From NCBI GenBank assembly GCA_905178155.1, contig CAJINV010000011.1:2011939-2075938 (forward strand): DNA of 64,000 nucleotides, read 5' to 3'. How positions within the stretch are numbered: position 1 is the first letter of the stretch; each line of letters opens with the position of its first letter. This DNA comes from Amoebophrya sp. A120. Lineage: Eukaryota > Protista > Dinoflagellata. The notes under the pieces were generated by a model. The model was given only the letters and a program-made list of their open reading frames with translations, was not told where the DNA came from and did not search any database. The position numbers and the translations under genes were made by a program. Shown in pieces: positions 1 to 64,000 of this stretch.

Positions 1-174
1 CAGTTTGTGCTAAGTACGCGGAGAGGGCAAAATTTCTCATGCGGTAGAGGCATCACGATGTCCTCTAAAAAACTGTGATGCTAGGGCATGCATTGCAGGC
101 TTCATGGGTCATCTTCCAAAATATGCATGTCAAACTTGACAATCTTCCAGACCCAGACATTTTTGCAGTTGATA

Positions 175-2326
175 GATCACCGGCCTGCTCCATTTCCCGT
201 TCCTCCTCCGGTAAATTGGTGCCGTCACCCGGGTTATCAAGTGCAAATATCCCTGGAGGTCTGGAAACTTGTAATGCTGGATTGGGAATAGTGAATTTCT
301 TGTAATGCACAGACACGCATGCGAAATCATCTCTGCGCTGCCTAGTGTTGCGTTTACCGCATGACGATGACTACACACTGCGTTTTTGCATGACAGGCAA
401 AAGGGTCTTTTCTTGGACACGCATCACAAGCTTTGCAGTCTGTGACTGTGTCTGTCATGCCAGACAAGCATGACAAACCTTGCATTTTTCAAGACCCAGA
501 CGTATTTGCAATCCATACGGGTACTTGCCCGCGATGCACACGAGGTTGACGCAGTACCGGTTTCCCTGCTCGTCCGGCATGTTGTGGCCCAGGTGGATCG
601 ACGGGATCTCGATCACTTTTCCCACTTTCGTGTGGCTGGTTGGCATATGCATTGCAAGAGTATCGGTATCGCACTCGTAGTAATCGTATACAAATCCTAT
701 TCTCAAATTGATGTCATGCGCTTTTATACTAGTAAGTACGATAGTACTTATGCAGTCCATATGGCACCGTGATGATCTCAGAGGGCACCGGATTCAGATT
801 CGGCGACACCTGGCCCCGGTAGGAGGGGTGCCGCAGCGGGTTGTGCTCCGAGACCGACTTCGGAATTGGCTCACCGCCCCCCGTGGCGCCGCCGAAAGAC
901 TCCGGGTTGGTTTCGTTTGCGGTCACATTCTATGCATTGCAACTATGTCTGGTTCTGGAAGGATGCACGGTTTGTCATGCATATTTTGCATGGCCCATGA
1001 CGCCTGTAATGCATGCTCTAGCATCACAGATTTTTAGAGGGCTTCCTGATGCACATTCCGCATGAGAAATGCCCTGCCCGCGTAGCACAAACCAGACTCC
1101 TCTTGCTAGTCATGCAATACAGATTTTTTTGGAATCCGAAGACAGCATCACAAGTCACAACCTTCCAGAAGACATATTTGCAAGGCATACGTTCATCACG
1201 CGGTCGAAGTTCACCTCGTCGTCGCGGAACGAAGGCCACCCGTGGTACTTGGACTCCAGGTAGAACTCCAGGTAGGACCGCGGGTTCGGCCCGAATCCCG
1301 GGACCCGGAACAGCTCCTCGTTCGGGTCAGAAGAGGAGTAGAAGCTCATGTAGGCGGTGCCGTTGGGGAGCTCCTCGGGGAGCGCGTACCCGGTGCCGGT
1401 GAAGTTGAGTCCCTGGTAGAACGAGGCCTGCGGCTCGGCCAGGCGCTGGGGCACGGTGCAGCACACGTTCACGGCCGTCGCCTCGTCGACCAACCAGCGG
1501 AGCTGCGGCCGCTCGGGCAGGCAGGACACGGCCCCAAAGGGAACCTCCTCCGGTTTGGGGTACTCCTTCTGCTTCTTCCGTTCTTGCAGCGTCGTTTTCT
1601 TCTGCATCACCGAGGACTGCGGATCATTCCTGGCATCCTCGACCGCTCCGTCGACGGGGCGCTTCTTGTCGTTCAACAAATCTTTGGCGGTCCTCGTCTC
1701 CTGGTTACTTCGCTCGTCCTCTTCGCTGTTCCTTGTCGTTGACGTAACTGCATTATCAAATGCAAAAATGTCTGGGTCTGGAAGATTGCAACTTGTCATG
1801 CTAAAGCTGAAGCTCATGCAAAAATCTGTCTTGCATGATTACCAAAAGTCGTCCAGTTTTCACCAAGTCGGGAGGGAGTTTCTCATGCAGGATAGGTATG
1901 AGAGAGATCGCACAGAATCTGTCATGCTAGGTCCTGCATTCCAGACCTCATGAGTCATGGAAAAGCAGCATGACAAATCGCGCACTCTTCCAGACCCAGA
2001 CATTTTTGCATTTGATATGCATTCGGGTTCCTCACCGGTGCTCCTACGTTCGCCGCCCCTGCTGTCCCCACCTTGCTACCCTTGGGTGGCGAACCCGTGA
2101 AAAACATCTGCGAAGGCGGAGGGGTGTTGTCGCGAAGCCTCCGCAGGGCGTGGGCGACGTGTAGTGAGGCTGGGGATGTCAGTGACCACGGCGTGAAGGA
2201 CACAAGCACGTCGGTGCACATCATGGCTGAACAAACCCCGCCGAACCGCAGGGTCCGCCGGACGACGGTCCCGCTCCTTCGTGGACGCTGCCTTTCCACT
2301 GCCGCGGAAGCCGACGAGGACGACAT
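175..2326 (-). CDS. MsrB/SelR-like methionine sulfoxide reductase family protein (3' end runs off the window start)
   Basis: Removing the TIR elements at 235-517, 646-761, 931-1189 and 1754-2017 gives one frame containing ESKYHGWPSFRDDEV...HLGHNMPD..GNRYCVN, i.e. the MsrB GWPSF, HLGH and RYCxN motifs. No CxxC zinc motifs were seen. A further element ends at 174. Confidence 0.75.
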
Positions 2327-3067
2327 GGTGATAAAAAATTTTTAGGTTCTGTCTCGATAAAAATGATCTCTACTGATGCGGACCAAAACTAGAGATTCTG
2401 GTCTTCGGCAAGGACTTCAAATTCTGCAGTGTTTCCTCTGACCGAATTATCTCTCGACAACCTTCTGCACAGGAAGCAAGCGCTCAATTTTTAATAGACT
2501 TTGGAATCAATCACAGCACCAACGGATGAATGTACGTCTTTTCCCTAAGTCAAATTCTTCTTGAGAAAACAAGAACGAAATATCTGCGTATGGTCTTGCT
2601 CTTCTTCCCCTCGAAATGGTAAGTCGTGCTTTCAATCATTTCGCCCGCCCCTAACATCATCACCTGCAAACGCGACAACCTTGCAGACATTGCGCAGCTC
2701 TCGCGTTCGCCCGAGATAAATCAAATGCTCACAACAGTAGTACTTCAAACGACAAATTCACGGTGTTGACCGAGTTTCAGAGTTCTTCAGCAAAAATATT
2801 CACGACGGAGAAAGAGTGTATTCTCGGACGCGAAGATGCAACGGTGATACGGTATCATACCGCCCCCGGGTGAACGTAAAGATTTTTCGCGAATTCATTT
2901 TCCACAGCTTTTTTCCTTTTGTTCGTTCGAAGTAGTAAAATGGAAAAGAAAAGAACTTTCGTCATTTACTTTCCGGGGCTTTTTGCTTCCACCGGATGAT
3001 TTCCACTGCAAAACCAAAACCACAGTACTTAATTAGTCAAAGTCTCCCGACCGCTTCTACATACATT

Positions 3068-5549
3068 TCAAAGTCTCCCGACCGCTTCAACGTACCACCC
3101 CGGTACCTGGTAAGCCACGCCATCCCCGGGCGGCGGAACGAAGGGCACGAACCACAGAAGCGGGTTGTTCCCGAGGGTGGCGCACAAATTGTTGTACACA
3201 CCGATGTCGAATTTGTGACCCTTGTCCGCAAGTAGGCCCGGATCCTCGGGTAAGGACGCGCCACCACCTCGCTCCCGCTTATTCGAGTACTGCCCCGAGA
3301 ACAGCTCGCTGGCCCCGGTGTCCACATCCGGTCGGTCGCTCCTCTTGTTTATCAACTGCAAATGTGTCTAGTCTGGATCAGGACGAGTTGTGCTGCGCTA
3401 GGTTGTCATTGTCATGCACGTTTTGCATGACCAATGATGTCTGTGATGTATGTCCTCGCATAACAGATTTTTTGGAGCTCTAGCTCTTTGATGCCTACCC
3501 CGGATGAGAACAAGTGCTCGCTTCGCGCAGCAAAAACTGCACTCCTGCAGTTGCTGCTCATGCAATACAGGTTTTTTTCGAGTTCATCAAAGATAGCATG
3601 GCAAGTTCTTGCATTCTTCCAGAGGACCACCTCTCAGATGTTGACACAATGATCTTTGCGAATTTGATATGGTTGTGCTTCTCGCAGAACTCAATGGTGG
3701 TCATGTTTTTGCAAACCAGAAAGGTGTGAAACAGGAAAAACGAGGTCACAATCCCCGCCACGAACACCGCCAGCGACTCCGCGTAGAGCGCAACGAAGAC
3801 TTTCAAGCCCTGGTCGTTCACCGTGTCGTCCTCGAGGTAGTCCCGCACCGTCTCCCAAAACGTCAAAGCGATGAGCCACAAAACCGCAGAGGAATTAAAG
3901 AGGAGGAGGTAGAAGTACTTGTGGTTGCCGTACCCGATGGTATTGTAGACCCACGGGCAGTGGTGGTCCATGCGGAGCACGCACCGGCCCAGCACCCGGC
4001 AGTGGTGCGCGCGATCCGGCTTGTACTTGGTGCACCATTTGCAGTGCCGCAGCTCCCCGTCCTTCTTGGTTTCAAAGACCACCTTCCGCACCTCGTCTCC
4101 CTTGTTCTCGTAAAAATGCCCCCAGAGGGCCGTGTCCGGAATGCCGCCAGGGTCCGTAAATATACACAGGTAGTAGCAGTACAAAAGCTGCAGGGTGAAG
4201 AAACCGAAAAGCGAGGTCAGGATAATACCTCAGGACGCGTTTATTTCCATTGATATTATACTCAGCTGCTTGAATTACAAGCTACTTAGTTAGCTACTGC
4301 TGTTACGACTTATGCGATTACATGATCATCAATCGTGAGCCATGCTGCAGGCACAAATTGCAGCAAAAATCGACATCCACTTAGCCGCCAGCATGCACAA
4401 GAAAAAATAACCTGAATAGTTAAAACCCATCGATAAATTCAACGGTCGTGGAAATAAACAAGAGAACCGCTCGAACAAAAAATCCTCGAAAACGAACTGC
4501 AAGTAATTACCTTCCTGCTGCACATCCTATTGAGAGGAAAAATCCCCCCTCCCCATATCGAAAAGGTATGTCTCCCAAAATTTGTCTTGCTGATTTGAGA
4601 CCACAAATCACGTCTGTCTTGCAAGAAGACAACTCCACAGGCTCTGCCGCATTATGCAGGCGGTTTGTGATGCTGTCGGGCCTACAGCATAGACGTTTCT
4701 CATGCTAAGCGCCTAGGCCAAATCCTCTCTACTCAGGCTTGGCAGGAGCCTGCAGCCCCCTACTGCAAGACAGACCTGATCTGTATACGCAAATCCAGCA
4801 TCAGAAACTTCCGTTTGATATGGGGAGGGGGGATTTTTCCTTGTGATACATCCTTCTCCGCGTTTCCAAGCCGCGGCACCAGGTGTAGTGTGACGTAGCT
4901 GCTGGCAAGGTAGGTGACAAGCGAGTATGCATTGCAAATATGTCTGAGTCTGGAAGCTTGTAATGCCAAAAGTGGATGAGAGTTCCACTGCAATACGATG
5001 CCAAGCATGACAAATCTTTGGGCTCTTATGTGTTGCGTGTTCCGCATGGCAAACTGCGTTTTTGCGCGACAGGTAACAGGACCGCTTCGTGCCCATGCAT
5101 CACAGATTCTTGAGTCATGTCAGACATGCAAGACAAATGTAGCAATCTTCCAGAGGACCCAGACATATTTGCATTTGATAGCGAGAGAATGAAAACGATC
5201 GGAATCAGCTTGTTCACGTCCGGACCCTATGCACTGCAAATATGTCTGGGTCTGGAAATCTGTGATGCTGAATTGAGCATGATTGAAGCGCTTGTAATGG
5301 CAGCCAGGCATGACAAGTTCTGGAGAGGCCTGCTGATGGTGATGCCTACTACGCATTACAAATTGCGTTTTTGCAAGACAAAGCAAGCTCCTCTTTTGCT
5401 GCTCATGCAACACAGATTTTCCAGGAATGCAAGACACGCACCACAAGTTCCACTGTTCCAGACCCAGACACTTTTGCATTTGATAGACCCCGCTTCCTGG
5501 GCGGCCCGGGGGCGCCTGCGCCCGGCCCCGCGGCGCCGTACTCTTTCAT
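3068..5549 (-). CDS. DHHC-type protein S-acyltransferase (palmitoyltransferase)
   Basis: Contains CKWCTKYKPDRAHHC...MDHHCPWV, DPG and TTxE motifs and hydrophobic segments. Exons are joined across elements 3350-3669, 4528-4848, 4926-5180 and 5228-5485 and a GT-AG intron at 4229-4510. The start reads MKEYGAAG. Confidence 0.92.
4926..5180. mobile_element. Introner/MITE-like TIR element, family A (most abundant; representative copy)
   Basis: TIR TATGCATTGCAAATATGTCTG..TCTGGAA / TTCCAG..CCCAGACATATTTGCATTTGATA, direct repeat GCGAG. Other copies include 235-517, 1754-2017, 5228-5485, 8569-8825, 9882-10135, 11558-11823, 11982-12245, 13901-14164, 15452-15707, 18052-18305, 24311-24578 and 49082-49333. 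Confidence 0.93.
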
Positions 5550-6394
5550 ACACTGTTGTCACCGCATGATATTGCAATTGAGAATCAAAATAGAAGTTTG
5601 AGTAGGTCACTGTAGCCGGAGCGAAGAACGACACTTGGATTGCTTCGCCTGTCGCTTTGGGAGGAAGAGAAGAAAGCGAAGCGAAAATAGACCAAAGGTA
5701 AAACGGGCGCGGCACGCGAGTGGATACTCGTGCCCACGGGGTCCCATGAGGCTGAGGCAGAGTTTTTACCTATCGAAACACAATGCAGCTCCGACGGGCT
5801 CTTGTCGGCACATTCGAGAATAAAACCTGGTGCATGCCCCAGTGGTCTCCCGCCGGTGTTCTCTTTTTTCTTTCGTTGTGAAGAAATCGAGAAACTCTCT
5901 GTCTTCGCCGCTGCGCGTTGTTTTTCATACTTTGTACATCGACGTTTTTCATAAAAACGGAAACGAAAACACCAGACTTTCTCCCCTACACCATATTGTA
6001 CTGTAAAGGTAATAAACAAGAAGCATTCTAACATTTCTACCTTACGCCGCTTTTGAAGATATCTGGCGTTTGTTGCCCGAGCTATCGCCCGTTTGGCGTT
6101 TGTTGGCCAAGAAGATATTAACTAGTCAAAAAACCAAGTTAGATGCCCCTCGAGGGGGTTGGGGTGGACGAGAAAGATATTAAGTTGAATGTTTGAGTAA
6201 AGTTTCTAAAATGAACATTTGCATCAGTAACACTTAGAGTAAACGGAAACTACACAAGAATGGACGTCAAATAATCATGTCGGCAGCTTCTAGTACAACG
6301 ACGAGAACTACTATATACTGCTAGTCCCCCTCCAGCTGCGCTGCTGCAGATATTGTCTTTCGACCGAAATAAATCCGTATCCAAAAAAGTCATC

Positions 6395-9300
6395 TTACAT
6401 GACCGCACAGAACCCGGACGAGGCCCCCGACCCGCTCTTTTTTCCGCCTCCCATGAAAAAGGCACTCGAACTGTGCGGCAGCTCGGCCGAGGAGTCCATT
6501 CCCGCACCGACAAATCGGGTGAAATCCGCCCCGTCACCATCGATCCCCGCGAGCAGTTGCAGCTCCTCGCCGCAATCCGCCGCCGCCTTGGAGAGTTTCG
6601 GCCACACCGCTGGGTCGTCCTATGCAGAGGAAAAAAAGTGTTTAAGTGTAAGAACTTTGGAGGTTGAGTAGCATCACAAATTCGCTTTGCGTTTATAGAA
6701 AAAACCTGTCAACATGATGCGCAGGTAGCACGTCAAAACGCGTATGGTCTGACCCTATGACCACGCACATCCAGCATGACAAGCGTGACTGTCTCGCATC
6801 ATCTTCTGCAATACAAACTTACACTTACACAGTTTTTTTCTTGCGATACGTCCGGGTGTTCGTCTAAACGGCTGTGGACGTCGCCTTTTTCCACCACGTA
6901 TTGTGAGGAATAATCCCCCCTCCCCATATTGAAAGCGCATCCTTCTGAAAAACTGTGATGCGGATTTGTGGCCACAAATCCTGTCTGTCTTGCATGCAAG
7001 CAGATCCAGAGAATCCGCCGCATTATGCAGGCGGTTTGTGATGCTGTTGGCCCTAGACCATCGACGTTTTTCATGCTAGGAGCCTACGCCAAAACGTCGT
7101 GGCTCAGGCTTGGCGTATGCCTGCAATCCTCTATTAGAGGATTGCAGACAAATCTGCACGACAAATCTGATTTGTGTACTGAAATCCAGCATCAGAAACT
7201 TCTTTTTGCTATGGGGTGGGGGGATTTTTCCTTTTGATACCACGCCGTGGAATTTCAGTTGGTCCATCTCCAAATCGTAACACCGGCGCCGGTACGATAC
7301 CCGAATGTCCGTTACGTTGGACTTGTCCGTATCCAAGGAAAAGAGTGTTACAGTTACACATTTGTTGGGCAATCACAATCAGCAACACAAACTTTCTCTG
7401 CATGACAGCCGAAACTTGCAATGCAGAGATCATTAGCAAAAACACCTATGAAATCAAGTACCTGAGCACATTCGGCATGACAGACCTTGTCTCTCTTGCT
7501 TTGTCTGCAACACAATGTGTAACTGTAACACTTTTTTCTTCCCGTAGTCCGAGTGGTTCCAGTACTTTGACTTGTGCTTCCACGACTTGTAGACGCAATT
7601 CGGCCCGAGGTATCAAAGTGAAAAAAGCCCCCGCCCCATATTCAACAGACAATTTGTGTTGCTGGATTTGAGTACGCAATTGAGCTTTGTATTGCAGCAA
7701 GAGCTTGTCAGCATATTTTAAGTCCATGTGGGTACGCATCCGGGTCGCAGCTGAGCATGAGCAACAAGTCTGACATAGGCGGAAACGGACGACAGACTCG
7801 CTGCACAATGCGCCACATGGGTGCCGTTTGCCTTGTACGCAAGACAAAGTTGATTTGTAGTCACAAATCAGCATCACAAATCTCCTGTTCGATATGGGGA
7901 GGGGAGATTTTTCCTCACAATACGAGGAGCTGCTCCTTTACCTGCGGGTCCAGCCCGGACTGGAGGACGGAATTCTGCGCGATCTCGCAAATGTCGGTCA
8001 GGGACATCTTCCAGTACTGCTGCGCGATGGTGTACTCCTCTAGCAGCGGGTGGTCGGTGGCGTGAAACAGGAGTGGCTATCAAAAGGAAAATAAATCGTC
8101 CCTCCCCATATCAAAACGAAGTTTCTGACGCAGGACTTGCGTAGACAAATCAGATTTGTCTTGCTGGAGAGGATGAACACAGGCCCATACTAAGCCTAAG
8201 TGGAAAGGCTTTGCTCTAGGCGTCTAGCATGAGAAGCGTCCGCGCTGTAGGCCCATCAGCATCATGAGCGCAAACCTTCTACACAATGCTGCGGAGCTTG
8301 TGGAGTTGTCTTCTTGCAAGACAGACGCGATTTGTGGTCAGCTCAAATCAGCAACACAAATTTTCGGAATAAACGTACCTTGTTGATATTTATGGGGAGG
8401 GGGGTTTATTTTCCTCGCGATAGTGGCATGTCGGTCGACAGGCTGACGTTCAGGCCCCACCGGAAAAAGTCGTAGAAGGGAGAATTCGGCAACCGCTGGA
8501 ACAGGGCGTTGTTGGACAACGGCGACAGGGCGATCCCGATCTGGGACAAGTAGTAGACGTACGCCAAGTATCAAATGCAAAAATGTCTGGGTCTGGGAAC
8601 TTGCGATGCTAAAATGTGGATGATAGAAACAGTTCCGAATGCATCAACCCAGTTTGACAACTTTCCAGAACGCTTTCTCATAGGGAATCCGCATCAGAAA
8701 CTGCGTTTTTGCATGCACAAAAGAGGCCGCGACTTTTGTTGGTTATGCAATGCAGATTTCCTACTTATGGAAAGCCAGCATGACAAGTTCCAACCTTCCA
8801 GACCCAGACATATTTGCAATCCATACTAAGGGCGGACTGGACTTCAGCGTGAGTCCGTGGGAAATGCCGTTCGCCAGCAAGTACCCGCAGGCCAAGTGGT
8901 CCACGGACCCGGTCATGCCGCAGTGCGGGCGGAAGGCGAGCGAGTTGAGGCCGAAAGACTCCCGGATCTTGGAGAGAATGGACAAATTTGCGTAGAGGAA
9001 GTAGAGGTAATACCGGTAGTTGACGTGCTTATGCGTCTTCTTCGTCAGTTTCGCGGGGTCCGAAGGCCCGGCAGTATGCATTGCAAAAGTATCGTACTCG
9101 TAGTTGTGATTGCAATCATGCATTACAAATTTCTTTGTCATGTCAAGATAAATCCGCATTAATCTCTCATGCAGAGGAAATTTGTAATGCACTTTATACT
9201 AGTACGATGCTTTTGCAGTTCATAGGCAGCGAAGGTCGTCGACATGGACTCCTCTCCCACGGAGTCGAAACCCGACACGTGGTAGAGCAAAAAATCGTAG

Positions 9301-12300
9301 AGCGCCGGATCCGAGTCCGGATTCAAGGTGACCGCAATCAGGGGCTGGAACAGGTTTCCCAGCCACTGTTGGAAGCTGTTGCACACCTGAAACGACCGCG
9401 GAATCTGCACCAGAAACTTCGCGTTTTTCCTGGACGCGGCGGCCCCTGCGGCTTCTCCTTTGTGCGTCGGGAAATTTTTCTGGACCCACTGCGCGACCGA
9501 GGTCCATTCCTGCTTCGAGGCCCCCGTGACGGTGATGCGAAACTCCGAGTAGGTTTGCTTGTGCGCCTTGTGCAGCGCGGCATTCGAGACCAGGCGCCGC
9601 TTCACTGGGCTGCTAGGAGTTGTTGCTGCTTTGTTGGCTGTTGCTGATGTTGTACTTCTAAGACGTTCATTATCTTCGCGCTCGTCACTGTTGCTATTTC
9701 CTCGGGTTAGCACCACCGACTTGAGAATCTCCGCGAAAAAATCTTGCTTGTTCATTTCCCCGACGCCGTCGCTCTTCGACGTAGATGTTGCACTCGGCGT
9801 CTTCATTAAGACCGGCTTCAGAAACCGATCCCGCAAGCGCCGACTGCCGTACACGTTCTTTTTTTGTTGAAACAGTTCAAATATCAAATGCAAAAGTGTC
9901 TGGCGGGTCTGGAAGAATGCAAGTTTGTCATGCTTGTCTGGCACGACTCGAGAATCTGTGTTGCGTAGGCACGAAAGAGCCCTCTTAACTGTCATGCGAC
10001 AAGGCAGTTTGCCATGCGGAATACGTAAGACATGGCAGCCACAAAATTTGTCATGCATACCTGCGTATTGTGGCGCGTCAATCATTCACTTTCAGCATTA
10101 CAAGTTTCCAGACCCAGACATTTTTGCATTTCATATCAAAGTTCTGAAACAAACTCTCGTCGGCCTGCACCTGCAACGCGTCGACCGTCATCTGCTATCA
10201 AATGCAAATATCCCTGGAAGATGTCTGGAAATTTGTGATGCTGATTGAGAAAGACGAGGGCGCTCCTTCAATTGACGGCCAAGCATAACAAGTGTTGGAG
10301 GTACTACAGTGTTAATGTCTACTCTACACGACAAAGCGAGCTTCTGCATGACAGAAAAATCAAGCTTTTCATCTTGGGTAACGTGCATGGCAGATTTGCG
10401 AATCATGCAAGCCAAGCATGACAAACCTTGCATCTTTCCAGAGGTGGACCCAGAGGACATATTTGCAGTTGATATCTGCTCCTCTTTCTCGATCCCCGCG
10501 TGGGCAAACTCCTCCCGCAAAGTGGACGGGTGCCCAGCGTCCTATTCGGAGTAAAAACGTCCCCACCCCAGAGCTGTCGCGCAATTCTTTTTTTTTTTGA
10601 TTAGGCCCCATTTTCATGTATGTATTGTATGTGATTGTGTGACGGCGGGAACGGCACCCGCCCGTTGTGCTTAATAATGCGCTCCCACGCGCGAATTTCC
10701 TTTCATCTTTTGCATCACCATCATTTTCTAAGCTAGGAGCCGGTGTGCGTTACTTAACATGTGAAATCTAATCTCACGAACACCGAGCTGTCGCGCAATT
10801 CTGCATGCCAAAAAAGTTTCTCACGCGGAGCCCTATGGGAAGCATTTTCTATTCGTGTTGTCGAATCTGTGATGCTAGAACCAGCATGCTATGCTAGATC
10901 TGTGATGCTTCTGAATTACAATTAGCTAAACAGGATTAATACATTACGAGGACAAACTTGTCATGCCAGACAACCAAGGCTGGCTGATTTGTCTAGCACG
11001 TTTCCCATCTTGACTCTTGTGTGGGGACGTTTTTAATCAGGATACGTCCTGCCACTTCTTCTTCGTGAACTCCAGCAACTCCCGGGCTGTCATAGCGCAC
11101 GCGAGCTTCACCTGCGTGTCCACTTTGCCGATCGAGTAAAAGTCCTGCTTCGTCATCTCAGCAGAGTCCTGCTCCAGCTCGTGGTTTAGGAACATGTGCA
11201 AGTCAAAAAGCCTTTCCAGCAGCTCCAACCGTTGGTAGCAGAAGGACCGGACTGCCGCAGCCTGCACGATCTTGCTGGTCGTTGCCAAATCGTATCCACA
11301 GAAAAAAACCCATCCACATCCATTTTTTGCATGACAAACACGTGACTTGATAGGTGTCTTACATGACAAATTGGACGTGGATGTGTTTTTTCCTGTGGAT
11401 AAATCGCTGAGAAATTCTTCAAAGGACGGCACCTTCAGGTTCTTTGTCATGATCTGCGAGGAAGATGAAGAACCTCCTGTCAGCGTCAAGATGCCCTTCG
11501 GGAAGGAAAACTTCAAATTTTTCATCGACCCCGGTTCCTGGGTCGGCGGTGCACTGTTATGCATTGCAAATATGTCTGGGTCTGGACGAGTGTACTTAAC
11601 TTGTCACGCTACATCTGGATCGTGGAAAAATTTGTGTTGCATGATTAGCAAAAGAGGTCCACTTTTGAGCAAGTTTAGAGGCAGTTTCTCAGACAGGAAA
11701 GGCATGAGAGAGATCTCACAGAACCTGTCATGCTAGGCCGTGCATGCCAGACCGCCTGGGTCATGGAAAACCTGCATGACAAACCTAGCAATTTTCCAGA
11801 CCCAGACACTTTTGCATTTGATAACTGTTGCTGGTCGTGTCCGCGATTTTGACCGCGTATTTTGACGTTTGCTCCTGCTCCTTAGGACTTTGGTCTTCTA
11901 AATTTTTCGTGACCCCGGAAACGAGCGTCCGGATTTTTTTCGCCCCACCGGTGGTCTCGTACAATTTCGAGCGAAAGCAGTTATGCATTGCAAATATGTC
12001 TGGGTCCTCTGGAAGGTTGGAACTTGTAATGCTAGCTTTCCATACCTAGGAAATCTGTATTGCATACTTAAGCTTGACCAACAAAAGTCGCGGCCTCTTT
12101 TTCACAGAAACGCAGTTTCTCATGCGGATTGCCTATGAGAAAGCGTATATGCAAAGTTGTCATGCTGGGTTGCATTCGGAACTGTTTCTATCATCCACAT
12201 CCTAGCATCACAAGTTTCCAGACCCAGACATATTTGCGTTTGATAGCAGTACTTGCCCCGCAACGCGATCAGGTGCAGCAGCGCCCGGCAGATCACCTTC

Positions 12301-15300
12301 CGCTGCATCAACTCCGTCTCCGTGAAAAGCTGCTTACTATCGGGCGACACGTGTATCCTGGAATAGTGCTTTTCCTTCGTGGCGAGCGCCGCCAGCTCCT
12401 TGTATTCTATCCCGTGTAAAAACGTCCCCACCCCAGAGTGGTCATGATGCAGATTCGCGATCACAGGAAGATTTGTAATGCGCATCTCTATGAGAGGCAT
12501 TTCCAATCGTGTTTTGGAATGTGTAGCGCTGTAAACAGGATGAGCAGATAGATTTGTGATGCGGTTGTCCTTGCTCACAAGCACTACACTACGGACTGCA
12601 ACTTGTCATGCGTGGCTCCCAAAGCTTCTGGATTTGTGTTGCTAAGTTCCCAACTTGACTACGGGGTGGGGACATTTTTACATATGATATATTCCTGGGC
12701 CCGCTTTCGCATCAATCGGATTTCGTCCAGTTTTTGCGCGTCGGTGTTCGCCGTCCCGACGGAAAACACGGAGGAAAGGCGGTTCTCGATCCCCGTGGGG
12801 CTCTGGTCCTTATCAAATGCAAATATGTCCGGGTCTGGAACATTCCGAGACTTATAATGCTCTGCTAACAGGAGAGAAAGATCTGTCATGCATGTTGCGT
12901 TACCGCGCTACCTCTTTGCAATGCAAAAACGCTCTTTCTCATGCAGTTTACGCAATACCTAGTCGAAGCAGCAACTTGTCATGCGCGTCCCCGTATTGGA
13001 GGTTGCTCATGATCCACTAACTAGCATCACAAGTTTCCAGACATCCAGACATATTTGCAATTCGTAGTCCTCCCCCTCCAGCGACTTCTTTTTTTTCACG
13101 TCCGTGATCACCCGCTTCGCCATATGCTGAGCAAAAACATCCCCACCCCAGAGTCAAGAAGGGGATTTTGCAACAGAAACCTAGAAGTTTTGGGAGGACT
13201 CACACATCACAAATTGCGGCCCGTATTGTAGTGTAGGTTAGCAGGGACAAACGCATCACAAGTCCATCTACTTCACCTGGTTACAGCATTACAAATGCCA
13301 GAACACGACTAGAAATGCCTCTCATGCTCCTAGGGATCCGCATTACAAATGCTCCTGTCATTGCGAATCTGCATGACAACTCTGGAGGGGGGACGTTTTT
13401 CCAAATGATAAGCCACGTGCTTCATGATTTTCGCGCCAAAAGCGGTCTCGGTCTTCTCCACTGAATCCATGTGCATCGCCAAGGCGTCCTTCAGCGTGGG
13501 CTTCACGTGCGGCAGCCCCGGGAGCTCAATCTGCTCCAGATTCAACGTGCGCAAAATCGAAAACAAGCGGTCCATATCAAGTGCAAAAGTGTCTGGGTCT
13601 TGAAGCTTGGAACTTGTGATGCTAACGCTGGACTCTAAAAAAATCTGTATTGCATGACCAGCAAGAGGAGCCCAGTTTGTGCTACGTGAGGAGGGTATTT
13701 GCCATGCGGGATAGGCATCAGGAAGGCCTCTAAAAATATGCGATGCTAGATATTGCATTACAGAAAGCCTAAGTCATGCAAAATATGCATGACAAACCTG
13801 GCAACCTGCCAGACCCAGACATTTTTGCAATTGATAGTCCATCAGGGTCTCGTACCGGTAGCGACACCGGATGTCCGGGATGTTGGTCACGTCGGGGTTG
13901 TATGCATTGCAAATATGTCTGCGAGGTCTGGAAACTTGTGATGCTGGGTGGCGTATTGTGAGGAGGCCAGAAGTGCTGGCTCGGCATGACAAGTTGAAGT
14001 CTCTGAGCTCCTGCGTGTTGCCTATTCTGCATGACAAACTGCGTTTCTGCATGACAGAAAAATGGAGCTGCTCTTGGGTAACGTGCATGAGAGATTTAAG
14101 AGTCATGCCAGACAAGCATGACAAACATGCATTCTTCCAGACCCAGACATATTTGCACTTGATAGGTTATTCGACCGGGGAAACGGGAACAAGTTCCACA
14201 GGCTGGTACCCAGCTGCTTCGCTTTGGTCGCGTCCGAAAACCCACCCTGGAGGCAGCTGTTCCGCGCGATCTCGCACAGGTCGATGTTGCTGTACTTGTA
14301 CAGCTGTTTTGCGACCTGGTACTCTTCCAGAAGAGGTTCTTCCGTCTTGTGGAACTGCATGGGGTCGTCCGTGGACTATCCTGAGTAAAAACGTCCCCAC
14401 ACCAGAGTCAGGATGGGGATTTTGCAACACAAACCTAGGAGCTTTGGGAGTCACGCATGACAAGTTGCACTCCGCGGTGTAGTGCAGGTTAGCAAGTGCA
14501 GCCGCATCACAGATTGATCTGCTCATCCTGTTCACAGCGTCACAAATTCCAATACACGATTGGAAATGGCTCTGATGGGGATGCGCATTACAAGTCTTCC
14601 TGTCTTTGCAAATCTGCATTACAACTCTGGCGTGGGGACGTTTTTACTCAGGATATGGACAGGGAGACGTTCAGGCCCATGGAAAACAGCATATGGATGT
14701 GTCAGGATCGAAATCGACAAAGTTGAAATGATTTGCCATGCATAAAATGCAGCCCACAAAGTGCCTGTGTTGCAGAGTAGGCACAGGAGGCAGATTGTGA
14801 GCCTTTTGAGGGGTAGAAACTGAGCTGCTAAAGTAGCATGACAAAGAGCGTCTTCCTTACCCAAACAGCATCACAAGGTGGATTTCGGCTCTACCCAAAT
14901 TTGTCATGCGCCACTTGGAAACTGGGACTGGGTTACTTACACCTGGAATCCATTTTATGCATCACAAATCATAATTTCAACCTTGTCGATTTCGATCCTG
15001 ACACATCCATACAGCAGGTCAAAGGGGTTGTCCTTGTACGGAACGAAGAGCGCGTTGTTCGACAGCGGGCTCACCGCGCACCCGACCTGGCAGAGGTAGT
15101 ACAGGTAGCACAGGACCGTATCCACTGCAAATATCCCTGGATGTTGTCCCGAAGAATGCAAGTTTGTCTTGCGTGGCTACCATGACACACTTCAGTCTGT
15201 CATGCACGTTACCCAAAAGCCACGGCTTTCCGTCATACAAAAACGCAGTTTGTCATGCTGGATAGACAATCCCTGGCATTATAGCTCAGAAATTTGTCAT

Positions 15301-18300
15301 GCTGAGCCGTCATCTGTATCGTCCGAATCAGATTCGCCAGTCAGCATCACAACTTTATTCCCGACGTCCAGGGTGGATATTTGCAGTTGATAGACCGGCG
15401 TGTTGGACAATTGAATCCCGTGGTTGACGCTGTCCGCGGTCAAAAACGCGGTATGCATTGCAAACATGTCTGAGTCTGGATTTGTGATGCAGGACTTCAA
15501 GGACAACAAGATCTGTATATGCATGAATACCATTGGCCAGATTTATTTTGTCGTGCTGGATGGCAGGCAGTTTGTAATGCTAAACACGAATGAATCCGCA
15601 AGGAGCCGAGGGAAATTTCTCATGCCGTTATGCCGTACAAGCAGCAAGTTTGCAATGCAAGTATCAGCAACACAAGTTTCCAGACCCAGACATTTTTGCA
15701 TTTGATACGCGGTGTTTAAATGCAACGGCGACCCGGACTCCCCGCAGTGCGGGCGGAACTTGAAGGTGTTCAGCCCCAGCTTCGAGCGGAGGGTGTTCAA
15801 CACGTACAGGTTTGCGTGCATGTAGTAACACCAGTAGGCGTAGGGCGGGTTGTCGCTGTCCGTCGTTTTCTCCTTCGGCACGTCCTTCCCAAATTTCGGC
15901 GGTGGGGGGCAGTATCACAAGAAAAAAGTGCTACATTGTGTTGCAACCCCAGCATGACAGACCACCTCTGTCATGCCAGACATGCTTGATGTTCCGAGCT
16001 TCATGTAACACTTTTTTCCTGTGATAGGCAGGTGTCCATGTTTATCCAAGAAAAAAACAGTGTTAGTGTAACTTTCTTTGATTGCCAGCATCACAAATTT
16101 GCTCTACATGACAGAGAACATCTGTCATGCGTGGCTTGTAAGGGAAAACACATGTGAAAAGAGGACTTCATGGCTGTCTGGCATGACAGGTGTAACTCTG
16201 TTGCATATTCTGCATTACAGAGTTACAGTTTTTTTCTTGCATAAGGTTTATCTCCAACTTCGACTCGTCGTCCACGGAGTCGAACCCAGAAGTGTGGGTC
16301 CTATCCTGTGCAAAAGTATCGCACTCGGATTGCAGTCATGCATTACAAATCTTTTTCTTAGGGTAAATCAGCATGGCAAATTTTATTTCTCATGCTGAGG
16401 AAATCTGTAATGCAATTAGTATACGAGTACGACCCTTTTGCACTAGACATAGGTCAAAAATTCCGCCAACTTCGGGTTCGCCGCCGGGTTGATCGTCACT
16501 TCGAAAAGCGGCTGAAACACGTTGTCCAGTAAATCTTGAAAGGTTTCCACGAACCCCAATTTCTTGAACACGTTAAAAACCCGCGGACACTGGATCATCC
16601 AACGATTGTTTATCCAGGAAAAAAACTGTGTAAGTGTAAGTTTCTTGGAGGAATCGCATCACAAGTTTGCTCTGCATGACACAGAAAACCTGTCATGCGT
16701 AGTACCTAGTACGTGAAAACTACACGCACGAAAATTGCCTCTGAGTGATGCATGTCCAGCATGACAAGTGTAACAGTTTTGCGTTTTCTGCAACACAAAG
16801 TTACACTTACACAGTTTTGTTCTTGGATATTGTTCTTGGAAAACAGCTGGTTGTCCACCACCCAGTTCGCCAAATCCGTCCACTCCTTCTTATGAAACTG
16901 TCAGGATCGAAATCGACAAAGTTGAAATACCTTGTAATGCATAAAATGGATGAAAGTTGTAACCCAGTTTCCAAGTGGCGCATGACAAATTTGGCTAGAA
17001 CCGATGAAATCCAGTTAGTCATGCTGTTTGGGTAAGGAAGACGCCTTTTGTCATGCTACTTTAGCAGCTCTACTTCTTCTACCCTCAACAGGCTCACAGT
17101 CTGCCTGTCTTGCGTACTCTGCAAGACAGACATTTTGTGGGTTGCATTTTATGCATCACAAACTACTTATTTCAACTTTAGCGATTTTGAATCTGACACT
17201 CCCATACTTCTTGTTGGTGCCGTAGATCGACACCCGGTACTCCGTAAAGATCGCCGTGTGCTCGTCGCGGTCCAGGATCTCTTTCGTCAGTTCCGCAAAA
17301 TACTTGCCGTTCAGGTGGTTGGAGGATTTCAAAAACACGGTGCGCAGATTATGACTTGCTCAAACGTTACAATCTCAAACGTTAAAATAGAATCTGGAAT
17401 TTGTGTTGCACGATGAGCATGACAGACTCGCACAGCGTTCCACCTTTTGCAATACAAATTTAGCCAGATTGTAGTGGGGTTTGGGGCTCCGGAACTTGTC
17501 ATGCGCAATCCTATGAGAGTTGGCTAGATGATGCACTCTTGCATCACAGATTTCCATATTCTAGTGCAACGTTTGAGATTGTAACACCTGAGCGGGTTAT
17601 ACAGATCACTGTTGCCGAAGGGGTTGTACTTCGCGTTGAAGTGGTCAAACCGGTCGAACAGATTTTCCTCTGCCTGTATCCTGAGTAAAAACGTCCCAAC
17701 CCCATAGTTATCGTGCGGATTTGCGATTAAGTACAGGAAGATTTGTAATGCACATCTCCATGAGAGGGAAAGGTATTTCCAATCGTGTTTTGGGGTTTGC
17801 AATGCTGTAAACGGGATGAGCAGATGAATTTGTGATGCGGCTGCACTTGCTAAACTGCACTTCTACACTACGGACTGGAATTTGTCATGCGTTGCTCCCT
17901 GAGCTTCTGGGTTTGTGTTGCTAAGTTCCCATCTTGACTATAGGGTGGGGACGTTTTTACAGAGGATAGCCTGCACGTCCAGACTATCCACGGTCATGGC
18001 GTCGGCGGAGTGGATCCCGGACTTCGCGAACACTTGTTTCAGCGTCAGCCCTATGCATTGCAGAAATGTCTGGGTCTGGAAAAGTGGAACTTGTGTTGCA
18101 TGTCGTGCATTCCTGAAAAATCTGTGTTGCACAGCCAGCAAGAAAGTCGCTACTTTTTCGTCCTGCAAAAACGTAGGTTGTCATGCGCGCTACGCACCAG
18201 CCGGCGTCAAGTATACTTGTCATGCTTGGCTGCACTTGAGAGCGCCAGTTTTATATAAACTTTAGCATCACAAACTTCCAGACCCAGACATATTTGCATT

Positions 18301-19230
18301 TGATAAGCCCCTCCTTCGTTTTCCGGTCAACCAACACGATCTCGTCGCCGTGTATCAAAAGGAAAAAGCCCCCCTCCCCATACCGAAAAGGTATACTTTC
18401 GGAAATTTGTGATGCTGATTTGTGGCCACAAATCGCGTCTGTCTTGCAAGAAGGCAAACTCAGAAGGCCCCCCGCATTATACCGGTGGTTTGTGATGCTG
18501 TTGGGCCTACAGCATGGACTTTTGTCATGCTGAGCGCCTAGGCCAAAACCTCCCCCACTCAGGCTTGATGTGGGCCTGCAGTCCTCTACTGCAAGACAGA
18601 GCGGATTGTGGCCACAAATCTGCATCACAGATTTCCGTTTTGATATGGGGAGGGAGCATTTTTCCTTTTGATACCGTGCTCCCGGTACTTCCGTTGAATG
18701 AAGTCCAGCAGGTGGTTGGCCGTCATGGCCGCGGCCAGGTGCACGTGGGTATCCACTTTCGCGAGGCGGTAGAAATCCCCCTTCGACTGTTGCACCTGCC
18801 GCTGCTCGCGTGACTGACTGTTCAGCAGTTTGTGGATGGAAAAGCTCCGGGCGAGCAGCCCGAGCTCCCTCCTGCAGAAGCTCTTCACGGTGCCGGACGT
18901 CGAAATATTCCGGAGTTTGGCTTCGTCCTGGCAGAACTCGTGAAACAGCGCCGGCGGCAGGATTTTTCCCGTGCTGTTTTCGGCGGTGCTGTCGGCCACA
19001 AGTTCCTGGACCGTGAAAACCCCATTCTCGCACTCGTAGGAAAAGGCATCCGCGGCCGGCTTTTCGAGGTGTTGTCCCCCGCTCGCTGCGGTTGATGCGA
19101 CCACCTGGTTCGGAGGGATGTAAAGGTACTTGGAGCGGAGCTTAATCGCATACACCACGTCCGCACAGGCTTCGGCCGCGCCCGGTGCATTTTCCTCCCC
19201 GGTGACCACGCACCGCACGTACTCAGACAT
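6395..19230 (-). CDS. AMP deaminase with two tandem AMPD domains (N-terminal intact, C-terminal degenerate); 31 TIR-element introns
   Basis: Domain 1 has [37 protein letters not shown] and SLSTDDP. The frame continues without a stop through the linker (about 12400-13570). Domain 2 has [28 protein letters not shown] and SLSTDMP. Confidence 0.88.
9075..9224. mobile_element. Introner TIR element, family F (short; GCAAAAGTATCGTACT)
   Basis: 150 bp, direct repeat GGCAG. Relatives: 646-761, 16302-16451, 34650-34807, 34889-35007, 60255-60399, and a copy near 42233. Confidence 0.9.
10588..10784 (-). mobile_element. retroposed insertion (poly(A)-tailed, 17-bp TSD) nested in a family C introner
   Basis: GAGCTGTCGCGCAATTC is duplicated at 10571-10587 and 10785-10801. 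A T11 run abuts the left copy. Confidence 0.8.
11293..11401. mobile_element. short (109 bp) introner element, stop-free and frame-preserving
   Basis: TATCCACAG.AAAAAAC / GTTTTTT.CTGTGGATA, direct repeat AATCG. 109+5=114 nt, and the ORF track reads straight through it. Confidence 0.88.
14377..14655. mobile_element. Introner TIR element, family C (TATCCTGAGTAAAAACGTCCCCAC)
   Basis: Perfect 24-bp TIR, direct repeat TGGAC. Relatives: 10543-11044, 12408-12689, 13123-13410, 17677-17968, 45539-45997, and copies near 27656, 41525 and 43332. Confidence 0.93.
14692..15011. mobile_element. Introner TIR element, family D (TATGGATGTGTCAGGATCGAAATCGACAA)
   Basis: Long perfect TIR, direct repeat CAGCA. 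Relatives: 16891-17206, 35519-35831, 55611-55919, and an eroded copy ending at 48993. Confidence 0.93.
16611..16829. mobile_element. Introner TIR element, family E (TATCCARGAAAAAAACTGTGTAAGTGTAA)
   Basis: TIR with direct repeat TTGTT. Relatives: 6621-6848, 7330-7546, 16043-16243, 26842-27053, and a short copy at 15913-16026. Confidence 0.9.
17350..17601. mobile_element. Introner TIR element, family G (GCTCAGGTGTTACAATCTCAAACG)
   Basis: TIR with direct repeat CAGAT. Relatives: 41904-42170, 42983-43226. Confidence 0.9.
18353..18673. mobile_element. Introner TIR element, family B (CCCCTCCCCATA subterminal)
   Basis: TATCAAAAGGAAAAA..CCCTCCCCATA inverted at both ends, direct repeat CCGTG. Relatives: 4528-4848, 6899-7239, 7611-7922, 8078-8422, 23628-23943, 41156-41469. 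Confidence 0.92.
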
Positions 19231-20023
19231 TCTTTCCAATTCTGAAAATGATCCTAGAATGTTGTACTAAATGTTGTAAAATCCAAGGATATCAAGCGGT
19301 GACAGTTGCTGTCAGTAGTTTTAGGGCTGCAGTACGCCCGAGGAGAGCAAAAATATATGAACACTCGCTCAAAAAGAGGATGAATATTCTTTCAGTCATT
19401 TCTTCTGGTAAAAACCGTCGCATCACGGAACGACAAAAGCAAAATAAGAGGAAGAAAGGACGCAAAGAAATTTGAAGAAGAAAACGCAGCAGCACAAAAG
19501 ATATGATTTATGGACCACCTCGTGCTGCGTCAATACCGTGTAAAAAGTAGTACTTTCTTAGTACCTTTCAGAAGTTCTTTCAAGTACTATGAATGAAAGC
19601 CAAAAGAAACGCATGCAGAAGACGACCGTGAAGAACTTCTTCAACATCCCTCAAGCCACACAGAATTATCAGAAGGCCAACATCTACCCATCGCTTTATT
19701 TTCAGTGTCTGTCTTTGTCTCTCACCTGCGCAAGGAAAATCTACTTGTTTGCCTGGTGCTCCACTACTTGAAAACTCTTTACCATGTAGTTCACACCTCT
19801 CGTCCCACCACTTCCTCTGAACTGTCGCTTGTTCGGGGGAACAACGAGAAGCAAATTTCGGGATCATCCGCCTCCACGTGCCGAAGTGAAAATAAACAAC
19901 TCGGCGCAGAAGTAAAGCTTGGCAAACGAAACTCAAGTCCACGCCACCGTGTTATTTTCCCAGCATTACAGATTACTTTTAAAAGGGAAGATGAATGTAG
20001 TGTGTCGTGTCCTGTTTGAAAGA

Positions 20024-20861
20024 AAGCCGCAGCTTCACTTTTTTTCGCGGACGAGATTAGAAAGGGTTTGTGAAGAGGACACGCTGTTCGCGCCTCTTCA
20101 TTGCGAGAGGGGGACATGGAGGAGTGTTTAGGAGGGTGCTGAGTAGCGACAAGAGCCGCAATGCCAAATATGCTGAGTAGCGATGAGCTACTCCCTTTGA
20201 CGTCCAAACTCGGAGGAGATGATAGCGCCACCCAGCAAACCGCGTCGCCTCGACATCCTCGGCCCGGTTTGACTGTTTCTGCCGCGCAAGCTAACTACAG
20301 GCGACGAGAAATCCGCATCTGTAAGAAAGCCCCAGCTTCACTATTTTTCGCGGACGAGATTAGAAAGTAGGGTTACTGTTCCACTTCCATATCGTCATTT
20401 CGTTGCGTTCCTTCCGCACGTGGATATTCTGACGAACCCGAATGGCCCATTGGGCTGAGCCGTTGGGGCTGGGTGTCGCGCCCCTGGCACCCATGACCAG
20501 GGGCCCCACCACCACCATGCCGACTTGGCAAGACCTCTCAGAACCCCACGCAACAGTGGTTGAATGAGAGGGGCACCCAACCCCACCCCCATCTGCCAAA
20601 GGGCAAAAAACGAAAAACAGAAAAGCCACTGCCCACCAGGAGACGTCCTAACACTTTCACGACGGAAGACGCCCTCACACTTTCAAGGCGGAAGACACCG
20701 GACCAGAACACACAGTCAGTCGAAATAGCGAAAAAGCGGCAAAGCCGGCCGCGTCCCAGGGGATCTGAAAGCAGAGAGCCTGCGGCCTGCTGCAGAGAGC
20801 CAGCCGCAGCTTCACTTTTTTTCGCGGACGAGATTAGAAAGGGTTACTGTTCCATATCGTC
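20024..20861. repeat. three dispersed copies of a ~45-60 bp intergenic motif
   Basis: CAGCTTCACT(T)nCGCGGACGAGATTAGAAAG(GGTT) occurs at about 20024, 20327 and 20801. Confidence 0.85.
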
Positions 20862-22726
20862 AGTTATAAATCCATATCGTGATTCAAGAAGTCACCTTGT
20901 CGCCGCTCTTCTCGTCACATTGTCGCCGCTCTTCTTGAATCATCCAGAAGTAGAGCAAATCCAGAAGTAGTGGAATAGCTTTTCCTCTTTCGCAGTAGAT
21001 TTATCATTTTGGAGCTCTACCTCTACTTCTTCGTGTGTGATCAGTCCTTCTTGTCGTGAAGATGATTAGAAAGACATCACTGTCATTCAGATTAGGATCT
21101 GAATCTTCTGCCGGAAAATGGTACAACAGTCCACCTAGAAGCCGTCCAAAAATCGTTGGTAGTTGTCGTTTTAAAGGTATAATCGTGGAGGTGGAGGTCG
21201 AAGATATCGTGGGGGTTCTAAAGGTATAATCTTTTTGCTTTTGGGGGAGTTTTGTATAAGGCGCTCTACTAGAAGCAACAGGTAGCTACTATAGTCCTCT
21301 AGCTCTACTGTGAAATGATACAACTTCGGGTGCCACCACAGTTGCTTGTCCGCTTCTTCAAAAAAAAAGGTTCCTTGGTGGCACTCCCGTGGTTAAAAAA
21401 CAACACTATAAAAATAGCAGCTTCATCAAATCATTCCTGTCATCCGCGCTCGCGCAGAAGTTTGTAGGTTGCAGTTGCTACTGGTACTTACAACTATAGC
21501 GGTTATTTTCATCGGGCAGCTGAGGGCCATTGCACGCGGACGCTCACGCTTCGAGTTCGATCGAAAGCGAAACTATAGATTGCATAACTTATTGTTCGAA
21601 AAATTTAAACTTTGTCGTCGTTCGCTGGTATTAGTTTGTCATGGGCGACAACCTTGAATGGGATATTTGTGCTGTCGAAGACTTGAAAACCGTTCTATTC
21701 GTTTTCGGGTATAATTCCGTTCAGGATAGAATTTCTTTACACTGCTGGAAAAAAATCGCGGATTCCTTCGCGAGACAAGGATGTTGCCTTTGATATTCGG
21801 CAGCTCCGAATCCACCGGATAATTCTATACAGAAGCAAAACTGCAAGGTGTAGTTGCGCTTCCGTGGTCCGCTGTCGTTAATACACTAGAGCTAGACAGC
21901 AAAAGTTGTTCTTGTCCTGAAGACGGAAATAAATAAGCCCAAATTTGCAAACAAGCTACTCAGTTTAGAAGTAGTAGTGCCCCCGAATTATTGCGTACTT
22001 GAAGCTAACATAAGCAGCGGTGCCCAACTTTGAGCTATAATTTCCGTCTTGCGCCAAGCTAAACAGCAAAGAAACTTTTTGTTGAAGAATGAATATGAGC
22101 AAGCGCGACTCTCGACTTGTTCCAACACAGCTGTACAGAAACAACTGTTTTGGAGGTCTGCTGCGCATTGGTTTTCGCTTACTAGCTTTATAAGGCTCGT
22201 CGAAAAGAAGATTTGATACTGCTGATCAGGGCTGCTGCTGCGTCTCGCCAAGGACCTAGAAATAATGAATTCTAGAGCAGAAAAAAAGCAGGTCCGCTTG
22301 CAGGAGCCCTTCATTCATCATAGCGGGAAGATTATTTTTCCAGATGTAGGAAACAAGGATCTCAACATCGATCTGGGACGGCCGGGGAAAATGGGGAACA
22401 TTTCAGTGCTGGGAATGTCGTTTTCGGTTAGAAATAGCACAATACTGTCGTTTGAACTACGCTAACGTAGTACTTCTACTGAGATGACGAAAGTAGTGGA
22501 CTGAATCTAATCAACAGATCCACACCTTAGTACGACGTGTACGGCCTACTGGCTGGTCCTGCTGTTTTATTTTCAGTGTGGAAATAAATACTAATAGCAC
22601 TGACCCTGACGTGACAGAAGATCTGTGCGGAAAATTCATTCCAACACTATGTTCCACTTTACCACTAATTGAAATTGAAATACGCTCCTTAATATAAGAA
22701 GCAGAGTAGATGAGCCACACGCGCGT

Positions 22727-25700
22727 CTAGTCGTCCTCCGGCAGGTAAAAGTGGAAGAAATCTTCCGACAGTGCTCGTTGCGACGAGAGTCGGTATGCAT
22801 TGCAAATATGTCTGACGGTGGTCTGGAAATTTCATTTTGTGTTGCTGATAATACTTTCATTGCATAGTGGGAGGTCCACGTACCACATAACAGCGTCAGA
22901 GATTTTTTCGCGAAGCCCATACGTATCCATATGTACTAAAACGCTTCCAGTACGACAAAAAAACAGAAACAAAAAGTGGCCGATTGCCTTCCTGCATTAC
23001 AGATTTTCTTACTCGTGAGATCTCGCATCACAAATCGTCCAGACCGCCCAGATCGACGATATTTGCAATGCATACTCGGTTCAGCGGATCCACTGTCAAG
23101 CACCTCTCGCAGAGGGTCCGAAACGGCCGGGCGTGGCCGTTGTCGTGCCCTTCGTAGATGAACCTGGGGATAATTAAGTATTTCAACGGATTTTTTATAC
23201 CGTTTATTTGTGTTTAATATTCCGACATAGGATCGCTCCTCGACCTCGTCGACCTATCCTTCTACATGAAACAAGAAGCCCCACTTCAACAAAAACACCA
23301 GGATAGTGTACTTATTAACTAAAAGATAACGTACGGGAACAACGAACTAGTACAAAAAAAAACCAATGTACTAGCACAACTCAAAAGTAAAGATATTCGA
23401 AATCTCGTCTCAATCTCGTCTCTACTACAATCAGAAGCATCGTAATCGTATAAATGCATATACAAATTTGAATTTCCAACTCAGCATGAGAAATAAAATC
23501 TGTAATGCTGATTTACCTCAAAAGAATGCATGACCATGATTGCAAGTAGAAATAAAAAAATACTCGTCCAGTCTTCCCAACACGAGGGGTTGGCAGGGTT
23601 TCACCTCGTAGGTGTAGTACTTGCCGTGATTGTAGGGAAAAATTCCCCTTCCCATATCGCAAAGGAAATTTGTGCTGTTGTATTTGAGTACACAAATCAA
23701 CTTGTATTGCTAGAAGGCCAAGAGACAGAGCTGCTCCCTCGTTTGCAGGCCATTTGTCATGCTTTCTCGCGTTTCCAGTTGCTTCCTGTCATGCTGAAGA
23801 CGAAAGGCTTTCCCGGCGCGCCGGCCAGCACTCCAGTCCGCATCTCTTCCCTTCTAGCATGACAGCGCTGATTTGTGGCCACAAATCTGCATCACAGATT
23901 TCCCTTGTGATGTAATGGGGAGGCGGGATTTTTGTTCTTAATAGCCGTCACTCGAGCGTGCCGGATTCCGCCGGTGTCGGAAGGCCCGGCGGAACGTGTA
24001 TCAACTGGAAAAGTGTCTGCGTCTGGAAGAATGCAACCTGTGATGCTAACTTTGGACTCTAAAAAAATCTGTATTGCATGACCAGCAGGGGGAGTCTAGT
24101 TCGTGCTACGCAAAGAGGGCATTTGTCATGCGGAGTAGGCAGGACGAACCCCCCTAAAAATCTGTGATGCTAGGTCGTGCATTACAGACATCCTGGGTGG
24201 TCATGCAAACTATGCATGACAAACCCGGCAACATTCCAGACCCAGACATTTTTGCAGTTCATAACGTGGAGTCCCGCGCCACGCGGAGAAAATCGTCGCT
24301 GAAGCCCCCGTATCAAATGCAAAAATGTCTGGCTCTGGAACGAAGCAACTTGTCATGCTAAATCCGAATCATGTAAACATCTGTGTTGCATGATTCCCAA
24401 AAGCTTTCCACTTTTGACCTAATCGAGAGGAGGCAGTTTCTCATGCAGGATTATAGGCATGATAGAAATCTCAGAGAATCTGTCATGCTATGTCCTACAT
24501 ACCAGACCTCATGGCTCATGCAAAACGTGCATGACAAGTCTAGGATTCTGCCAAACCCAGACATTTTTGCATTTGATACCCCGCCTATGGTCTCCATCTG
24601 CAGCAGCTGCTGCAGATCCCGCGGGTTACTCGACCGGAAGTCGCGGCTGCGTCCGCTACCCGAACTCCCGCCGCCACTGCTGGTCAAGTTCAAAATGTCA
24701 CCAAGGTATCTGTATTTAAGTGTGTTGATCAAGTGAGTTTGTGTTTGATATATAATTTTAAATTTTCGATACTTCTTCTTCTGCAAGAACTCATCGACAC
24801 AAGCTGCAGGAGCATGATCGTAGTTATACTTCTTCAAGATGAAAATTGCAGCTACAAACATATCATGATCCAACTGAAACATCACTCAAAAGATCAGTAT
24901 ACAACTCCATCAGTATGCATCCGAAAGAGTAGACGTCCGTGCGCGCGTCCCACTGGACGCCAATCATCACTTCGGGACTGCGGTACTGCCGGGTGGAGAT
25001 CACCTCGCTCTTTCGGTCCACGTCCTCAAAGATAGCCCCGCCGCAGTCGATAATCTTGATGTTGGCGTACCGCGGGCGGCGGTACTCTCCGTCCTCGAAG
25101 CACCCTTGCACCAATATCAACTGCAAAAGTGCCTCCGTCTGGAAGAGTGCCAGATGACTTGTCATGCAGGTTTTCCGTGACCGATGAGGTCTGGTATGTA
25201 GGACATAGCATGACAGATTCTACTGTGAGAATTCTATCTATCACGCCTATCCTGCATGAGAAAGAACTGCCTCGCCTCGATTAGGTCAAAAGTGGAAAGC
25301 TTTTGGTAATCAAAATCATGCAGTACAGATTTTTACATGATTCAGATTTAGCATAACAAGTTGCTTTGTTCCAAAGCCAGACATTTTTGCATTTGATAAC
25401 CAAGACCCCCTCGCGGTTCCGACGGCTCGGGGACACGCGGCGGCCCAGGAAACTGTACCGGTACTTCCGCTTCCACCGGGTGTACTCATCGCCCCCGACT
25501 TGCTGGGCCTCGTACTCTTTCCAGCACCGTTTCGGCGGGTCTGCAGTGCGGGTTGGTGAATACTCGAACAGAATATTCTCCGGCTTCAGGTCGGTGTGCA
25601 CGCATCCCAGCTGATATTTAGATCGAGAATTCTTTACAGTTCAGTGCGGCAAATTTTATTTTACCGATTTTATTATTTTTGTTTATATCCAGAATGAAGG

Positions 25701-28700
25701 GTCATGCAAAATTGGAAATTACGCTCCGTTGCGGCCTCTACGTTGGAGCAGACGAACTAGTGATTAAGTATGTTGTTGGTGCAGAAATTTAATATCTTCG
25801 AGGAAAAAAGCAAAACTGTACGTAACAATAACAAAGAAACGTACGTTGTGCATGAAGGTTAAGGCATCGAACCCATCCTTCCCAATCTTCTGAATATCCC
25901 GCAAGTACATCGGGCGGTACTGGTTTCCGGTCAAGTGATCGTACCTGATTTTTCGTATATATCATTTGGGTGACTCTTTCAGTTCCATATTACTCCCCCG
26001 CACGCAATAAACTGTCCATCGGTAAAATAAATGCTCGCCATGATCTAGTACCATCTTCAGCATCAGATCATGCACTTCTACAGCATTTGATCATTGCGTC
26101 CGACTGCCAACTTCATCAGCACGTCTTGGAACACACAACCAATGCGCGTCGAAAAACAGAAAACAATATCAGTACAAGCTGACGGAAAGTTTCTCGAAGA
26201 CCATTACAAAGTGCGACTCCTGGTTGGGACCGGCGGGGTGCATGAACTGCTCCACTAGGTGGACGATTTTGTGCTTTCCCTCGCAATATGGATTGCAAAT
26301 ATGTATGGGTCTGGAAGAAGGGAACTTGTGATGCGCATTTCACAACACACAGAAATCTCTCATGCATAGGCAGCAAAAGATACCCACTTTTTGTCGCCAA
26401 AGTGGGGGATTTGTCATGCGGATTAGGCATTGCAGAACCTTCTCGAAATCTGTGAGGCTAGGGCTTCCATGCCGCACCCTCTGTGTCATGCGAAAACAGC
26501 ATGACATCTTCCAGACCCAGACATATTTGCACTTGATACGCAAACGCCGTCCAGGAACCGACTGGATTCGTCCTGTAACCGCTGCAGTATGCGGAATTCG
26601 TCTTCTGCGTCGGTCCGGTACTTCTCGCCCGACCGAATCACCTTGGCCGCGTAGGACTTTTCTTCCTTGAGCCCCCGCGCCTCTCGCTCCTCCGGGGTCC
26701 CCTCGAAGCTCACCTCGATCACGCGGCCGAACGTGCCGTCGCCCAGATGCGCCCCGATCCGCCACTTGCTGTCCGTGCCCAAAAAGTTGAGGTTTGCAAA
26801 CTGGAAATGCTCGATGTCGTCATTGCTGTTGCTGTGACTCGTATCCAAGAAAAAATCTGTGTTAGTGTAAGTCTTTTGGGAAAACAGCATCACAAGTTTG
26901 TCTGCCATGACAGGACAAACTTCTTGCTATGCGTAGATACAAAGGGAACACACATAGGAAGCGAGCCAGACATGCATGTCGAGCATGACAAGTGTAACTG
27001 TTTGGCATGTTCTGCATCACAGATTTACACTTACACAGTTTTCTTCTTGCATAACTCGCCGCCCGATCGTGGTCTTCATGCTCCTCGTCGTCGTCGTCGC
27101 GCCCGCTGCGCTATCAAATGCAAAAATGTCTGGTTCTGGAAGGAAGCAGCTTGTAATGCTACCTTTGGATTCTACACAAAATCTGTATTGCATGAACAGC
27201 AAGAGAGTCGCAACTTTTGCTACGTGGAGAGGGCATTTCTCATGCGGTATGAGCATCAGAAAGCCATCGCAGAATCTCTGATGCTAGAGCATGCATCACA
27301 GACCTTATGGGTCATGCAAAATCTGCATGACAAACTCCAGCATTCTTCCAGACCCAGACATTTTTGCAATTCATATGCGCCTACTGCTCCGGCTGTACCT
27401 GCTCCTGCGGTGGTGCGACCGGGACCGGCGACTATCCTCCTCGCGTTCTTCGCGATTGTAGTTGCGGCGTCCGCGTCGTGAGTCGGCGTTGCCCCGGGCT
27501 GCAGCACCAGCGCCGCCCCTCCGCTCTGACCTCCTCCGCCGGGAATCATCGGCATGCTCTACGCGCCGCGCTCCCAAGGATCTCGCACGGCTCGCCCGAC
27601 TTCTTGGTACGCTCCGTCGCCGCCGGTCGTGCTCGACAGAGAACCGCGCAGCAGTTATCCTATGTCAAAACGTCCCCACCCCATAGTCACAAATTTGGAG
27701 TCGCAATGTAGTCCTGTTTGAGGTACTTCAGCACCATCACAGATTTAGTATATCATGCTGATTGGCGCATTACAAAATCCAAGACACGGCTGGAAAACAC
27801 TTCTCATGGGGCTCCGCATGACAAACAGTTTGAGCATGCAGATTTGCATGACAACTCTGGGGTGCGAACGTTTTTACACAGGATAGCAGCATCACGATCT
27901 TCAGCGTCCCGCTCCCGCTCCTGTTCCCGCCACTCCAAGGAGACCGGACGCATCTCCACGTCCTCGGCTTCGCCGTGCAAGAGTCCTGCAGCTCCGTGCT
28001 GGGGTCCTGCTTCTGCATCTTCACGGCCATGTTCTACTTCCTCCCGCCCCAGAAGCTGCTCGGGCTGCTCCTGCTGCTCGTGAAGAAGATCTTCATCCTC
28101 ATCCTCGTCGTCATCATCATTTCTCGGATTGATCAAAAACTCGTCCTCCTCCTCGTCGCTAATGGGGTCGTCGTCGTCGTGCTCCTGGGGGTCATCTTCC
28201 GAAATGTTCTCCCCGTCGCCGGCCTGCTCGGGCGAAAATGATAAAGCGTTCTCGCCCTGCTCCTGCTCTCCGCGAACCGCCACGGGGCTGGCGCTCAAAC
28301 TCAGCGACGTGTTTCCCCGGGCACGACGATCGTTTGGTGCGATTGCTTCCTCCCCGTCGAAGATGTTCTCGATGTTCTCGTCCAGCTCCGCGTCCTCGTC
28401 CTCCATTGGCGCTGCATCATCATCATTTTTATCCTCCTGCTGTTCGTTTATTGACAAAGACCCTCGATGATCTACTCGGGAACCACGACCGCTTGCGCTT
28501 GCGGAAAACCGTTCTAGTTGTTGTCCTTGTGCTTCTCGCCGAGGAGTGCTTCTATCGTGGTCCTCATTAATGGTGCCTCTATTTCTCCTGTACAAGTTTC
28601 TGGTGCTCCCGTCCGCGCTGCGATTGTTGGGGCTGATCTGGAGCGAGTTGATGTTGATGTTCGCTTGAAAATTATTTTGTGCGTCTTCATCGTTATTTTT

Positions 28701-31635
28701 ATCCTGGTCTAAGTTGTTGTGCTGCAAAAGTCCTTGTGGTCCCCTTCCGTGCGAAGAACCCCGTCGACTGCTGTTGTTCCCGCGCGGACTTTGGTTATTG
28801 GCCGCGTCGTATGCATTGCAAATATGTTTGGGTCTGGAAGAATGCAACTTGTGATGCTGCATTTGGAAACTACAAAAATCTGTATTGCATGAACAGCATA
28901 AGAGGCCCAGTTGTTGCCACTGCGAGAGGGCATATGTCATGCGGTCTAGGCATCAGGAAGCCCTCACAAAACCTGTGATGCTAGGGCATGCATCACAGAC
29001 GTCAGGAGCCATGCAAAATGTGCATGACAGACCTTGCATCCTTCCAGACCCAGACATTTTTGCAATGCATACGTCGCGGGACCTCGCCCGCTCGGCCTCT
29101 TCGGCGGCCGCAGCTGGCGCTGGTGGTGCTGCACGGGGACTGAGGAAGAGCTCGCCACCCGCTGCGTCGCTCGCGCGCCGGCTCTTGTTCGATGGAGTGG
29201 TGGTTTGCTTCTGCTGCTGCTGCTCTACAACTTGTCCCACGGCGCCCGGGGCTGTTTTTTCAAAGTGAAAATATTGCTTACAAAACAAAAATGGAGATGC
29301 TTTTAATTTCATAAATGAATTCAAAATCCTCGATGATGTAGTTCCTGTTTTGTTTCATCAAAAAACATTTTCAAAATACCGGCCCCTCCTGTATCGTTCT
29401 CCCGCAGCACCGGCAGTGCCGACGATGCGAGTTCTTCCGCCATTTTTCCGGTTGCAGTGTCCTTGTCTTCCACACTGCTCTTCGCGCCTCCAACCACCGC
29501 GACGACGTTCGGCGAACTCTTTCCCGATTTCAGCATTTGCAGGGCCTCCCCCACTTGCTTCGCGACCTTCGACCCGTGCAGCTGGTCGTGCACTGCTGCT
29601 GCGGCACTACTTGAGGCGGACGCGGCAGCAATATTCTGTGTAGTGCCCACAGCTGAAGAACTTCTGTGCGTCCCCGACGAGTTCCCTTGCCGAGAAAGGT
29701 TGGGCAACTGAAAAGAGCGGTTTCGCTCAGACGGCGAGGAGACCGGCGCGGCTGCACCGATGTTGTTTTCATTCGCAGTATTTCCACGTCCTTGTTGCGG
29801 ACTTTTCTTAATGTTCTCGCCGCGGCCAACTGTCGTTTTTTTGTTCGTGCTGCCGAGGTTTTGGTTTTCCTCTTCGTCTTGGCTCATGATCTCATCCGCG
29901 CCCAGGAGGTCCTCGCTGGCTTCGAAGCTTTCACTGTCAGCACCGTCAGGGTCGTGCTGGTCAACACCCGATTCTTGTTCTGGGGAACGATCGACGCGAC
30001 TGTGTGCGTCAGTACCAGCTGGACCTTCAACCGATTTGATTTTTGGATTGGAATCTTCTTTGAAAGAACAACCAATGCGACCAATTTTCTATTTCATCTG
30101 CCAAAAAGATCTAGGAGAGCAGGTGTGTCCAGCTGTAGAACTCCGCCGCTCTATAATTCCATAAATAAACAAAAGTTAAGTTACTTAAATTTTTACCGTC
30201 CACCCCCATTTGACCATTGTTCCCCTCTCGACGCCCTTGCACCTGCTGTTCCTGTTGTCGATCCCCCGCACCATTCTTGCCCTTCCCTTTCCGCTGCGGC
30301 TGCGCAGGAGCTCGTTGGTGGTTATTCGGACCACGGCCGTCAGTCGTGTTCCTTCTTGCATGGTTCCCAAAATAATTGCTGTTCCTCGCTCGGTTAATAT
30401 CATTGTTCCCGCCCGCCCGATTCCGATTGATGTTCTGGTTATAAGTATTCGTAGTGAAGAATCCCCGATTATGTTGGTCTTCGCGACGACCATGATGATC
30501 CTGATTCCGGTCATGATGATAACTACCCGCACCTCGTCCTGGCGACCTGTCGCGCCGGCGGGGGTTATGATCATTGCGACGATTGTTGTTAATCGGGTGG
30601 TAGTCTCCTCGCCTCCGACTCGTGCGCCCGCCGCGGGGGTTGTTATCATAGCCGGCGCGAGAATAGTCGTCACGATGCTGGTGCTGCTGATCACGTCCGC
30701 CACGGCGGTGATTATCCCCGGCGCCACGACGGCGATCATGATCCTCACGGCGCCTCACCGGGATGTTGTTATTGTTCCCCGGAGGTCCACGACCTCGCTG
30801 ATTCTGATTGTACCCGCCCCGAGGGCCGCCCGGGAAATTGCTGAAACGTCTGTTGTTGTTCGTGTGGTTGTTGGTGCTAAACCGCCGGTGGTTCCCTCCG
30901 AAGTTCATCCCGCCGCGGGGTCCTCCTCGGTTCGACCCGGGCCTAGCTCCCGGTCGATCCAGGTTGTTCGTGCTTGGCCGAGGTAATAAAGCGGGGTTGG
31001 TGTTGTCATTGGCGTTGGTGCCGGTGTTGCTGTCGTTGTTGTTGTTTTCCCCGCACTGTGGATGTTGACCTCCCCCGTCTACTGGGCGGACGTTGTTATT
31101 GGTGTTGCTGTTGCTATTGGTACTATTGTTGTTATCAGCAGTCGGGTCCTTGTTTATAATTCCGTTGTCGTTTCTATCGACATTGTTCACCGGTACAACC
31201 GGGTTCTCTTTATTCTGCGTCTGCCGGCCGTCGCGGCCCACATTGTTCTGCCGATCGTCGCGAGTGGTGTTGTTGTTGTTCCTGTGCCGGTCGTTGTTCT
31301 GCCGAGACCGCGGGCGGTCGTTGTTGCCGCGATCCGTGTTTCGATTGTTCTGGTGGTTCTGGTTGCCTCCCTTATGGTGGTTGCCTAAATTGATTGTGGT
31401 TTGTTTTACTAAGTAAAAGAACGCTGAAATAAAATCCAATGTCTTGTGCAGGTGTAGCAAGGAGAATAGTTCCGCGCGCGCATTTTATGCATCACAAGTT
31501 CGCAGTGTTGAAACAGTTTTTTGGTACGAGACGTAAGAAGAACAAATCAATACCTCCACCACGGTGGTCACGCCGGTTAGAATGCGGCCGGTCGCGTCCT
31601 CCGCCGCGATGGTACGCGCGATCTCCGTACCCCAT
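22727..31635 (-). CDS. CLK/LAMMER-like CMGC protein kinase with a long low-complexity N/R/G-rich and RS-rich N-terminus
   Basis: Kinase motifs LGDGTFGRV, YAAKVIR, HTDLKPENIL, IIDCGGA, STRQYRSPEV and DVYSFGCIL. An RS tract lies near 27380-27580. There are 10 TIR elements plus several GT-AG introns (for example near 24710-24902, 25612-25844 and 25945-26175). Linkage of the N-terminal exons is less certain. Confidence 0.85.
23164..23563 (-). other. canonical GT-AG intron containing a decayed family F element
   Basis: GA|GTATTT...CCCAG|G restores the kinase frame. The interior 23421-23562 resembles family F, but its TIRs are eroded. Confidence 0.7.
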
Positions 31636-33662
31636 CGTGCTGTAGTTCTTCTTGTTGCCCGCTCTTGTTTACGAAGCGATACCGACCGACGCAAAAGAAT
31701 TCTTGAATTATAGTTATTTTTCTTCACGCGACCCGCTTCCAGAAGTAGAAGTTGTTGCGAAAAAATATTGAAGCGTGAAGTTCTTGATCACGCCGTGGTC
31801 GTCGAGAGAAATCTTCCAAAAATTTTCTGCCGTGGTGGAAAGGTTCGCTATCCTCGGAGGTACCGCAATGTTTGTAGTCAAGGTCAAGGTTGAGGTCGAG
31901 ATCCACTCCGTTGGTACAATTCTTCTCTTGGTCGTCCCCGATGGTGCTTATTTTGGAAGCTAAGACACAACTGAAACAACTTGAACTATTATCCTTTTTA
32001 CGACACTAGAGAATATCAATATTTTTGAAGAAACGTAAATCCTTGCTAGTCTCGGTCTCCTTCGATCTTCGGTTACAGGACTTTGACTCCACTACTTTTA
32101 TTGTTCTAAAAATTTTATTCGCCGAATTACTAAGCCAGCACCACACACTTCGTTGTAACGAGAAAAGAACCTTCACTTTTTGTTGATTGCAGCCGCGAGA
32201 CAATTTCACTACTTGGATATTTTTGTTCTTTTTTGGTCTGCGCCGCGCCGGAATCATTTATTTTCGCACGTACAAAAAATCTCCATCATTTTTCTAGAGA
32301 TTCAGCACACACCCGATTTCCGTCATTAACAGCATCAAAAAATTCGGATTTAGTGCTGTGTACGGTAATTCTAGTTCATTTTCCATCTTTACCCTTGTGC
32401 TTCCACTTGAGAAGTACACGGTCTGATTTCGTTCTTCTGCCAGATCATCTGAAGCATAAGCATCAGCCATTAGTAGGAGAAGAATACTCATAAGTAGATC
32501 CATGTAGAAGTTGCTTCACAACGTGTGTGCTTGTTGAGACATCAGTGGGAAATAACTATCAGTGAAAGACCACCAAGCCTCTTGTCTGCTGCTTTTCCTC
32601 TTGTTAGGATAGAGTACTTACTTTCAGAGAAACCACTTTCCACTGCTGCAATTATCAAGAGGAGTGCGGAAGTTGTGACCACTGGCAAACACAATGTAAG
32701 ACTAGCACAAGATTAGGCATATTTTTACCATGGGATAGCAGGATAGGTAAAGCCACAGGTGCTTACAAGTAGAACCTCTCTCAAGCAATAAGAAACCAAC
32801 GCACAGGTTATTTACTGAGCACTTCTGACCGGTCGCAGTTTTGAGTGAAAAGCGGTGCGGCGACACCATATCATCAAGAAGAAACATTTCGTTACCCGGA
32901 TAGAAACGTGTTGAATACCCTGTAGGAACACGGATTGACTTCCTGCGACAGCCAAGTACTACTCCACCACCTAGGAGCTGCTTTCATCGTTTTCACGGAT
33001 CTTTCATAGTGTGTTTCAGACTGTCTGTCGACGCGCTACTGGTTTCTAATACGAAAAAAAGCGAGAGTCAGCACAGTCGCGCAGCTTGTTCTTTCCTTGC
33101 TATGCAACGGGTTCATTTTGTGTCACCGCCCGGAAATTCATTTTACCGGTACCTATAATGCTTGTTACCTACTATGCACAACCCGCAGTTCCAGCATCTA
33201 GATCATGTACGTCTAGCATGATATACAAAACTTCACACATCTTGAAAAAATCATAGGCCATCAGACAGCAAAAACCTATGGCATTGTGATCCAGCGCTCG
33301 CTACAAGCTAAGACAGGTAGACGATTTTATTTTCTAAATTTATGGATACACGACGAGGAGGCATGACACCGCCCTCGTAAAGAAAAATCAACCTGACACA
33401 GAAACTGTGGCATGGGCGTGATGAGCCACGTGTTCGCTTCGTTAGGAATAAAAATTTATCGATCGGTTCATTTTTTACTGGGCCAACACTTATATATCAT
33501 TTAACCGAAATCTTACACCTATTTGTTCGTTGAAAAAGTGTGAAAAAATGAGTGCAATAAGCTGCCAATCTTTTATCCTACATAGTGTCGTGCAGTTTCA
33601 TTTCATATTTAAATGTCATGCTCTACCCATAGCCACCTCGGTGGACAAGCTCTACTCATGGT

Positions 33663-36410
33663 CTAAACGAACAGTCCCTCGACGTCGGCGAGGCTGCCCT
33701 TTCGACTGCAAAAGTCCGCTACGGTCGACAGCGACTCGACCCGCTGCATAATTGGACACGTTTTGTTCTTTTTTCCGAAACAGCTCGTCTCGCTATCCAT
33801 CCCCTCGTCCAACAACTGTGGGGGCTTCTTGCGAAAGTACCCAGTACCTCCTCTTCCCGTTGATGTGCTACTGGGTTCGGTCGAGATTATCGAGGTAGAC
33901 AGGCTGGCGGAGGACGTCGACGAGGACACGGATTTTTCCGAAAAGCAAGCCGGTGAGAGCGCGACTTCTTCGGATGTTATGTCGAAAATTTCCCCCGTGC
34001 TTTCGAGCTGCCGCAGCCGCTGTTGCGTCTCTTCTACCACGTCGTACCGGACGTGGGAGAGGAGCACGGAACCCGGCGAGGTCGCCATGTCGCGCGTGAT
34101 TGGCAGCCAACCACCTACGTTGACGGCCGGAGAGAATTTGATGACCGCGGGCAGGGATGAGATCTAGGAGAAGTCCGTTTTATATATATTTTTTTACTAT
34201 TGATTGTCCTGTGTCAAAATCATCTCAATGTCGCCGCGAAATGGGCATGACGTCAAATAAGAACTCATCAAAAGAAAAAGTTTGGAAGCTCAATATGTTC
34301 CCCGAGCGAGCCTGGTGGAAACTACTTACATCACAACCTACTGACTCCAACTCCTCTTTTCAGCTCTATATACCTGTCCATCGTGATCCAAATCTTTGGC
34401 CAAGGAGCCTTCCTTCTGTGTGTTCCGCAGGTCAAATTCCACACACCTGCGCTTCAAAACGTACCGAAAGTTCCGCTCGAGCATCTGTCGAAACAGCTTC
34501 CCCTCGTTGACGAGCACGTCTGCGAGCACCTCGTGGCAGCCCGTTCCCGTGGCCTGCTGCACGAGCCACGGCCCCGCGCCGCCCTGCAGTCGCGCGCCGA
34601 CCTCGATCAGACAGGGTCCGGTCTCGGTGAGCATCACCTCCCCGTGGCTTATCCTGTGCAAAAGAATCGCACTCGTGTGTTAGTAATTGCGCCTATGCAT
34701 TACAAATCTACATGCTATAGGCAAATCAGCATGACAAATTCCATTTGTGAAGATGCTGAGCTAATTTGTATTGCAATACTACGAGTACGACACTTTTGCA
34801 AAGCATATGGCTGGCGCCGAAGTGAAAGCCGAGCGCGTCCAGGCAGGCGTGCATGTAGGCGATCAGGAGATTGGCGGGGGACTCGCACTATGCATTGCAA
34901 AAGTATCGTATTCGTACAAATGCGATACAAATTTCTGCAGCATAAGTAATGCAGATTTAGCTGTAATGCATGATTGCAACACGAGTACGATTCTTTTACA
35001 CAGGATACGCACGCATCGATGACCTCGACGGACTCGTAGGTGATGGAGTTGTGTGCGGGGTCAAAGTGCTTCTTGTAGCGCAGCAGGCCCGTGACCACGT
35101 GGCGGCCCTTGAAGGACACACTGTTGACGACAAACTCCGTGCCCCGCAAAAACTCCTGGGCGAGCAGCTTCTCGTTGGTTTCGCCGTTGCAGTTTTGTTT
35201 GCTCTATCCAGCGCAAATATGTCTGGCTCTGGAAGACTGCAAGGCTTCTCATGCAGGTTTCGCATGACCCGGAAGGGATAGAGTGCGAGCCTAGCATCAC
35301 AAGTTTTGAGAATCCTCCTCGGTGCCCATTCTGCACGAGAAATGTTGCTGTCTTGTAAGTGTAACCGATAAACTGGGCACCTTTGTTGGTCACACAATAC
35401 AGATTTTTGTGTCGATCCAGCCCAACATGACAAACTCAAATTCTTGCAGACCCAGAGCACATATTTGCAATGCATATGTTCAGCTCTTGGTAGAACGCGT
35501 GGTCAATGTCTGCAGCGCTATGGATGTGTCAGGATTGAAATCTTCGACAAAGTTGAAATATTAACTTGTCATGCATAAAATGAATGAAAGTCGTAACCCA
35601 GTTTCCAAGTGACGCATGATAAATTTGGGTAGAGCCGAAATCCAGTTTGTCATGCTGTTTGGGTAAGGCAGAAGCCTTTTGTCATGCTACTTCAGCAGCT
35701 CAGTTTCTACCCCTTAACAGGCTTACAATCTGCCTCCCTCGCTTACTCAGCAAGACAAGCACCTTGTGGCTTGCATTTTATGCATCACAAACTATTTCAA
35801 CTTTGACGATTTCAATCCTGACACTCCCATACGTGCTGTGACACCAGTACACGCCGTCCGTGCCCCCGGAACAGGCTGGCTTCACGATGATGGGGAAGGA
35901 AATGTCGGCTGCTTCCATCCAGTACCGCACCTCTTCGGCCGTCGCGCAGTAGCTCTGCCGGATGGCGCGGAGGTTGCGGTCGCGCAGCCGGGCCTGCTGG
36001 TCGAACTTGTGTCGCCGCCAGGAGCTCGTTCCTGCGTCATTGGAAAACTTGGGGTCGCCTAAAACCGCTTGCAGTTGCTCCGCGACGACGACCCCCGGCT
36101 CGCTGCCGGCGACGACCGCGTGGATGGATGATGGTGCACAAGCTGACAGCGTGTTTGAAAGAAAATTTCGGATCTTCCGCGCGGTGTCTTCCACGGTGCT
36201 GAACTGCACCACCGCAGCGAAGTCCGCCGGCTCGAGCTGCCGCAACCAGAAGTCGGCGAGCTGCAAACTGCTCTGCACCGCGATCAGCGTCGCACCGGCC
36301 TCTTTCAGGGAGGCAACCAAACTGCGCCCGGTCGAATACGGGTCTACGACCACAATAACGCAACCACAATAGCGCGGATCGTGGGAAGGGGCTGCAAGAT
36401 TTTTTGACAT
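33663..36410 (-). CDS. ATP-grasp fold carboxylate-amine (amino acid) ligase-like protein
   Basis: Motifs VVVDPYSTG, VAGSEPGV, IIVKPACSGGTDGV, QEFLRGTEFVVN, SHGEV..LIEVGARLQG and TRDMATSPG. Four TIR elements and one GT-AG intron (about 34165-34374). Confidence 0.85.
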
Positions 36411-37146
36411 CTTGTTTTCTTTTTTGATGCGCAATAGCTGGCCCTGCACGTCGCGGGCGACCTCCAACCAAAGGCTGGAAGATGATTTACCAGGAAGGCT
36501 GTAGGAGATAAGTATGAGATTGATAGGAATAAAAAATCCCCACTGCAAAAAAAAACCTGCACCCGCACTCAGTTACAGAAACGACCCTATTTACACGTAT
36601 ACGCGCTTTCACTCAAATACGCCGCCGGCGGAGAGAAGAAAATTTGAAAGGGGTTAGGTTCTTGCGCACCAGCACTCTGCCTCGGTTCGGCTGTACTAAG
36701 TATACGCCGGAAGAAGAAAAACTCTCAGTCTGAACAACAAAAGTAGTTGCATCAAGACTACTTGAACACTCGAGCTGCAGACCGAAAGCCCCTCAAACAC
36801 CAAGTAGGCTGGCCGGCGAGGAGTAAATACATCAATATGAAATCGGCTTATTGCTCTAGTACTACTCTGTGGTTTTTACAGGCAGTGCCGTCTTCACCCA
36901 AAGTTGCAGTCCCCGTCAGCGTTCATCGTTCTCGCCTGCGCTTCAAGATGATATTGACAACTCTGTATATTGACAGCGGAAGCAAAAGTAGCATACCAGC
37001 GGATCCGGATGATACAGATTAAAATAAAAGGACCATCAAAGTAGTGGCCATCACAGATGGACGAGCCAATTATCCCTACCCTAACCTACGAATCACAACT
37101 CAACGGCGCAGGAGTTCTTAGTTCCGCTGGAAAGGCAAACGCCGCG

Positions 37147-40100
37147 TCAGAGATCGTCCAGGTAGGGCTTGGAAATATTGTGGATATGTTCCAAAAATTC
37201 TGCGTCGGATTTGGTTTCGGCGGCTCCATATTTTTTCGTGATCAGGTAGTCGGTCATCTGGACGAGCTTCCCAACGCTCTCCGCCGTTATCTCCAACAGC
37301 TCGTCGGTGAGAATGTTGTAGAGCAGGTAGCGGAACTGCACTTCCCGCTCTTCCGCGCGCCAAAAGAACTCCTCGCGGTTCCCCCCCGTGAGAAACCGGT
37401 CCACAAACGTCTCCGTCTTCTTGCGCAGCTCCGGCTCGGTATGACTGTGCACAACTTCCCCTTCCCCTCACTTGTCCTGCATGAACAGCAATACAAACGC
37501 CGGCACACTTGGAGCGATCGCATGACAAGTTCATGCGCTGATTGTAGCTACTGGTACTGTTTGGCGGCTTGCAGAATTTGTAATGCAAACATTGCCAACA
37601 GGCAGCAACTCGATTTGGGATTTTGCATGACAAATGAGGGAAACTACAAGGGGGACGGGGAGTTGCGTACTCTCATAATCGGTGCTCAAAATTTTCGCCA
37701 ACAACTTGCTGTCGAAAACACAATTGCTGACAATCATGGATGAAGTAGATGCTCCAGATCCAGATCCGCTCTTTCCTGCCGTCGCACTGTTATCGCACAT
37801 TTCCGGGAATAGATGGGCCGCAGACCTCTGAATCAAGTTTGCTTGCTCGCTTAAAGTTGTAGAACTACACACTTGATCTTCTTCTTGTTGTTGTACTCCT
37901 GAACCTCTAGCGGCAGGAATAGCGGCCGGAGAAGTATCTCGTCTCCCCGCCCGTCGTGTTTGTTGATGCCCGTCACGGGGGCACGCTCGGTCTCGTACAC
38001 TTTTGCAGCCTTGGTGAAGAAGTAGAAGATTTTTCTTGCGCAAGCCTTCAACCCCAGTAGTTTTCGTGGTACCACTACCGCCGCCGGCTTGTCGCCTCCC
38101 GCCGTCCGATATGTTAGTGAACATAGCTCCCCCTCGTTCTCATTTCTCATGCAAAATCCACAATTCCAGTTGCTCCCCTGCGTCACTATTATGCATGACA
38201 AATGTCGAAAGCCCAAACAGTACTACAGCAGGTACATAAATTTGTCATGCACAGGCTCCAGGGTCGCTGGCGTTTGTCTTGCTGCTCATGCAATACAAAT
38301 GAGGGGGAGGGGGAGTTGTGCACTGGCATATCCAAACTCTTTTCGTCTTCCTCTTCCGCACCGCCCACCCCGCTTCCTACCCCGTAAAGAAGCGCGTGCT
38401 CATCCTCATCTTCGTCGTCGTTTTCTTCGTCGTTGTCAACCTGCGAGTCGCCTTTTTTAGCACGACCGTGTAGTAGTAGTTTTTTCCCGACAGAAGCATC
38501 CTCATCCTCCCTGATGTCGTCCTCCTCCTCGCGCTTTACCCTCTTTCTTTTCGGAGAACCTGACGACGGTGTCGGTGGCCGGGAACAAAATTCCTCGTCC
38601 GGAACCGACGAAACCGGGGTTGCAGGCCGAGAATTCGAACAAGAAGACGGTGTGTCTGGGATGACGATAACTTCTTCCGTCTTAGCTTTATCGTAGTTTA
38701 TTTTCTCGTCCTCGCGCCGGCCCTGACAACTCCTCGGCCTCTTCTTTTCCCGCCCTGGCGGGGCGACGGGCGCGGGCCTGCTACAACTTGATGACGCAGG
38801 TAAAGAAGACGAGGAAGCTGCATCAGCTGTGCCAGCTTGTTGATTCCCTACGGGCCGCGGTGGTCGTACAACGACTGGCACTGCCGCAGCGGCAGCAACT
38901 TCCAAACACTCCGTCAGAGCGGCTTCCAAACTGTCGTTGTGTTTCGCGAGAATCCGCTCTACCACTGCCGGCCCGAGTTGCGGACACATCTCTACTAGAT
39001 GCGCGACATTTTGATTTGTCGCAGCGCTGGTTCTTGTGTCGCGGTGCGCCGCGGGAGCTTGTTGAAACGAGAAGTCTACCTCCGGCCGCTTCGGCGAGTC
39101 GTCTTCATCATTTCCACAGGGATTATTTGAGGGTGTGCTGGAAAACTCGGAGATCTCTTCATCGTGAATGAACTTTGCGCGCAACGCCTGAACAGTTGGA
39201 AAGCAAATCAATCCAGTTTGAAGTCGTGGTATATCATCCTACTAGTCCCGAATCGCCATAGCCTGTCATTGCGTTGTTGCCACACCAGGAGATCTGCAGG
39301 AGAAGAACTTTTTATCACAAAGGGAATGGAGAAAAAAACAGGGGAGAAAAAAAACCTTTTCAAACATTTACGAACGAACCCTGGGAATGAAATCGCACTT
39401 ACCATGTTCGCGGAAATCCCCAGAGTTTGGCCATTTACCAGAAGGGGAGATGAGCGCGACCAGTATCTGTATCTGTAGAAGCGGGAGTTTGGCCATTCAC
39501 CAGAAGGGGAGGGTCGGGAGTTCTACCATTCACCAGAAAGGGAAGGGCGGGAGTTTGGCCATTCACCAGAGGGGGAAGGCCGGGAGTTTGGCCATTCACC
39601 AGAAGGGGAAGGCCGGGAGTTTGACCATTCACCAGAAGGGAAAGGTCGGGAGTTTGACCAGTCACCAGAAGGGGAAGGTCGGGAGTTTGACCAGTCACCA
39701 GAAGGGGAAGGCCGGGGGCTTGACCATTCACCAGAAGGGGAAGGGCGGGAGTTTGGCCATTCACCAGAAGGGGAAGGGCGGGAGTTTGACCATTCACCAG
39801 AAGGGGAAGGGCGGGAGTTTGACCATTCACCGCGCAAGCAGAGTGGAAAGGCCAGGAGCTGGACCATTCACCGCGCAAAAAGGCTGGAAAGGTCAGGGGC
39901 TTGACCATTCACCACGCAAACAGAGTGGAAAGGTCGGGAGTTTGGCCATTCACCAGAAGGGAAAGGGCGGGGGTTTGGCCATTCACCGCGCAAACAGAGA
40001 GGAAGCGCCGGGATTTGCGAAAGCGCAAAGGCCAAAGCGCAAAGGCGAAAGCGCAAAGGCGAAAGCGCAAAGGCGAAAGCGCAAAGGCGGAAGCGCAAAG

Positions 40101-43100
40101 GCGAAAGCGCAAAGGCGGAGGCGCGGACTCCGTTTCCCTTTTTTCGTTTTCTGTTCTCTGCAAAACCTCACAACTCGCCCCGCTCAATGCTAGGAGCTAT
40201 ATCATCCTGCTACTACTACTAGGCCCGAATTGCCAAAGCCTGCCATTGCGTTGCCACACGAGCAGATCTGCATGCTCATCCTAGAGCAATCTTCTTATCA
40301 CAAATGGAGAAAAAAACAGGAGAGAAAATAAATGTCATTCAACATTTACGTCGAACGAACCCTGTGCAAGAAATTAAGCTTACCATGTTCGCGGAAATCT
40401 TCAGCCTTGCGCACAAACTCTCGGGTCGTGGTCCCTCGTCCCCCCCGGAAATCCCCACCAAACTCGATGAAAACAGATCCCGCAACTCCGCTCGGGCTTT
40501 TTTCTGCTCTTCCTCGATCACGGCCAGCTCGTTCAAATAGGCGTACAGCGCCAGCTATGCATTGCAAATATGTCCTCTATGTCTGGAAACTTGTGATGCA
40601 AGGAAGGGAATTATAGTGAGCTCACAGTAAAAATGCGCTCCCAAGCACGACAAGTCTTTTTCATGCTTCTGAGTTGCGTGTTCCGCATCACAAACTGCGT
40701 TTTTGCACCATGACAGGGAGGAAGAGCTCTTCGCGGCCACGCAATACAAAGGTCAGAGAGAGTAATGCCAGACTAGCATGACAAATCTCGCGATCTCCCA
40801 GACCCAGACATTTTTGCATTTGATACCAGCTGGATCTCGTGCACCACTTCCAACTTCTGCACGCACTTGAATTCAAACACGCACTTTACTTATGGAGAGA
40901 AAAAAGTTGGTCACAGTCACTAAGTTGCAGGTTTTGCATTACAAATTTTTTGAGCATCACAACTTCTCCTTGTATTGCAGAAACACTAAGGAAATCCCTG
41001 AAAAAGTGTGGCTGTGATGCATTTTTACGCATGACAGACAATTTTGTATTGCAAAAATGCCCATGAGTGATCGTGACGAACTTTTTTCTTTTGATATTAC
41101 TTCTTTCGACTTCACAAACAAGTCCAGATACCCCTCCAGCCGCCGGTCCTTCAGCTATCAAAATGAAAAATCACCCCTCCCCATATTAAAACGGACATTT
41201 GTGTAGCAGGATTTGCGATCACAAGTCAGTTTGTCATGCTAGAAGGCAAATAAAGATGCGAACTGTAGAGCTGTCTGGTATGGGAAAGCCTTGCAGCTTC
41301 AGCATGACAGAAGGCAACTGAAAGTGGAATACAGCATGACAAATCGCCTGCAATTGAGTCCGCCACTGCGTCTCTTGGCCTTCTACCAATACAAGTCGAT
41401 TTGTGTATGCAAATCCAGCATCACAACTGTTCTTTTCTATACGAACAGGGGGAATTTTTCTTCACAATATCAGCTCTCTCCTTCCTTCGCGGACCAGCTT
41501 TTTCTCAAACACCGCGGAGTGTTTATCATTCATAAAAACGTCCCCATCTTGCAAATCTTCATGCATAAATTGTTTCTCATGCGGAGCCCCATGCGAAGAA
41601 GTTTCTAGTGGCGTTGTGAGATTTGTCATGCTCAAATCAGCGCGGCATGCTAGGTCTCTGATGCTGCTGCACTAGCTAAACGCGACTACACTACGAGGCC
41701 AAACTTGTCATGCGCAACAGCCTAAGCTGGTCGATTTGTCTAGCAGATTTCCCAACTTGATGACTCTGGAGTGGGGAGGTCTTCACGCAAGATAGTGTTC
41801 GGTAATGGCGATCTTCGCTGCTCTGTCCTCGTCCCTCTTGCCCTTCTCGTCGTGTGGTTGGTGGGCCGGCGAGGTACAGGTACCCGCCCCTTCCCGCATG
41901 TAATATGACCCGCTCAGGTGTTACAATCTCAAATCGGTTACCATAGAATATAGAAATCCACCAAATCTGTGATGCAAGAGCTGCAGTATCTAGCTAACTC
42001 TCATGGGATTGCGCATGACACGTTCTGGAGTCCCAAACCGCACTAGAATGATCTGGCGAAATTTGTATTGCAGAAAGGGGAATGCTGTCCGAGTCTGTCA
42101 TGCTCATCATGCAACACAAAATCCAGATGCAATTGTAACGTTTTAGATTGTAACGTTTGAGCAGGTCATATGTAAGCATCGAAGCTTTTGGTTTCCCCGA
42201 ACACGGCCTGTTCCTCCTTGAAGAATTCTCGATTATGCATTGCAGAAGTATAAAAAGCATCTAGTATAAACAGCATTACAAAGTTGCTCAGCATTAGAAA
42301 CATAATTTGTATTGCGCAATTACTTTGAGAAGTAGATTTGTAATGCATGACTGCGATGGTTACCACGACCACGAGCACAATACTTTTGCAGTGCATATCG
42401 ATTCAGGGAAAACAACCGCTCCGAGCACCGCTCCAGCTGCTGCTGCGGCAGCCAGGAAAAGTCGGTGATTTGGCTCAGCTTGTGCACAAAACCGGAGGTC
42501 ACGGCCACGTATTTGGTCGCAATCTGCAGCAACTCCTTGGACGCAAGCGTCGCTTTGACCGGGAGCTCCTGCACGTCGCGCCTCCTTGCACTCGCATTTT
42601 CTCCGGTAAGAAGTACGACCGGACTGTCCACGTCGGGGGAGCCCGAGCCGCCGCTAGTACAGTAACTTCCGTCCCCCGCCTTGTCTTCCCCAACGCTGCC
42701 CGCGGACAGGGAGCTGCCCCGAGGCTGGTCGCGGGAGTTGTAATGGTGTTCCTGTTGTTCCTGCGAAGTTGTAGCAGTGGTTCTTACGTTTTTTCCGCCA
42801 CCAACGTCCTCTTTCATCTGCTGCTTTCGCAGCAGCAATTCTTTCCCGACGTTCCCGAGCAGCATTCCCTTGCTTGCCGTCTTCTTGTTGTCCTTTTTCT
42901 TTTTCTTCCCGAAACCAGCAGCCTTGTTTACGTTTTCTCTTTCCTCCAGCTTCCGCCTCCTGGTTTCGGCCCGGTCTTGCTGTATAACCCGCTCAGGTGT
43001 TACAATCTCAAACGTTACAATAGAGTCTGGAATGCGCAACATCTGGCCTACTGCCACAGGAGCGCACATGACAAGTTTCGGGGTTCCCAACCCCATGAGA

Positions 43101-46100
43101 ATCTGGCGAAATCTGTAGTATTGCGAAAAGCCCAAGTCTCTGTATGGTACGTCTCATACTGTTCATGCAAGACAAATTTCAGCTTCTATTGTAACGCTTG
43201 AGATTGTAACATCTGAGCAAGCCATATGCTGCTCCTGCACCTTCTGTGCGATATCCGCCAGGCAGTAGGAGTCGCGCACGATTTGCACCAGGCTCTGGTC
43301 GGGATGCCGAGCCTCCGCGCTGAACAGCGCCCATCCTGTGTAAAAACGCCCCCACCCCAGAGCTGTCATGCTAATCTGCATGCTGAGAATGTTTCTCATG
43401 CGGAGCCCTATGAGAAGTGTTTTCCAGTCGTGTTTTGGAATTTGTCATGCTCCAATCAGCGTGATATACTAGATCTGTGACGCTGCTGAGCTAGCTCGGA
43501 CAGCACTACAATACGAGTCCAAATTTGTCATGCAAAACAGCCAAAACTTGTGGATTTGTCTAGCCGAGTCCTCATCTTGACTATGGGGTGGGAACGTTTT
43601 TACATAGGATAGCGCCTGCAGGATCGCCAGACTGCGGCCCTTGGTCAGCTGAAACTCGAAGTAGGCGGGAATCGCGGTGCCCGTGATTTCGGACACCGTC
43701 TCGTGCGTCTCGTGCTGTTTCGTCTTTCCCGAAATGCTGATCGGCTCCTTCGGCAGGCGGATCTGCTTCGTTTCGAAGTATTTCTTCGTGCGCTCTAGCA
43801 CCAGATCCGGCAGGTGCTTGCACAGCACCGTCACCGGCGTCTCGAAGACCTTTTTCCTGTTCACCCGGCCGGCGGCGATGTCCAGCACGATCTCATCCCA
43901 GGGCTTGTCGATGTCGAAATCGTCGTCCGACCCGTCGTCTTTCTCTCTCAATTTGATATGAGAGTGCTCAACTCCCCCTCCCCCTGATTTGTCATGCCAG
44001 TTACCAAATCCACGCCAAGTCTTCGACCTCTGTTTGCATGACAACTTATTCTGGCAGATTAAACTAGCACTACATGATGACTACTGTGCAGATTTGTCAT
44101 GCGAAACCTGCATTTTTGCTGACACTTGTATTGCTGTTCATGCTATACAAAAGAGGGGAAGCAGGGGGAGTTGTGCACTCTCATATTTGATCTCCGCATC
44201 CTTGACGACCATCGCGTGCGCGTCCAGCGCTTCCTTATTCAGGAAGGGCAAGTAGTCGTTGTTGCAGTGGTGCAAGAACGTGACCCGTTCCAGCGACCGC
44301 GTGGCTGCAACATACAGTTCGTTCGGACACAAGTTTGGGTTCTTATCCTTCTTGTAAAACTCAAAGTAGGAATTGTCAAACCCATACACGATCACCACCT
44401 TCCGCTCCAAACCCTTCGCCTGGTGGAAGGTACTGAAGACCAGCTTCTTTTTCATCACGTCGCTGTCCAGCTTCTCCTCATCGTGCGACGGTACGAACAC
44501 GTTCACGCCGCGGGTCTCGGTCCGGCTCTTCAGCATGTTCTCCAGCTTGCGCACGGGCGTTTTTTCGCTGCGAATGGAGGGCGCGAGAATAAAGATGTCC
44601 TCGGGCTGGTAGCGAAACGCGGTCAGATACATTACCACCTCCTCGAAAGCCTTCCCCGGCCCGCGGCCGTCGTGCGCATAGTCGTTGCCGAAAGATATCC
44701 ATAGTAAAATCAAAATTCCCGCACACGTACAAATGCCGTTTCTACATAATAAAGCTTTTTCCCTTCAATCCTATTTAGCATGACAGGTGGTGTCTGCTCA
44801 TCTCAGTTGGCGAAGTTTGTGATGCTGACTGTACTTACATGTAGGGGAAATTTGTATTGCATAAAACAGTTGCAAATCACGTAACGCGGCAGAAAGTTGG
44901 ACTTCTTCTTCGAGACCAATCGAATGTTCGCATGCAATGCAAATACGTCTGAGTGTGCTGCAAGCCTGTGATGCAAGTCAGGGAAAATCAATGCGCACAC
45001 TTTAATGCGCTGTCAAGCATGACAAGTTTTTCCGTGGTTCTGAGTTGCGTGCTTATTGTTCCGCATGAGAAACTTCGTTTTTGCATGACAGGCAAGAGGA
45101 GCTTTTTACTCTTGCAGCCACGCAATACAAAGCTCAGAGTCATGCCAGAGTACTAGCATGACAAACCTCGTCGAAATATTCCAGTTGACCCAGACATCAT
45201 ACGTATTTGCATTTGATAGTTCGCTTGGTTGTGCAGCAGCACCTCGTTGACAAAGTCGGCCACCTCGATCGGACACCGGAAGGTTTCCGAGAGCTGCAAC
45301 CGGACCCAGTTTTGATGTCGGAACATCAAAGGGTTGTCACGAGTTTGCGGCCCACGGCCGTCGTCGCCGACGATCTCGATTTCCTTTCCTTCGCGGGTAA
45401 ACGTTTTCCGCGGCTTGTTGAACTTGAACAGCTCCGGGGCAAAAACGATGAACCGCTCATCCGCCAGGTTAAACTGGTAAATGGACTGGTGGCGGTCCCC
45501 CATCACGATCAGCTTTGGCATGAAACCAAATTTGTAAATATCCTGAGTAAAAACGTACCCACACCAGAGTCAGGATGGGGATTTTGCAGCACAAACCTAG
45601 GAGTTTTGTGAGTCACGCATGACATAAACAGACTGTGCTACTGCGGGCGAGACATTGTGTATCAGGTGAATTGATCAACCCGAAGACGCCGCCTCCCCGG
45701 GCCCTACGGACCTGGCACTCCCAACTATACTCCCCACACGAAACGCCACCAATACAACTGTAGGACATTGCCAACCACCCCGTGAGTCACGCATGACAGG
45801 TTGCACTCTGCAGTGTAGTGCAGGTTAGCAAGTGCAGCCGCATCACAGATTCATCTGCTCATCCTGTTCACAGCATCACAAATTCCAAAACGCGATTGGA
45901 AATGGCTCTCATGGTCATGCAGATGCGCGTTACAAGTCTTTTTGTCTTTGCAAATCTGCATTACAACTCTGGCGTGGGTACGTTTTTACTCAGGATAGTA
46001 AAAGTGGTCGCGGCGAATTTTGCACACGAGCTCGTAGTACAGTTCCGTCAGATCCTGCGACTCGTCGAGGATCATCAGATCCCATCTCGGTAGCGGCTGT

Positions 46101-47592
46101 TTCGTTTTCGTGTCCTCTATGGATTGCAAAAATGTCTGGGTCTGGAAGATTCTTACATGTGTCATGCATGGCTGACATGACTCGAGATGAATCTGTGATG
46201 CATGGGCACGAAAAGGCTCTCCTATCTGTCATGTAAAAAACGTTGTTTCTACTCTCTCATGCGGAATACGCAACACATAGCAGCTCAAAAATTTGTCATG
46301 CCTGGCTGCGTATTGCAGTCCAGCTATCAATCATCCACTTTTAGCATTACAAGTTTCCAGACCCAGACATTTTTGCGGTTGATATCCTCCGGTTGGCAAC
46401 GATACAAACTCGGCTGCGCCGAAGACGCAAACTGACTACTTGTCGTGACCCGCGTGGCTTGCGACCCGCTGGCAGCAGGGATTGTTCCATTCTCCCCAAC
46501 TCCGAAAGGTGGGTTCGAAGAGGTTCCGAAAAAAACGTCTTTTTTGCCAAAACCTTGTACTTGTGTGTGAGTTCTTTGATTGGGATTTCCATGTTGTACT
46601 AGCCCAGAAGGCGTCCTCGTGGTGGTGCCAGTAGCAAAAGGTTGATTATTCGTTCCGAAGGACGATCCAAATGTCGCTGCGAATGAGCCAGGCGTTGCGG
46701 AGGTAAAACCGGCAGCTGTGCCGAAAGCCGGGGCCGCGTCGGTTCCAAAACTGGTAGCCCCTGGTTGTGCGGTACTACCGAAACCCGCGGACGCAGCCGG
46801 AAACGCGGGCGTCGCGCCGAAAGCGGGTGTGGCACCGAAACCCGACGGGGTGCCGCTGAAAAACGAAGTTTGCGAGCTACCTGCATTTGGCTGCGTGAAA
46901 GAACTGCCGAAACCTGCCGTCCCGAAGCTGGAAGTGGAAGATGCAGCGGAAAAACTCCCAAAACTGGAGCCAAAATGAAAATCCGCGTTCGTACTACTAT
47001 TATTCCCGCCAAAGGAGCCACCAAATATTGAATCAGAGGACGGCGCAGTTAAAAATGCGGACGAGGACGTCGACCCAGGAACCGATTCTTGCTGACCGAC
47101 CTTATTTTTTGGCCGCTTAGTTTCCAGCATTCTTCGCAGCTGATCGTCCCGAAAGGCCTTGTCCTCGTAGTACTTCACAGCGAAGGAATGGTAGGTGTGG
47201 CACTCCACCGTTTTGCCCAGCCCCATCTTGTCGATCTTCGTGCGCGTTTCCACTTTCAACTTTGCGTTGTAGGTCAGCAGGAGAATCTTCTTGTTCAACT
47301 TCACAAACTGCGTGGCCAAGAACAGGTTGCAGGTGGTTTTCCCCGATCCGGCGACAGAATCCACGACGACATTCGCGTTTTGTTCCAGCACAGCGAGCCC
47401 CACCTGCTGCTGCTCCGCGCTGGGTGGCGGGAGATCATACAACGCAGCGTCGCGCACGGCGGAGTTGCCCGTGACTTCTTGTTTACTGGGGACACGGTTG
47501 TCCCGCGCAGGTGCTGCTGCCCTCGGACCGCGACGGGCGTCTCGCGAAGAGCGACCCTGAAATCTTGCCGACCAGGAGGAGGCGCCTGACAT
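37147..47592 (-). CDS. SF1 (UvrD-like) helicase fused to a PD-(D/E)XK-type nuclease, with an FG-repeat insertion and a CUE-like domain
   Basis: Helicase motifs VAGSGKTT (Walker A), ILDESQD (Walker B), GDRHQSIY, STFHQAKGLE and YVAATRS. Nuclease-like motifs GYLD..EFKC..HEIQLALYAYL. There are 15 TIR elements, and an in-phase GT-AG intron at 39188-40383 joins the 37147-39187 exons. Confidence 0.78.
39483..39990. repeat. 33-bp tandem repeat (GGGAGTTTGRCCATTCACCAGAAGGGGAAGGNC), about 10 regular units plus degenerate ones
   Basis: Directly visible. It lies inside the 39188-40383 intron. Confidence 0.95.
40016..40120. repeat. 14-bp tandem repeat (GCGAAAGCGCAAAG)n, about 7 units
   Basis: Directly visible, adjacent to the 33-bp array. 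Confidence 0.93.
43957..44185. mobile_element. Introner TIR element, family H (TATGAGAGTGCACAACTCCCC)
   Basis: TIR with direct repeat TTTGA. Relatives: 37440-37677, 38110-38330, 59944-60163. Confidence 0.9.
45625..45781. mobile_element. 157-bp insertion with a 17-bp TSD nested in a family C introner
   Basis: GTGAGTCACGCATGACA is duplicated at 45608-45624 and 45782-45798. The sibling element 14377-14655 has a single copy of this site. Confidence 0.8.
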
Positions 47593-48664
47593 TGTCCGAC
47601 CGTTCTTATTCTAGTGGCATGTTGTGAAAAGAATGATGGTCATATAGGATTCATATAGGATTCTACTGTTCTTTTTCAACTACATACAATGAAAGAAAAT
47701 GTTTATAACCACACGACGCAGACGGCAGTGGACTTCACTTTATTTCTACGACCGAGATACAATAATTTCTGAAAGAAATGCGATTCGATTTATGTTGTAC
47801 TTATATATCCACATGATCACGAACCAGCGAGTGCTGATTTACTTCTCCATCTAGTTGTTTCTTAAGTGCACATGCACCTCCACTGAAGTCTACACTTAAC
47901 GACCAATGAGCTGGAGCAAAGTTTGCGATCGATTTGAATTCGGATTTTGTTCACCCGCACAAGTAAAGTAATGAGCTCCGCAGCTCGGAAGAGTCGGTTC
48001 CTTTATCACGACCAAAGCAGCTTGCTTCCAGCATCAAGAAGCACAAAACGATTCAACCATAGCCAAATAAATTCGGCATGAGCGCGAGGGCAGTCGGGAG
48101 TTCGAAACAAACTCCCCCAAAAAGAAGCAAACAACACGACCATTGCCGTTTTTCAGAAGTCGCGTTTGCTTTTCCTTCTGCTTGCGGCCGCACAGGACGT
48201 TTGCCGCTCAACTGTTTTCCGCGGTGTTCTACAATCATTCGTTCACGACCAGACTAAAAACGTCCACTCAGCACATTGAAGTATGTCAACGTGGTTTTAT
48301 TGTCATCCATCTTCACCAGTGCGAAGCAGGATCAAGGCCATCTTCCCTACGTGCGTTCGTTCTTCAGTTTCTTAGAGCTGATGTGTAAAACCCATTCTTG
48401 ATCTTTCCTTCAAAGTGCCCAATCCTCGTCGAATCGAGACGGTAACAGTCAAGAGTCAACAGCTGCCTCAGCATAGCCAAAATGTCACCATCTGTACAAC
48501 TACCGGCTAGTTGCACTGCTACTTGTTACGATGGGAGAGGACAATGCGAGGATCAAACTCAAGCAGACGGTCGGTAAAGCGCATTTATTTTGTCCCGCCG
48601 TGTAGCCAAGAACGCTTCTTGCTAGTGATGTTATTTTCCTCGTACATTTATGCTTCTCCTTCTT

Positions 48665-50359
48665 CTACGACGTTTCCAATCCCATCACTTCGGCGAAAAA
48701 TGCAGTGGAAGTGCCAGGATCGAAATCGTCAAAGTTGAAATAGTTTGTCATGCATCAAATGCGACGCAGAAATTGTCTCTATTTCAGAGGACGCAAGAGA
48801 GGCAGACTGTAAGCCTGTTGAGGGGTAAAAATAAGGCTGCTCAAGTAGCATGACAAAAGGCGTCGTCCTTACCCAAGCAGCTGCATGACAAACTGGATTT
48901 AGATTCCAACCAAATTTGTCATGCTCCACTTGGAAACTGGGTTTCTAGGCAAATTATTTCAACTTTGTCGATTTCGATCCTGACAGTTCCATAAACGCAG
49001 GCAGACCCGTAGCGAGCCGCTTCCCCGGGCCGACCGGCTTCACCGGCACACCGCAGACTGCCATGATGTCCACTTGGTGGCTATCAAATGTAAAAATGTC
49101 TGGGTCTGGAAGAATGCAAGTTTGTCATGCTTGTCTGGCATGACTCTTAAATCTGTCATGCACATTACCAAAGAGCCCCACTTTTCTGTCATGCAGAAAC
49201 GTAGTTTGTCATGCAGAATAGGCAACACCTAGAAGCTCAGAAACTTGTCATGCTGAGCCAGCAATTGTCGCCTCCTCATGATACGCCACACAGCATCACA
49301 AGTTTCCAGACCCAGACATTTTTACATTTGATAGTGGCTCATGTGTTGCTTGGCGGCGGCGCCACTGTCCCAAAACAGCGTAGCCCCGTACTCAATGGAG
49401 ACGTAATTGTGTTTTGTTCTCGGATGAGTTGTCCTTGGACGATAGACCTCATTGTTGCGGCATTCCATCCTAAATTCGCGCGCATTCCTCATCCTTTCCC
49501 GCACCTCTTGCTGCTCCAGATCGAGATTCAAGAACGTGCCCCCAATCCGGCCGAAAAGATGGAGTTGCGAACAAGCGGAACCCGGCTCCGGGTCGCGTGG
49601 CTCGGAGAGAGTCAGCTTGAACTTGGGCCGGGGGTCCGCCGGGTCGGTAGAGGGCAACAAGCGCACGGTATCGGTCAAATTTGTCAGCACGGAAAGCTCG
49701 CAACGACGACCAGGCGCATCGATCAGGGCAACAGAGAAAGCCAGCGAGCTCACATGTACTCCGAACGGAGAATAATTGTCAAACACGTTCTCGAGGCTGG
49801 CATATCCGATCGCCATTTTGCACCTCCGTTCGTCGGAGAGTGCTACCTTCACCAATTTTGGCGGCGGAAACCGGGCCGAAGTCGTGATTCTGAAATCTTC
49901 CAAAACAAATTGCTCTCCGCTCACTCCGACACGCGCGAGCTCAAGCTGCTGCAAAATTCGGGTCAGCGGCGATGAAATCTCTTCCGCAGAGGTAGAGGAC
50001 CTAGCCGGCTCGCACTGCAGAAAGGTCCATATCTTGCGCCCGACTTCTTGGGGCAAATAACAGAAAACCGCAGGATTTTTGCTCTTCAACCGCAGCTGCT
50101 GCTTCTCGAAGCACAAAAGTGCGGTTTTCACCAAGATAGCGTTCACCCGGCCCCAGGATCTCTTGCTCGTGTTCTGCAGCTCAGCTGCTTCGATCTGGTG
50201 GTATAACTGCTCCATCGAGAAGTCTTCAGGGGTGCCGTGAAAAACGTCGCAGGGTTCATTCTTGGCGATTCCGGTTGCAATGTGCAGAAAATTAGCCACA
50301 GAAGTCAGTGTTCTATGCCGAGTACGACAATATTCCACGTTGCATTTTGCTGCAACCAA
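48665..50359 (-). CDS. hypothetical protein (5' end uncertain)
   Basis: A 345-aa ORF continues in frame across TIR element 49082-49333 and a partly eroded element ending at 48993, to a stop at 48665. No family recognised. Confidence 0.55.
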
Positions 50360-51383
50360 ACAAATCGCTACTTATGTCGTCCAAAAGAAAAAAGTGTGTA
50401 TAAACCAGCGAGTCATCAGCTACAAACATACACAAAGCCTGCAAAGCATAGCAGCAACGTATTTCTCACTGAAACTGAAAAGATATGACTAGATTCACCT
50501 GTGAAGCCGTAAACAAGCGCTTAGCTTACTGCTTGTTCACAAAAGAAGTAGAAAATCAACACTACTACTTTGACACTCCTACAGCCTGCGAATCCTTGTC
50601 CGTGATCGTGAAAGAACCGCGACACTGCTATCAAACGGGTGGCAGACGCAAAACTGCACCGCACGCCCTCTGCACACCGTGAGATGGAACGAGTAGACAT
50701 CAATCGCATCGCGGATAATCTTCAGTCTCAGCAAATTACAGAAGGATCTGTTGTCTGTGCGGCTCTTCAGGAAACAAACCTTTTGCAGCTTTCTGAAAGC
50801 TAATAGGCTCCGTGGAATATTCGTATGCAACTAGATTGATCTTCCGCAGCCAGAAGCGACAGAAACATGATGGAACATGTGGCGACTCCTGAATTACTCA
50901 GTCTCTTCCCTCGTGTGGCACAACTCCGGCCGCACCTATCGCACCGCCGGCGCACACCCGCAACAGAGAGTTTTTTCATTTACACTGTCTTCGCAGATCA
51001 TCGCTGTCGTCTGTCAATAGACTGGAGTGACAAGATTACGCATCATACAATCGGCCTCGGCGATGAACTGAAGAAGAAGAAGTCCTTTGCATTTACTATT
51101 CCTTTATTTCCATTGGCAGACAATCAAAGTGAAACACGAGATCGAAACTTCGATCGCTACTTGCATGGTATTCAATTTCAAAATTACGTCAACTCCAGAA
51201 ACAATCGCGTTAAAAATACTCATCCCCATTGAGAAGGTTTAAAGGTACAGATCATGCAGTGTCGACATGGATTAAGTATCGGAATCATATTAACCGCATC
51301 TGGCTGCTGCTGATCTTGCCGCTTCACGCAAAGCAGAACCACAACCCTGTGGAACCGACAAAAATTCCCTCCGCCCCCTCCCT

Positions 51384-53201
51384 TCAAGAAGAACTCGCTG
51401 CTTCACTTGCGGCGTCCTCCTCCCCGGTTTTGTCCGCAGAAGCCGGTGCTGGAGCAGGGACGAGCGCCGTTTGTTCTTCTTCTTGCAGCGGAGGTTTCTT
51501 CATCCATTCGGCAAACCCTTCCTTGTCGTACTCGTAGAAAAGTTTGTGCGGGTCGTCTCTGAGATTGAGCATGACGGCGCCATTCTCGTACGGCTTCGGA
51601 GGACGAGTAGTACTAGCATGATCATGAACATGATCTACTCCAGCAGGACGAATAGTACTAGCAAATAGCATGTAGCACTCGGCGAGCCAAGCCATGGGCC
51701 CCACCGCATCCGCTTGCCGCATCTCCTCGACCCCGGCTCGGGCGTGAAAGTCCTGGTACGACCACGCGGCAGCAAACCCGTGCAGTTTCAGACTGGCTTC
51801 GCCCTTCCCGAACTGGTAATTGATCGCGGCATTCTTATTTCGCGCGATGCCCTTGTGCTCCGTCTCTTTCTGGGGGCGGATCTGCACAGACATCGAAATC
51901 ACTATTTTCGCCTGCATCCCCTGCTCCGCCCAGCTCGTCTCCTTGTTGCCCGGGTGGTAGTAGTACTCAAACACGTTCAACGCACCAGCGAGTGACTTTT
52001 GGCCGTGGTTGAAGTACAATCGCGCGACTTCGTGCAGCGTCTGCAATTGAAGGCTGCGGTTGCGGATGTTGTATGAGACGGAAATCAAATGAATCCCCCC
52101 TCCCGTGAGATTTGCATACCGAGTAGAAGAAGAAGTCCCAGGAGGTTCATCGCGTAGAATACACGACAAAAAATCATTTCTATGCCATTGCATCCAGGCA
52201 GCTTGTTGGGCAGATGGTGTATAGTAAGCTTGTGTCGCCATTAGATAGAAGTCTGCTTACAGCTGTTGGGCAGGGCAGACAAACCCTCCATCGAGTATAG
52301 ACACATGGCGGGGGATTTTCGCTGTCGATACCTCTTCCCCAAAATCCTCCACGGAAATAGCGTAGGCGACGTAGTAGGGCCCGGCTTCCACCCCGGACGC
52401 CAGCTTCTCGCTTGCCCGCCACCACACCGCCCCCGGGATGCGCAACAGGCGGTGGCATCCCACCACGTCCTGGAAGGTTCCGTCGGGTCCGCCACAGCCC
52501 GGCTGGCCCGCCCAAGCCCCGGTCCGGAATGCCGCGCCCCCGTTGACGTGCACCCACAGAAGCTCCGTCACCCAGACCAGGGGTGCGCCCGTCGGGTCGA
52601 CCGCCAGGCGCCAGATGGGCAGCAGACTTTTGTTCTTGATGTCTCCAGTAGTACTAGACGCCTCGCTTTGCTGCTGCATCGAGTCCGGACAGGGCGTGCG
52701 CGCACTGTAGGCGACAATAGACGGAACCGTCTTCGCAGAGGCCCCGGCTTCCGGGTGAGGGTCCACCAGGTCGTCTTCTTCGTACCAGTCCCAGGCATGG
52801 AACCAGAAACTCTGCCCATCCTATCAAATGCAAATAGCGATCTGGGTCTGCATGACTAAAAACCGCGTTTTTATTGCATCTCATGAAAGGGGAGGACCTT
52901 GCACTTGCTTTGCGTGGACGAGCATCACAAACCTGTGAAAATCATCATACAAGACCCACATCATGACAGATCTTGCACCGGTCCAGTCAGACCCAGCAAT
53001 TACATTCACAATTCCTAGATCCGTCGCCGTTCCGAAGCGGATGATGTCATTGCCGTTCTTGTACTTTTTCTTTTCCTCGACCAGCTCGTGGCCCTGCTCC
53101 AGGAAGGCAAACTGCTGCAAGGCCCGCGCATGGTCGCAGTGCAGCAAAGAGCTGCAGCCGGTGGACAGAAGTATTAAAACCGCCTGCTTGTTCATTGCCA
53201 C
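51384..53201 (-). CDS. hypothetical protein
   Basis: Three consecutive coding-like minus-strand ORFs. The first two join in phase via a GT-AG intron at 52821-53009. The junction to the 51384-52241 ORF was not resolved. Confidence 0.45.
52821..53009 (-). other. GT-AG intron derived from a degenerate family A element
   Basis: ATT|GTGAAT...GCATTTGATAG|GAT joins two ORFs in phase. Residual TIR sequence (CTGGGTCTG / CAGACCCAG) remains. Confidence 0.6.
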
Positions 53202-54964
53202 CGCGTGCGGCAGGCCGAAGCCACGTGGCTCTCGGAACTCCAGCGTCTAGTACCTCTGCGACATCTGTTTATTGCCTCGTCTGGAACTACGTTGCAGTTT
53301 AATGGATTTCAATTTCTTTTCTCCCTGTTTTTTCAGATCAAATCTCGTGCTATTTTTGCGGTTCTTTCCGAATAAACCGAATATGATGTAGTTGCGTGGT
53401 GCTCGGGCAAGTTTTTTAATTACACACAATAAATTATTTACGTTGAGTTGCGCACCGTGTCGAGGAAAGTAGAGAAAGTCCAGTAAAAAGTACCGGACTA
53501 TGTGTTGTGTGCCGCAAGATTTTTCCCAAGAGGGATCTTGGAGGTGTCACCTTCTAGCCGATACTGTGGGAAGTCCACCTTGTTACACCTGTGAGTGTAA
53601 CAACAAAACCGCATCAGGAGCAATTCGGCAGGTTGTTCTTTGGCAAGATCACGTGAAAAAGCGGAGGTCCGCGCATATTGCAACTACAGAGAAGCACATC
53701 CATGAGAGCTGCGGACAACGAGAACGACAACGACTTCCAATTTTCCTGCAAAAATAAAACCGATCCCGATTTTAAAAAACAGTAGCGTAGTAACTACCTC
53801 CCGCAACCGACGGGAAGCGGTAGTAGAAACCTTCAACCGACACGCTTCAAACCACAAGCTCGTAGACAAGATTCACACAAAGATGCGTACACAAATTACT
53901 TCCACGATGGGTTCTGCTGCGGGAACAATGAATCAATAGCCCAGGACTGGAATTGTATTCGGTTCTTCAACAGTAATCACCATTCAACCGTGCTATACTG
54001 CGCTGGAAAGCTTTATTATCTTTACGCACAGATCACATTAAGTCGTCATGTCGTCTTGTCGCTGGCAATGGGGATCGCGGCCTGAAACCAGGGGCGCTCT
54101 GAAGATTGTCTTCAAGTTCAAACTTGCTCGTCAGTAGCGCTACATTACAGTCGTCAAAAGCGAAACCAAATGAGTTTGAAACATTCATACCCGACTCGAA
54201 GATATAATCCTATTCGTACTTTACAAAATATAGCCGCCGGGGCGGGGGTAGTGAGGTCGTGGGCGTTTTTTTGCCGACCGCAGCCTTGGCCGCGGCTTTG
54301 CTTTTTATGGGCTCGCCATACCACCGTGAGTAACGTTATGCCGCACGGTATGGCGGCCACTTGGGAAACGTCGCAAATTTTGGCACATTTCCAAAATTCC
54401 TTTCCGAAAGCCAGCCCCGATGCTATGGGGCCGATCCGGGTGCCACGGGGGGCGCCCAAAAAGCGAAGAAAAACCGGGCCCATAGCATGCGGATTGGCTT
54501 TGCGCGTCTGGCGCGCTTTTTATTTTTCGCGTTTTTATTTTTCACGCCGGCGCTTTTTGCAAAGCTTCCCAGGCTCTAAAACCGGCGAAAAGGCGGCCGC
54601 TTTCGCGGCCACCCAAAATACTCCGAAATCGCGGCCGTGCCAGGCTGTTTCGCTGTTCTGATTTTGGGCGCGTTTTTTGCGCGCCCCTTTTTGGGCGCCC
54701 CAAATCGCCAGAAACGAAGGCGGCGGGCGCCTCAGAAGGGCGCCCCTTTTACCGGCTCCCCTGCGTCGTTTTATCAAGTGCGAATCGATAGTTTTCGACC
54801 TGGCTTGTTTGCCGCAAACGCCCCGGCCGCTTGATAAGTGAAAACTTTTTATGCTCAAAAACACTTCCGACCGCTTGAAAACTGCCGGTCGTTTTTCAGG
54901 GTATATGGCAAAAAAACTCCCTGGTTAGAACCGTTCGGTGACCTCACTACATATAAACGGTGTC

Positions 54965-57699
54965 TCAACCCCGCGAAAATCGCGCTCCGCCCTTTCGGAG
55001 CAAAAACCTCCGCTCCGCGCTCGCGATCGCCGCGACTGCATCCGGATTTAGGTCGTTTCCGAGCAATTCTGCCTGTTTTTTCCCGATCGCTAGCAGCCGG
55101 CCAAACTTGGAAAAGTTGCACATCGCGCTCATTTGCAGCAGGGATTCCAGCAAGTCCGGGTCTACTAGAGGATATTCTTCTATATTTCTACAGGATTCTC
55201 CTTCTCGCTCGCCCTCTTGGTAGCAGTGGTTGTCTTGGAGGTTCTGGCTCTCTCCACCACGTCGCGATGTTGTCGCACCAGCAGAGTCACTAGTGCATCC
55301 TTGTAGGTCCTGTACGCGAGGACTACAATCATCAGCACGAGCACCCAAGCTCTGTCTGTTGTTTCCGCTAACAGAAGGGGCAGAGCCTCGAAGAGGTGCG
55401 CTGTCTTCTGGTGCAGCGGCTGTTGCACCAGCACTTCCCTTGTTGTTCCCGCTCGGTGCTGGTGACAAAGACGAGCACAAGAGGACCTCACAGTCATTCC
55501 CCTGCTTTTCCCCCTGGTGGTTGTATTCTGCAACCTCCCGGAGCAGGGCCTGCTGCTCCGCCACGAGAAAGTCGAACAATCTGTCCAGCGAAAACGCGTT
55601 GAGCCAGTTGTATGGGAGTGTCACAATCGAAATTGACAAAATCGAAATGATTTGTCATGCATAAAATGGATTCCAGTTCGAACCCAGTTTCTAAGTTGCG
55701 CATCACAAATTCTGGCTGTGTCTAAATCCAGTTTGTAATGCTGTTTAGGCAAAGAAGACTGATTCTCTCATGCTGCTTTAGCAGCTCGAACTATAACCCC
55801 AAACAGGCTTACAATCGGCCTCAATTGCCTGCTCTGCAACTACACACGTGTTTCGCGTCATGCATTTTATGCATCACAAATTTTTCGACTTTGTCAATTT
55901 CGATCCTGACAGTTCCATAAGTTGTGGTTGATCGAAACCGCGTCGGTGATGTTTACCACGTCGTGCACCCAGCAGGCAGGAACGAAGAATAATTCCCCCG
56001 GGTTTTGCACGACCCGGTAGACTTGAGGATGGTGTCGTTGTTGTTTCCCTGATATTTCTTCTACCTGGTCGCAGTCGTTTGTCCTGACTTGACAACTACC
56101 GTCTTGATGTTCCCCATGATCTCCTGCAAATGACTCAGGGCCGCGATAATCGATCACATTCCTCTTCTCGTCCACCAAGCTCCCGAAGTCCGCACAGCTG
56201 AACAGCCGCCAAAACTTCCGCCCGCAAATGTTCGCCGACCAGCTGTAGCTGCAGAGCACGTCAAAATGCGGCGCCGTCGCCGTTCCCTTTCTCCCGGCGT
56301 AGCAGAACCGGTAGTCCTCCCCGAGCCCCACCGGCGGCGGGTGGTTCAGCCAGTCGAATTGAAAACTTTTCCCGAGAAAGTCGGGGAGCTTCTCTTGGTA
56401 GTCACACATCAGCTGCTGGACGGTCGTCGTTGTTCTCGAAGCACGGGACGACTTGGTCGCTGGGCGGGGTGGCTGTGGAACATCATCTCCCGTCGTGCAG
56501 CTGGGGTCGTCGCGGACAGCACCTGTGTTTGTTCTCTCTGTTTCAGCTTTGTTGCCCGTCATGGCTCCCGGGCGACCTCCATCCGCAGGAACTTCAAAAC
56601 CACGACGGCCTGAAATAGTAGTAAGGTCGCGGCAGTAGAATAACGGTGCAGCAGCTTTCCTTTCCGGATGTTGATCACGGTCGTCGTCTTCCTCGGAGCT
56701 GGGCGACCTTGTCGTGCTGGGAGATGTTGATGAGACCGAAAGAGAACTTGTCGACCGCAGAGTGCGATCTGTGGAAGTAAGAGGGCACGACGTCGACGTT
56801 GCGGCCAACTCTATGTCCTCTCGTGGTTCACCTCGTGGCTCGCCCCGGATGGTTTGTTGTATCCTGATGTTTTGTTCCTCTATTTCTCTCTGTTCTTGTT
56901 GCCCACAACTTTCAACATCTTCAACCTCCACTTGGTCGAATTCTAGCCTTCCCTCCTCGCACAGCTGCTGCAGGTGCCAGTCTTTCAGGTAGGACGGCTG
57001 GGAAATAAATCGCGGGGTTGGTACACAACCAGGTAGACAAGAACTCGCTGGCACCGGCACTTGTTCCTTATCATCGCGAGATGAACTCGAACTTCTGGTG
57101 GTCTCCAAAAATTCCCGTACCGTGGTCCTTGGTTTGTTCTGGTTCAGCTCCTTCTTCGCAACTCCACAAGCTTCACCCGCTGCGATAATCTCCTCGGGCA
57201 GGATCACACTGCCGCACGACGCGAGGAACTTGTCGAAGCTGCGCCAGTGTTGGAAAACCTCCCATTTTATCGATTGCAAATATGTCTGGGTCTGGAAGAG
57301 TAGAACTTGTAATGCCGTCTGCGGATTCCAAAAATGTCTATGTTGCATGAGCGGCAAGAGGAGTCAGCTCTTGGCACGCAGAGAGGGTATTTCTCATGCG
57401 TAATTAGCATCAAGAAGCTTTCAAAAAATCTGTGATGCTAGAACCAGCATCACAGACCTCACGGATCATGCAAAATGTGCATGACAAGCCCCGACCCAGA
57501 CATTCTTGCAGTTGATACATTTTTCCACGACCCCGGTGATTATCACAGGCTTGTTGGGGCGAAGAAACTCCGCACAGAACCGCTCGGTCGTCAAGTGGTC
57601 GATGGAAATTCGGGGGATCTTGTGGTCGTCGACATAGAGCCGAGAAGATTCGTCGCTGCCGGACTTGCTGTTCTTGCCGCCTCCATTGTTCTCTCCCAT
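54965..57699 (-). CDS. JMJD4: JmjC-domain 2-oxoglutarate/Fe(II) oxygenase, JMJD4-like
   Basis: Motifs FLRPNKPVII, YLKDWHL, DYRFCYAG..T..HFDV..SYSWSANICGRK.W and QNPGE..FVP..WVHDV.N...SINHNW. TIR elements lie at about 57268-57517 and 55611-55919. Confidence 0.85.
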
Positions 57700-58506
57700 T
57701 TCGGCGTGGTCTGTGTGGTCTTGTGTAGGCGCAGCTTGCGGGCTGCGGCTGTGCTGTTAGGGAAGTAGAACTACGTCGGCCATGACTTCTTATTTCCTAC
57801 ATGCGATATTAACTTGGCTACTTAGTTTGATCGGATGTTGAGCGAAGCCTGCTGTGCCGATCAGAACCTCCAAAACTTCTTTGTACTTACACACTCTCGA
57901 GATCATCGTGCTGTTCATTGAGATCGCTTTAGTACTCCTGTTCGCGATTTCGGCGTTGATATGATCGCAAGCAGCTGTTGAAGGGAAAAGTGAGACAGAT
58001 GTCGAAGGCCCGGTGCTTCTTATTCGTCGAGAAAAAGATTGATGATGATGTCAGGCGACTTGTATTAATCCTTTCACCAAAAACGACCTCCAGCGGCCGC
58101 ACTCACTCTCGCGCATCGGTGGGAGCAAGTAGGGCAGGTGAAAACGTGATCTCTGAGCATAAAAACAACATTTTTTAGATACTTAAGTACTTATTTCCTT
58201 GGACGAGCAAAATTTGGAGGACCAATGATGATCTGTGTCACCTTTCAAACAAGAACCGGATTAAGCTACAACCTTCCTCTTTCCCGCGATTTTCTTTTTC
58301 ATTTGGTCGGCGGGGACGGAGGAAAAAAGAGCAAAAAGACATTTGATGCCACGAATCGCATGGGCATGATTCTTGCACCCACGTCTAACGCGAGCCGATG
58401 ACAATAGCTATCACCATTTCTGCTTTGCCTCTGTCGTTCTGTGATTTTTGCCAAGACGTTGGAAAAAAAACGCCACAACAACGGAAGATACAAATCTTCT
58501 ACGCAG

Positions 58507-60917
58507 TCAGTAAAACCGAAAGGGCAGCTTCCTGGACTCGTCCAAGGCACGGATCCATTGCTTTTTCCAGGTTATCGTCCCGGGCAAATCGATATGCGCT
58601 GCAAATGTGTTTGGGTCTGGACGAGTCCGAGTTTGTCATGCTAGGACTGGGTGACGCAAAGGTTTGTCTTCCTGAGCAGCAGCAAAGGCCACCCACTCTC
58701 GGGCGCCCGAATAAAATGGCATTTCTCATGCAGCATAGGCATTCCGGAACCACCTTCCTGAAACTTACGATGCTCCACCTCGCATTCCAAACCTTCAGGG
58801 CCATACGAATTCTGCATGACAGATCTTGCAACCTTTCAGACCCAGACATATTTGCAGTTGGTAGTCGGTGTACTTGCGACTGTAGCGCCAATCCGGGATC
58901 AACAGCGCCATCGTCGCTTTGCGCAGCGGCACCAACCGCTCCTGTAGTGTTTTTGTGTTTAGTACTGTTTTAGCATGTCCCACCCTGACCACTCCTAAGT
59001 ACTTTAACTTTACATTGAGAGAAACAACGTGTGTTGCGCATCCAGCTCTATAGATACGTGCAATTCCTCCAGCTCCTGCTCATTTTTCTCGATCGTGGCT
59101 CGCCAGGCCTGCTTGCTGACGCTCTATCCCCCAGAAAAAAGCCGGCAGGTCATATTTGTAATGCAAAAATAAATAGACAAAAAAATCTGTATTTCATGCC
59201 CTAAGCAGCATGCTATGGCCTCGCCCATGACAGATTTTCCTGTGTATTTATTTGTGCATTACAAATATGACCTGCCTGCTTTTTTTAGTGGGTTACGCTT
59301 TCGTCGTTGCCCATCCGCTTGATCTTCGCCTCCAGCAGCTTCTGCTCCTCCTCCAAGTGGAACCGGCGCGTTTCCAGCTGCTCCCGCACCACCTGATTGC
59401 CGCGGATCTCCTTCGCACGCAACGCCTGTTCGTGGATCTCCCGCCGGGATAACACGGTGAGAATCCGTATCAAATGCAAATATGTTGTCTGGGTCTGGAA
59501 GAATGCAACGCTTGCGTTTGTCATGCACGTTTGGCACCTTGAAATCCCCTACGTTTGTCATGCACGTTTGGCATGACCCATGACGTCTGTGATGCATGCC
59601 CTAGCATCATAGATTATGCGAGGGCTTTCTGATCCCTAGTCTGCATGAGAAATTTTCTCTCCACGTAGCACAAACCGGACGTCTCATCTTGCTGGACGTG
59701 CAAAAATACAGGTCTTTTTAGAATCCAAAGTAGGCAGCATCACAAGTTGTTGCAACAGTCTAGACCCAGACGCACTCCAATTTGGTAATCCGCTTCATGG
59801 TGAGTTTCACTTTCTTCAACCGTCCGTGGTTCCTCCACATGTTCGGCGTGTTCGAGGCTTGGCGGACGAATTGGCGCTCGCCAAGAAGGAAATTCTTTTC
59901 CTTCAAGCAAACATACCAGAGCTTGTGCAAATCCTCAAACGACTATGAGAGTGCACAGCCCCCCCCCCGTCCCCTCACTTGTAATGCAAAACTCCAACTC
60001 GAGCTCTTGCCCTGAAGCGCTGCCTTGCATAACAACCTGGAGCACTCAGACAGTACTACACTCCGCGCCTGGACTTGTGATGCAAACGCTACATCGGTGC
60101 CCCTGTCTCTATTGCTGCTCATGCCATACCAAGGAGAGCGAGGGGGGGTTGTGCAATGTCATAACGACTTCAGCCGCAGCAAACACGCGGGCCAAGGGTC
60201 GCCGGACTCCGACATTTCCGCCTTCTGATTGAAGTCGGTCTCCGGGTCCCCAAGTATCCTGTGCAAAAGTATCGTACTCGACGTCTTGCAATCATGCATT
60301 ACAAATCTTGTTCTGAAGGTAAATCAGCATTACAAATTTCATTTTTGCTGAGGAGATTTGCAATGCATTTATACGAGTACGATACTTTTGCAGCTCATAC
60401 CAAGCCCGCCGCGCCAAAACTCCTCCACACTGAAGAAACGTTTTTGTCGCCACGTGCTGCTCAGGTTTAAAGGAAAAGTAGTTTCCCGAGATGCATGTCG
60501 ACCGACGGTGGACGCGGATGCTGCAGAAGCTGTAGATGGCGAAAATAAAGCACAGCCGCTTCCTGGTGCTGTCGCGGTCAAGAGCGGTTTCTTGAAAAAA
60601 ATCATCGCCCGCGCCGTCGCTGTTGAGGAAGAGCTCGTGGAAGTACAATCACCAGTTCTTACCTCCGCTGCTGCCGCCCGGTGATAACTCATTATCCCGG
60701 ATGTAGTGGTACTACTGCAGGAGTAAGAACGGCTGCTAGTGCTACGAGAACCCAAGGTGTGTGTTTCTGCAGCCCTAGAGCTGGTCGACAACAGACGAGG
60801 TGGCGGTCCGGGAACCGGAGCGCAAGACCAAGAGCTGGAGGACGAGCAGCTTTTTATCATACTAGTGGCACTAGGAACCGCCACGGTGCGGCGCAACGGA
60901 GGTTGCACACCGGCCAT
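58507..60917 (-). CDS. MRPL47: mitochondrial ribosomal protein uL29m (MRPL47-like)
   Basis: The spliced frame gives [31 protein letters not shown]...RLKKVKLTMKRILTVLSRR, the L47 signature. The N-terminus is S/T/R-rich and presequence-like. Five TIR elements and one probable GT-AG intron; start codon uncertain. Confidence 0.85.
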
Positions 60918-62258
60918 CTTGAGCAGAAGCTGGCACAGCTGATATAGGAAGACAACAGCTCGGAAAAACTGGGATGTAGTAACCGGCAAAAATGCGTATT
61001 AAACAACAGCTTTTTCATCATCAGCAGCTCTTTCCGACGTATTGAACAGGTGGCGTTTTTGAAATGGATTTTGAGTAGAAAAATTACAAATGAAGAACGA
61101 GGAATGTTGACGCAAAAAAAAGGAAACCAAATTAGTGCACCACGACAGGTCAAAACCGGGCTGCCACAAAATCATCAAAACACCAGGTTCACGATACACA
61201 ATTTCAAAAACGAGTGAAAGTGCTGATCAGTTGATTCCGCAAAAGTGAGAACACACATTTGAAAACAACAATAAGGTTGGAAATCCTTTGTAAAACCGAG
61301 GCGCCTCCGGGCTTTCACCCGCGCCACTGCGGTTGAGGTTGGTTTTGAATTTAATGATCCCCCAATAAATCTGGCCCACTCAGCATTCTTTGACTATCCG
61401 GAACAGTCCCGTGCTCACGGCGAGACAGAGAATGAAAAAGCAGATCCTCAAACTACAACTACCCAACATACAAAACAAATCAATGCGACACATCATCTAG
61501 TATGTCGCGGTAAATATTAAACTGCAAGTATTTATATTTGAATGATCGAGTCCCTTGACAGGGGCTTCCAAAAAATTGTCGTCCTTGTGTAGTTTTTCCG
61601 AGTCGCTCGTGCGAAGTAGTCTGATTAGTATTACAGTTGCGGAGGTGGAGGTGCAAAAATCAAGCATAGTTGCCGAACGGCAGGAGCTGGGTCGGGTAAA
61701 AAATAGTAAAAAAAAGGGCGGATCTGTATATATCTTCGCAGGGAGGAGCTGTGCTTGTCGCTAGTTCGCTCGCTAAAGTAGCGGCAGCACGTGTACGGAA
61801 GTTATTTCTTGGTGAGTAGCATGTTCAACCTATGCCTCCACCTCGCGATTTTAATTTTTTTACAGATGCAGTTCCTGTTTTCACGCGGAGCTATGCTAGG
61901 AAATAGCTACCACGTCTAAGTTTTTTTGGTCGTGAATCAAAAGTAGAATACAGTCGCTCATATTGTTTTTGGCTTCCTTCCTCTTTATCATTCCAAGCGA
62001 TCACGCAGCAAAGGCTTCAGTTTTGCTTTTGCTGACGCAGCCTTGTGCGTAAGTACGCAATCAAAACAAGCATATGTTCTGGATACAACTACTACCACGG
62101 CTGCTAGAACTGGTATTTAAATTTATTTCTACCTGAAACGTAGAGCGATCAGACGCTTGTTTATTTCAAAACCTGATAGCACGAAGATCCCACGACCGGT
62201 AGCAGTCGTGGTCCTCCAGAACTCGTCGTGCCTCCGTATTTTTTCTTGTACCGGTTAC

Positions 62259-63950
62259 TCAGTCCCATTTTTCGAGTAATTCCCAAATATTTTTTGACGG
62301 CTTCTTTTCGAGCTCCTCGTCCTCGACCTCCTCCAGAACCTCGCCCTCCTCGGTTTCGGTATGCATTGCAAATATGTCTGGGTCTGGAAAGTTGTCATGC
62401 TAATGTTGGAATGATACGCAAACTGTGTTGCGAAGCTGTGCATGACAAGTTTCTGAGCGGCTATGTCTAGCGCTAAGCGCATGACAAATGACCTCTTTGC
62501 ATGACAAACAAGCGACGTAGTTGTAGCGCAACAAGCATCACAGGCTTTTCTGTATTACCGGCCAAGCATGACAAACTTGTATTCTTCCAGACCCAGACAT
62601 TTTTGCATTTGATATTCGGTCGTTTGCTTCGATTTTTCTTTTCGGTTTTTCGCCAACAACATGCTCGCGTCCAGCGATCCCGGGTTCTGGCGAATCGACA
62701 CCGCTTCGGCCAGCGCCTCGTCCGCGAGCCAGTCCCCCAGCGTCTGCGCGAACGTTTCCACATATCCCACAGAAAAAAGCTGGCAGGGCATATTTGTAAT
62801 GCAAAAATGAATACACATAGAAATCTGTCATGGGCGGCCTCATAGCATGCTATTTAGGGTATGCAATACAAATTTTTCTGTCTATTTATTTTTGCATTAC
62901 AAATATGACCTGCCAGTTTTTTTCTGTGTGATACCACAGACCGGTCGGAGGAGTTGCTGGGTAGGTGTTCGTTCCGCAGCCACCTGCGCGCCACCTCGTT
63001 AGCCGCGTTGTCCTGTAACGCGATCTTCTGGCCCCGGGGGCACTGGCTCAGAAATTTGCTGCCGAGAGTATGCACTTGCAAAAGAAGTAGACAAGGAAGT
63101 GTCGAGATAAAGCCAAACAGCATTTTTCTACCTTGACAGCGAAATAGAATGACAATTGCTGCAGAAGTTAGTGGAGGTGGAACGCGAAAAACTAAAGTGT
63201 ACTTGCATCTGCATGCAGAGAAACATCATGGTGAAAATATTCATAACGCGTTCCTATCTTATTTCACCCTCTGTCGATGTCACTCATCGGAGAACGCCTT
63301 GCACTTGCACTGTATCAAAAAAATGAAGGAACGAAGCCCCCAGACACTCCATGATCTACTTTTCATCTTGCAGTCCATACGTGTACTTTTTCAGCAAGTC
63401 CAGCAGCGGAACGAGTTCGGGCTTTGTGTTTTGCTTCTGCTTCTCCCCCTCATCGTCCTTGGTGCGGCAAATCATGGTTTTCTGGATTGCCTCGCCGCTC
63501 GGAATGTCGCTGGTGCTCCGTCGGGACCGCGACTTCGACGCTTTGCTCTTACTACTTTCCACCACCTGCAGGTGCTGGGATGATGAACTAGTGTTCGCCA
63601 GAGCAGCAGAACCAGAGCTACCATTTCCGCTTGCACCGCCGGCGAGGGGATTGTTGGCTCCGGAGGTGTTGCTGCTGGTTCGACTGTTTTGCTGCAGCGC
63701 ACCAGCAGCGCCGTTGGAGGTTGTACTCGAACTATTATTCAGCGGCGGGGGGCCGGGAACGGGCTGCTGCAGGGGCGTCGTCAAATTCACCGGCTGCGCG
63801 ACGACGGGCACCATAGGCGACGCGAGCGGGGGCGGGGGCGGAGCGGCCAGCGTGGGCTGCAGGATGGGCACCGGGAGCAGCAGGCCGTTCGCGCCGTACA
63901 CCCAGAGCACGGCCGGCTGGGCGGTCGGCAGGGGCGCCGGCGGAAACGCG
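62259..63950 (-). CDS. hypothetical protein, 3' part (continues beyond the window end)
   Basis: A Pro/Ser-rich ORF plus exons joined across elements 62763-62933 and 62360-62614, ending ...NIWELLEKWD*. Another element begins at about 63951. Confidence 0.55.
62763..62933. mobile_element. Introner TIR element, family I (TATCCCACAGAAAAAAGCTGGCAGG; largely palindromic)
   Basis: TIR with direct repeat CCACA. Relative at 59125-59295. Confidence 0.88.
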
Positions 63951-64000
63951 GATGCATTGCAAATATCGATCTGGGTGTAGAAATAAATTGGAGCTTGTGT

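Follow-up and report, generated by a model that had tools for sequence, protein, structure and literature searches.

Introns in the window (the whole stretch of DNA analysed here, 64,000 nucleotides) are mostly short elements that start with TAT and end with ATA, and a short box recurs in their interiors. What reads this box? The earlier note on the sequence had proposed selected binding sites for one trans-acting factor—either a transposase or a splicing or RNA-binding protein—or else repeated hairpin modules. The question bears on how the introners of Amoebophrya move and are spliced: neither a transposase nor U1 is reported as found in A120 in the parts of the genome paper covered here (PMC7789003).

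TAT..ATA elements and the genes that carry them

Elements were detected from their terminal inverted repeats (TIRs) and flanking duplication (TSD) only, the box being ignored. This detector gave 74 calls in the window and none in 107 kb of base-shuffled DNA. One false call (33101–33750) was removed and five elements, which came from inspecting stray boxes and TIR-end matches, were added by hand to give a set of 78; two partial elements are included in the density count below. The 78 elements measure 109–502 bp, fall into 11 TIR types (labelled A–K), start with TAT, end with ATA and have a perfect 5-bp TSD in 62 cases. A pattern scan further retrieved 147 external loci (544 kb), every one on contigs of one public assembly, from which another 391 elements were obtained (469 calls with the window), a set enriched for family A by design. 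There, where a 4/5 match was required, the TSD was perfect in 312 of 391; with one TAT/ATA mismatch tolerated by the detector, TAT stands at 98–99% of the 782 external ends and A at positions 11–13 in 86–92%, and families F, G and H have no clean A-run. A near-full-length counterpart outside the window exists for 72 of the 78 elements, and for these the best identity has a median of 83%. In viral contigs the family-A TIR pattern had 0 matches.

Being short, bounded by TIRs and TSDs, present in many copies and devoid of a transposase ORF, the elements answer to the description of MITEs. No autonomous element was found among the 469 calls or the 10 long candidates listed, whose longest stop-free stretch (238 aa) lies in repetitive insert DNA. 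Long copies with foreign inserts occur at 10543–11044 and 45539–45997 in the window and at L024:632, L028:5307, L049:571, L050:3862, L066:3310 and L070:6017 outside it; several of these inserts resemble retroposed DNA in having duplications of 8–19 bp and tails of poly(A) or (ATG)n/(ATC)n/(AATG)n, and by eye their breakpoints mostly fall at a CATG box.

Removal of each element together with 5 nt leaves long minus-strand frames, among them an AMP-deaminase-like gene (Table 1), one exon of which matches Pfam PF19326 and whose protein apparently has two deaminase-like halves, judged by eye. Other Pfam matches among the minus-strand genes are DHHC (3670–4229) and UvrD-like (46385–47610). All long reconstructed genes in window 1–64000 lie on the minus strand, and Amoebophrya is said to have co-oriented gene blocks of this kind. 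The span singled out by the earlier note, 931–2017, consists of two family-A elements and the exon between them.

Table 1 Elements, boxes and gene features of the window discussed in the text; > and < give the orientation of a box
Feature	Position	Strand	Observations
Family-A element	235..517		Contains the inverted pair 453-475; 288 nt skipped in likely-RNA contigs
116-bp element	646..761		No interior matrix score of 8 or more; one strict 8-mer at 712; precisely spliced
TSD copies of element 931..1189	926-930 and 1190-1194		1 mismatch
Family-A TIR element, 259 bp	931..1189		Non-canonical intron of a minus-strand gene
Box cassette in 931..1189	973..1028	+	> 973-980 and > 1005-1012, a 32-bp direct pair
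Box in cassette 973..1028	1021-1028		<; 16 bp and 48 bp from the other two boxes
Boxes in 931..1189	1060..1152	-	< 1060-1067, < 1114-1121, < 1145-1152; the last two form a 31-bp direct pair
Exon between two family-A elements	1190..1753	-	0 strict boxes; lies in a stop-free frame of 406 aa once elements are excised
Family-A TIR element, 264 bp	1754..2017		Near-perfect 36-bp TIR (97%); TSD 1749-1753 / 2018-2022
Six boxes in 1754..2017	1794..1975		> 1794, > 1827 (33-bp pair), > 1881, > 1920, < 1936, < 1968 (the last two a 32-bp pair)
AMP-deaminase-like gene	6398..19266	-	1530-aa frame once 31 elements with 5 nt each are removed
Family-B example	14377..14655		Six boxes in a single orientation; three direct pairs (31, 33, 31 bp)
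Family-C example	18353..18673		Three direct pairs, 31-32 bp
Decayed C-like element	52072..52330		Flanks mismatched at 4/5; no matrix match of 8 or more; spliced; sets the register
725-bp TAT..ATA element, another family	54229..54953		No matrix match of 8 or more, no box array; spliced as 730 nt

A conserved box concentrated in the elements

The window holds 116 copies of TGTNATGC and 129 of GCATNACA. Limiting N to C, G or A defines a strict box with 240 sites, of which 233 lie in 20,454 bp of element (11.4/kb), one in 23,571 bp of reconstructed exon (0.04/kb) and six in 19,975 bp of other DNA (0.3/kb), three of the six within element-like remnants—bearing out the claim that boxes are dense in elements and sparse elsewhere. 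The 78 full elements contain 231 strict boxes, against 5.7 (maximum 13) in 100 dinucleotide shuffles. At least one is present in 76 of the 78, and the number per element has a median of 5, with one or none in 9 of the 469 calls.

The full motif is approximately aaRYY-TSYVWTGC-W, that is aaRYY-T[G/C][T/C][C/G/A][A/T]TGC-W; it is asymmetric, spans about 14 bp and is both longer and looser than the boxes named in the earlier note. In 16 cluster alignments, mean pairwise identity was 0.87 for boxes, 0.84 for TIRs and 0.71 for spacers, and boxes exceeded spacers at p<0.01 in 15 of them, so that boxes held up in the comparison with spacers within families that had been proposed as a check; at an identity of 0.71 within clusters, spacers do not diverge freely, as had been supposed. 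CpG decay was considered, and rejected, as the origin of the motif and as the cause of its conservation. In matched TG/CA context the gap between box and spacer persists. CpG observed/expected is 0.66 in element interiors versus 1.15 and 1.27 in two exon stretches. One TIR variant (families A and E; for example window 931–945) qualifies by score as a box in its own right, pointing outward at 7 bp from the end, and in the family-E consensus this TIR-borne box pairs directly with the last interior box at 31 bp (112 to 143).

Spacing grammar and helical phase

The boxes had been described as often forming inverted pairs separated by N6–8. The example at 453–475 indeed reads TGTCATGC-N7-GCATGACA, and the second, at 14101–14123, begins AGTCATGC with one mismatch; however, the window holds seven strict pairs of this form, against 27 direct pairs at 31–33 bp and 24 inverted pairs at 46–49 bp. 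Direct pairs with a spacing of 31–33 bp are present in every one of the 11 families and in 68 of the 78 elements of the window, far above random placement (observed versus expected: A, 46 vs 7.4; B, 17 vs 2.2; C, 17 vs 0.7). By weight matrix they recur in 322 of 391 external copies, which stood outside the matrix training, and inverted 15–16 bp pairs in 114 of 391. Inverted 14–16 bp pairs were seen in 0 of 34 copies of family C, 3 of 28 of B and 2 of 60 of E; family B shows a single box orientation in 21 of 28 copies. Inverted pairs at 15–16 and 46–49 bp are common in A, G and H (those at 46–49 bp in F too); B, C, E, I and J have few or none. These spacings fit a cassette of about 48 bp with alternating sites at about 0, 16, 32 and 48 bp, mostly part-filled and complete in one D consensus. 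Within direct pairs, T at the fifth core position is commoner in the second site (218 vs 49 of 597).

A period scan over the 16 cluster consensuses peaked at 10.25–10.5 bp, and the helical repeat of B-DNA is 10.4–10.5 bp. Phasing between cassettes was compared with a null in which cassettes were randomly shifted by up to 5 bp, on equal period grids for observed and null. The score at 10.4 bp was 0.41 against 0.135 ± 0.079 (p=0.0015; p=0.002 with one consensus per family and 0.0055 without family A), given that the half-turn offset for inverted sites was picked from cassette-internal phases after these were seen and that related families are not fully independent replicates. Element length modulo the helical repeat showed no phasing in the 16 consensuses (R<=0.26). 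Conservation, a spacing fixed in 11 families and the 10.4-bp phasing support the proposal that the boxes may be selected binding sites for one factor.

Timing of selection and kinship of families

In substitution trees of 11 clusters (N>=14), box cores changed about 4-fold less than spacers on internal branches (0.010 vs 0.038 changes per site per copy) and about 2.3-fold less on terminal branches (0.0355 vs 0.083). The box/spacer ratio accordingly rises from 0.26 to 0.43 (odds ratio 1.64, p=6e-7), a contrast that is not clean because terminal branches contain unsampled transposition history. In matched TG/CA context the internal-branch rates were 0.0085 for box and 0.032 for spacer. The terminal box rate lies near the TSD mismatch rate of 0.046 per site, which is a sum over two copies, one of them exonic. 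These rates fit selection at transposition followed by decay; continuing selection by the host has to be considered as well.

Such host selection would act if a chromatin protein of the host bound the boxes as DNA, or if the boxes positioned nucleosomes, and if this aided tolerance, transcription or co-transcriptional splicing of the elements. One host factor would account for boxes across unlike TIRs, yet it would be surprising for a general host factor to use a motif so scarce in other DNA (0.3/kb). Positioning of nucleosomes or of chromatin proteins would suit a 10.4-bp period with A-tracts, and the phasing and the lack of strand bias would be accounted for as well; spacer AA/TT/TA frequency, however, ranges only from 0.13 to 0.30 across phase bins (raw values). 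Same-orientation spacings of 79–85 bp, about one nucleosome superhelical turn, recur in the consensus list. On terminal branches boxes still change at 0.43 of the spacer rate, as continued host selection would have it, but it is there that selection is relaxed, and elements that have no array persist and splice. On this balance we consider a host chromatin role unlikely.

The families are related to some degree. Blastn interior matches between named families amount to at most 1% of pairs, and with boxes masked, alignment at z>4 is seen for 4 of the 107 consensus pairs between families (C–F, H–G, B–H and H–C). Since some interiors thus share homology outside the boxes, the families are not wholly unrelated—to call them otherwise unrelated was an overstatement—and, common ancestry explaining part of the box sharing, they are not independent replicates. 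Taken together, the interior homology and the common tip, TSD length and splice register make them look like one old clan. The same kinship could be pressed further, to the point that the boxes are the unselected relic of one ancestral tandem or palindromic repeat common to all families. The four homologous pairs and the common TAT tip, 5-bp TSD and splice register would agree with this, but on internal branches the boxes evolve about 4-fold more slowly than spacers, and do so in TG/CA-matched context as well; their spacing is kept where spacers cease to align; and cassettes have fewer indels of at least 2 than linkers have (0.041 vs 0.061 per 10 bp, raw rates). As the sole cause of the boxes a relic is largely refuted, and we rate this explanation as very improbable.

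A fixed splice register, with or without boxes

The splice evidence is from likely-RNA contigs, which belong to one sample and to runs whose RNA nature is a guess, no listed run being registered as RNA. Joints resembling repeat artefacts were excluded (for example 5429–8775, 7365–8343, 49147–49293 and 57519–60254), as were the raw RNA reads X9 and X10, which fit the window partially (626/627 and 321/323 reads) and probably derive from another strain or species. Among the joints listed, the element plus 5 nt is skipped exactly at 21 junctions—for instance 264 nt across 931–1189 in contigs X3/X6, and 269 nt across 1754–2017, where record 1 of contig X3 connects 1748 to 2018—and the same contigs also skip a CT..AC (GT-AG) intron. 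Excision of the element plus 2 or plus 8 nt would keep the frame too; the likely-RNA contigs settle on plus 5.

Junctions with mismatched TSDs locate the cut. The 5′ exon retains at least 4 nt of the upstream copy at 924/1189 and 3344/3670, at most 4 nt at 52817/53019, 58588/58865 and 54224/54955, and exactly 4 nt at 52067/52332 (the 54224 and 52067 junctions were read by eye); among the joints listed, retention of 4 nt is compatible with 21 of 21. The splice register is fixed, even with mismatched flanks: on the sense strand, the intron is 1 nt, the TAT..ATA element and 4 nt (−1/+4). By contrast, the splice position is called variable or unknown in the legend to Fig. 3 of PMC7789003, the part of that paper concerned here. 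The first intron bases are GT, AT or CT in the six register-defining cases. The TSD does not as a rule provide a GT donor, its last position being G in 79 of 249.

The elements at window 48704, 23628, 52822–53017 and 59468–59787 have a TAT tip that is mutated or a TIR that has decayed at one end, and those at 48704, 52822 and 59468 are still precisely skipped. A 9-nt microexon segment lies at 4513–4521, between an intron and element 4528–4848. A second TAT..ATA family (54229–54953; L070 ~1175–1930) is GC-rich, about 725–755 bp long and without a box array, and follows the same splice rule; its L070 relative contains one strict box by eye and lies near a gene resembling, again by eye, RNA polymerase largest subunit. 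This family departs from the claim that all TIR families share the boxes.

Since 646–761, 52072–52330 and 54229–54953 are spliced without an array, boxes are not needed for splicing and are not in all families. This weighs heavily against the idea that a splicing protein replacing the missing U1 snRNP recognises the boxes on RNA, an idea that takes its appeal from the facts that the carriers are non-canonical introns and that U1 was undetected in Amoebophrya in the material covered (PMC7789003). Sense-strand box orientations are about equal (650 vs 607 in 249 oriented elements), no insertion-orientation bias of elements was found in the 10 clusters tested, and elements insert both ways; even one-orientation family-B copies lie in either direction within one frame that requires removal of all. 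In favour of an RNA site, the CATG palindrome in the core makes part of the motif common to both strands; single-stranded RNA leaves the 10.4-bp period unexplained. We judge such a splicing role to be very improbable.

Absence of box–box covariation

Tree-based compensatory changes were 18 against 6.0 expected for TIR pairs, 8 against 4.6 for spacer pairs and 3 against 2.0 for box pairs: the TIR arms covary and box–box pairs do not, so that the compensatory changes between paired boxes that mark a conserved RNA hairpin are missing. Mismatches in the TIR arms on the sense strand are G-U in 289 cases versus A-C in 241 (p=0.04), a weak hint, as copies are non-independent. In inverted 15–16 bp pairs the variable base was complementary in 58 of 154 versus 59.3 expected; its matches fall under the permuted level in direct pairs (167 vs 230) and 46–49 bp pairs (61 vs 97), a deficit put down to the pooling of subfamilies and orientations. 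In families C, E, F and I, folding is mostly more stable for the interior than for shuffled sequence (z as low as −12.7), as is expected of long imperfect palindromes. That the boxes are repeated hairpin modules of RNA or single-stranded DNA is therefore hardly credible, even though inverted pairs at 15–17 bp are able to pair, many interiors have negative folding z-scores and spacer pairs in consensus folds show some excess of compensatory changes: direct pairs are the most frequent unit, inverted pairs do not match in their variable base, the top mutual-information columns in 5 clusters are mostly not Watson–Crick and form no interior helix, and Rfam gave no match in window 1–20000. Of the three roles originally entertained, a DNA-binding one of the transposase type fits, whereas the RNA-binding or splicing role and the hairpin modules are contradicted.

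A predicted binding array for a mobilising protein

We consider it probable that the box array consists of double-stranded DNA binding sites for one protein that assembles the transposition complex. Multiple copies of one DNA-binding protein would occupy the phased sites in a single helical register and bend or bridge the interior of 110–350 bp until both ends meet; the paired ends would then undergo strand transfer with a 5-bp stagger. Copies that keep their array would spread, and boxes would decay after insertion. More weakly, the protein may be an integrase-type (Ginger/IS3EU-like) transposase or a cofactor, and an integrase-type protein would recognise boxes and TAT tip while tolerating TIR cores that differ from family to family. 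Splicing would run separately and depend on the element ends. Among the points against the transposition reading, the 2.3-fold conservation of boxes on terminal branches fits continuing host selection too, and the TAT..ATA family of 54229–54953 and L070 has spread with next to no boxes.

The best lead to the mobilising protein is A120 family 38, which has LTR-integrase-like homology and is tabulated as Ginger with a 5-bp TSD and TA/TA termini in the portion of the table covered (PMC12130899). Farhat et al. (2021), in the text covered, list no putative transposase in A120 and argue against general mobilisation by transposases (PMC7789003). More tentatively, and with more doubt than conviction, we suggest that at least 11 TIR families might be moved by one protein that reads the phased internal array and not the TIR core, the diverged cores then acting, whatever their sequence, as RNA stems for splicing by a ruler-type mechanism, with cuts placed 1 nt ahead of TAT and 4 nt past ATA.

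Comparison with known systems

Subterminal transposase-binding repeats as such are textbook knowledge, and Ds1 reportedly acts as an intron, to judge by the titles of cited studies. In the portions covered, Ac/Ds (AAACGG; Ds1) and Emigrant/Lemi1 are described with short repeats inside the TIRs that the transposase binds cooperatively and that are common to non-autonomous elements with unlike interiors (PMC3260210, PMC1636448). The box, too, is repeated inside the TIRs and conserved over spacers. Those systems share their TIR as well, whereas here 11 TIR cores differ and only tip and boxes are common; unlike in Ac/Ds and Emigrant/Lemi1, the array extends throughout the interior, its spacing fixed at 16/32/48 and its register at 10.4 bp; and transposase binding, demonstrated there, is a prediction for the boxes.

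The closest system is that of the A120 introners (Farhat et al. 2021, PMC7789003; Gozashti et al. 2025, PMC12130899), whose description, in the parts covered, the elements fit. Introners of about 240 nt with non-canonical splicing are reported there, with short direct repeats and an inverted-repeat motif of ‘TAT, seven less conserved nt, at least three A’ (PMC7789003); likewise, ends with TAT, 7 nt and an A-run, a boundary direct repeat and non-canonical removal are all found here. Element lengths resemble those of tabulated A120 families of ~106, 149, 209, 256, 278, 310–320 and 730 bp (41 of 58 A120 rows covered; PMC12130899), the likeness of 54229–54953 (725 bp) to the 730-bp family being one of length only. 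An interior motif, its spacing and its phasing are undescribed in the text and supplement parts covered of both papers, and a search of the literature and the PMC7789003 supplement, incomplete in coverage, met motif or phasing nowhere, apart from one match to GCATGACA in an Amoebophrya paper, PMC6482013.

IS3EU/GingerRoot elements have TA..TA termini and a TSD of usually 6 bp, GingerRoot without clear target-base preference, while Ginger2 has a 4–5 bp TSD and Ginger ends in TG..CA, according to the text covered (PMC10045372, PMC12730594, PMC6839031), which describes no comparable internal array for IS3EU/GingerRoot or Ginger2. The present elements share the TA..TA termini but differ in their 5-bp TSD, and the TG..CA termini of Ginger2/TDD do not occur, G standing at position 2 in 5 of 782 ends; they are therefore assigned neither to IS3EU/GingerRoot nor to Ginger. 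Euglenid nonconventional introns are TIR-bounded and MITE-like, lack GT-AG and have TSD-like junction repeats (PMC11282704, parts covered); these TIRs and repeats are alike, their CAG/CTG ends differ, and an interior box array goes unmentioned in those parts. Judged by the published material covered, the elements themselves are known and their internal code is apparently new, a novelty bounded by the textbook status of subterminal binding repeats as such.

Implications

The box array offers a precise bait for the mobilising protein, and it suggests that many of the 1,954 reported A120 families form one clan. The probable signal for transposition, in the interior and at the level of DNA, is separable from that for splicing, at the ends. 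The fixed −1/+4 register would permit exact annotation of non-canonical introns and constrains the splicing machinery. Should a single mobiliser and ruler-type splicing both prove true, these elements would be two-code selfish introns, with an inner DNA code for jumping and an end code for U1-independent removal.

Follow-up and report, generated by a model that had tools for sequence, protein, structure and literature searches.

How can one kind of inserted element be removed from transcripts whichever way round it lies? The question is raised by a 64,000-nt stretch of DNA (the window) whose encoded proteins are 100% identical to records of Amoebophrya A120. The text of Farhat et al. 2021 (PMC7789003) and that of a 2024 review leave open how the non-canonical introns of Amoebophrya, which number in the tens of thousands, are removed. 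A preliminary description of the window reported near-identical introners in opposite orientations and proposed structure-guided excision, on the premise that only symmetric features can define such junctions.

Introner elements and their orientation

The window contains 79 MITE-like introner elements of the previously described type, with TAT...ATA inverted ends and a flanking duplication. This duplication is 5 nt long and perfect in 62 of the 79, at a detection threshold of at least three to four matching bases. TAT is present at 148 of the 158 element ends in the window, and A occupies repeat positions 11-13 in 76-92% of them. The elements measure 109-502 nt and 66/79 belong to 10 families, the interiors being family-specific and reversible. 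Larger counts refer to 333 elements (window plus an independent set); an enlarged-library round (345 elements) was left out.

Three pairs of family 0 carry the argument on orientation:

8569..8825, minus strand: introner, orientation +1; duplication CTTAG/CTTGG with a mismatch at position 4
11982..12245, minus strand: introner, orientation -1; perfect 5-nt duplication, within an exactly model-matched 847-nt contig interval
13901..14164, minus strand: introner, orientation +1, partner of 49082 (contig, alignment)
49082..49333, minus strand: introner, orientation -1, P0025 gene (annotation and open frame)
24311..24578, minus strand: introner, orientation -1, kinase gene (contig, alignment, P0026)
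25115..25398, minus strand: introner, orientation +1, kinase gene (contig, alignment, P0026)

The pairs are reverse complements, as previously claimed, and each of the six intervals coincides exactly with an element flanked by a 5-nt duplication. "Near-identical" was too strong a term, since pair identity is 83-86%. Global identity in the same orientation versus the reverse complement is 0.61 vs 0.85 for 8569/11982, 0.59 vs 0.86 for 13901/49082, and 0.60 vs 0.83 for 24311/25115. After trimming 45 nt from each end, the corresponding values are 0.53/0.82, 0.53/0.85 and 0.51/0.82, with local scores of 31/211, 22/227 and 20/226. The difference persists in the trimmed pairs, so the inversion involves the interiors and does not stem from the terminal repeats. 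The 28-mer quoted in the preliminary description sits inside a 30-nt exact match that occurs twice in the window.

The host genes of the three pairs (P0001, P0025 and P0026) are all on the minus strand, as had been stated. Family 0 is evenly divided (14:17 in the window, 73:67 in the independent set), and insertion orientation in this main family is random.

Removal from transcripts in both orientations

Two host genes provide most of the evidence:

6398..19230, minus strand: AMP deaminase gene (AMPD, P0001), 1518 aa with two deaminase regions in tandem, 31 elements (5116-nt contig)
22730..31635, minus strand: protein kinase gene P0026, 1566 aa, 10 elements and 7 GT-AG introns (annotated protein, contig)

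The RNA evidence consists of contigs from one sample whose nature was guessed to be RNA; in raw-read runs X8 and X9, exon cover over 6200-26100 is zero. All 31 AMPD elements, in both orientations, are missing from a single likely-RNA contig and the lengths are exact: intervals of 480, 118, 847 and 989 nt fit the model, and a fifth joint is direct. Elements 8569 and 11982 share one open reading frame and this one contig, and four families are present in both orientations within the gene. The spliced AMPD model shows no difference from P0001 over 1518 aa. The protein aligns across the junctions to its A25 orthologue, the two sharing 867 identical residues among 1489 aligned. In nearly all tested cases, net removal equals the element plus 5 nt. 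Removal in both orientations, as earlier supposed, thus stands, and the signals must by necessity be symmetric. The gene spanning 49082 is P0025, and that spanning both 24311 and 25115 is P0026; element 49082 would also be removed, judging from its open frame and the annotated P0025.

A hairpin flanked by direct repeats is the usual setting of template-switching artefacts, in which reverse transcriptase jumps across the hairpin and creates false introns. The elements offer this setting and the read evidence is wholly of cDNA-type contigs from one sample. This explanation is nevertheless highly improbable: the conserved 1518-aa enzyme requires all 31 removals and aligns with A25 through the junctions, and an artefact would explain neither the selection on end bases nor the non-homologous junctions described below.

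A single cut register

Elements with mismatched duplications fix the cut positions, and two mutant copies depart from them:

22794..23074, minus strand: position-5 mismatch, downstream base kept (contig piece end 22789; Leu in P0026)
35205..35476, minus strand: position-3 mismatch, register 3-5 (joint 35199/35477, 4/4 runs)
35519..35831, minus strand: position 3 and 5 mismatches, register 3-4 (joint 35514/35833, 4/4 runs)
37440..37677, minus strand: position-5 mismatch, register at most 4 (joint 37435/37679, 4/4 runs)
38110..38330, minus strand: position-2 mismatch, register 2-5 (joint 38104/38331, 3/4 runs)
16043..16243, minus strand: position-4 mismatch, upstream base kept (Leu instead of Met in P0001, annotation only)
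23628..23943, minus strand: mutant copy, 5' cut shifted 3 nt into the repeat (T-TAAG), 3' cut unmoved (P0026, contig)
48704..48993, minus strand: mutant copy with an ACT end, standard 5' cut, 3' cut displaced downstream by 5 nt (annotation only)

The seven contig junctions with mismatched duplications are compatible only with the retention of four upstream bases, and the annotated P0001 and P0025 are consistent with this register. Junctions beside X5 repeat joints were taken from contig piece coordinates. The lower bound is set by one contig junction (8569) and the two annotated proteins: the contig piece begins at 8826 with no extra letters, so at least four upstream bases are kept and the intron around this element would run 8826-8565. 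On these few junctions there is one fixed register, in which the intron starts with N-U-A and ends with A-U-N-N-N-N-N.

Two mutant copies each shift a single cut, to the next UA or AU. In copy 23628, 318 nt are removed vs 321 under the standard register, and the contig measures 580 nt vs 577 under standard removal; two junctions are compatible with P0026. In copy 48704, known from the annotation, 300 nt are removed by a 3' cut 6 nt past the next A of an AT, and one junction alone reproduces P0025.

These cuts bear on the possibility that removal is purely structural, the hairpin and the direct repeat setting the junction with base identity irrelevant. The 62/79 perfect duplications and a net loss that is almost always the element plus 5 nt agree with it. 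A fixed directional register does not, nor do the strand-specific conservation reported below and the 318- and 300-nt removals, which disregard the duplication; we regard it as improbable.

Conservation at the element ends

Across the 333 elements, the number of variants is 1 at the 5' end vs 11 at the 3' end for repeat position 1, 2 vs 3 for position 2 and 10 vs 0 for position 3. This asymmetry is significant overall (Fisher p=3.4e-5), in the window alone (0.005) and in the independent set alone (0.010). In the fixed register, U at +2 is kept in 332/333 introns, A at +3 in 331/333, A at -7 in 333/333 and U at -6 in 330/333. The duplications mismatch at 4.7% per site, which corresponds to 15.8 expected variants; against this rate the two free repeat positions look neutral (p 0.08 and 0.13), whereas variants at the remaining four are too few (p < 1e-4).

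All ten position-3 variants disrupt a pair, and in 8/11 of the variants at the 3' terminus a U-G wobble remains. In the arms, wobble bias is absent (G-U 369 vs A-C 372), as is an excess of compensatory changes (private changes on both arms 11, on one arm 423). The end bases are therefore conserved by strand and not by pairing, their pairing partners being free. Strand-biased mutation was considered as a cause and dismissed by reasoning, since on one and the same strand the element-end A at -1 shows 11 variants and the A at -3 none.

Other positions carry little signal. A 5'/3' asymmetry at repeat position 5 in the window (TATGCAT, 3 vs 15) failed replication (17 vs 26, p=0.22), and apart from a lone 6-mer (p=1e-4 among 2003) no strand-biased k-mer withstood multiple testing. 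Intron +5 is C in 216 elements vs G in 102. G at +1 shows no clear preference, and the intron is unconstrained at +1 and at its final two bases. The duplication has neither base bias nor AG excess. A GT/GC-AG register is available in 1/79 window elements and, among the 333, in 16 on the sense strand vs 15 on the antisense. No branch consensus was found in the 333 elements: YTRAY counts over the final 60 nt are 162 for sense and 194 for antisense, and CTRAY and CTAAC likewise show no sense-strand excess. Thus, of the U2-type features, the elements have U at +2 and a purine at +3 and lack GT(GC)-AG ends and a branch consensus.

AT sites that could compete occur often 4-5 nt upstream and go unused, and neither these nor the TA sites at the 5' ends show depletion; the cuts are therefore not defined by the dinucleotides alone. 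Stem positions 9-18 are predicted to be paired in 68/77 elements, equally on both strands, and folding energy does not differ clearly between sense (-94.6) and antisense (-92.5; p=0.07). A selection signature on pairing is absent, and the hairpin may help in removal.

These results redraw the preliminary picture in part. Symmetric signals other than GT-AG do set the junctions, as it held, while structure-guided excision is not established. A conserved strand-specific signal, which it took as evidence against its view, is largely what the ends display: the transcript keeps its 5' U-A and its 3' A-U, and the pairing partners are free. An inverted repeat gives the transcript identical 5' and 3' sequences either way, so a machine that reads sequence is equally blind to orientation.

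Precise excision at the DNA level by a domesticated transposase, as with ciliate IES, in the transcribing nuclei would have orientation blindness as a natural property, and a symmetric staggered join read off the template strand could conceivably mimic the register. Since contigs drop rare variants, a rare or stage-specific excised form of the DNA may have escaped them. Against this, contigs of the DNA-like run X5 continue through the elements, with even intergenic depth (near zero there in X1), the constraint tracks the direction of transcription, and each site has a single junction variant in every run showing it. Such excision is a little less probable still than purely structural removal.

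A candidate mechanism

We favour, with a probability of roughly 0.55, a relaxed U2-type spliceosome that reads an N|UA 5' site and a putative branch A at -7, with no AG. Loss from the likely-RNA contigs in both orientations would then probably arise because the TAT...ATA ends supply the same two signals. Elements insert in random orientation with a 5-nt duplication, presumably through a transposase. The 5' cut would fall one base before UA, leaving four duplicated bases in the exon, and the resulting N-U-A is like a GUA donor whose first base is unconstrained. The branch point would be the A at intron -7, three bases from the element end, and the 3' cut would be measured from it with no need of AG, a ruler suggested by the two mutant copies. 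This cut lies within the second duplication, after its fourth base, so that the net loss includes precisely one duplication and the reading frame is regained. Which UA and AU serve is probably decided with help from the hairpin or from the repeat's U-run, given that nearby AT dinucleotides are common yet skipped.

In Farhat et al. 2021 (PMC7789003), U2, U4, U5, U6, SF1, SF3b and U2AF were found in A120 and U1 snRNA was not. The nine commonest non-canonical sites listed there start with NT in A120 and with TT in A25; their Table S4 was possibly shaped by aligner choices. Among the GT-AG introns of P0026, 7/7 begin with GTA, and 1/7 combines A at -7 and U at -6.

An unlikely but substantial alternative is a non-spliceosomal RNA endonuclease and ligase acting on the terminal hairpin, with UA/AU contacts and a staggered cut 1 nt outside the 5' arm and 4 nt outside the 3' arm, in euglenid-like fashion and possibly yielding circles. 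It amounts to the idea of the preliminary description with a sequence read-out added. The predicted stem, alike on both strands, the unconstrained last two intron bases and the skipped AT/TA sites, which demand extra positional information, are in keeping with it. So are the U1 snRNA missing from the A120 inventory of Farhat et al. and the release of euglenid paired-end introns as circles (PMC11282704). The absence of wobble bias and compensatory excess, the free partners of the conserved bases and the single cuts that shift alone in the two mutant copies argue against it, as does a 5' signal equal to the host GTA donors minus the G.

The A at -7 and the predicted pairing of the ends are also reminiscent of domain 6 of group II introns, and a self-splicing, group II-like ribozyme with a bulged A close to the 3' end can be envisaged. 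It is the most improbable reading of all: the elements vary from 109 to 502 nt, with interiors that differ by family and work reversed, and Rfam gave 0 matches within the window, no group I/II ribozyme core being found.

A broader proposal goes further than the relaxed spliceosome and is offered more tentatively. A120 may possess a splicing code in which the terminal bases are not fixed, consisting of N|UA at the 5' site and a six-base ruler from the branch AU at the 3' site. TAT would encode both signals, one per strand, so that any TAT...ATA transposon with a 5-nt duplication would make a scarless intron at any site and in either direction. A U1-less, AG-independent spliceosome would in this way sustain a universal truce between host and transposon.

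The single register and two conserved dinucleotides turn an apparent lack of motif into one rule, which explains insertion at any sequence in either direction, predicts the branch nucleotide to the base and would correct gene models at mutant copies. If the spliceosome is responsible, it works with neither G+1, nor AG, nor apparently U1, which bears on its minimum needs and on intron origin. If it is not, the rule describes what another enzyme, one that cuts RNA and rejoins it, would act on.

Comparison with known systems

The A120 introners of Farhat et al. 2021 (PMC7789003) share with the present elements the TAT start, the A-run, direct repeats of 3-5 nt, inverted repeats and non-canonical ends. 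In that text the border position is left unknown or variable and "orientation" is used for genes only; its text and supplement tables, figures apart, contain no mention of random orientation, a single register or a UA/AU(-7) constraint. Neither a register rule nor orientation counts for Amoebophrya were found in the literature searched, which lay outside subscription papers, theses and figures. Within that literature the register rule is not in print, and either-orientation introners are already known elsewhere.

Roy et al. (10.1101/2020.10.14.339549) report such introners from Polarella glacialis and Aureococcus, so the premise that introns are strand-specific was incomplete. There, as in A120, introns derive from DNA transposons with duplications and lie in either orientation. 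They differ in recruiting GT/GC/GA and AG from the element or the duplication, with biased orientation, whereas A120 needs neither AG nor G+1 and shows an unbiased duplication and even orientation.

The tiny introns of Stentor coeruleus (PMC9505925) share a conserved GUA start and a putative branch A at a fixed short 3' distance (position 10 of 15), with weak or no branch consensus. Unlike A120 introners, they measure 15-16 nt, keep GU-AG, coexist with U1 and lack transposon ends.

Euglenid and diplonemid introns (PMC11282704, PMC11170887, PMC12621601) share inverted ends, which pair there and are predicted to pair in most A120 copies, along with direct repeats, non-canonical junctions and a probable MITE origin. 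They differ in their CAG/CTG motifs and in the circles reported for Euglena, whereas in A120 pairing bears no mark of selection and any base can stand at intron +1. Fritillaria borealis (PMC11282704, PMC13326754) likewise has introns that lack GT-AG and derive from MITEs, and an adapted U2 spliceosome deals with them. The intron termini are AG-AC and AG-AT, U1 is kept and U2AF is duplicated; in A120, by contrast, neither the first nor the last base of the intron is fixed.

Element inventory and class

The window is rich in repeats. Searching it for inverted ends flanked by a duplication yielded 85 candidates, of which 71 were retained by eye and 14 low scorers discarded. A scan with a library of element ends added 8 more, 2 of them previously discarded candidates, bringing the final set to 79 elements. 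They measure 109-502 nt, and in 62 the 5-nt duplication is perfect. Their ends consist of TAT, variable bases and an A-run. Since a TAT start and A-run ends are those reported for Amoebophrya A120 introner elements (Farhat 2021, PMC7789003), and A120 proteins match three window exons with 100% identity, the elements themselves belong to a class already known. The analysis took all 79 to sit in minus-strand genes. In 78 of them the minus-strand reading frame stays open through the junction, and element insertion or retention seems linked to coding sequence. Long stretches at 19300-22700, 31700-34300 and 53300-54900 carry no retained elements.

The subterminal motif TTGTN(A/T)TGC or its complement is present in 77/79 elements, across families, pointing inward from both ends (203 matches in 20 kb versus 3 in the remaining 43 kb), and is a candidate transposase-binding site. 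Other features are listed below.

Further features of the window
6398-19230, minus strand: one AMP deaminase (AMPD) gene, 1518 aa (A25 strain orthologue, 1791 aa), with two tandem deaminase regions; the second has DSVGEES in place of DSVDDES and HCGM in place of HCGE, and may be inactive or regulatory
10543-11044 (502 nt) and 45539-45997 (459 nt): family 1 elements whose extra length comes from internal inserts; 10543 is still exactly removed
15494 and 23074: at each, about 300 raw RNA reads of run X9 join an element end to foreign sequence; X9 covers none of the window's exons, suggesting abundant RNA with these ends from a related strain or another locus
23432-23546 and 31431-31522: decayed element-like sequence within GT-AG introns
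31553-31385, minus strand: intron starting GTATTGATT and ending AATCAATTTAG, resembling worn inverted ends; canonical introns may arise from old elements
39239-40399: tandem repeat array with a repeated VNGQTPALPLL frame, intergenic between two genes
58593-58863: element whose duplication agrees at 3 of 5 bases and which lacks an open frame across the standard junction; it may be untranslated or shifted

Removal in both orientations

Three pairs (8569/11982, 13901/49082 and 24311/25115) had been described as reverse complements, and alignment agrees, with identities of 0.85, 0.86 and 0.83, also after trimming the ends. Clustering on interiors places 66/79 elements in 10 families, whose orientation signs are consistent throughout. 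Both orientations are present in 9/10 families in the window, informative within-family pairs being 81 in the same and 88 in opposite orientation. The main family, family 0, is divided 14:17 in the window and 73:67 in the metagenome set, where family 1 is divided 16:6 (p=0.05).

Deleting every element plus 5 nt leaves a single ORF over 19266-6398, spanning 31 elements, which from the first Met is identical to the AMPD protein at all 1518 residues. Four families occur in this gene in both orientations (3:7, 3:2, 1:1, 2:1). One 5116-nt contig aligns piecewise on it, the gaps between listed pieces (480, 0, 118, 847 and 989 nt) being the exact model values. The contig comes from run X1, whose RNA nature is a guess (over 19480-20807 its depth is 0.2-0.9, compared with 48-59 for the DNA-like run X5); X5 contigs read through elements. 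The proposal that removal is independent of orientation is thus upheld by a likely-RNA contig that lacks AMPD elements of either orientation, with exact lengths. Six more joints were directly observed, five in 4/4 runs and one in 3/4, all from one sample; each omits the element plus 5 nt.

Cut register

The cut is visible only at mismatched duplications, as a perfect duplication conceals it. Junction-level read evidence covers 7/17 window elements with imperfect duplications.

Upstream duplicated bases retained (k), by element start
8569: k at least 4; contig piece end
13901: k at least 1; contig piece end
22794: k at most 4; contig piece end, annotated kinase P0026 concordant
35205: k 3-5; direct joint
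35519: k 3-4; direct joint
37440: k at most 4; direct joint
38110: k 2-5; direct joint

The sole value compatible with all seven contig junctions is k=4, its lower bound being set by a single contig junction together with two annotations; annotated proteins are concordant at 16043, 22794 and 48704. Therefore, the intron begins N-U-A-U and finishes A-U-A-N-N-N-N, with A at -7. The nine commonest A120 non-canonical sites in Farhat Table S4 (PMC7789003) are all NT-initial and nine A25 sites all TT-initial, the A25 repeat beginning TTA; both are consistent with U+2 and A+3, although aligner choices may shape the table.

Two copies with altered ends separate the cuts from the repeat. For 23628, only two junctions give P0026, each removing 318 nt; the 5' cut is shifted 3 nt to T-TAAG and the 3' cut is unshifted. 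This 318-nt loss accounts for the 580 nt that the contig holds here, versus 577 predicted. For 48704, which ends in ACT, a single junction gives the protein P0025; on annotation only, its 5' cut is at k=4 and its 3' cut falls 5 nt later than standard, six bases past the next A of AT. Each cut tracks its own dinucleotide, rather than the duplication or stem base. A metagenome element (L030:2321-2582) resembles 48704, with a 3' end ACA and then AT in the duplication, and is a candidate for a shifted 3' cut.

Constraint on the end bases

Third-base variants of TAT in the window lie at transcript 5' ends (6/6) and first-base variants at 3' ends (4/4). Replication drew on stretches of metagenome sequence in which a family-0 end occurs exactly (134 reported, 132 stored, 4 overlapping removed). 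A detector ignoring strand and the first three bases identified 351 elements, versus 3 in reversed sequence, and re-found 74/79 window elements. Host strand was called by a coding model (67/68 correct with the gene left out), and 254 elements were retained after removing 57 with a small margin, 28 with a stop and 12 disagreeing with their own locus.

Variants at transcript 5' versus 3' ends
Filtered, 254 elements: position 1, 1 vs 7; position 3, 4 vs 0 (p=0.010)
Unfiltered, 351 elements: position 1, 2 vs 9; position 3, 7 vs 0 (p=0.002)
Pooled, 333 elements: positions 1, 2 and 3, 1 vs 11, 2 vs 3 and 10 vs 0 (p=3.4e-5)

Against a rough neutral yardstick, the duplication mismatch rate (79/1665 sites, truncated by the detection filter), the 5' U-A and 3' A-U show constraint, and the remaining two end positions are free. 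The free bases are the pairing partners of the conserved ones, and all 10/10 third-base variants break the pair. Over 30 repeat positions there is no wobble excess (369 G-U versus 372 A-C mismatches), and private changes in both arms (11, versus 423 in one arm) are within independence (upper bound 17).

Complementarity in the stem is lowest at repeat positions 4-7 (42-76%, versus 81-95% at positions 8-13), and such poor pairing would put an internal loop next to the signal bases. Copies with full complementarity (14377, 14692) are also removed.

Mechanism

Both signals are contained in TAT, which supplies T-A to the 5' end and the complement of A-T to the 3' end. The same signals are therefore presented in either orientation, so orientation blindness is possible without structure. 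The preliminary description had proposed structure-guided excision; orientation-independent removal stands, and guidance by structure is only partly supported, since inverted TAT ends look the same either way. Whichever enzyme acts, the removal rule is likely directional and sequence-based.

We favour removal by a relaxed spliceosome (probability roughly 0.55), with the A at -7 as putative branch. The N-U-A start agrees with host GTA donors (7/7 in P0026), and A120 retains U2, U4, U5, U6, SF1, SF3b and U2AF, U1 snRNA not being found (Farhat 2021, PMC7789003). Against it, the element sequences examined have no branch consensus, C is common at +5, nearby AT sites are left unused, and a hairpin is predicted in 68/77 elements. 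This hairpin keeps alive removal by an endonuclease, which we consider rather unlikely. The predicted hairpin probably also helps site choice.

Comparison with known systems

The preliminary observation is thus confirmed and its interpretation partly supported. Random orientation, a single register and the UA/AU rule in A120 were not found in the searched literature, nor in the Farhat text and supplement tables; the figures of that paper (Fig. 3, S19-S25) are possibly relevant. Gozashti 2022 permitted opposite orientation in its introner search, and a 2025 introner study required the expected one. Polarella and Aureococcus are known to have introners in either orientation, which use canonical sites (10.1101/2020.10.14.339549). 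The invariant A of A120, whose spacing from the 3' cut is short and fixed, resembles the putative branch A of Stentor (PMC9505925).

What the first reader, a model, noticed from the sequence alone, without database searches (positions are those of the whole stretch)
6395..19230. Tandem AMP deaminase: an intact catalytic domain fused to a pseudo-enzyme copy
Seen: one continuous spliced frame holds two full AMPD domains. Domain 2 changes DTHVH to DTQVK (about 11100), HCGE to HCGM (about 8915), STDDP to STDMP (about 8430) and VDDES to VGEES, while surrounding motifs ([20 protein letters not shown]) are conserved. Known: in AMP deaminases the HxH and later His/Asp bind zinc and the Glu of HxGE is catalytic. 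Inference: domain 2 is catalytically dead but maintained, perhaps as an allosteric nucleotide sensor or an intramolecular dimer partner in parasite purine salvage.
Basis: partly seen in the sequence, partly recalled or inferred. Interest (0 to 1): 0.72.

Follow-up and report, generated by a model that had tools for sequence, protein, structure and literature searches.

The report
Tandem AMP deaminase with dead copy
This gene of a marine parasitic dinoflagellate (Amoebophrya) encodes one protein with two AMP deaminase units, one intact and one missing four essential catalytic residues, so likely inactive; the dead copy likely serves as a built-in partner subunit, and the same live-plus-dead layout is common in amoebae and euglenozoans.

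Summary
Observation confirmed. Removing 31 inverted-repeat introns gives one 1518-aa frame (minus strand, 19230-6395), identical to an annotated Amoebophrya sp. A120 protein. A 5116-nt spliced contig spans both domains. Domain 1 keeps all seven residues shown essential in Plasmodium AMP deaminase (AMPD). Domain 2 lacks four of them, yet keeps 74 of 90 near-invariant positions and is 55% identical to strain A25, so it is likely a maintained pseudo-enzyme. The layout is not parasite-specific: 109 two-unit AMPDs were found, many named from Amoebozoa (live-dead) and Euglenozoa (dead-live), and only 1 keeps both sites intact. None of the tandem domains has the full phosphate-effector triad of ordinary AMPDs (0 of 220, against 26 of 29). 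Two shorter tandem relatives fold with pTM 0.87 and 0.91, which suggests fixed packing of the two units. Best reading: domain 2 is a fused, inactive partner subunit (0.6); nucleotide sensing is the main rival (0.22). Independent versus shared origin is unresolved. Eight literature searches found no description of the architecture, and the scan had not noted it before.

The parts
6395..19230 (-). Coding span of the tandem AMP deaminase gene: 32 exons, 4557 nt, 1518 aa (= P0001)
5864..19258 (-). Span of the spliced contig of run X1 (5116 nt: 28 nt before ATG, 531 nt after the stop)
13545..19230 (-). Domain 1 with its N-terminal helices (res 1 to about 612): intact AMPD unit; H162, H164, H440, E443, H462, D517, D518 present; low end approximate
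12360..13544 (-). Linker (about res 613-727), in frame, interrupted by three introns that are spliced in contigs; ends approximate
7256..12359 (-). Domain 2 (about res 728-1425): full-length AMPD unit, 42% identical to domain 1, with a low-complexity insert at about res 1031-1088; ends approximate
11106..11120 (-). DTQVK: both zinc histidines of the HxH motif replaced (Q925, K927)
8914..8925 (-). HCGM: catalytic glutamate replaced (M1256); zinc histidine H1253 kept
8424..8438 (-). STDMP: zinc aspartate kept, second aspartate replaced (M1331); same motif in strain A25
9246..9260 (-). VGEES in place of VDDES; the upstream aspartate equivalent to Arabidopsis D598 is kept
6616..18673 (-). 31 non-canonical introner introns (114-507 nt), TAT/TAC...ATA inverted repeats with 5-nt direct repeats; only 1 of 31 can be placed as GT/GC..AG
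   Evidence: element type as described in PMC7789003 (passages)

Best explanation
The gene encodes one 1518-aa protein with two complete AMP deaminase units, in which unit 1 likely does all the catalysis (AMP to IMP plus ammonia) and unit 2 is likely an inactive pseudo-enzyme that is predicted to pack against unit 1 as a fused stand-in for the partner subunit that ordinary AMP deaminases get by oligomerising. Shown: one spliced frame and transcript contig, the residue changes, conservation of unit 2 in a second strain, and the wide spread of the layout. Inferred: whole-gene duplication and fusion, inactivity of unit 2, its packing on unit 1, and a role in folding, assembly or tuning of unit 1.
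For: Single frame and spliced contig. All seven scored residues were individually essential by alanine substitution in Plasmodium AMPD (10.1101/447789, section 4.2 read); unit 2 lacks 4 of 7. The losses are focused: 4 of 7 essential against 12 of 83 other near-invariant positions, Fisher p=0.017. Unit 2 is 55% identical to A25 (308 of 555) against 34% in the linker, and has a third orthologue, P0084. Of 109 two-unit proteins, 81 have exactly one intact site, 27 none and 1 both. Dead units as a class keep scaffold residues (F344, R427, E532, D546, E549, R594, R598 in 90-99%) and lose active-site ones. AlphaFold2 models of two whole tandem relatives, one of each order, reach pTM 0.87 and 0.91, which I read as a fixed placement of the units. 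AMPDs work as tetramers built from dimers (PMC12246493, passages).
Against: No activity was measured, and the window's own full-length protein could not be folded (limit 1200 aa); pTM comes from relatives and does not show which surface is used. The lysine of the conserved dimer salt bridge (AMPD1 K287-D361, mapped here by offset) is absent from both units (V146 in unit 1, Ala in unit 2) and the aspartate is Gln in unit 2, so the canonical interface is at least remodelled. The 27 proteins with no intact site show that such proteins can persist for a non-catalytic reason that a partner-subunit role does not explain. The RNA support is one sample of assembled short reads.
Confidence: 0.6

Rival explanations
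1. Unit 2 is a ligand-sensing regulatory domain: it binds a nucleotide or phosphate and controls unit 1, replacing the ATP/phosphate allostery of ordinary AMPDs.
For: The phosphate-effector triad (Arabidopsis R380/R386/K506, mapped from PMC3042610, passages) is complete in 26 of 29 single-domain enzymes but in 0 of 83 intact and 0 of 137 dead tandem units. Unit 2 keeps H659, H681, D736, K466 and R475 equivalents and has a basic residue at Y467 in all three orthologues. Its C-terminal half is strongly conserved with A25.
Against: Across 137 dead units the AMP-binding loop is mostly lost (N238 kept in 7%, Y241 in 20%, D518 in 21%). Unit 2 lacks the effector triad too. No binding data exist.
Confidence: 0.22
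2. Unit 2 mainly serves as a docking or localisation scaffold that ties the enzyme to a cell structure or partner protein.
For: A T. brucei AMP deaminase lies in the outer paraflagellar rod (10.1101/2024.04.19.590284, passages; its domain layout was not checked). Doubly dead tandem proteins exist (27 of 109).
Against: No localisation data for Amoebophrya. Conservation in dead units centres on fold residues rather than on a lineage-specific patch.
Confidence: 0.08
3. Unit 2 is an enzyme with another substrate or a rebuilt metal site.
For: It keeps three of seven active-site residues, and A25 keeps the catalytic glutamate.
Against: The replacements differ among the three orthologues (Q/N/N, K/Q/W, M/E/E), unlike a conserved new active site. 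Two of four zinc ligands are gone.
Confidence: 0.05
4. Unit 2 is a decaying relic without function.
For: It evolves faster than unit 1 (55% against 78% identity to A25) and carries low-complexity inserts.
Against: It keeps 74 of 90 near-invariant positions (70 in A25 and in P0084), an open frame through 16 introns downstream of domain 1, and GC3 of 0.79 against 0.84 in domain 1.
Confidence: 0.04
5. Two neighbouring genes were joined by mis-annotation.
For: The contigs come from one sample, and their RNA status is the tool's guess.
Against: The linker is in frame, every linker intron is spliced in contigs of four runs (one joint missing in X3), and strain A25 has the same fusion.
Confidence: 0.01

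Closest known systems
Eukaryotic AMP deaminase (Pfam PF19326; human AMPD2, PDB 8HU6/8HUB/26XC; Arabidopsis AMPD, PDB 2A3L)
   Same: Domain 1 matches over residues 91-619 (E 9e-150 to AMPD2) with all zinc and catalytic residues. Domain 2 is a second full unit of the same family.
   Different: These have one unit per chain and assemble as dimers or tetramers. Here two units are fused, one lacks four essential residues, and both lack the phosphate-effector triad.
Two-unit AMP deaminases of Amoebozoa (Acanthamoeba, Planoprotostelium, Pelomyxa, Entamoeba, Arcella and others), annotated simply 'AMP deaminase'
   Same: Same order, intact first unit and defective second unit.
   Different: Many keep the three zinc histidines and lose the glutamate or last aspartate, whereas Amoebophrya lost the HxH pair. 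Common origin is neither shown nor rejected.
Two-unit AMP deaminases of Euglenozoa (Trypanosoma, Leishmania, Bodo, Euglena, Peranema, Namystynia and others)
   Same: One live and one dead unit in a chain of about 1200-1900 aa.
   Different: Reverse order (dead first), and a subfamily with both units defective.
Yeast inactive AMPD paralogues YJL070C and YBR284W (recalled; the paper was not held)
   Same: A pseudo-enzyme AMPD kept beside an active one (recalled).
   Different: Separate genes, not fused.
Tandem live-plus-pseudo enzymes such as receptor tyrosine phosphatase D1/D2 (PMC7320164, abstract in listing)
   Same: An active domain followed by an inactive copy in one chain.
   Different: Unrelated fold and pathway; an analogy only.

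Membership tests
AMP deaminase, active enzyme (domain 1) | PF19326 match over the catalytic unit | tested here: met
   best stretch 62-607, model 91-622 of 630
AMP deaminase, active enzyme (domain 1) | Zinc ligands H391, H393, H659, D736 and catalytic E662, H681, D737 (Arabidopsis numbers) | tested here: met
   7 of 7 present; roles from 10.1101/447789
AMP deaminase, active enzyme (domain 1) | AMP deamination measured | not testable with these tools
   needs an assay or yeast complementation
AMP deaminase, active enzyme (domain 2) | Same seven residues | tested here: not met
   3 of 7 present; Q925, K927, M1256, M1331 replace the others
Canonical single-domain AMPD clade (animals, fungi, apicomplexans, Colponema) | Falls within the clade on the tree | tested here: not met
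   clade has 99/97 support without Amoebophrya; sister to apicomplexan enzymes rejected, p-AU 7e-4 and 3e-4; fast-evolving rows may bias this
Canonical single-domain AMPD clade (animals, fungi, apicomplexans, Colponema) | Phosphate-effector triad R380/R386/K506 | tested here: not met
   domain 1 has Gly, Ala and Thr; domain 2 has Gln, Gly and Gln; mapping by offset from PMC3042610
Pseudo-enzyme (domain 2) | Catalytic residues lost while the fold residues are kept | tested here: met
   74 of 90 near-invariant positions kept, losses enriched at essential residues, p=0.017
Pseudo-enzyme (domain 2) | No catalytic activity, and a non-catalytic function shown | not testable with these tools
   needs biochemistry
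Amoebozoan tandem AMPD family (by descent) | Domain 1 groups with amoebozoan first units and domain 2 with their second units | tested here: inconclusive
   p-AU 0.10-0.34 for both shared, 0.30-0.60 for domain 2 shared, 0.49-0.66 for own duplication
Amoebophrya A120 introner elements | Terminal inverted repeat starting TAT, 3-5 nt direct repeat, non-canonical ends | tested here: met
   31 of 31 introns, two starting TAC; definition in PMC7789003

The most novel reading that the evidence does not exclude
Tandem AMPDs are an undescribed second kind of eukaryotic AMP deaminase that lacks the usual phosphate/ATP effector site and instead uses a fused dead copy as its regulatory module. The design arose more than once (Amoebozoa, Euglenozoa with reversed order, Amoebophrya) and is the form found in trypanosomes, Leishmania and Entamoeba.
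Probability: 0.2. Interest if true: 0.75.

Novelty: new variant of a known kind. Interest (0 to 1): 0.5.

Why it matters
AMP deaminase guards the cell's energy charge and is known only as a one-domain, oligomeric, allosteric enzyme. Here three distant protist groups carry a fused live-plus-dead version that almost never keeps both sites (1 of 109) and lacks the usual phosphate-effector residues. That gives a natural test of why AMPD needs a partner subunit and how pseudo-enzymes arise. It also warns that long 'AMP deaminases' annotated in trypanosomatids and Entamoeba have one working site or none, which affects metabolic models and drug-target modelling. This gene itself is one more member of that unrecognised group, not a unique invention.

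Tried and rejected
Complex prediction of domain 1 (res 92-607) with a truncated domain 2 (856-1339) gave no verdict (score 0.01, alignment not used); it is not evidence either way. No whole genome is held, so a second, ordinary AMPD gene in this organism could not be looked for; none named Amoebophrya was among the best 120 of 4067 shorter hits, which is weak. No run on record as RNA was listed as a holder. Raw-read RNA runs X8 and X9 laid only 2 and 318 reads, none as full exon cover: no evidence on expression. The ESM Atlas returned only single-domain AMPD and adenosine deaminase clusters. dN/dS was not computed because no A25 DNA was available. Foldseek of the Arcella model matched single AMPD chains (TM 0.78 by target) and cannot show how the two units pack. 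Three papers whose identifiers I recalled were not held. Parasite-specific purine salvage was rejected as an explanation because free-living taxa share the layout. The 23 neighbouring exon stretches scanned with Pfam gave no purine-pathway family. The first free tree suggested an own duplication (88/73), but a constrained tree was 5.0 log units better, so I do not claim independent origin.

Full report
Gene structure. The region holds one minus-strand gene broken by 31 elements that start TAT (29) or TAC (2), end ATA, carry terminal inverted repeats and sit between 5-nt direct repeats (26 perfect, 5 with one mismatch) (one element, 16451-16302, was placed by eye). Removing each element with one repeat copy gives 1518 codons without a stop from 19230 to 6395. 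The version keeping the upstream repeat copy equals P0001, annotated as Amoebophrya sp. A120. The introns fit the introners described for that strain (PMC7789003, passages).

One transcript. A contig of run X1 is 5116 nt, the exact length of my model from 19258 to 5864, and 8 of 8 listed pieces lie at the predicted offsets. Across 10400-14500 all 9 interior introns are spliced in X1, X2 and X4 and 8 of 9 in X3, with zero depth in several intron bins. Limits: the four runs are one sample, RNA status is the tool's guess, contigs are assembled short reads, and the data may be those used for the annotation.

Two units. Domain 1 matches PF19326 and human AMPD2 over residues 91-619. Domain 2 is a second whole unit, 42% identical to domain 1 (235 of 559), so a whole-gene duplication with a linker of about 115 aa is inferred. 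I scored seven residues that were each essential by alanine substitution in Plasmodium AMPD (10.1101/447789, section 4.2). Domain 1 has 7 of 7. Domain 2 has 3 of 7: both histidines of HxH, the catalytic glutamate and the second aspartate of STDDP are replaced.

Maintained, not decaying. Of 90 positions conserved in at least 95% of 154 intact units, domain 2 keeps 74; losses are 4 of 7 essential against 12 of 83 others (p=0.017). Identity to strain A25 is 78% in domain 1, 55% in domain 2 and 34% in the linker. A25 has the same fusion, also without HxH, but keeps the glutamate. An unnamed protein, P0084, holds a third orthologue of domain 2 behind a fragment of a first unit.

The layout is widespread. 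The best 120 of 439 hits of 834-2657 aa included 91 proteins with two units; the best 150 of 337 representatives added 18. Of these 109, 30 are live-dead, 51 dead-live, 27 dead-dead and 1 live-live (3 if the last aspartate is ignored). Among the 89 with no gap at a scored residue the split is 22, 43, 23 and 1. Four cluster-mates were left out, as were P0084 and P0093, which have one full unit. Named amoebozoans are live-dead (two Entamoeba proteins dead-dead); named euglenozoans are dead-live or dead-dead. These counts are sequences, not events; they include isoforms and close kin, and ranking favours two-domain proteins. A few tree labels (Mastigamoeba, Rhabdomonas, Hemistasia, Physarum) are my reading of record prefixes. 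No other named alveolate had two units; Hammondia, Neospora, Eimeria and Colponema had one.

Origin is open. On 47 chosen rows (of 179 in the fast tree) the careful tree joins Amoebophrya domains 1 and 2 weakly (88/73), and BLAST ranks the Amoebophrya first units just after the domain 2 orthologues. Against this, holding domain 2 with amoebozoan second units gave a tree 5.0 log units better than the free one. AU tests reject neither an own duplication (p 0.49-0.66) nor shared origin with Amoebozoa (p 0.10-0.42). They do reject a sister position to the apicomplexan enzymes (p 7e-4 and 3e-4), though long branches may contribute. P0007, the one live-live protein, has its two units as sisters (100/99), so such duplications do recur.

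A second shared trait. The phosphate-effector residues named for the ice-worm model on Arabidopsis AMPD (PMC3042610, passages) map by offset to R380, R386 and K506. All three are present in 26 of 29 single-domain enzymes and in 34 of 53 single-unit representatives, but in 0 of 83 intact and 0 of 137 dead tandem units. In human AMPD2, phosphate competes with ATP at the allosteric site (PMC13277832, introduction and discussion read). Tandem enzymes are therefore predicted to be regulated differently. The trait could also be a gain in the single-domain clade.

Mechanism. AMPDs act as tetramers made of dimers (PMC12246493, passages). Whole-chain models of two shorter relatives, Arcella P0025 (live-dead) and unnamed P0086 (dead-live), have pLDDT 90.5 and 89.9 and pTM 0.87 and 0.91. 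I infer a fixed placement of the units, because two freely moving halves would not be expected to score so high; the surface used is not shown. Against a plain canonical dimer, the conserved salt-bridge lysine is missing from both Amoebophrya units and the aspartate from unit 2 (mapped by offset, spacing 74 in two of six sequences checked). The most likely reading is a fused inactive partner that helps unit 1 fold, assemble or be tuned (0.6). Ligand sensing by unit 2 is the main rival (0.22).

Literature. Eight full-text searches listed no paper describing two-unit AMPDs; I saw listings and abstracts for most and read passages of seven papers. Subscription papers and author manuscripts on Leishmania, Trypanosoma and yeast AMPD were not searchable, and no supplements were read, so a prior mention is possible. 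The scan's own index had no related note.

Verdict. Real and correctly observed. It is a new variant of a known enzyme family, shared with many protists and apparently undescribed. Interest 0.5.

Noticed in passing
window 1-64000: About 68 non-overlapping TAT..ATA inverted-repeat elements with 5-nt direct repeats (17.5 kb) by a simple scan; the AMPD gene alone has 31 introns of this type, about five times the genome's reported intron density per coding kb.
   Followed up: partly
window about 3071-5600, minus strand: Next gene downstream has a DHHC palmitoyltransferase exon (3561-4229, E 7e-35). The X2 contig over the AMPD gene is 6641 nt, about 1500 nt longer than X1's beyond the laid stretch; whether it runs into this gene was not seen.
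   Followed up: no
window 24866-25114 and 44192-44764, minus strand: Exons with protein kinase and UvrD-like helicase C-terminal matches.
   Followed up: no
proteins P0038, P0049, P0062, P0071, P0072, P0079, P0082, P0090-P0092, P0094, P0095: A euglenozoan subfamily (named members Phytomonas, Porcisia) in which both AMPD units lack essential residues, so likely wholly non-catalytic.
   Followed up: partly
protein P0007 (unnamed): The only two-unit AMPD with both sites intact; its units are sisters (55% identical) and it groups weakly with Amoebophrya (92/88).
   Followed up: partly
protein P0083 (unnamed): Two-unit AMPD with EF-hand Pfam matches, hinting at calcium control.
   Followed up: no
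window 16451-16302, 16243-16043, 14164-13901, 13410-13123, 8825-8569: Five introns have one mismatch between their direct repeats; at two of them the choice of copy changes a residue (364 and 383), and the annotated protein keeps the upstream copy.
   Followed up: partly
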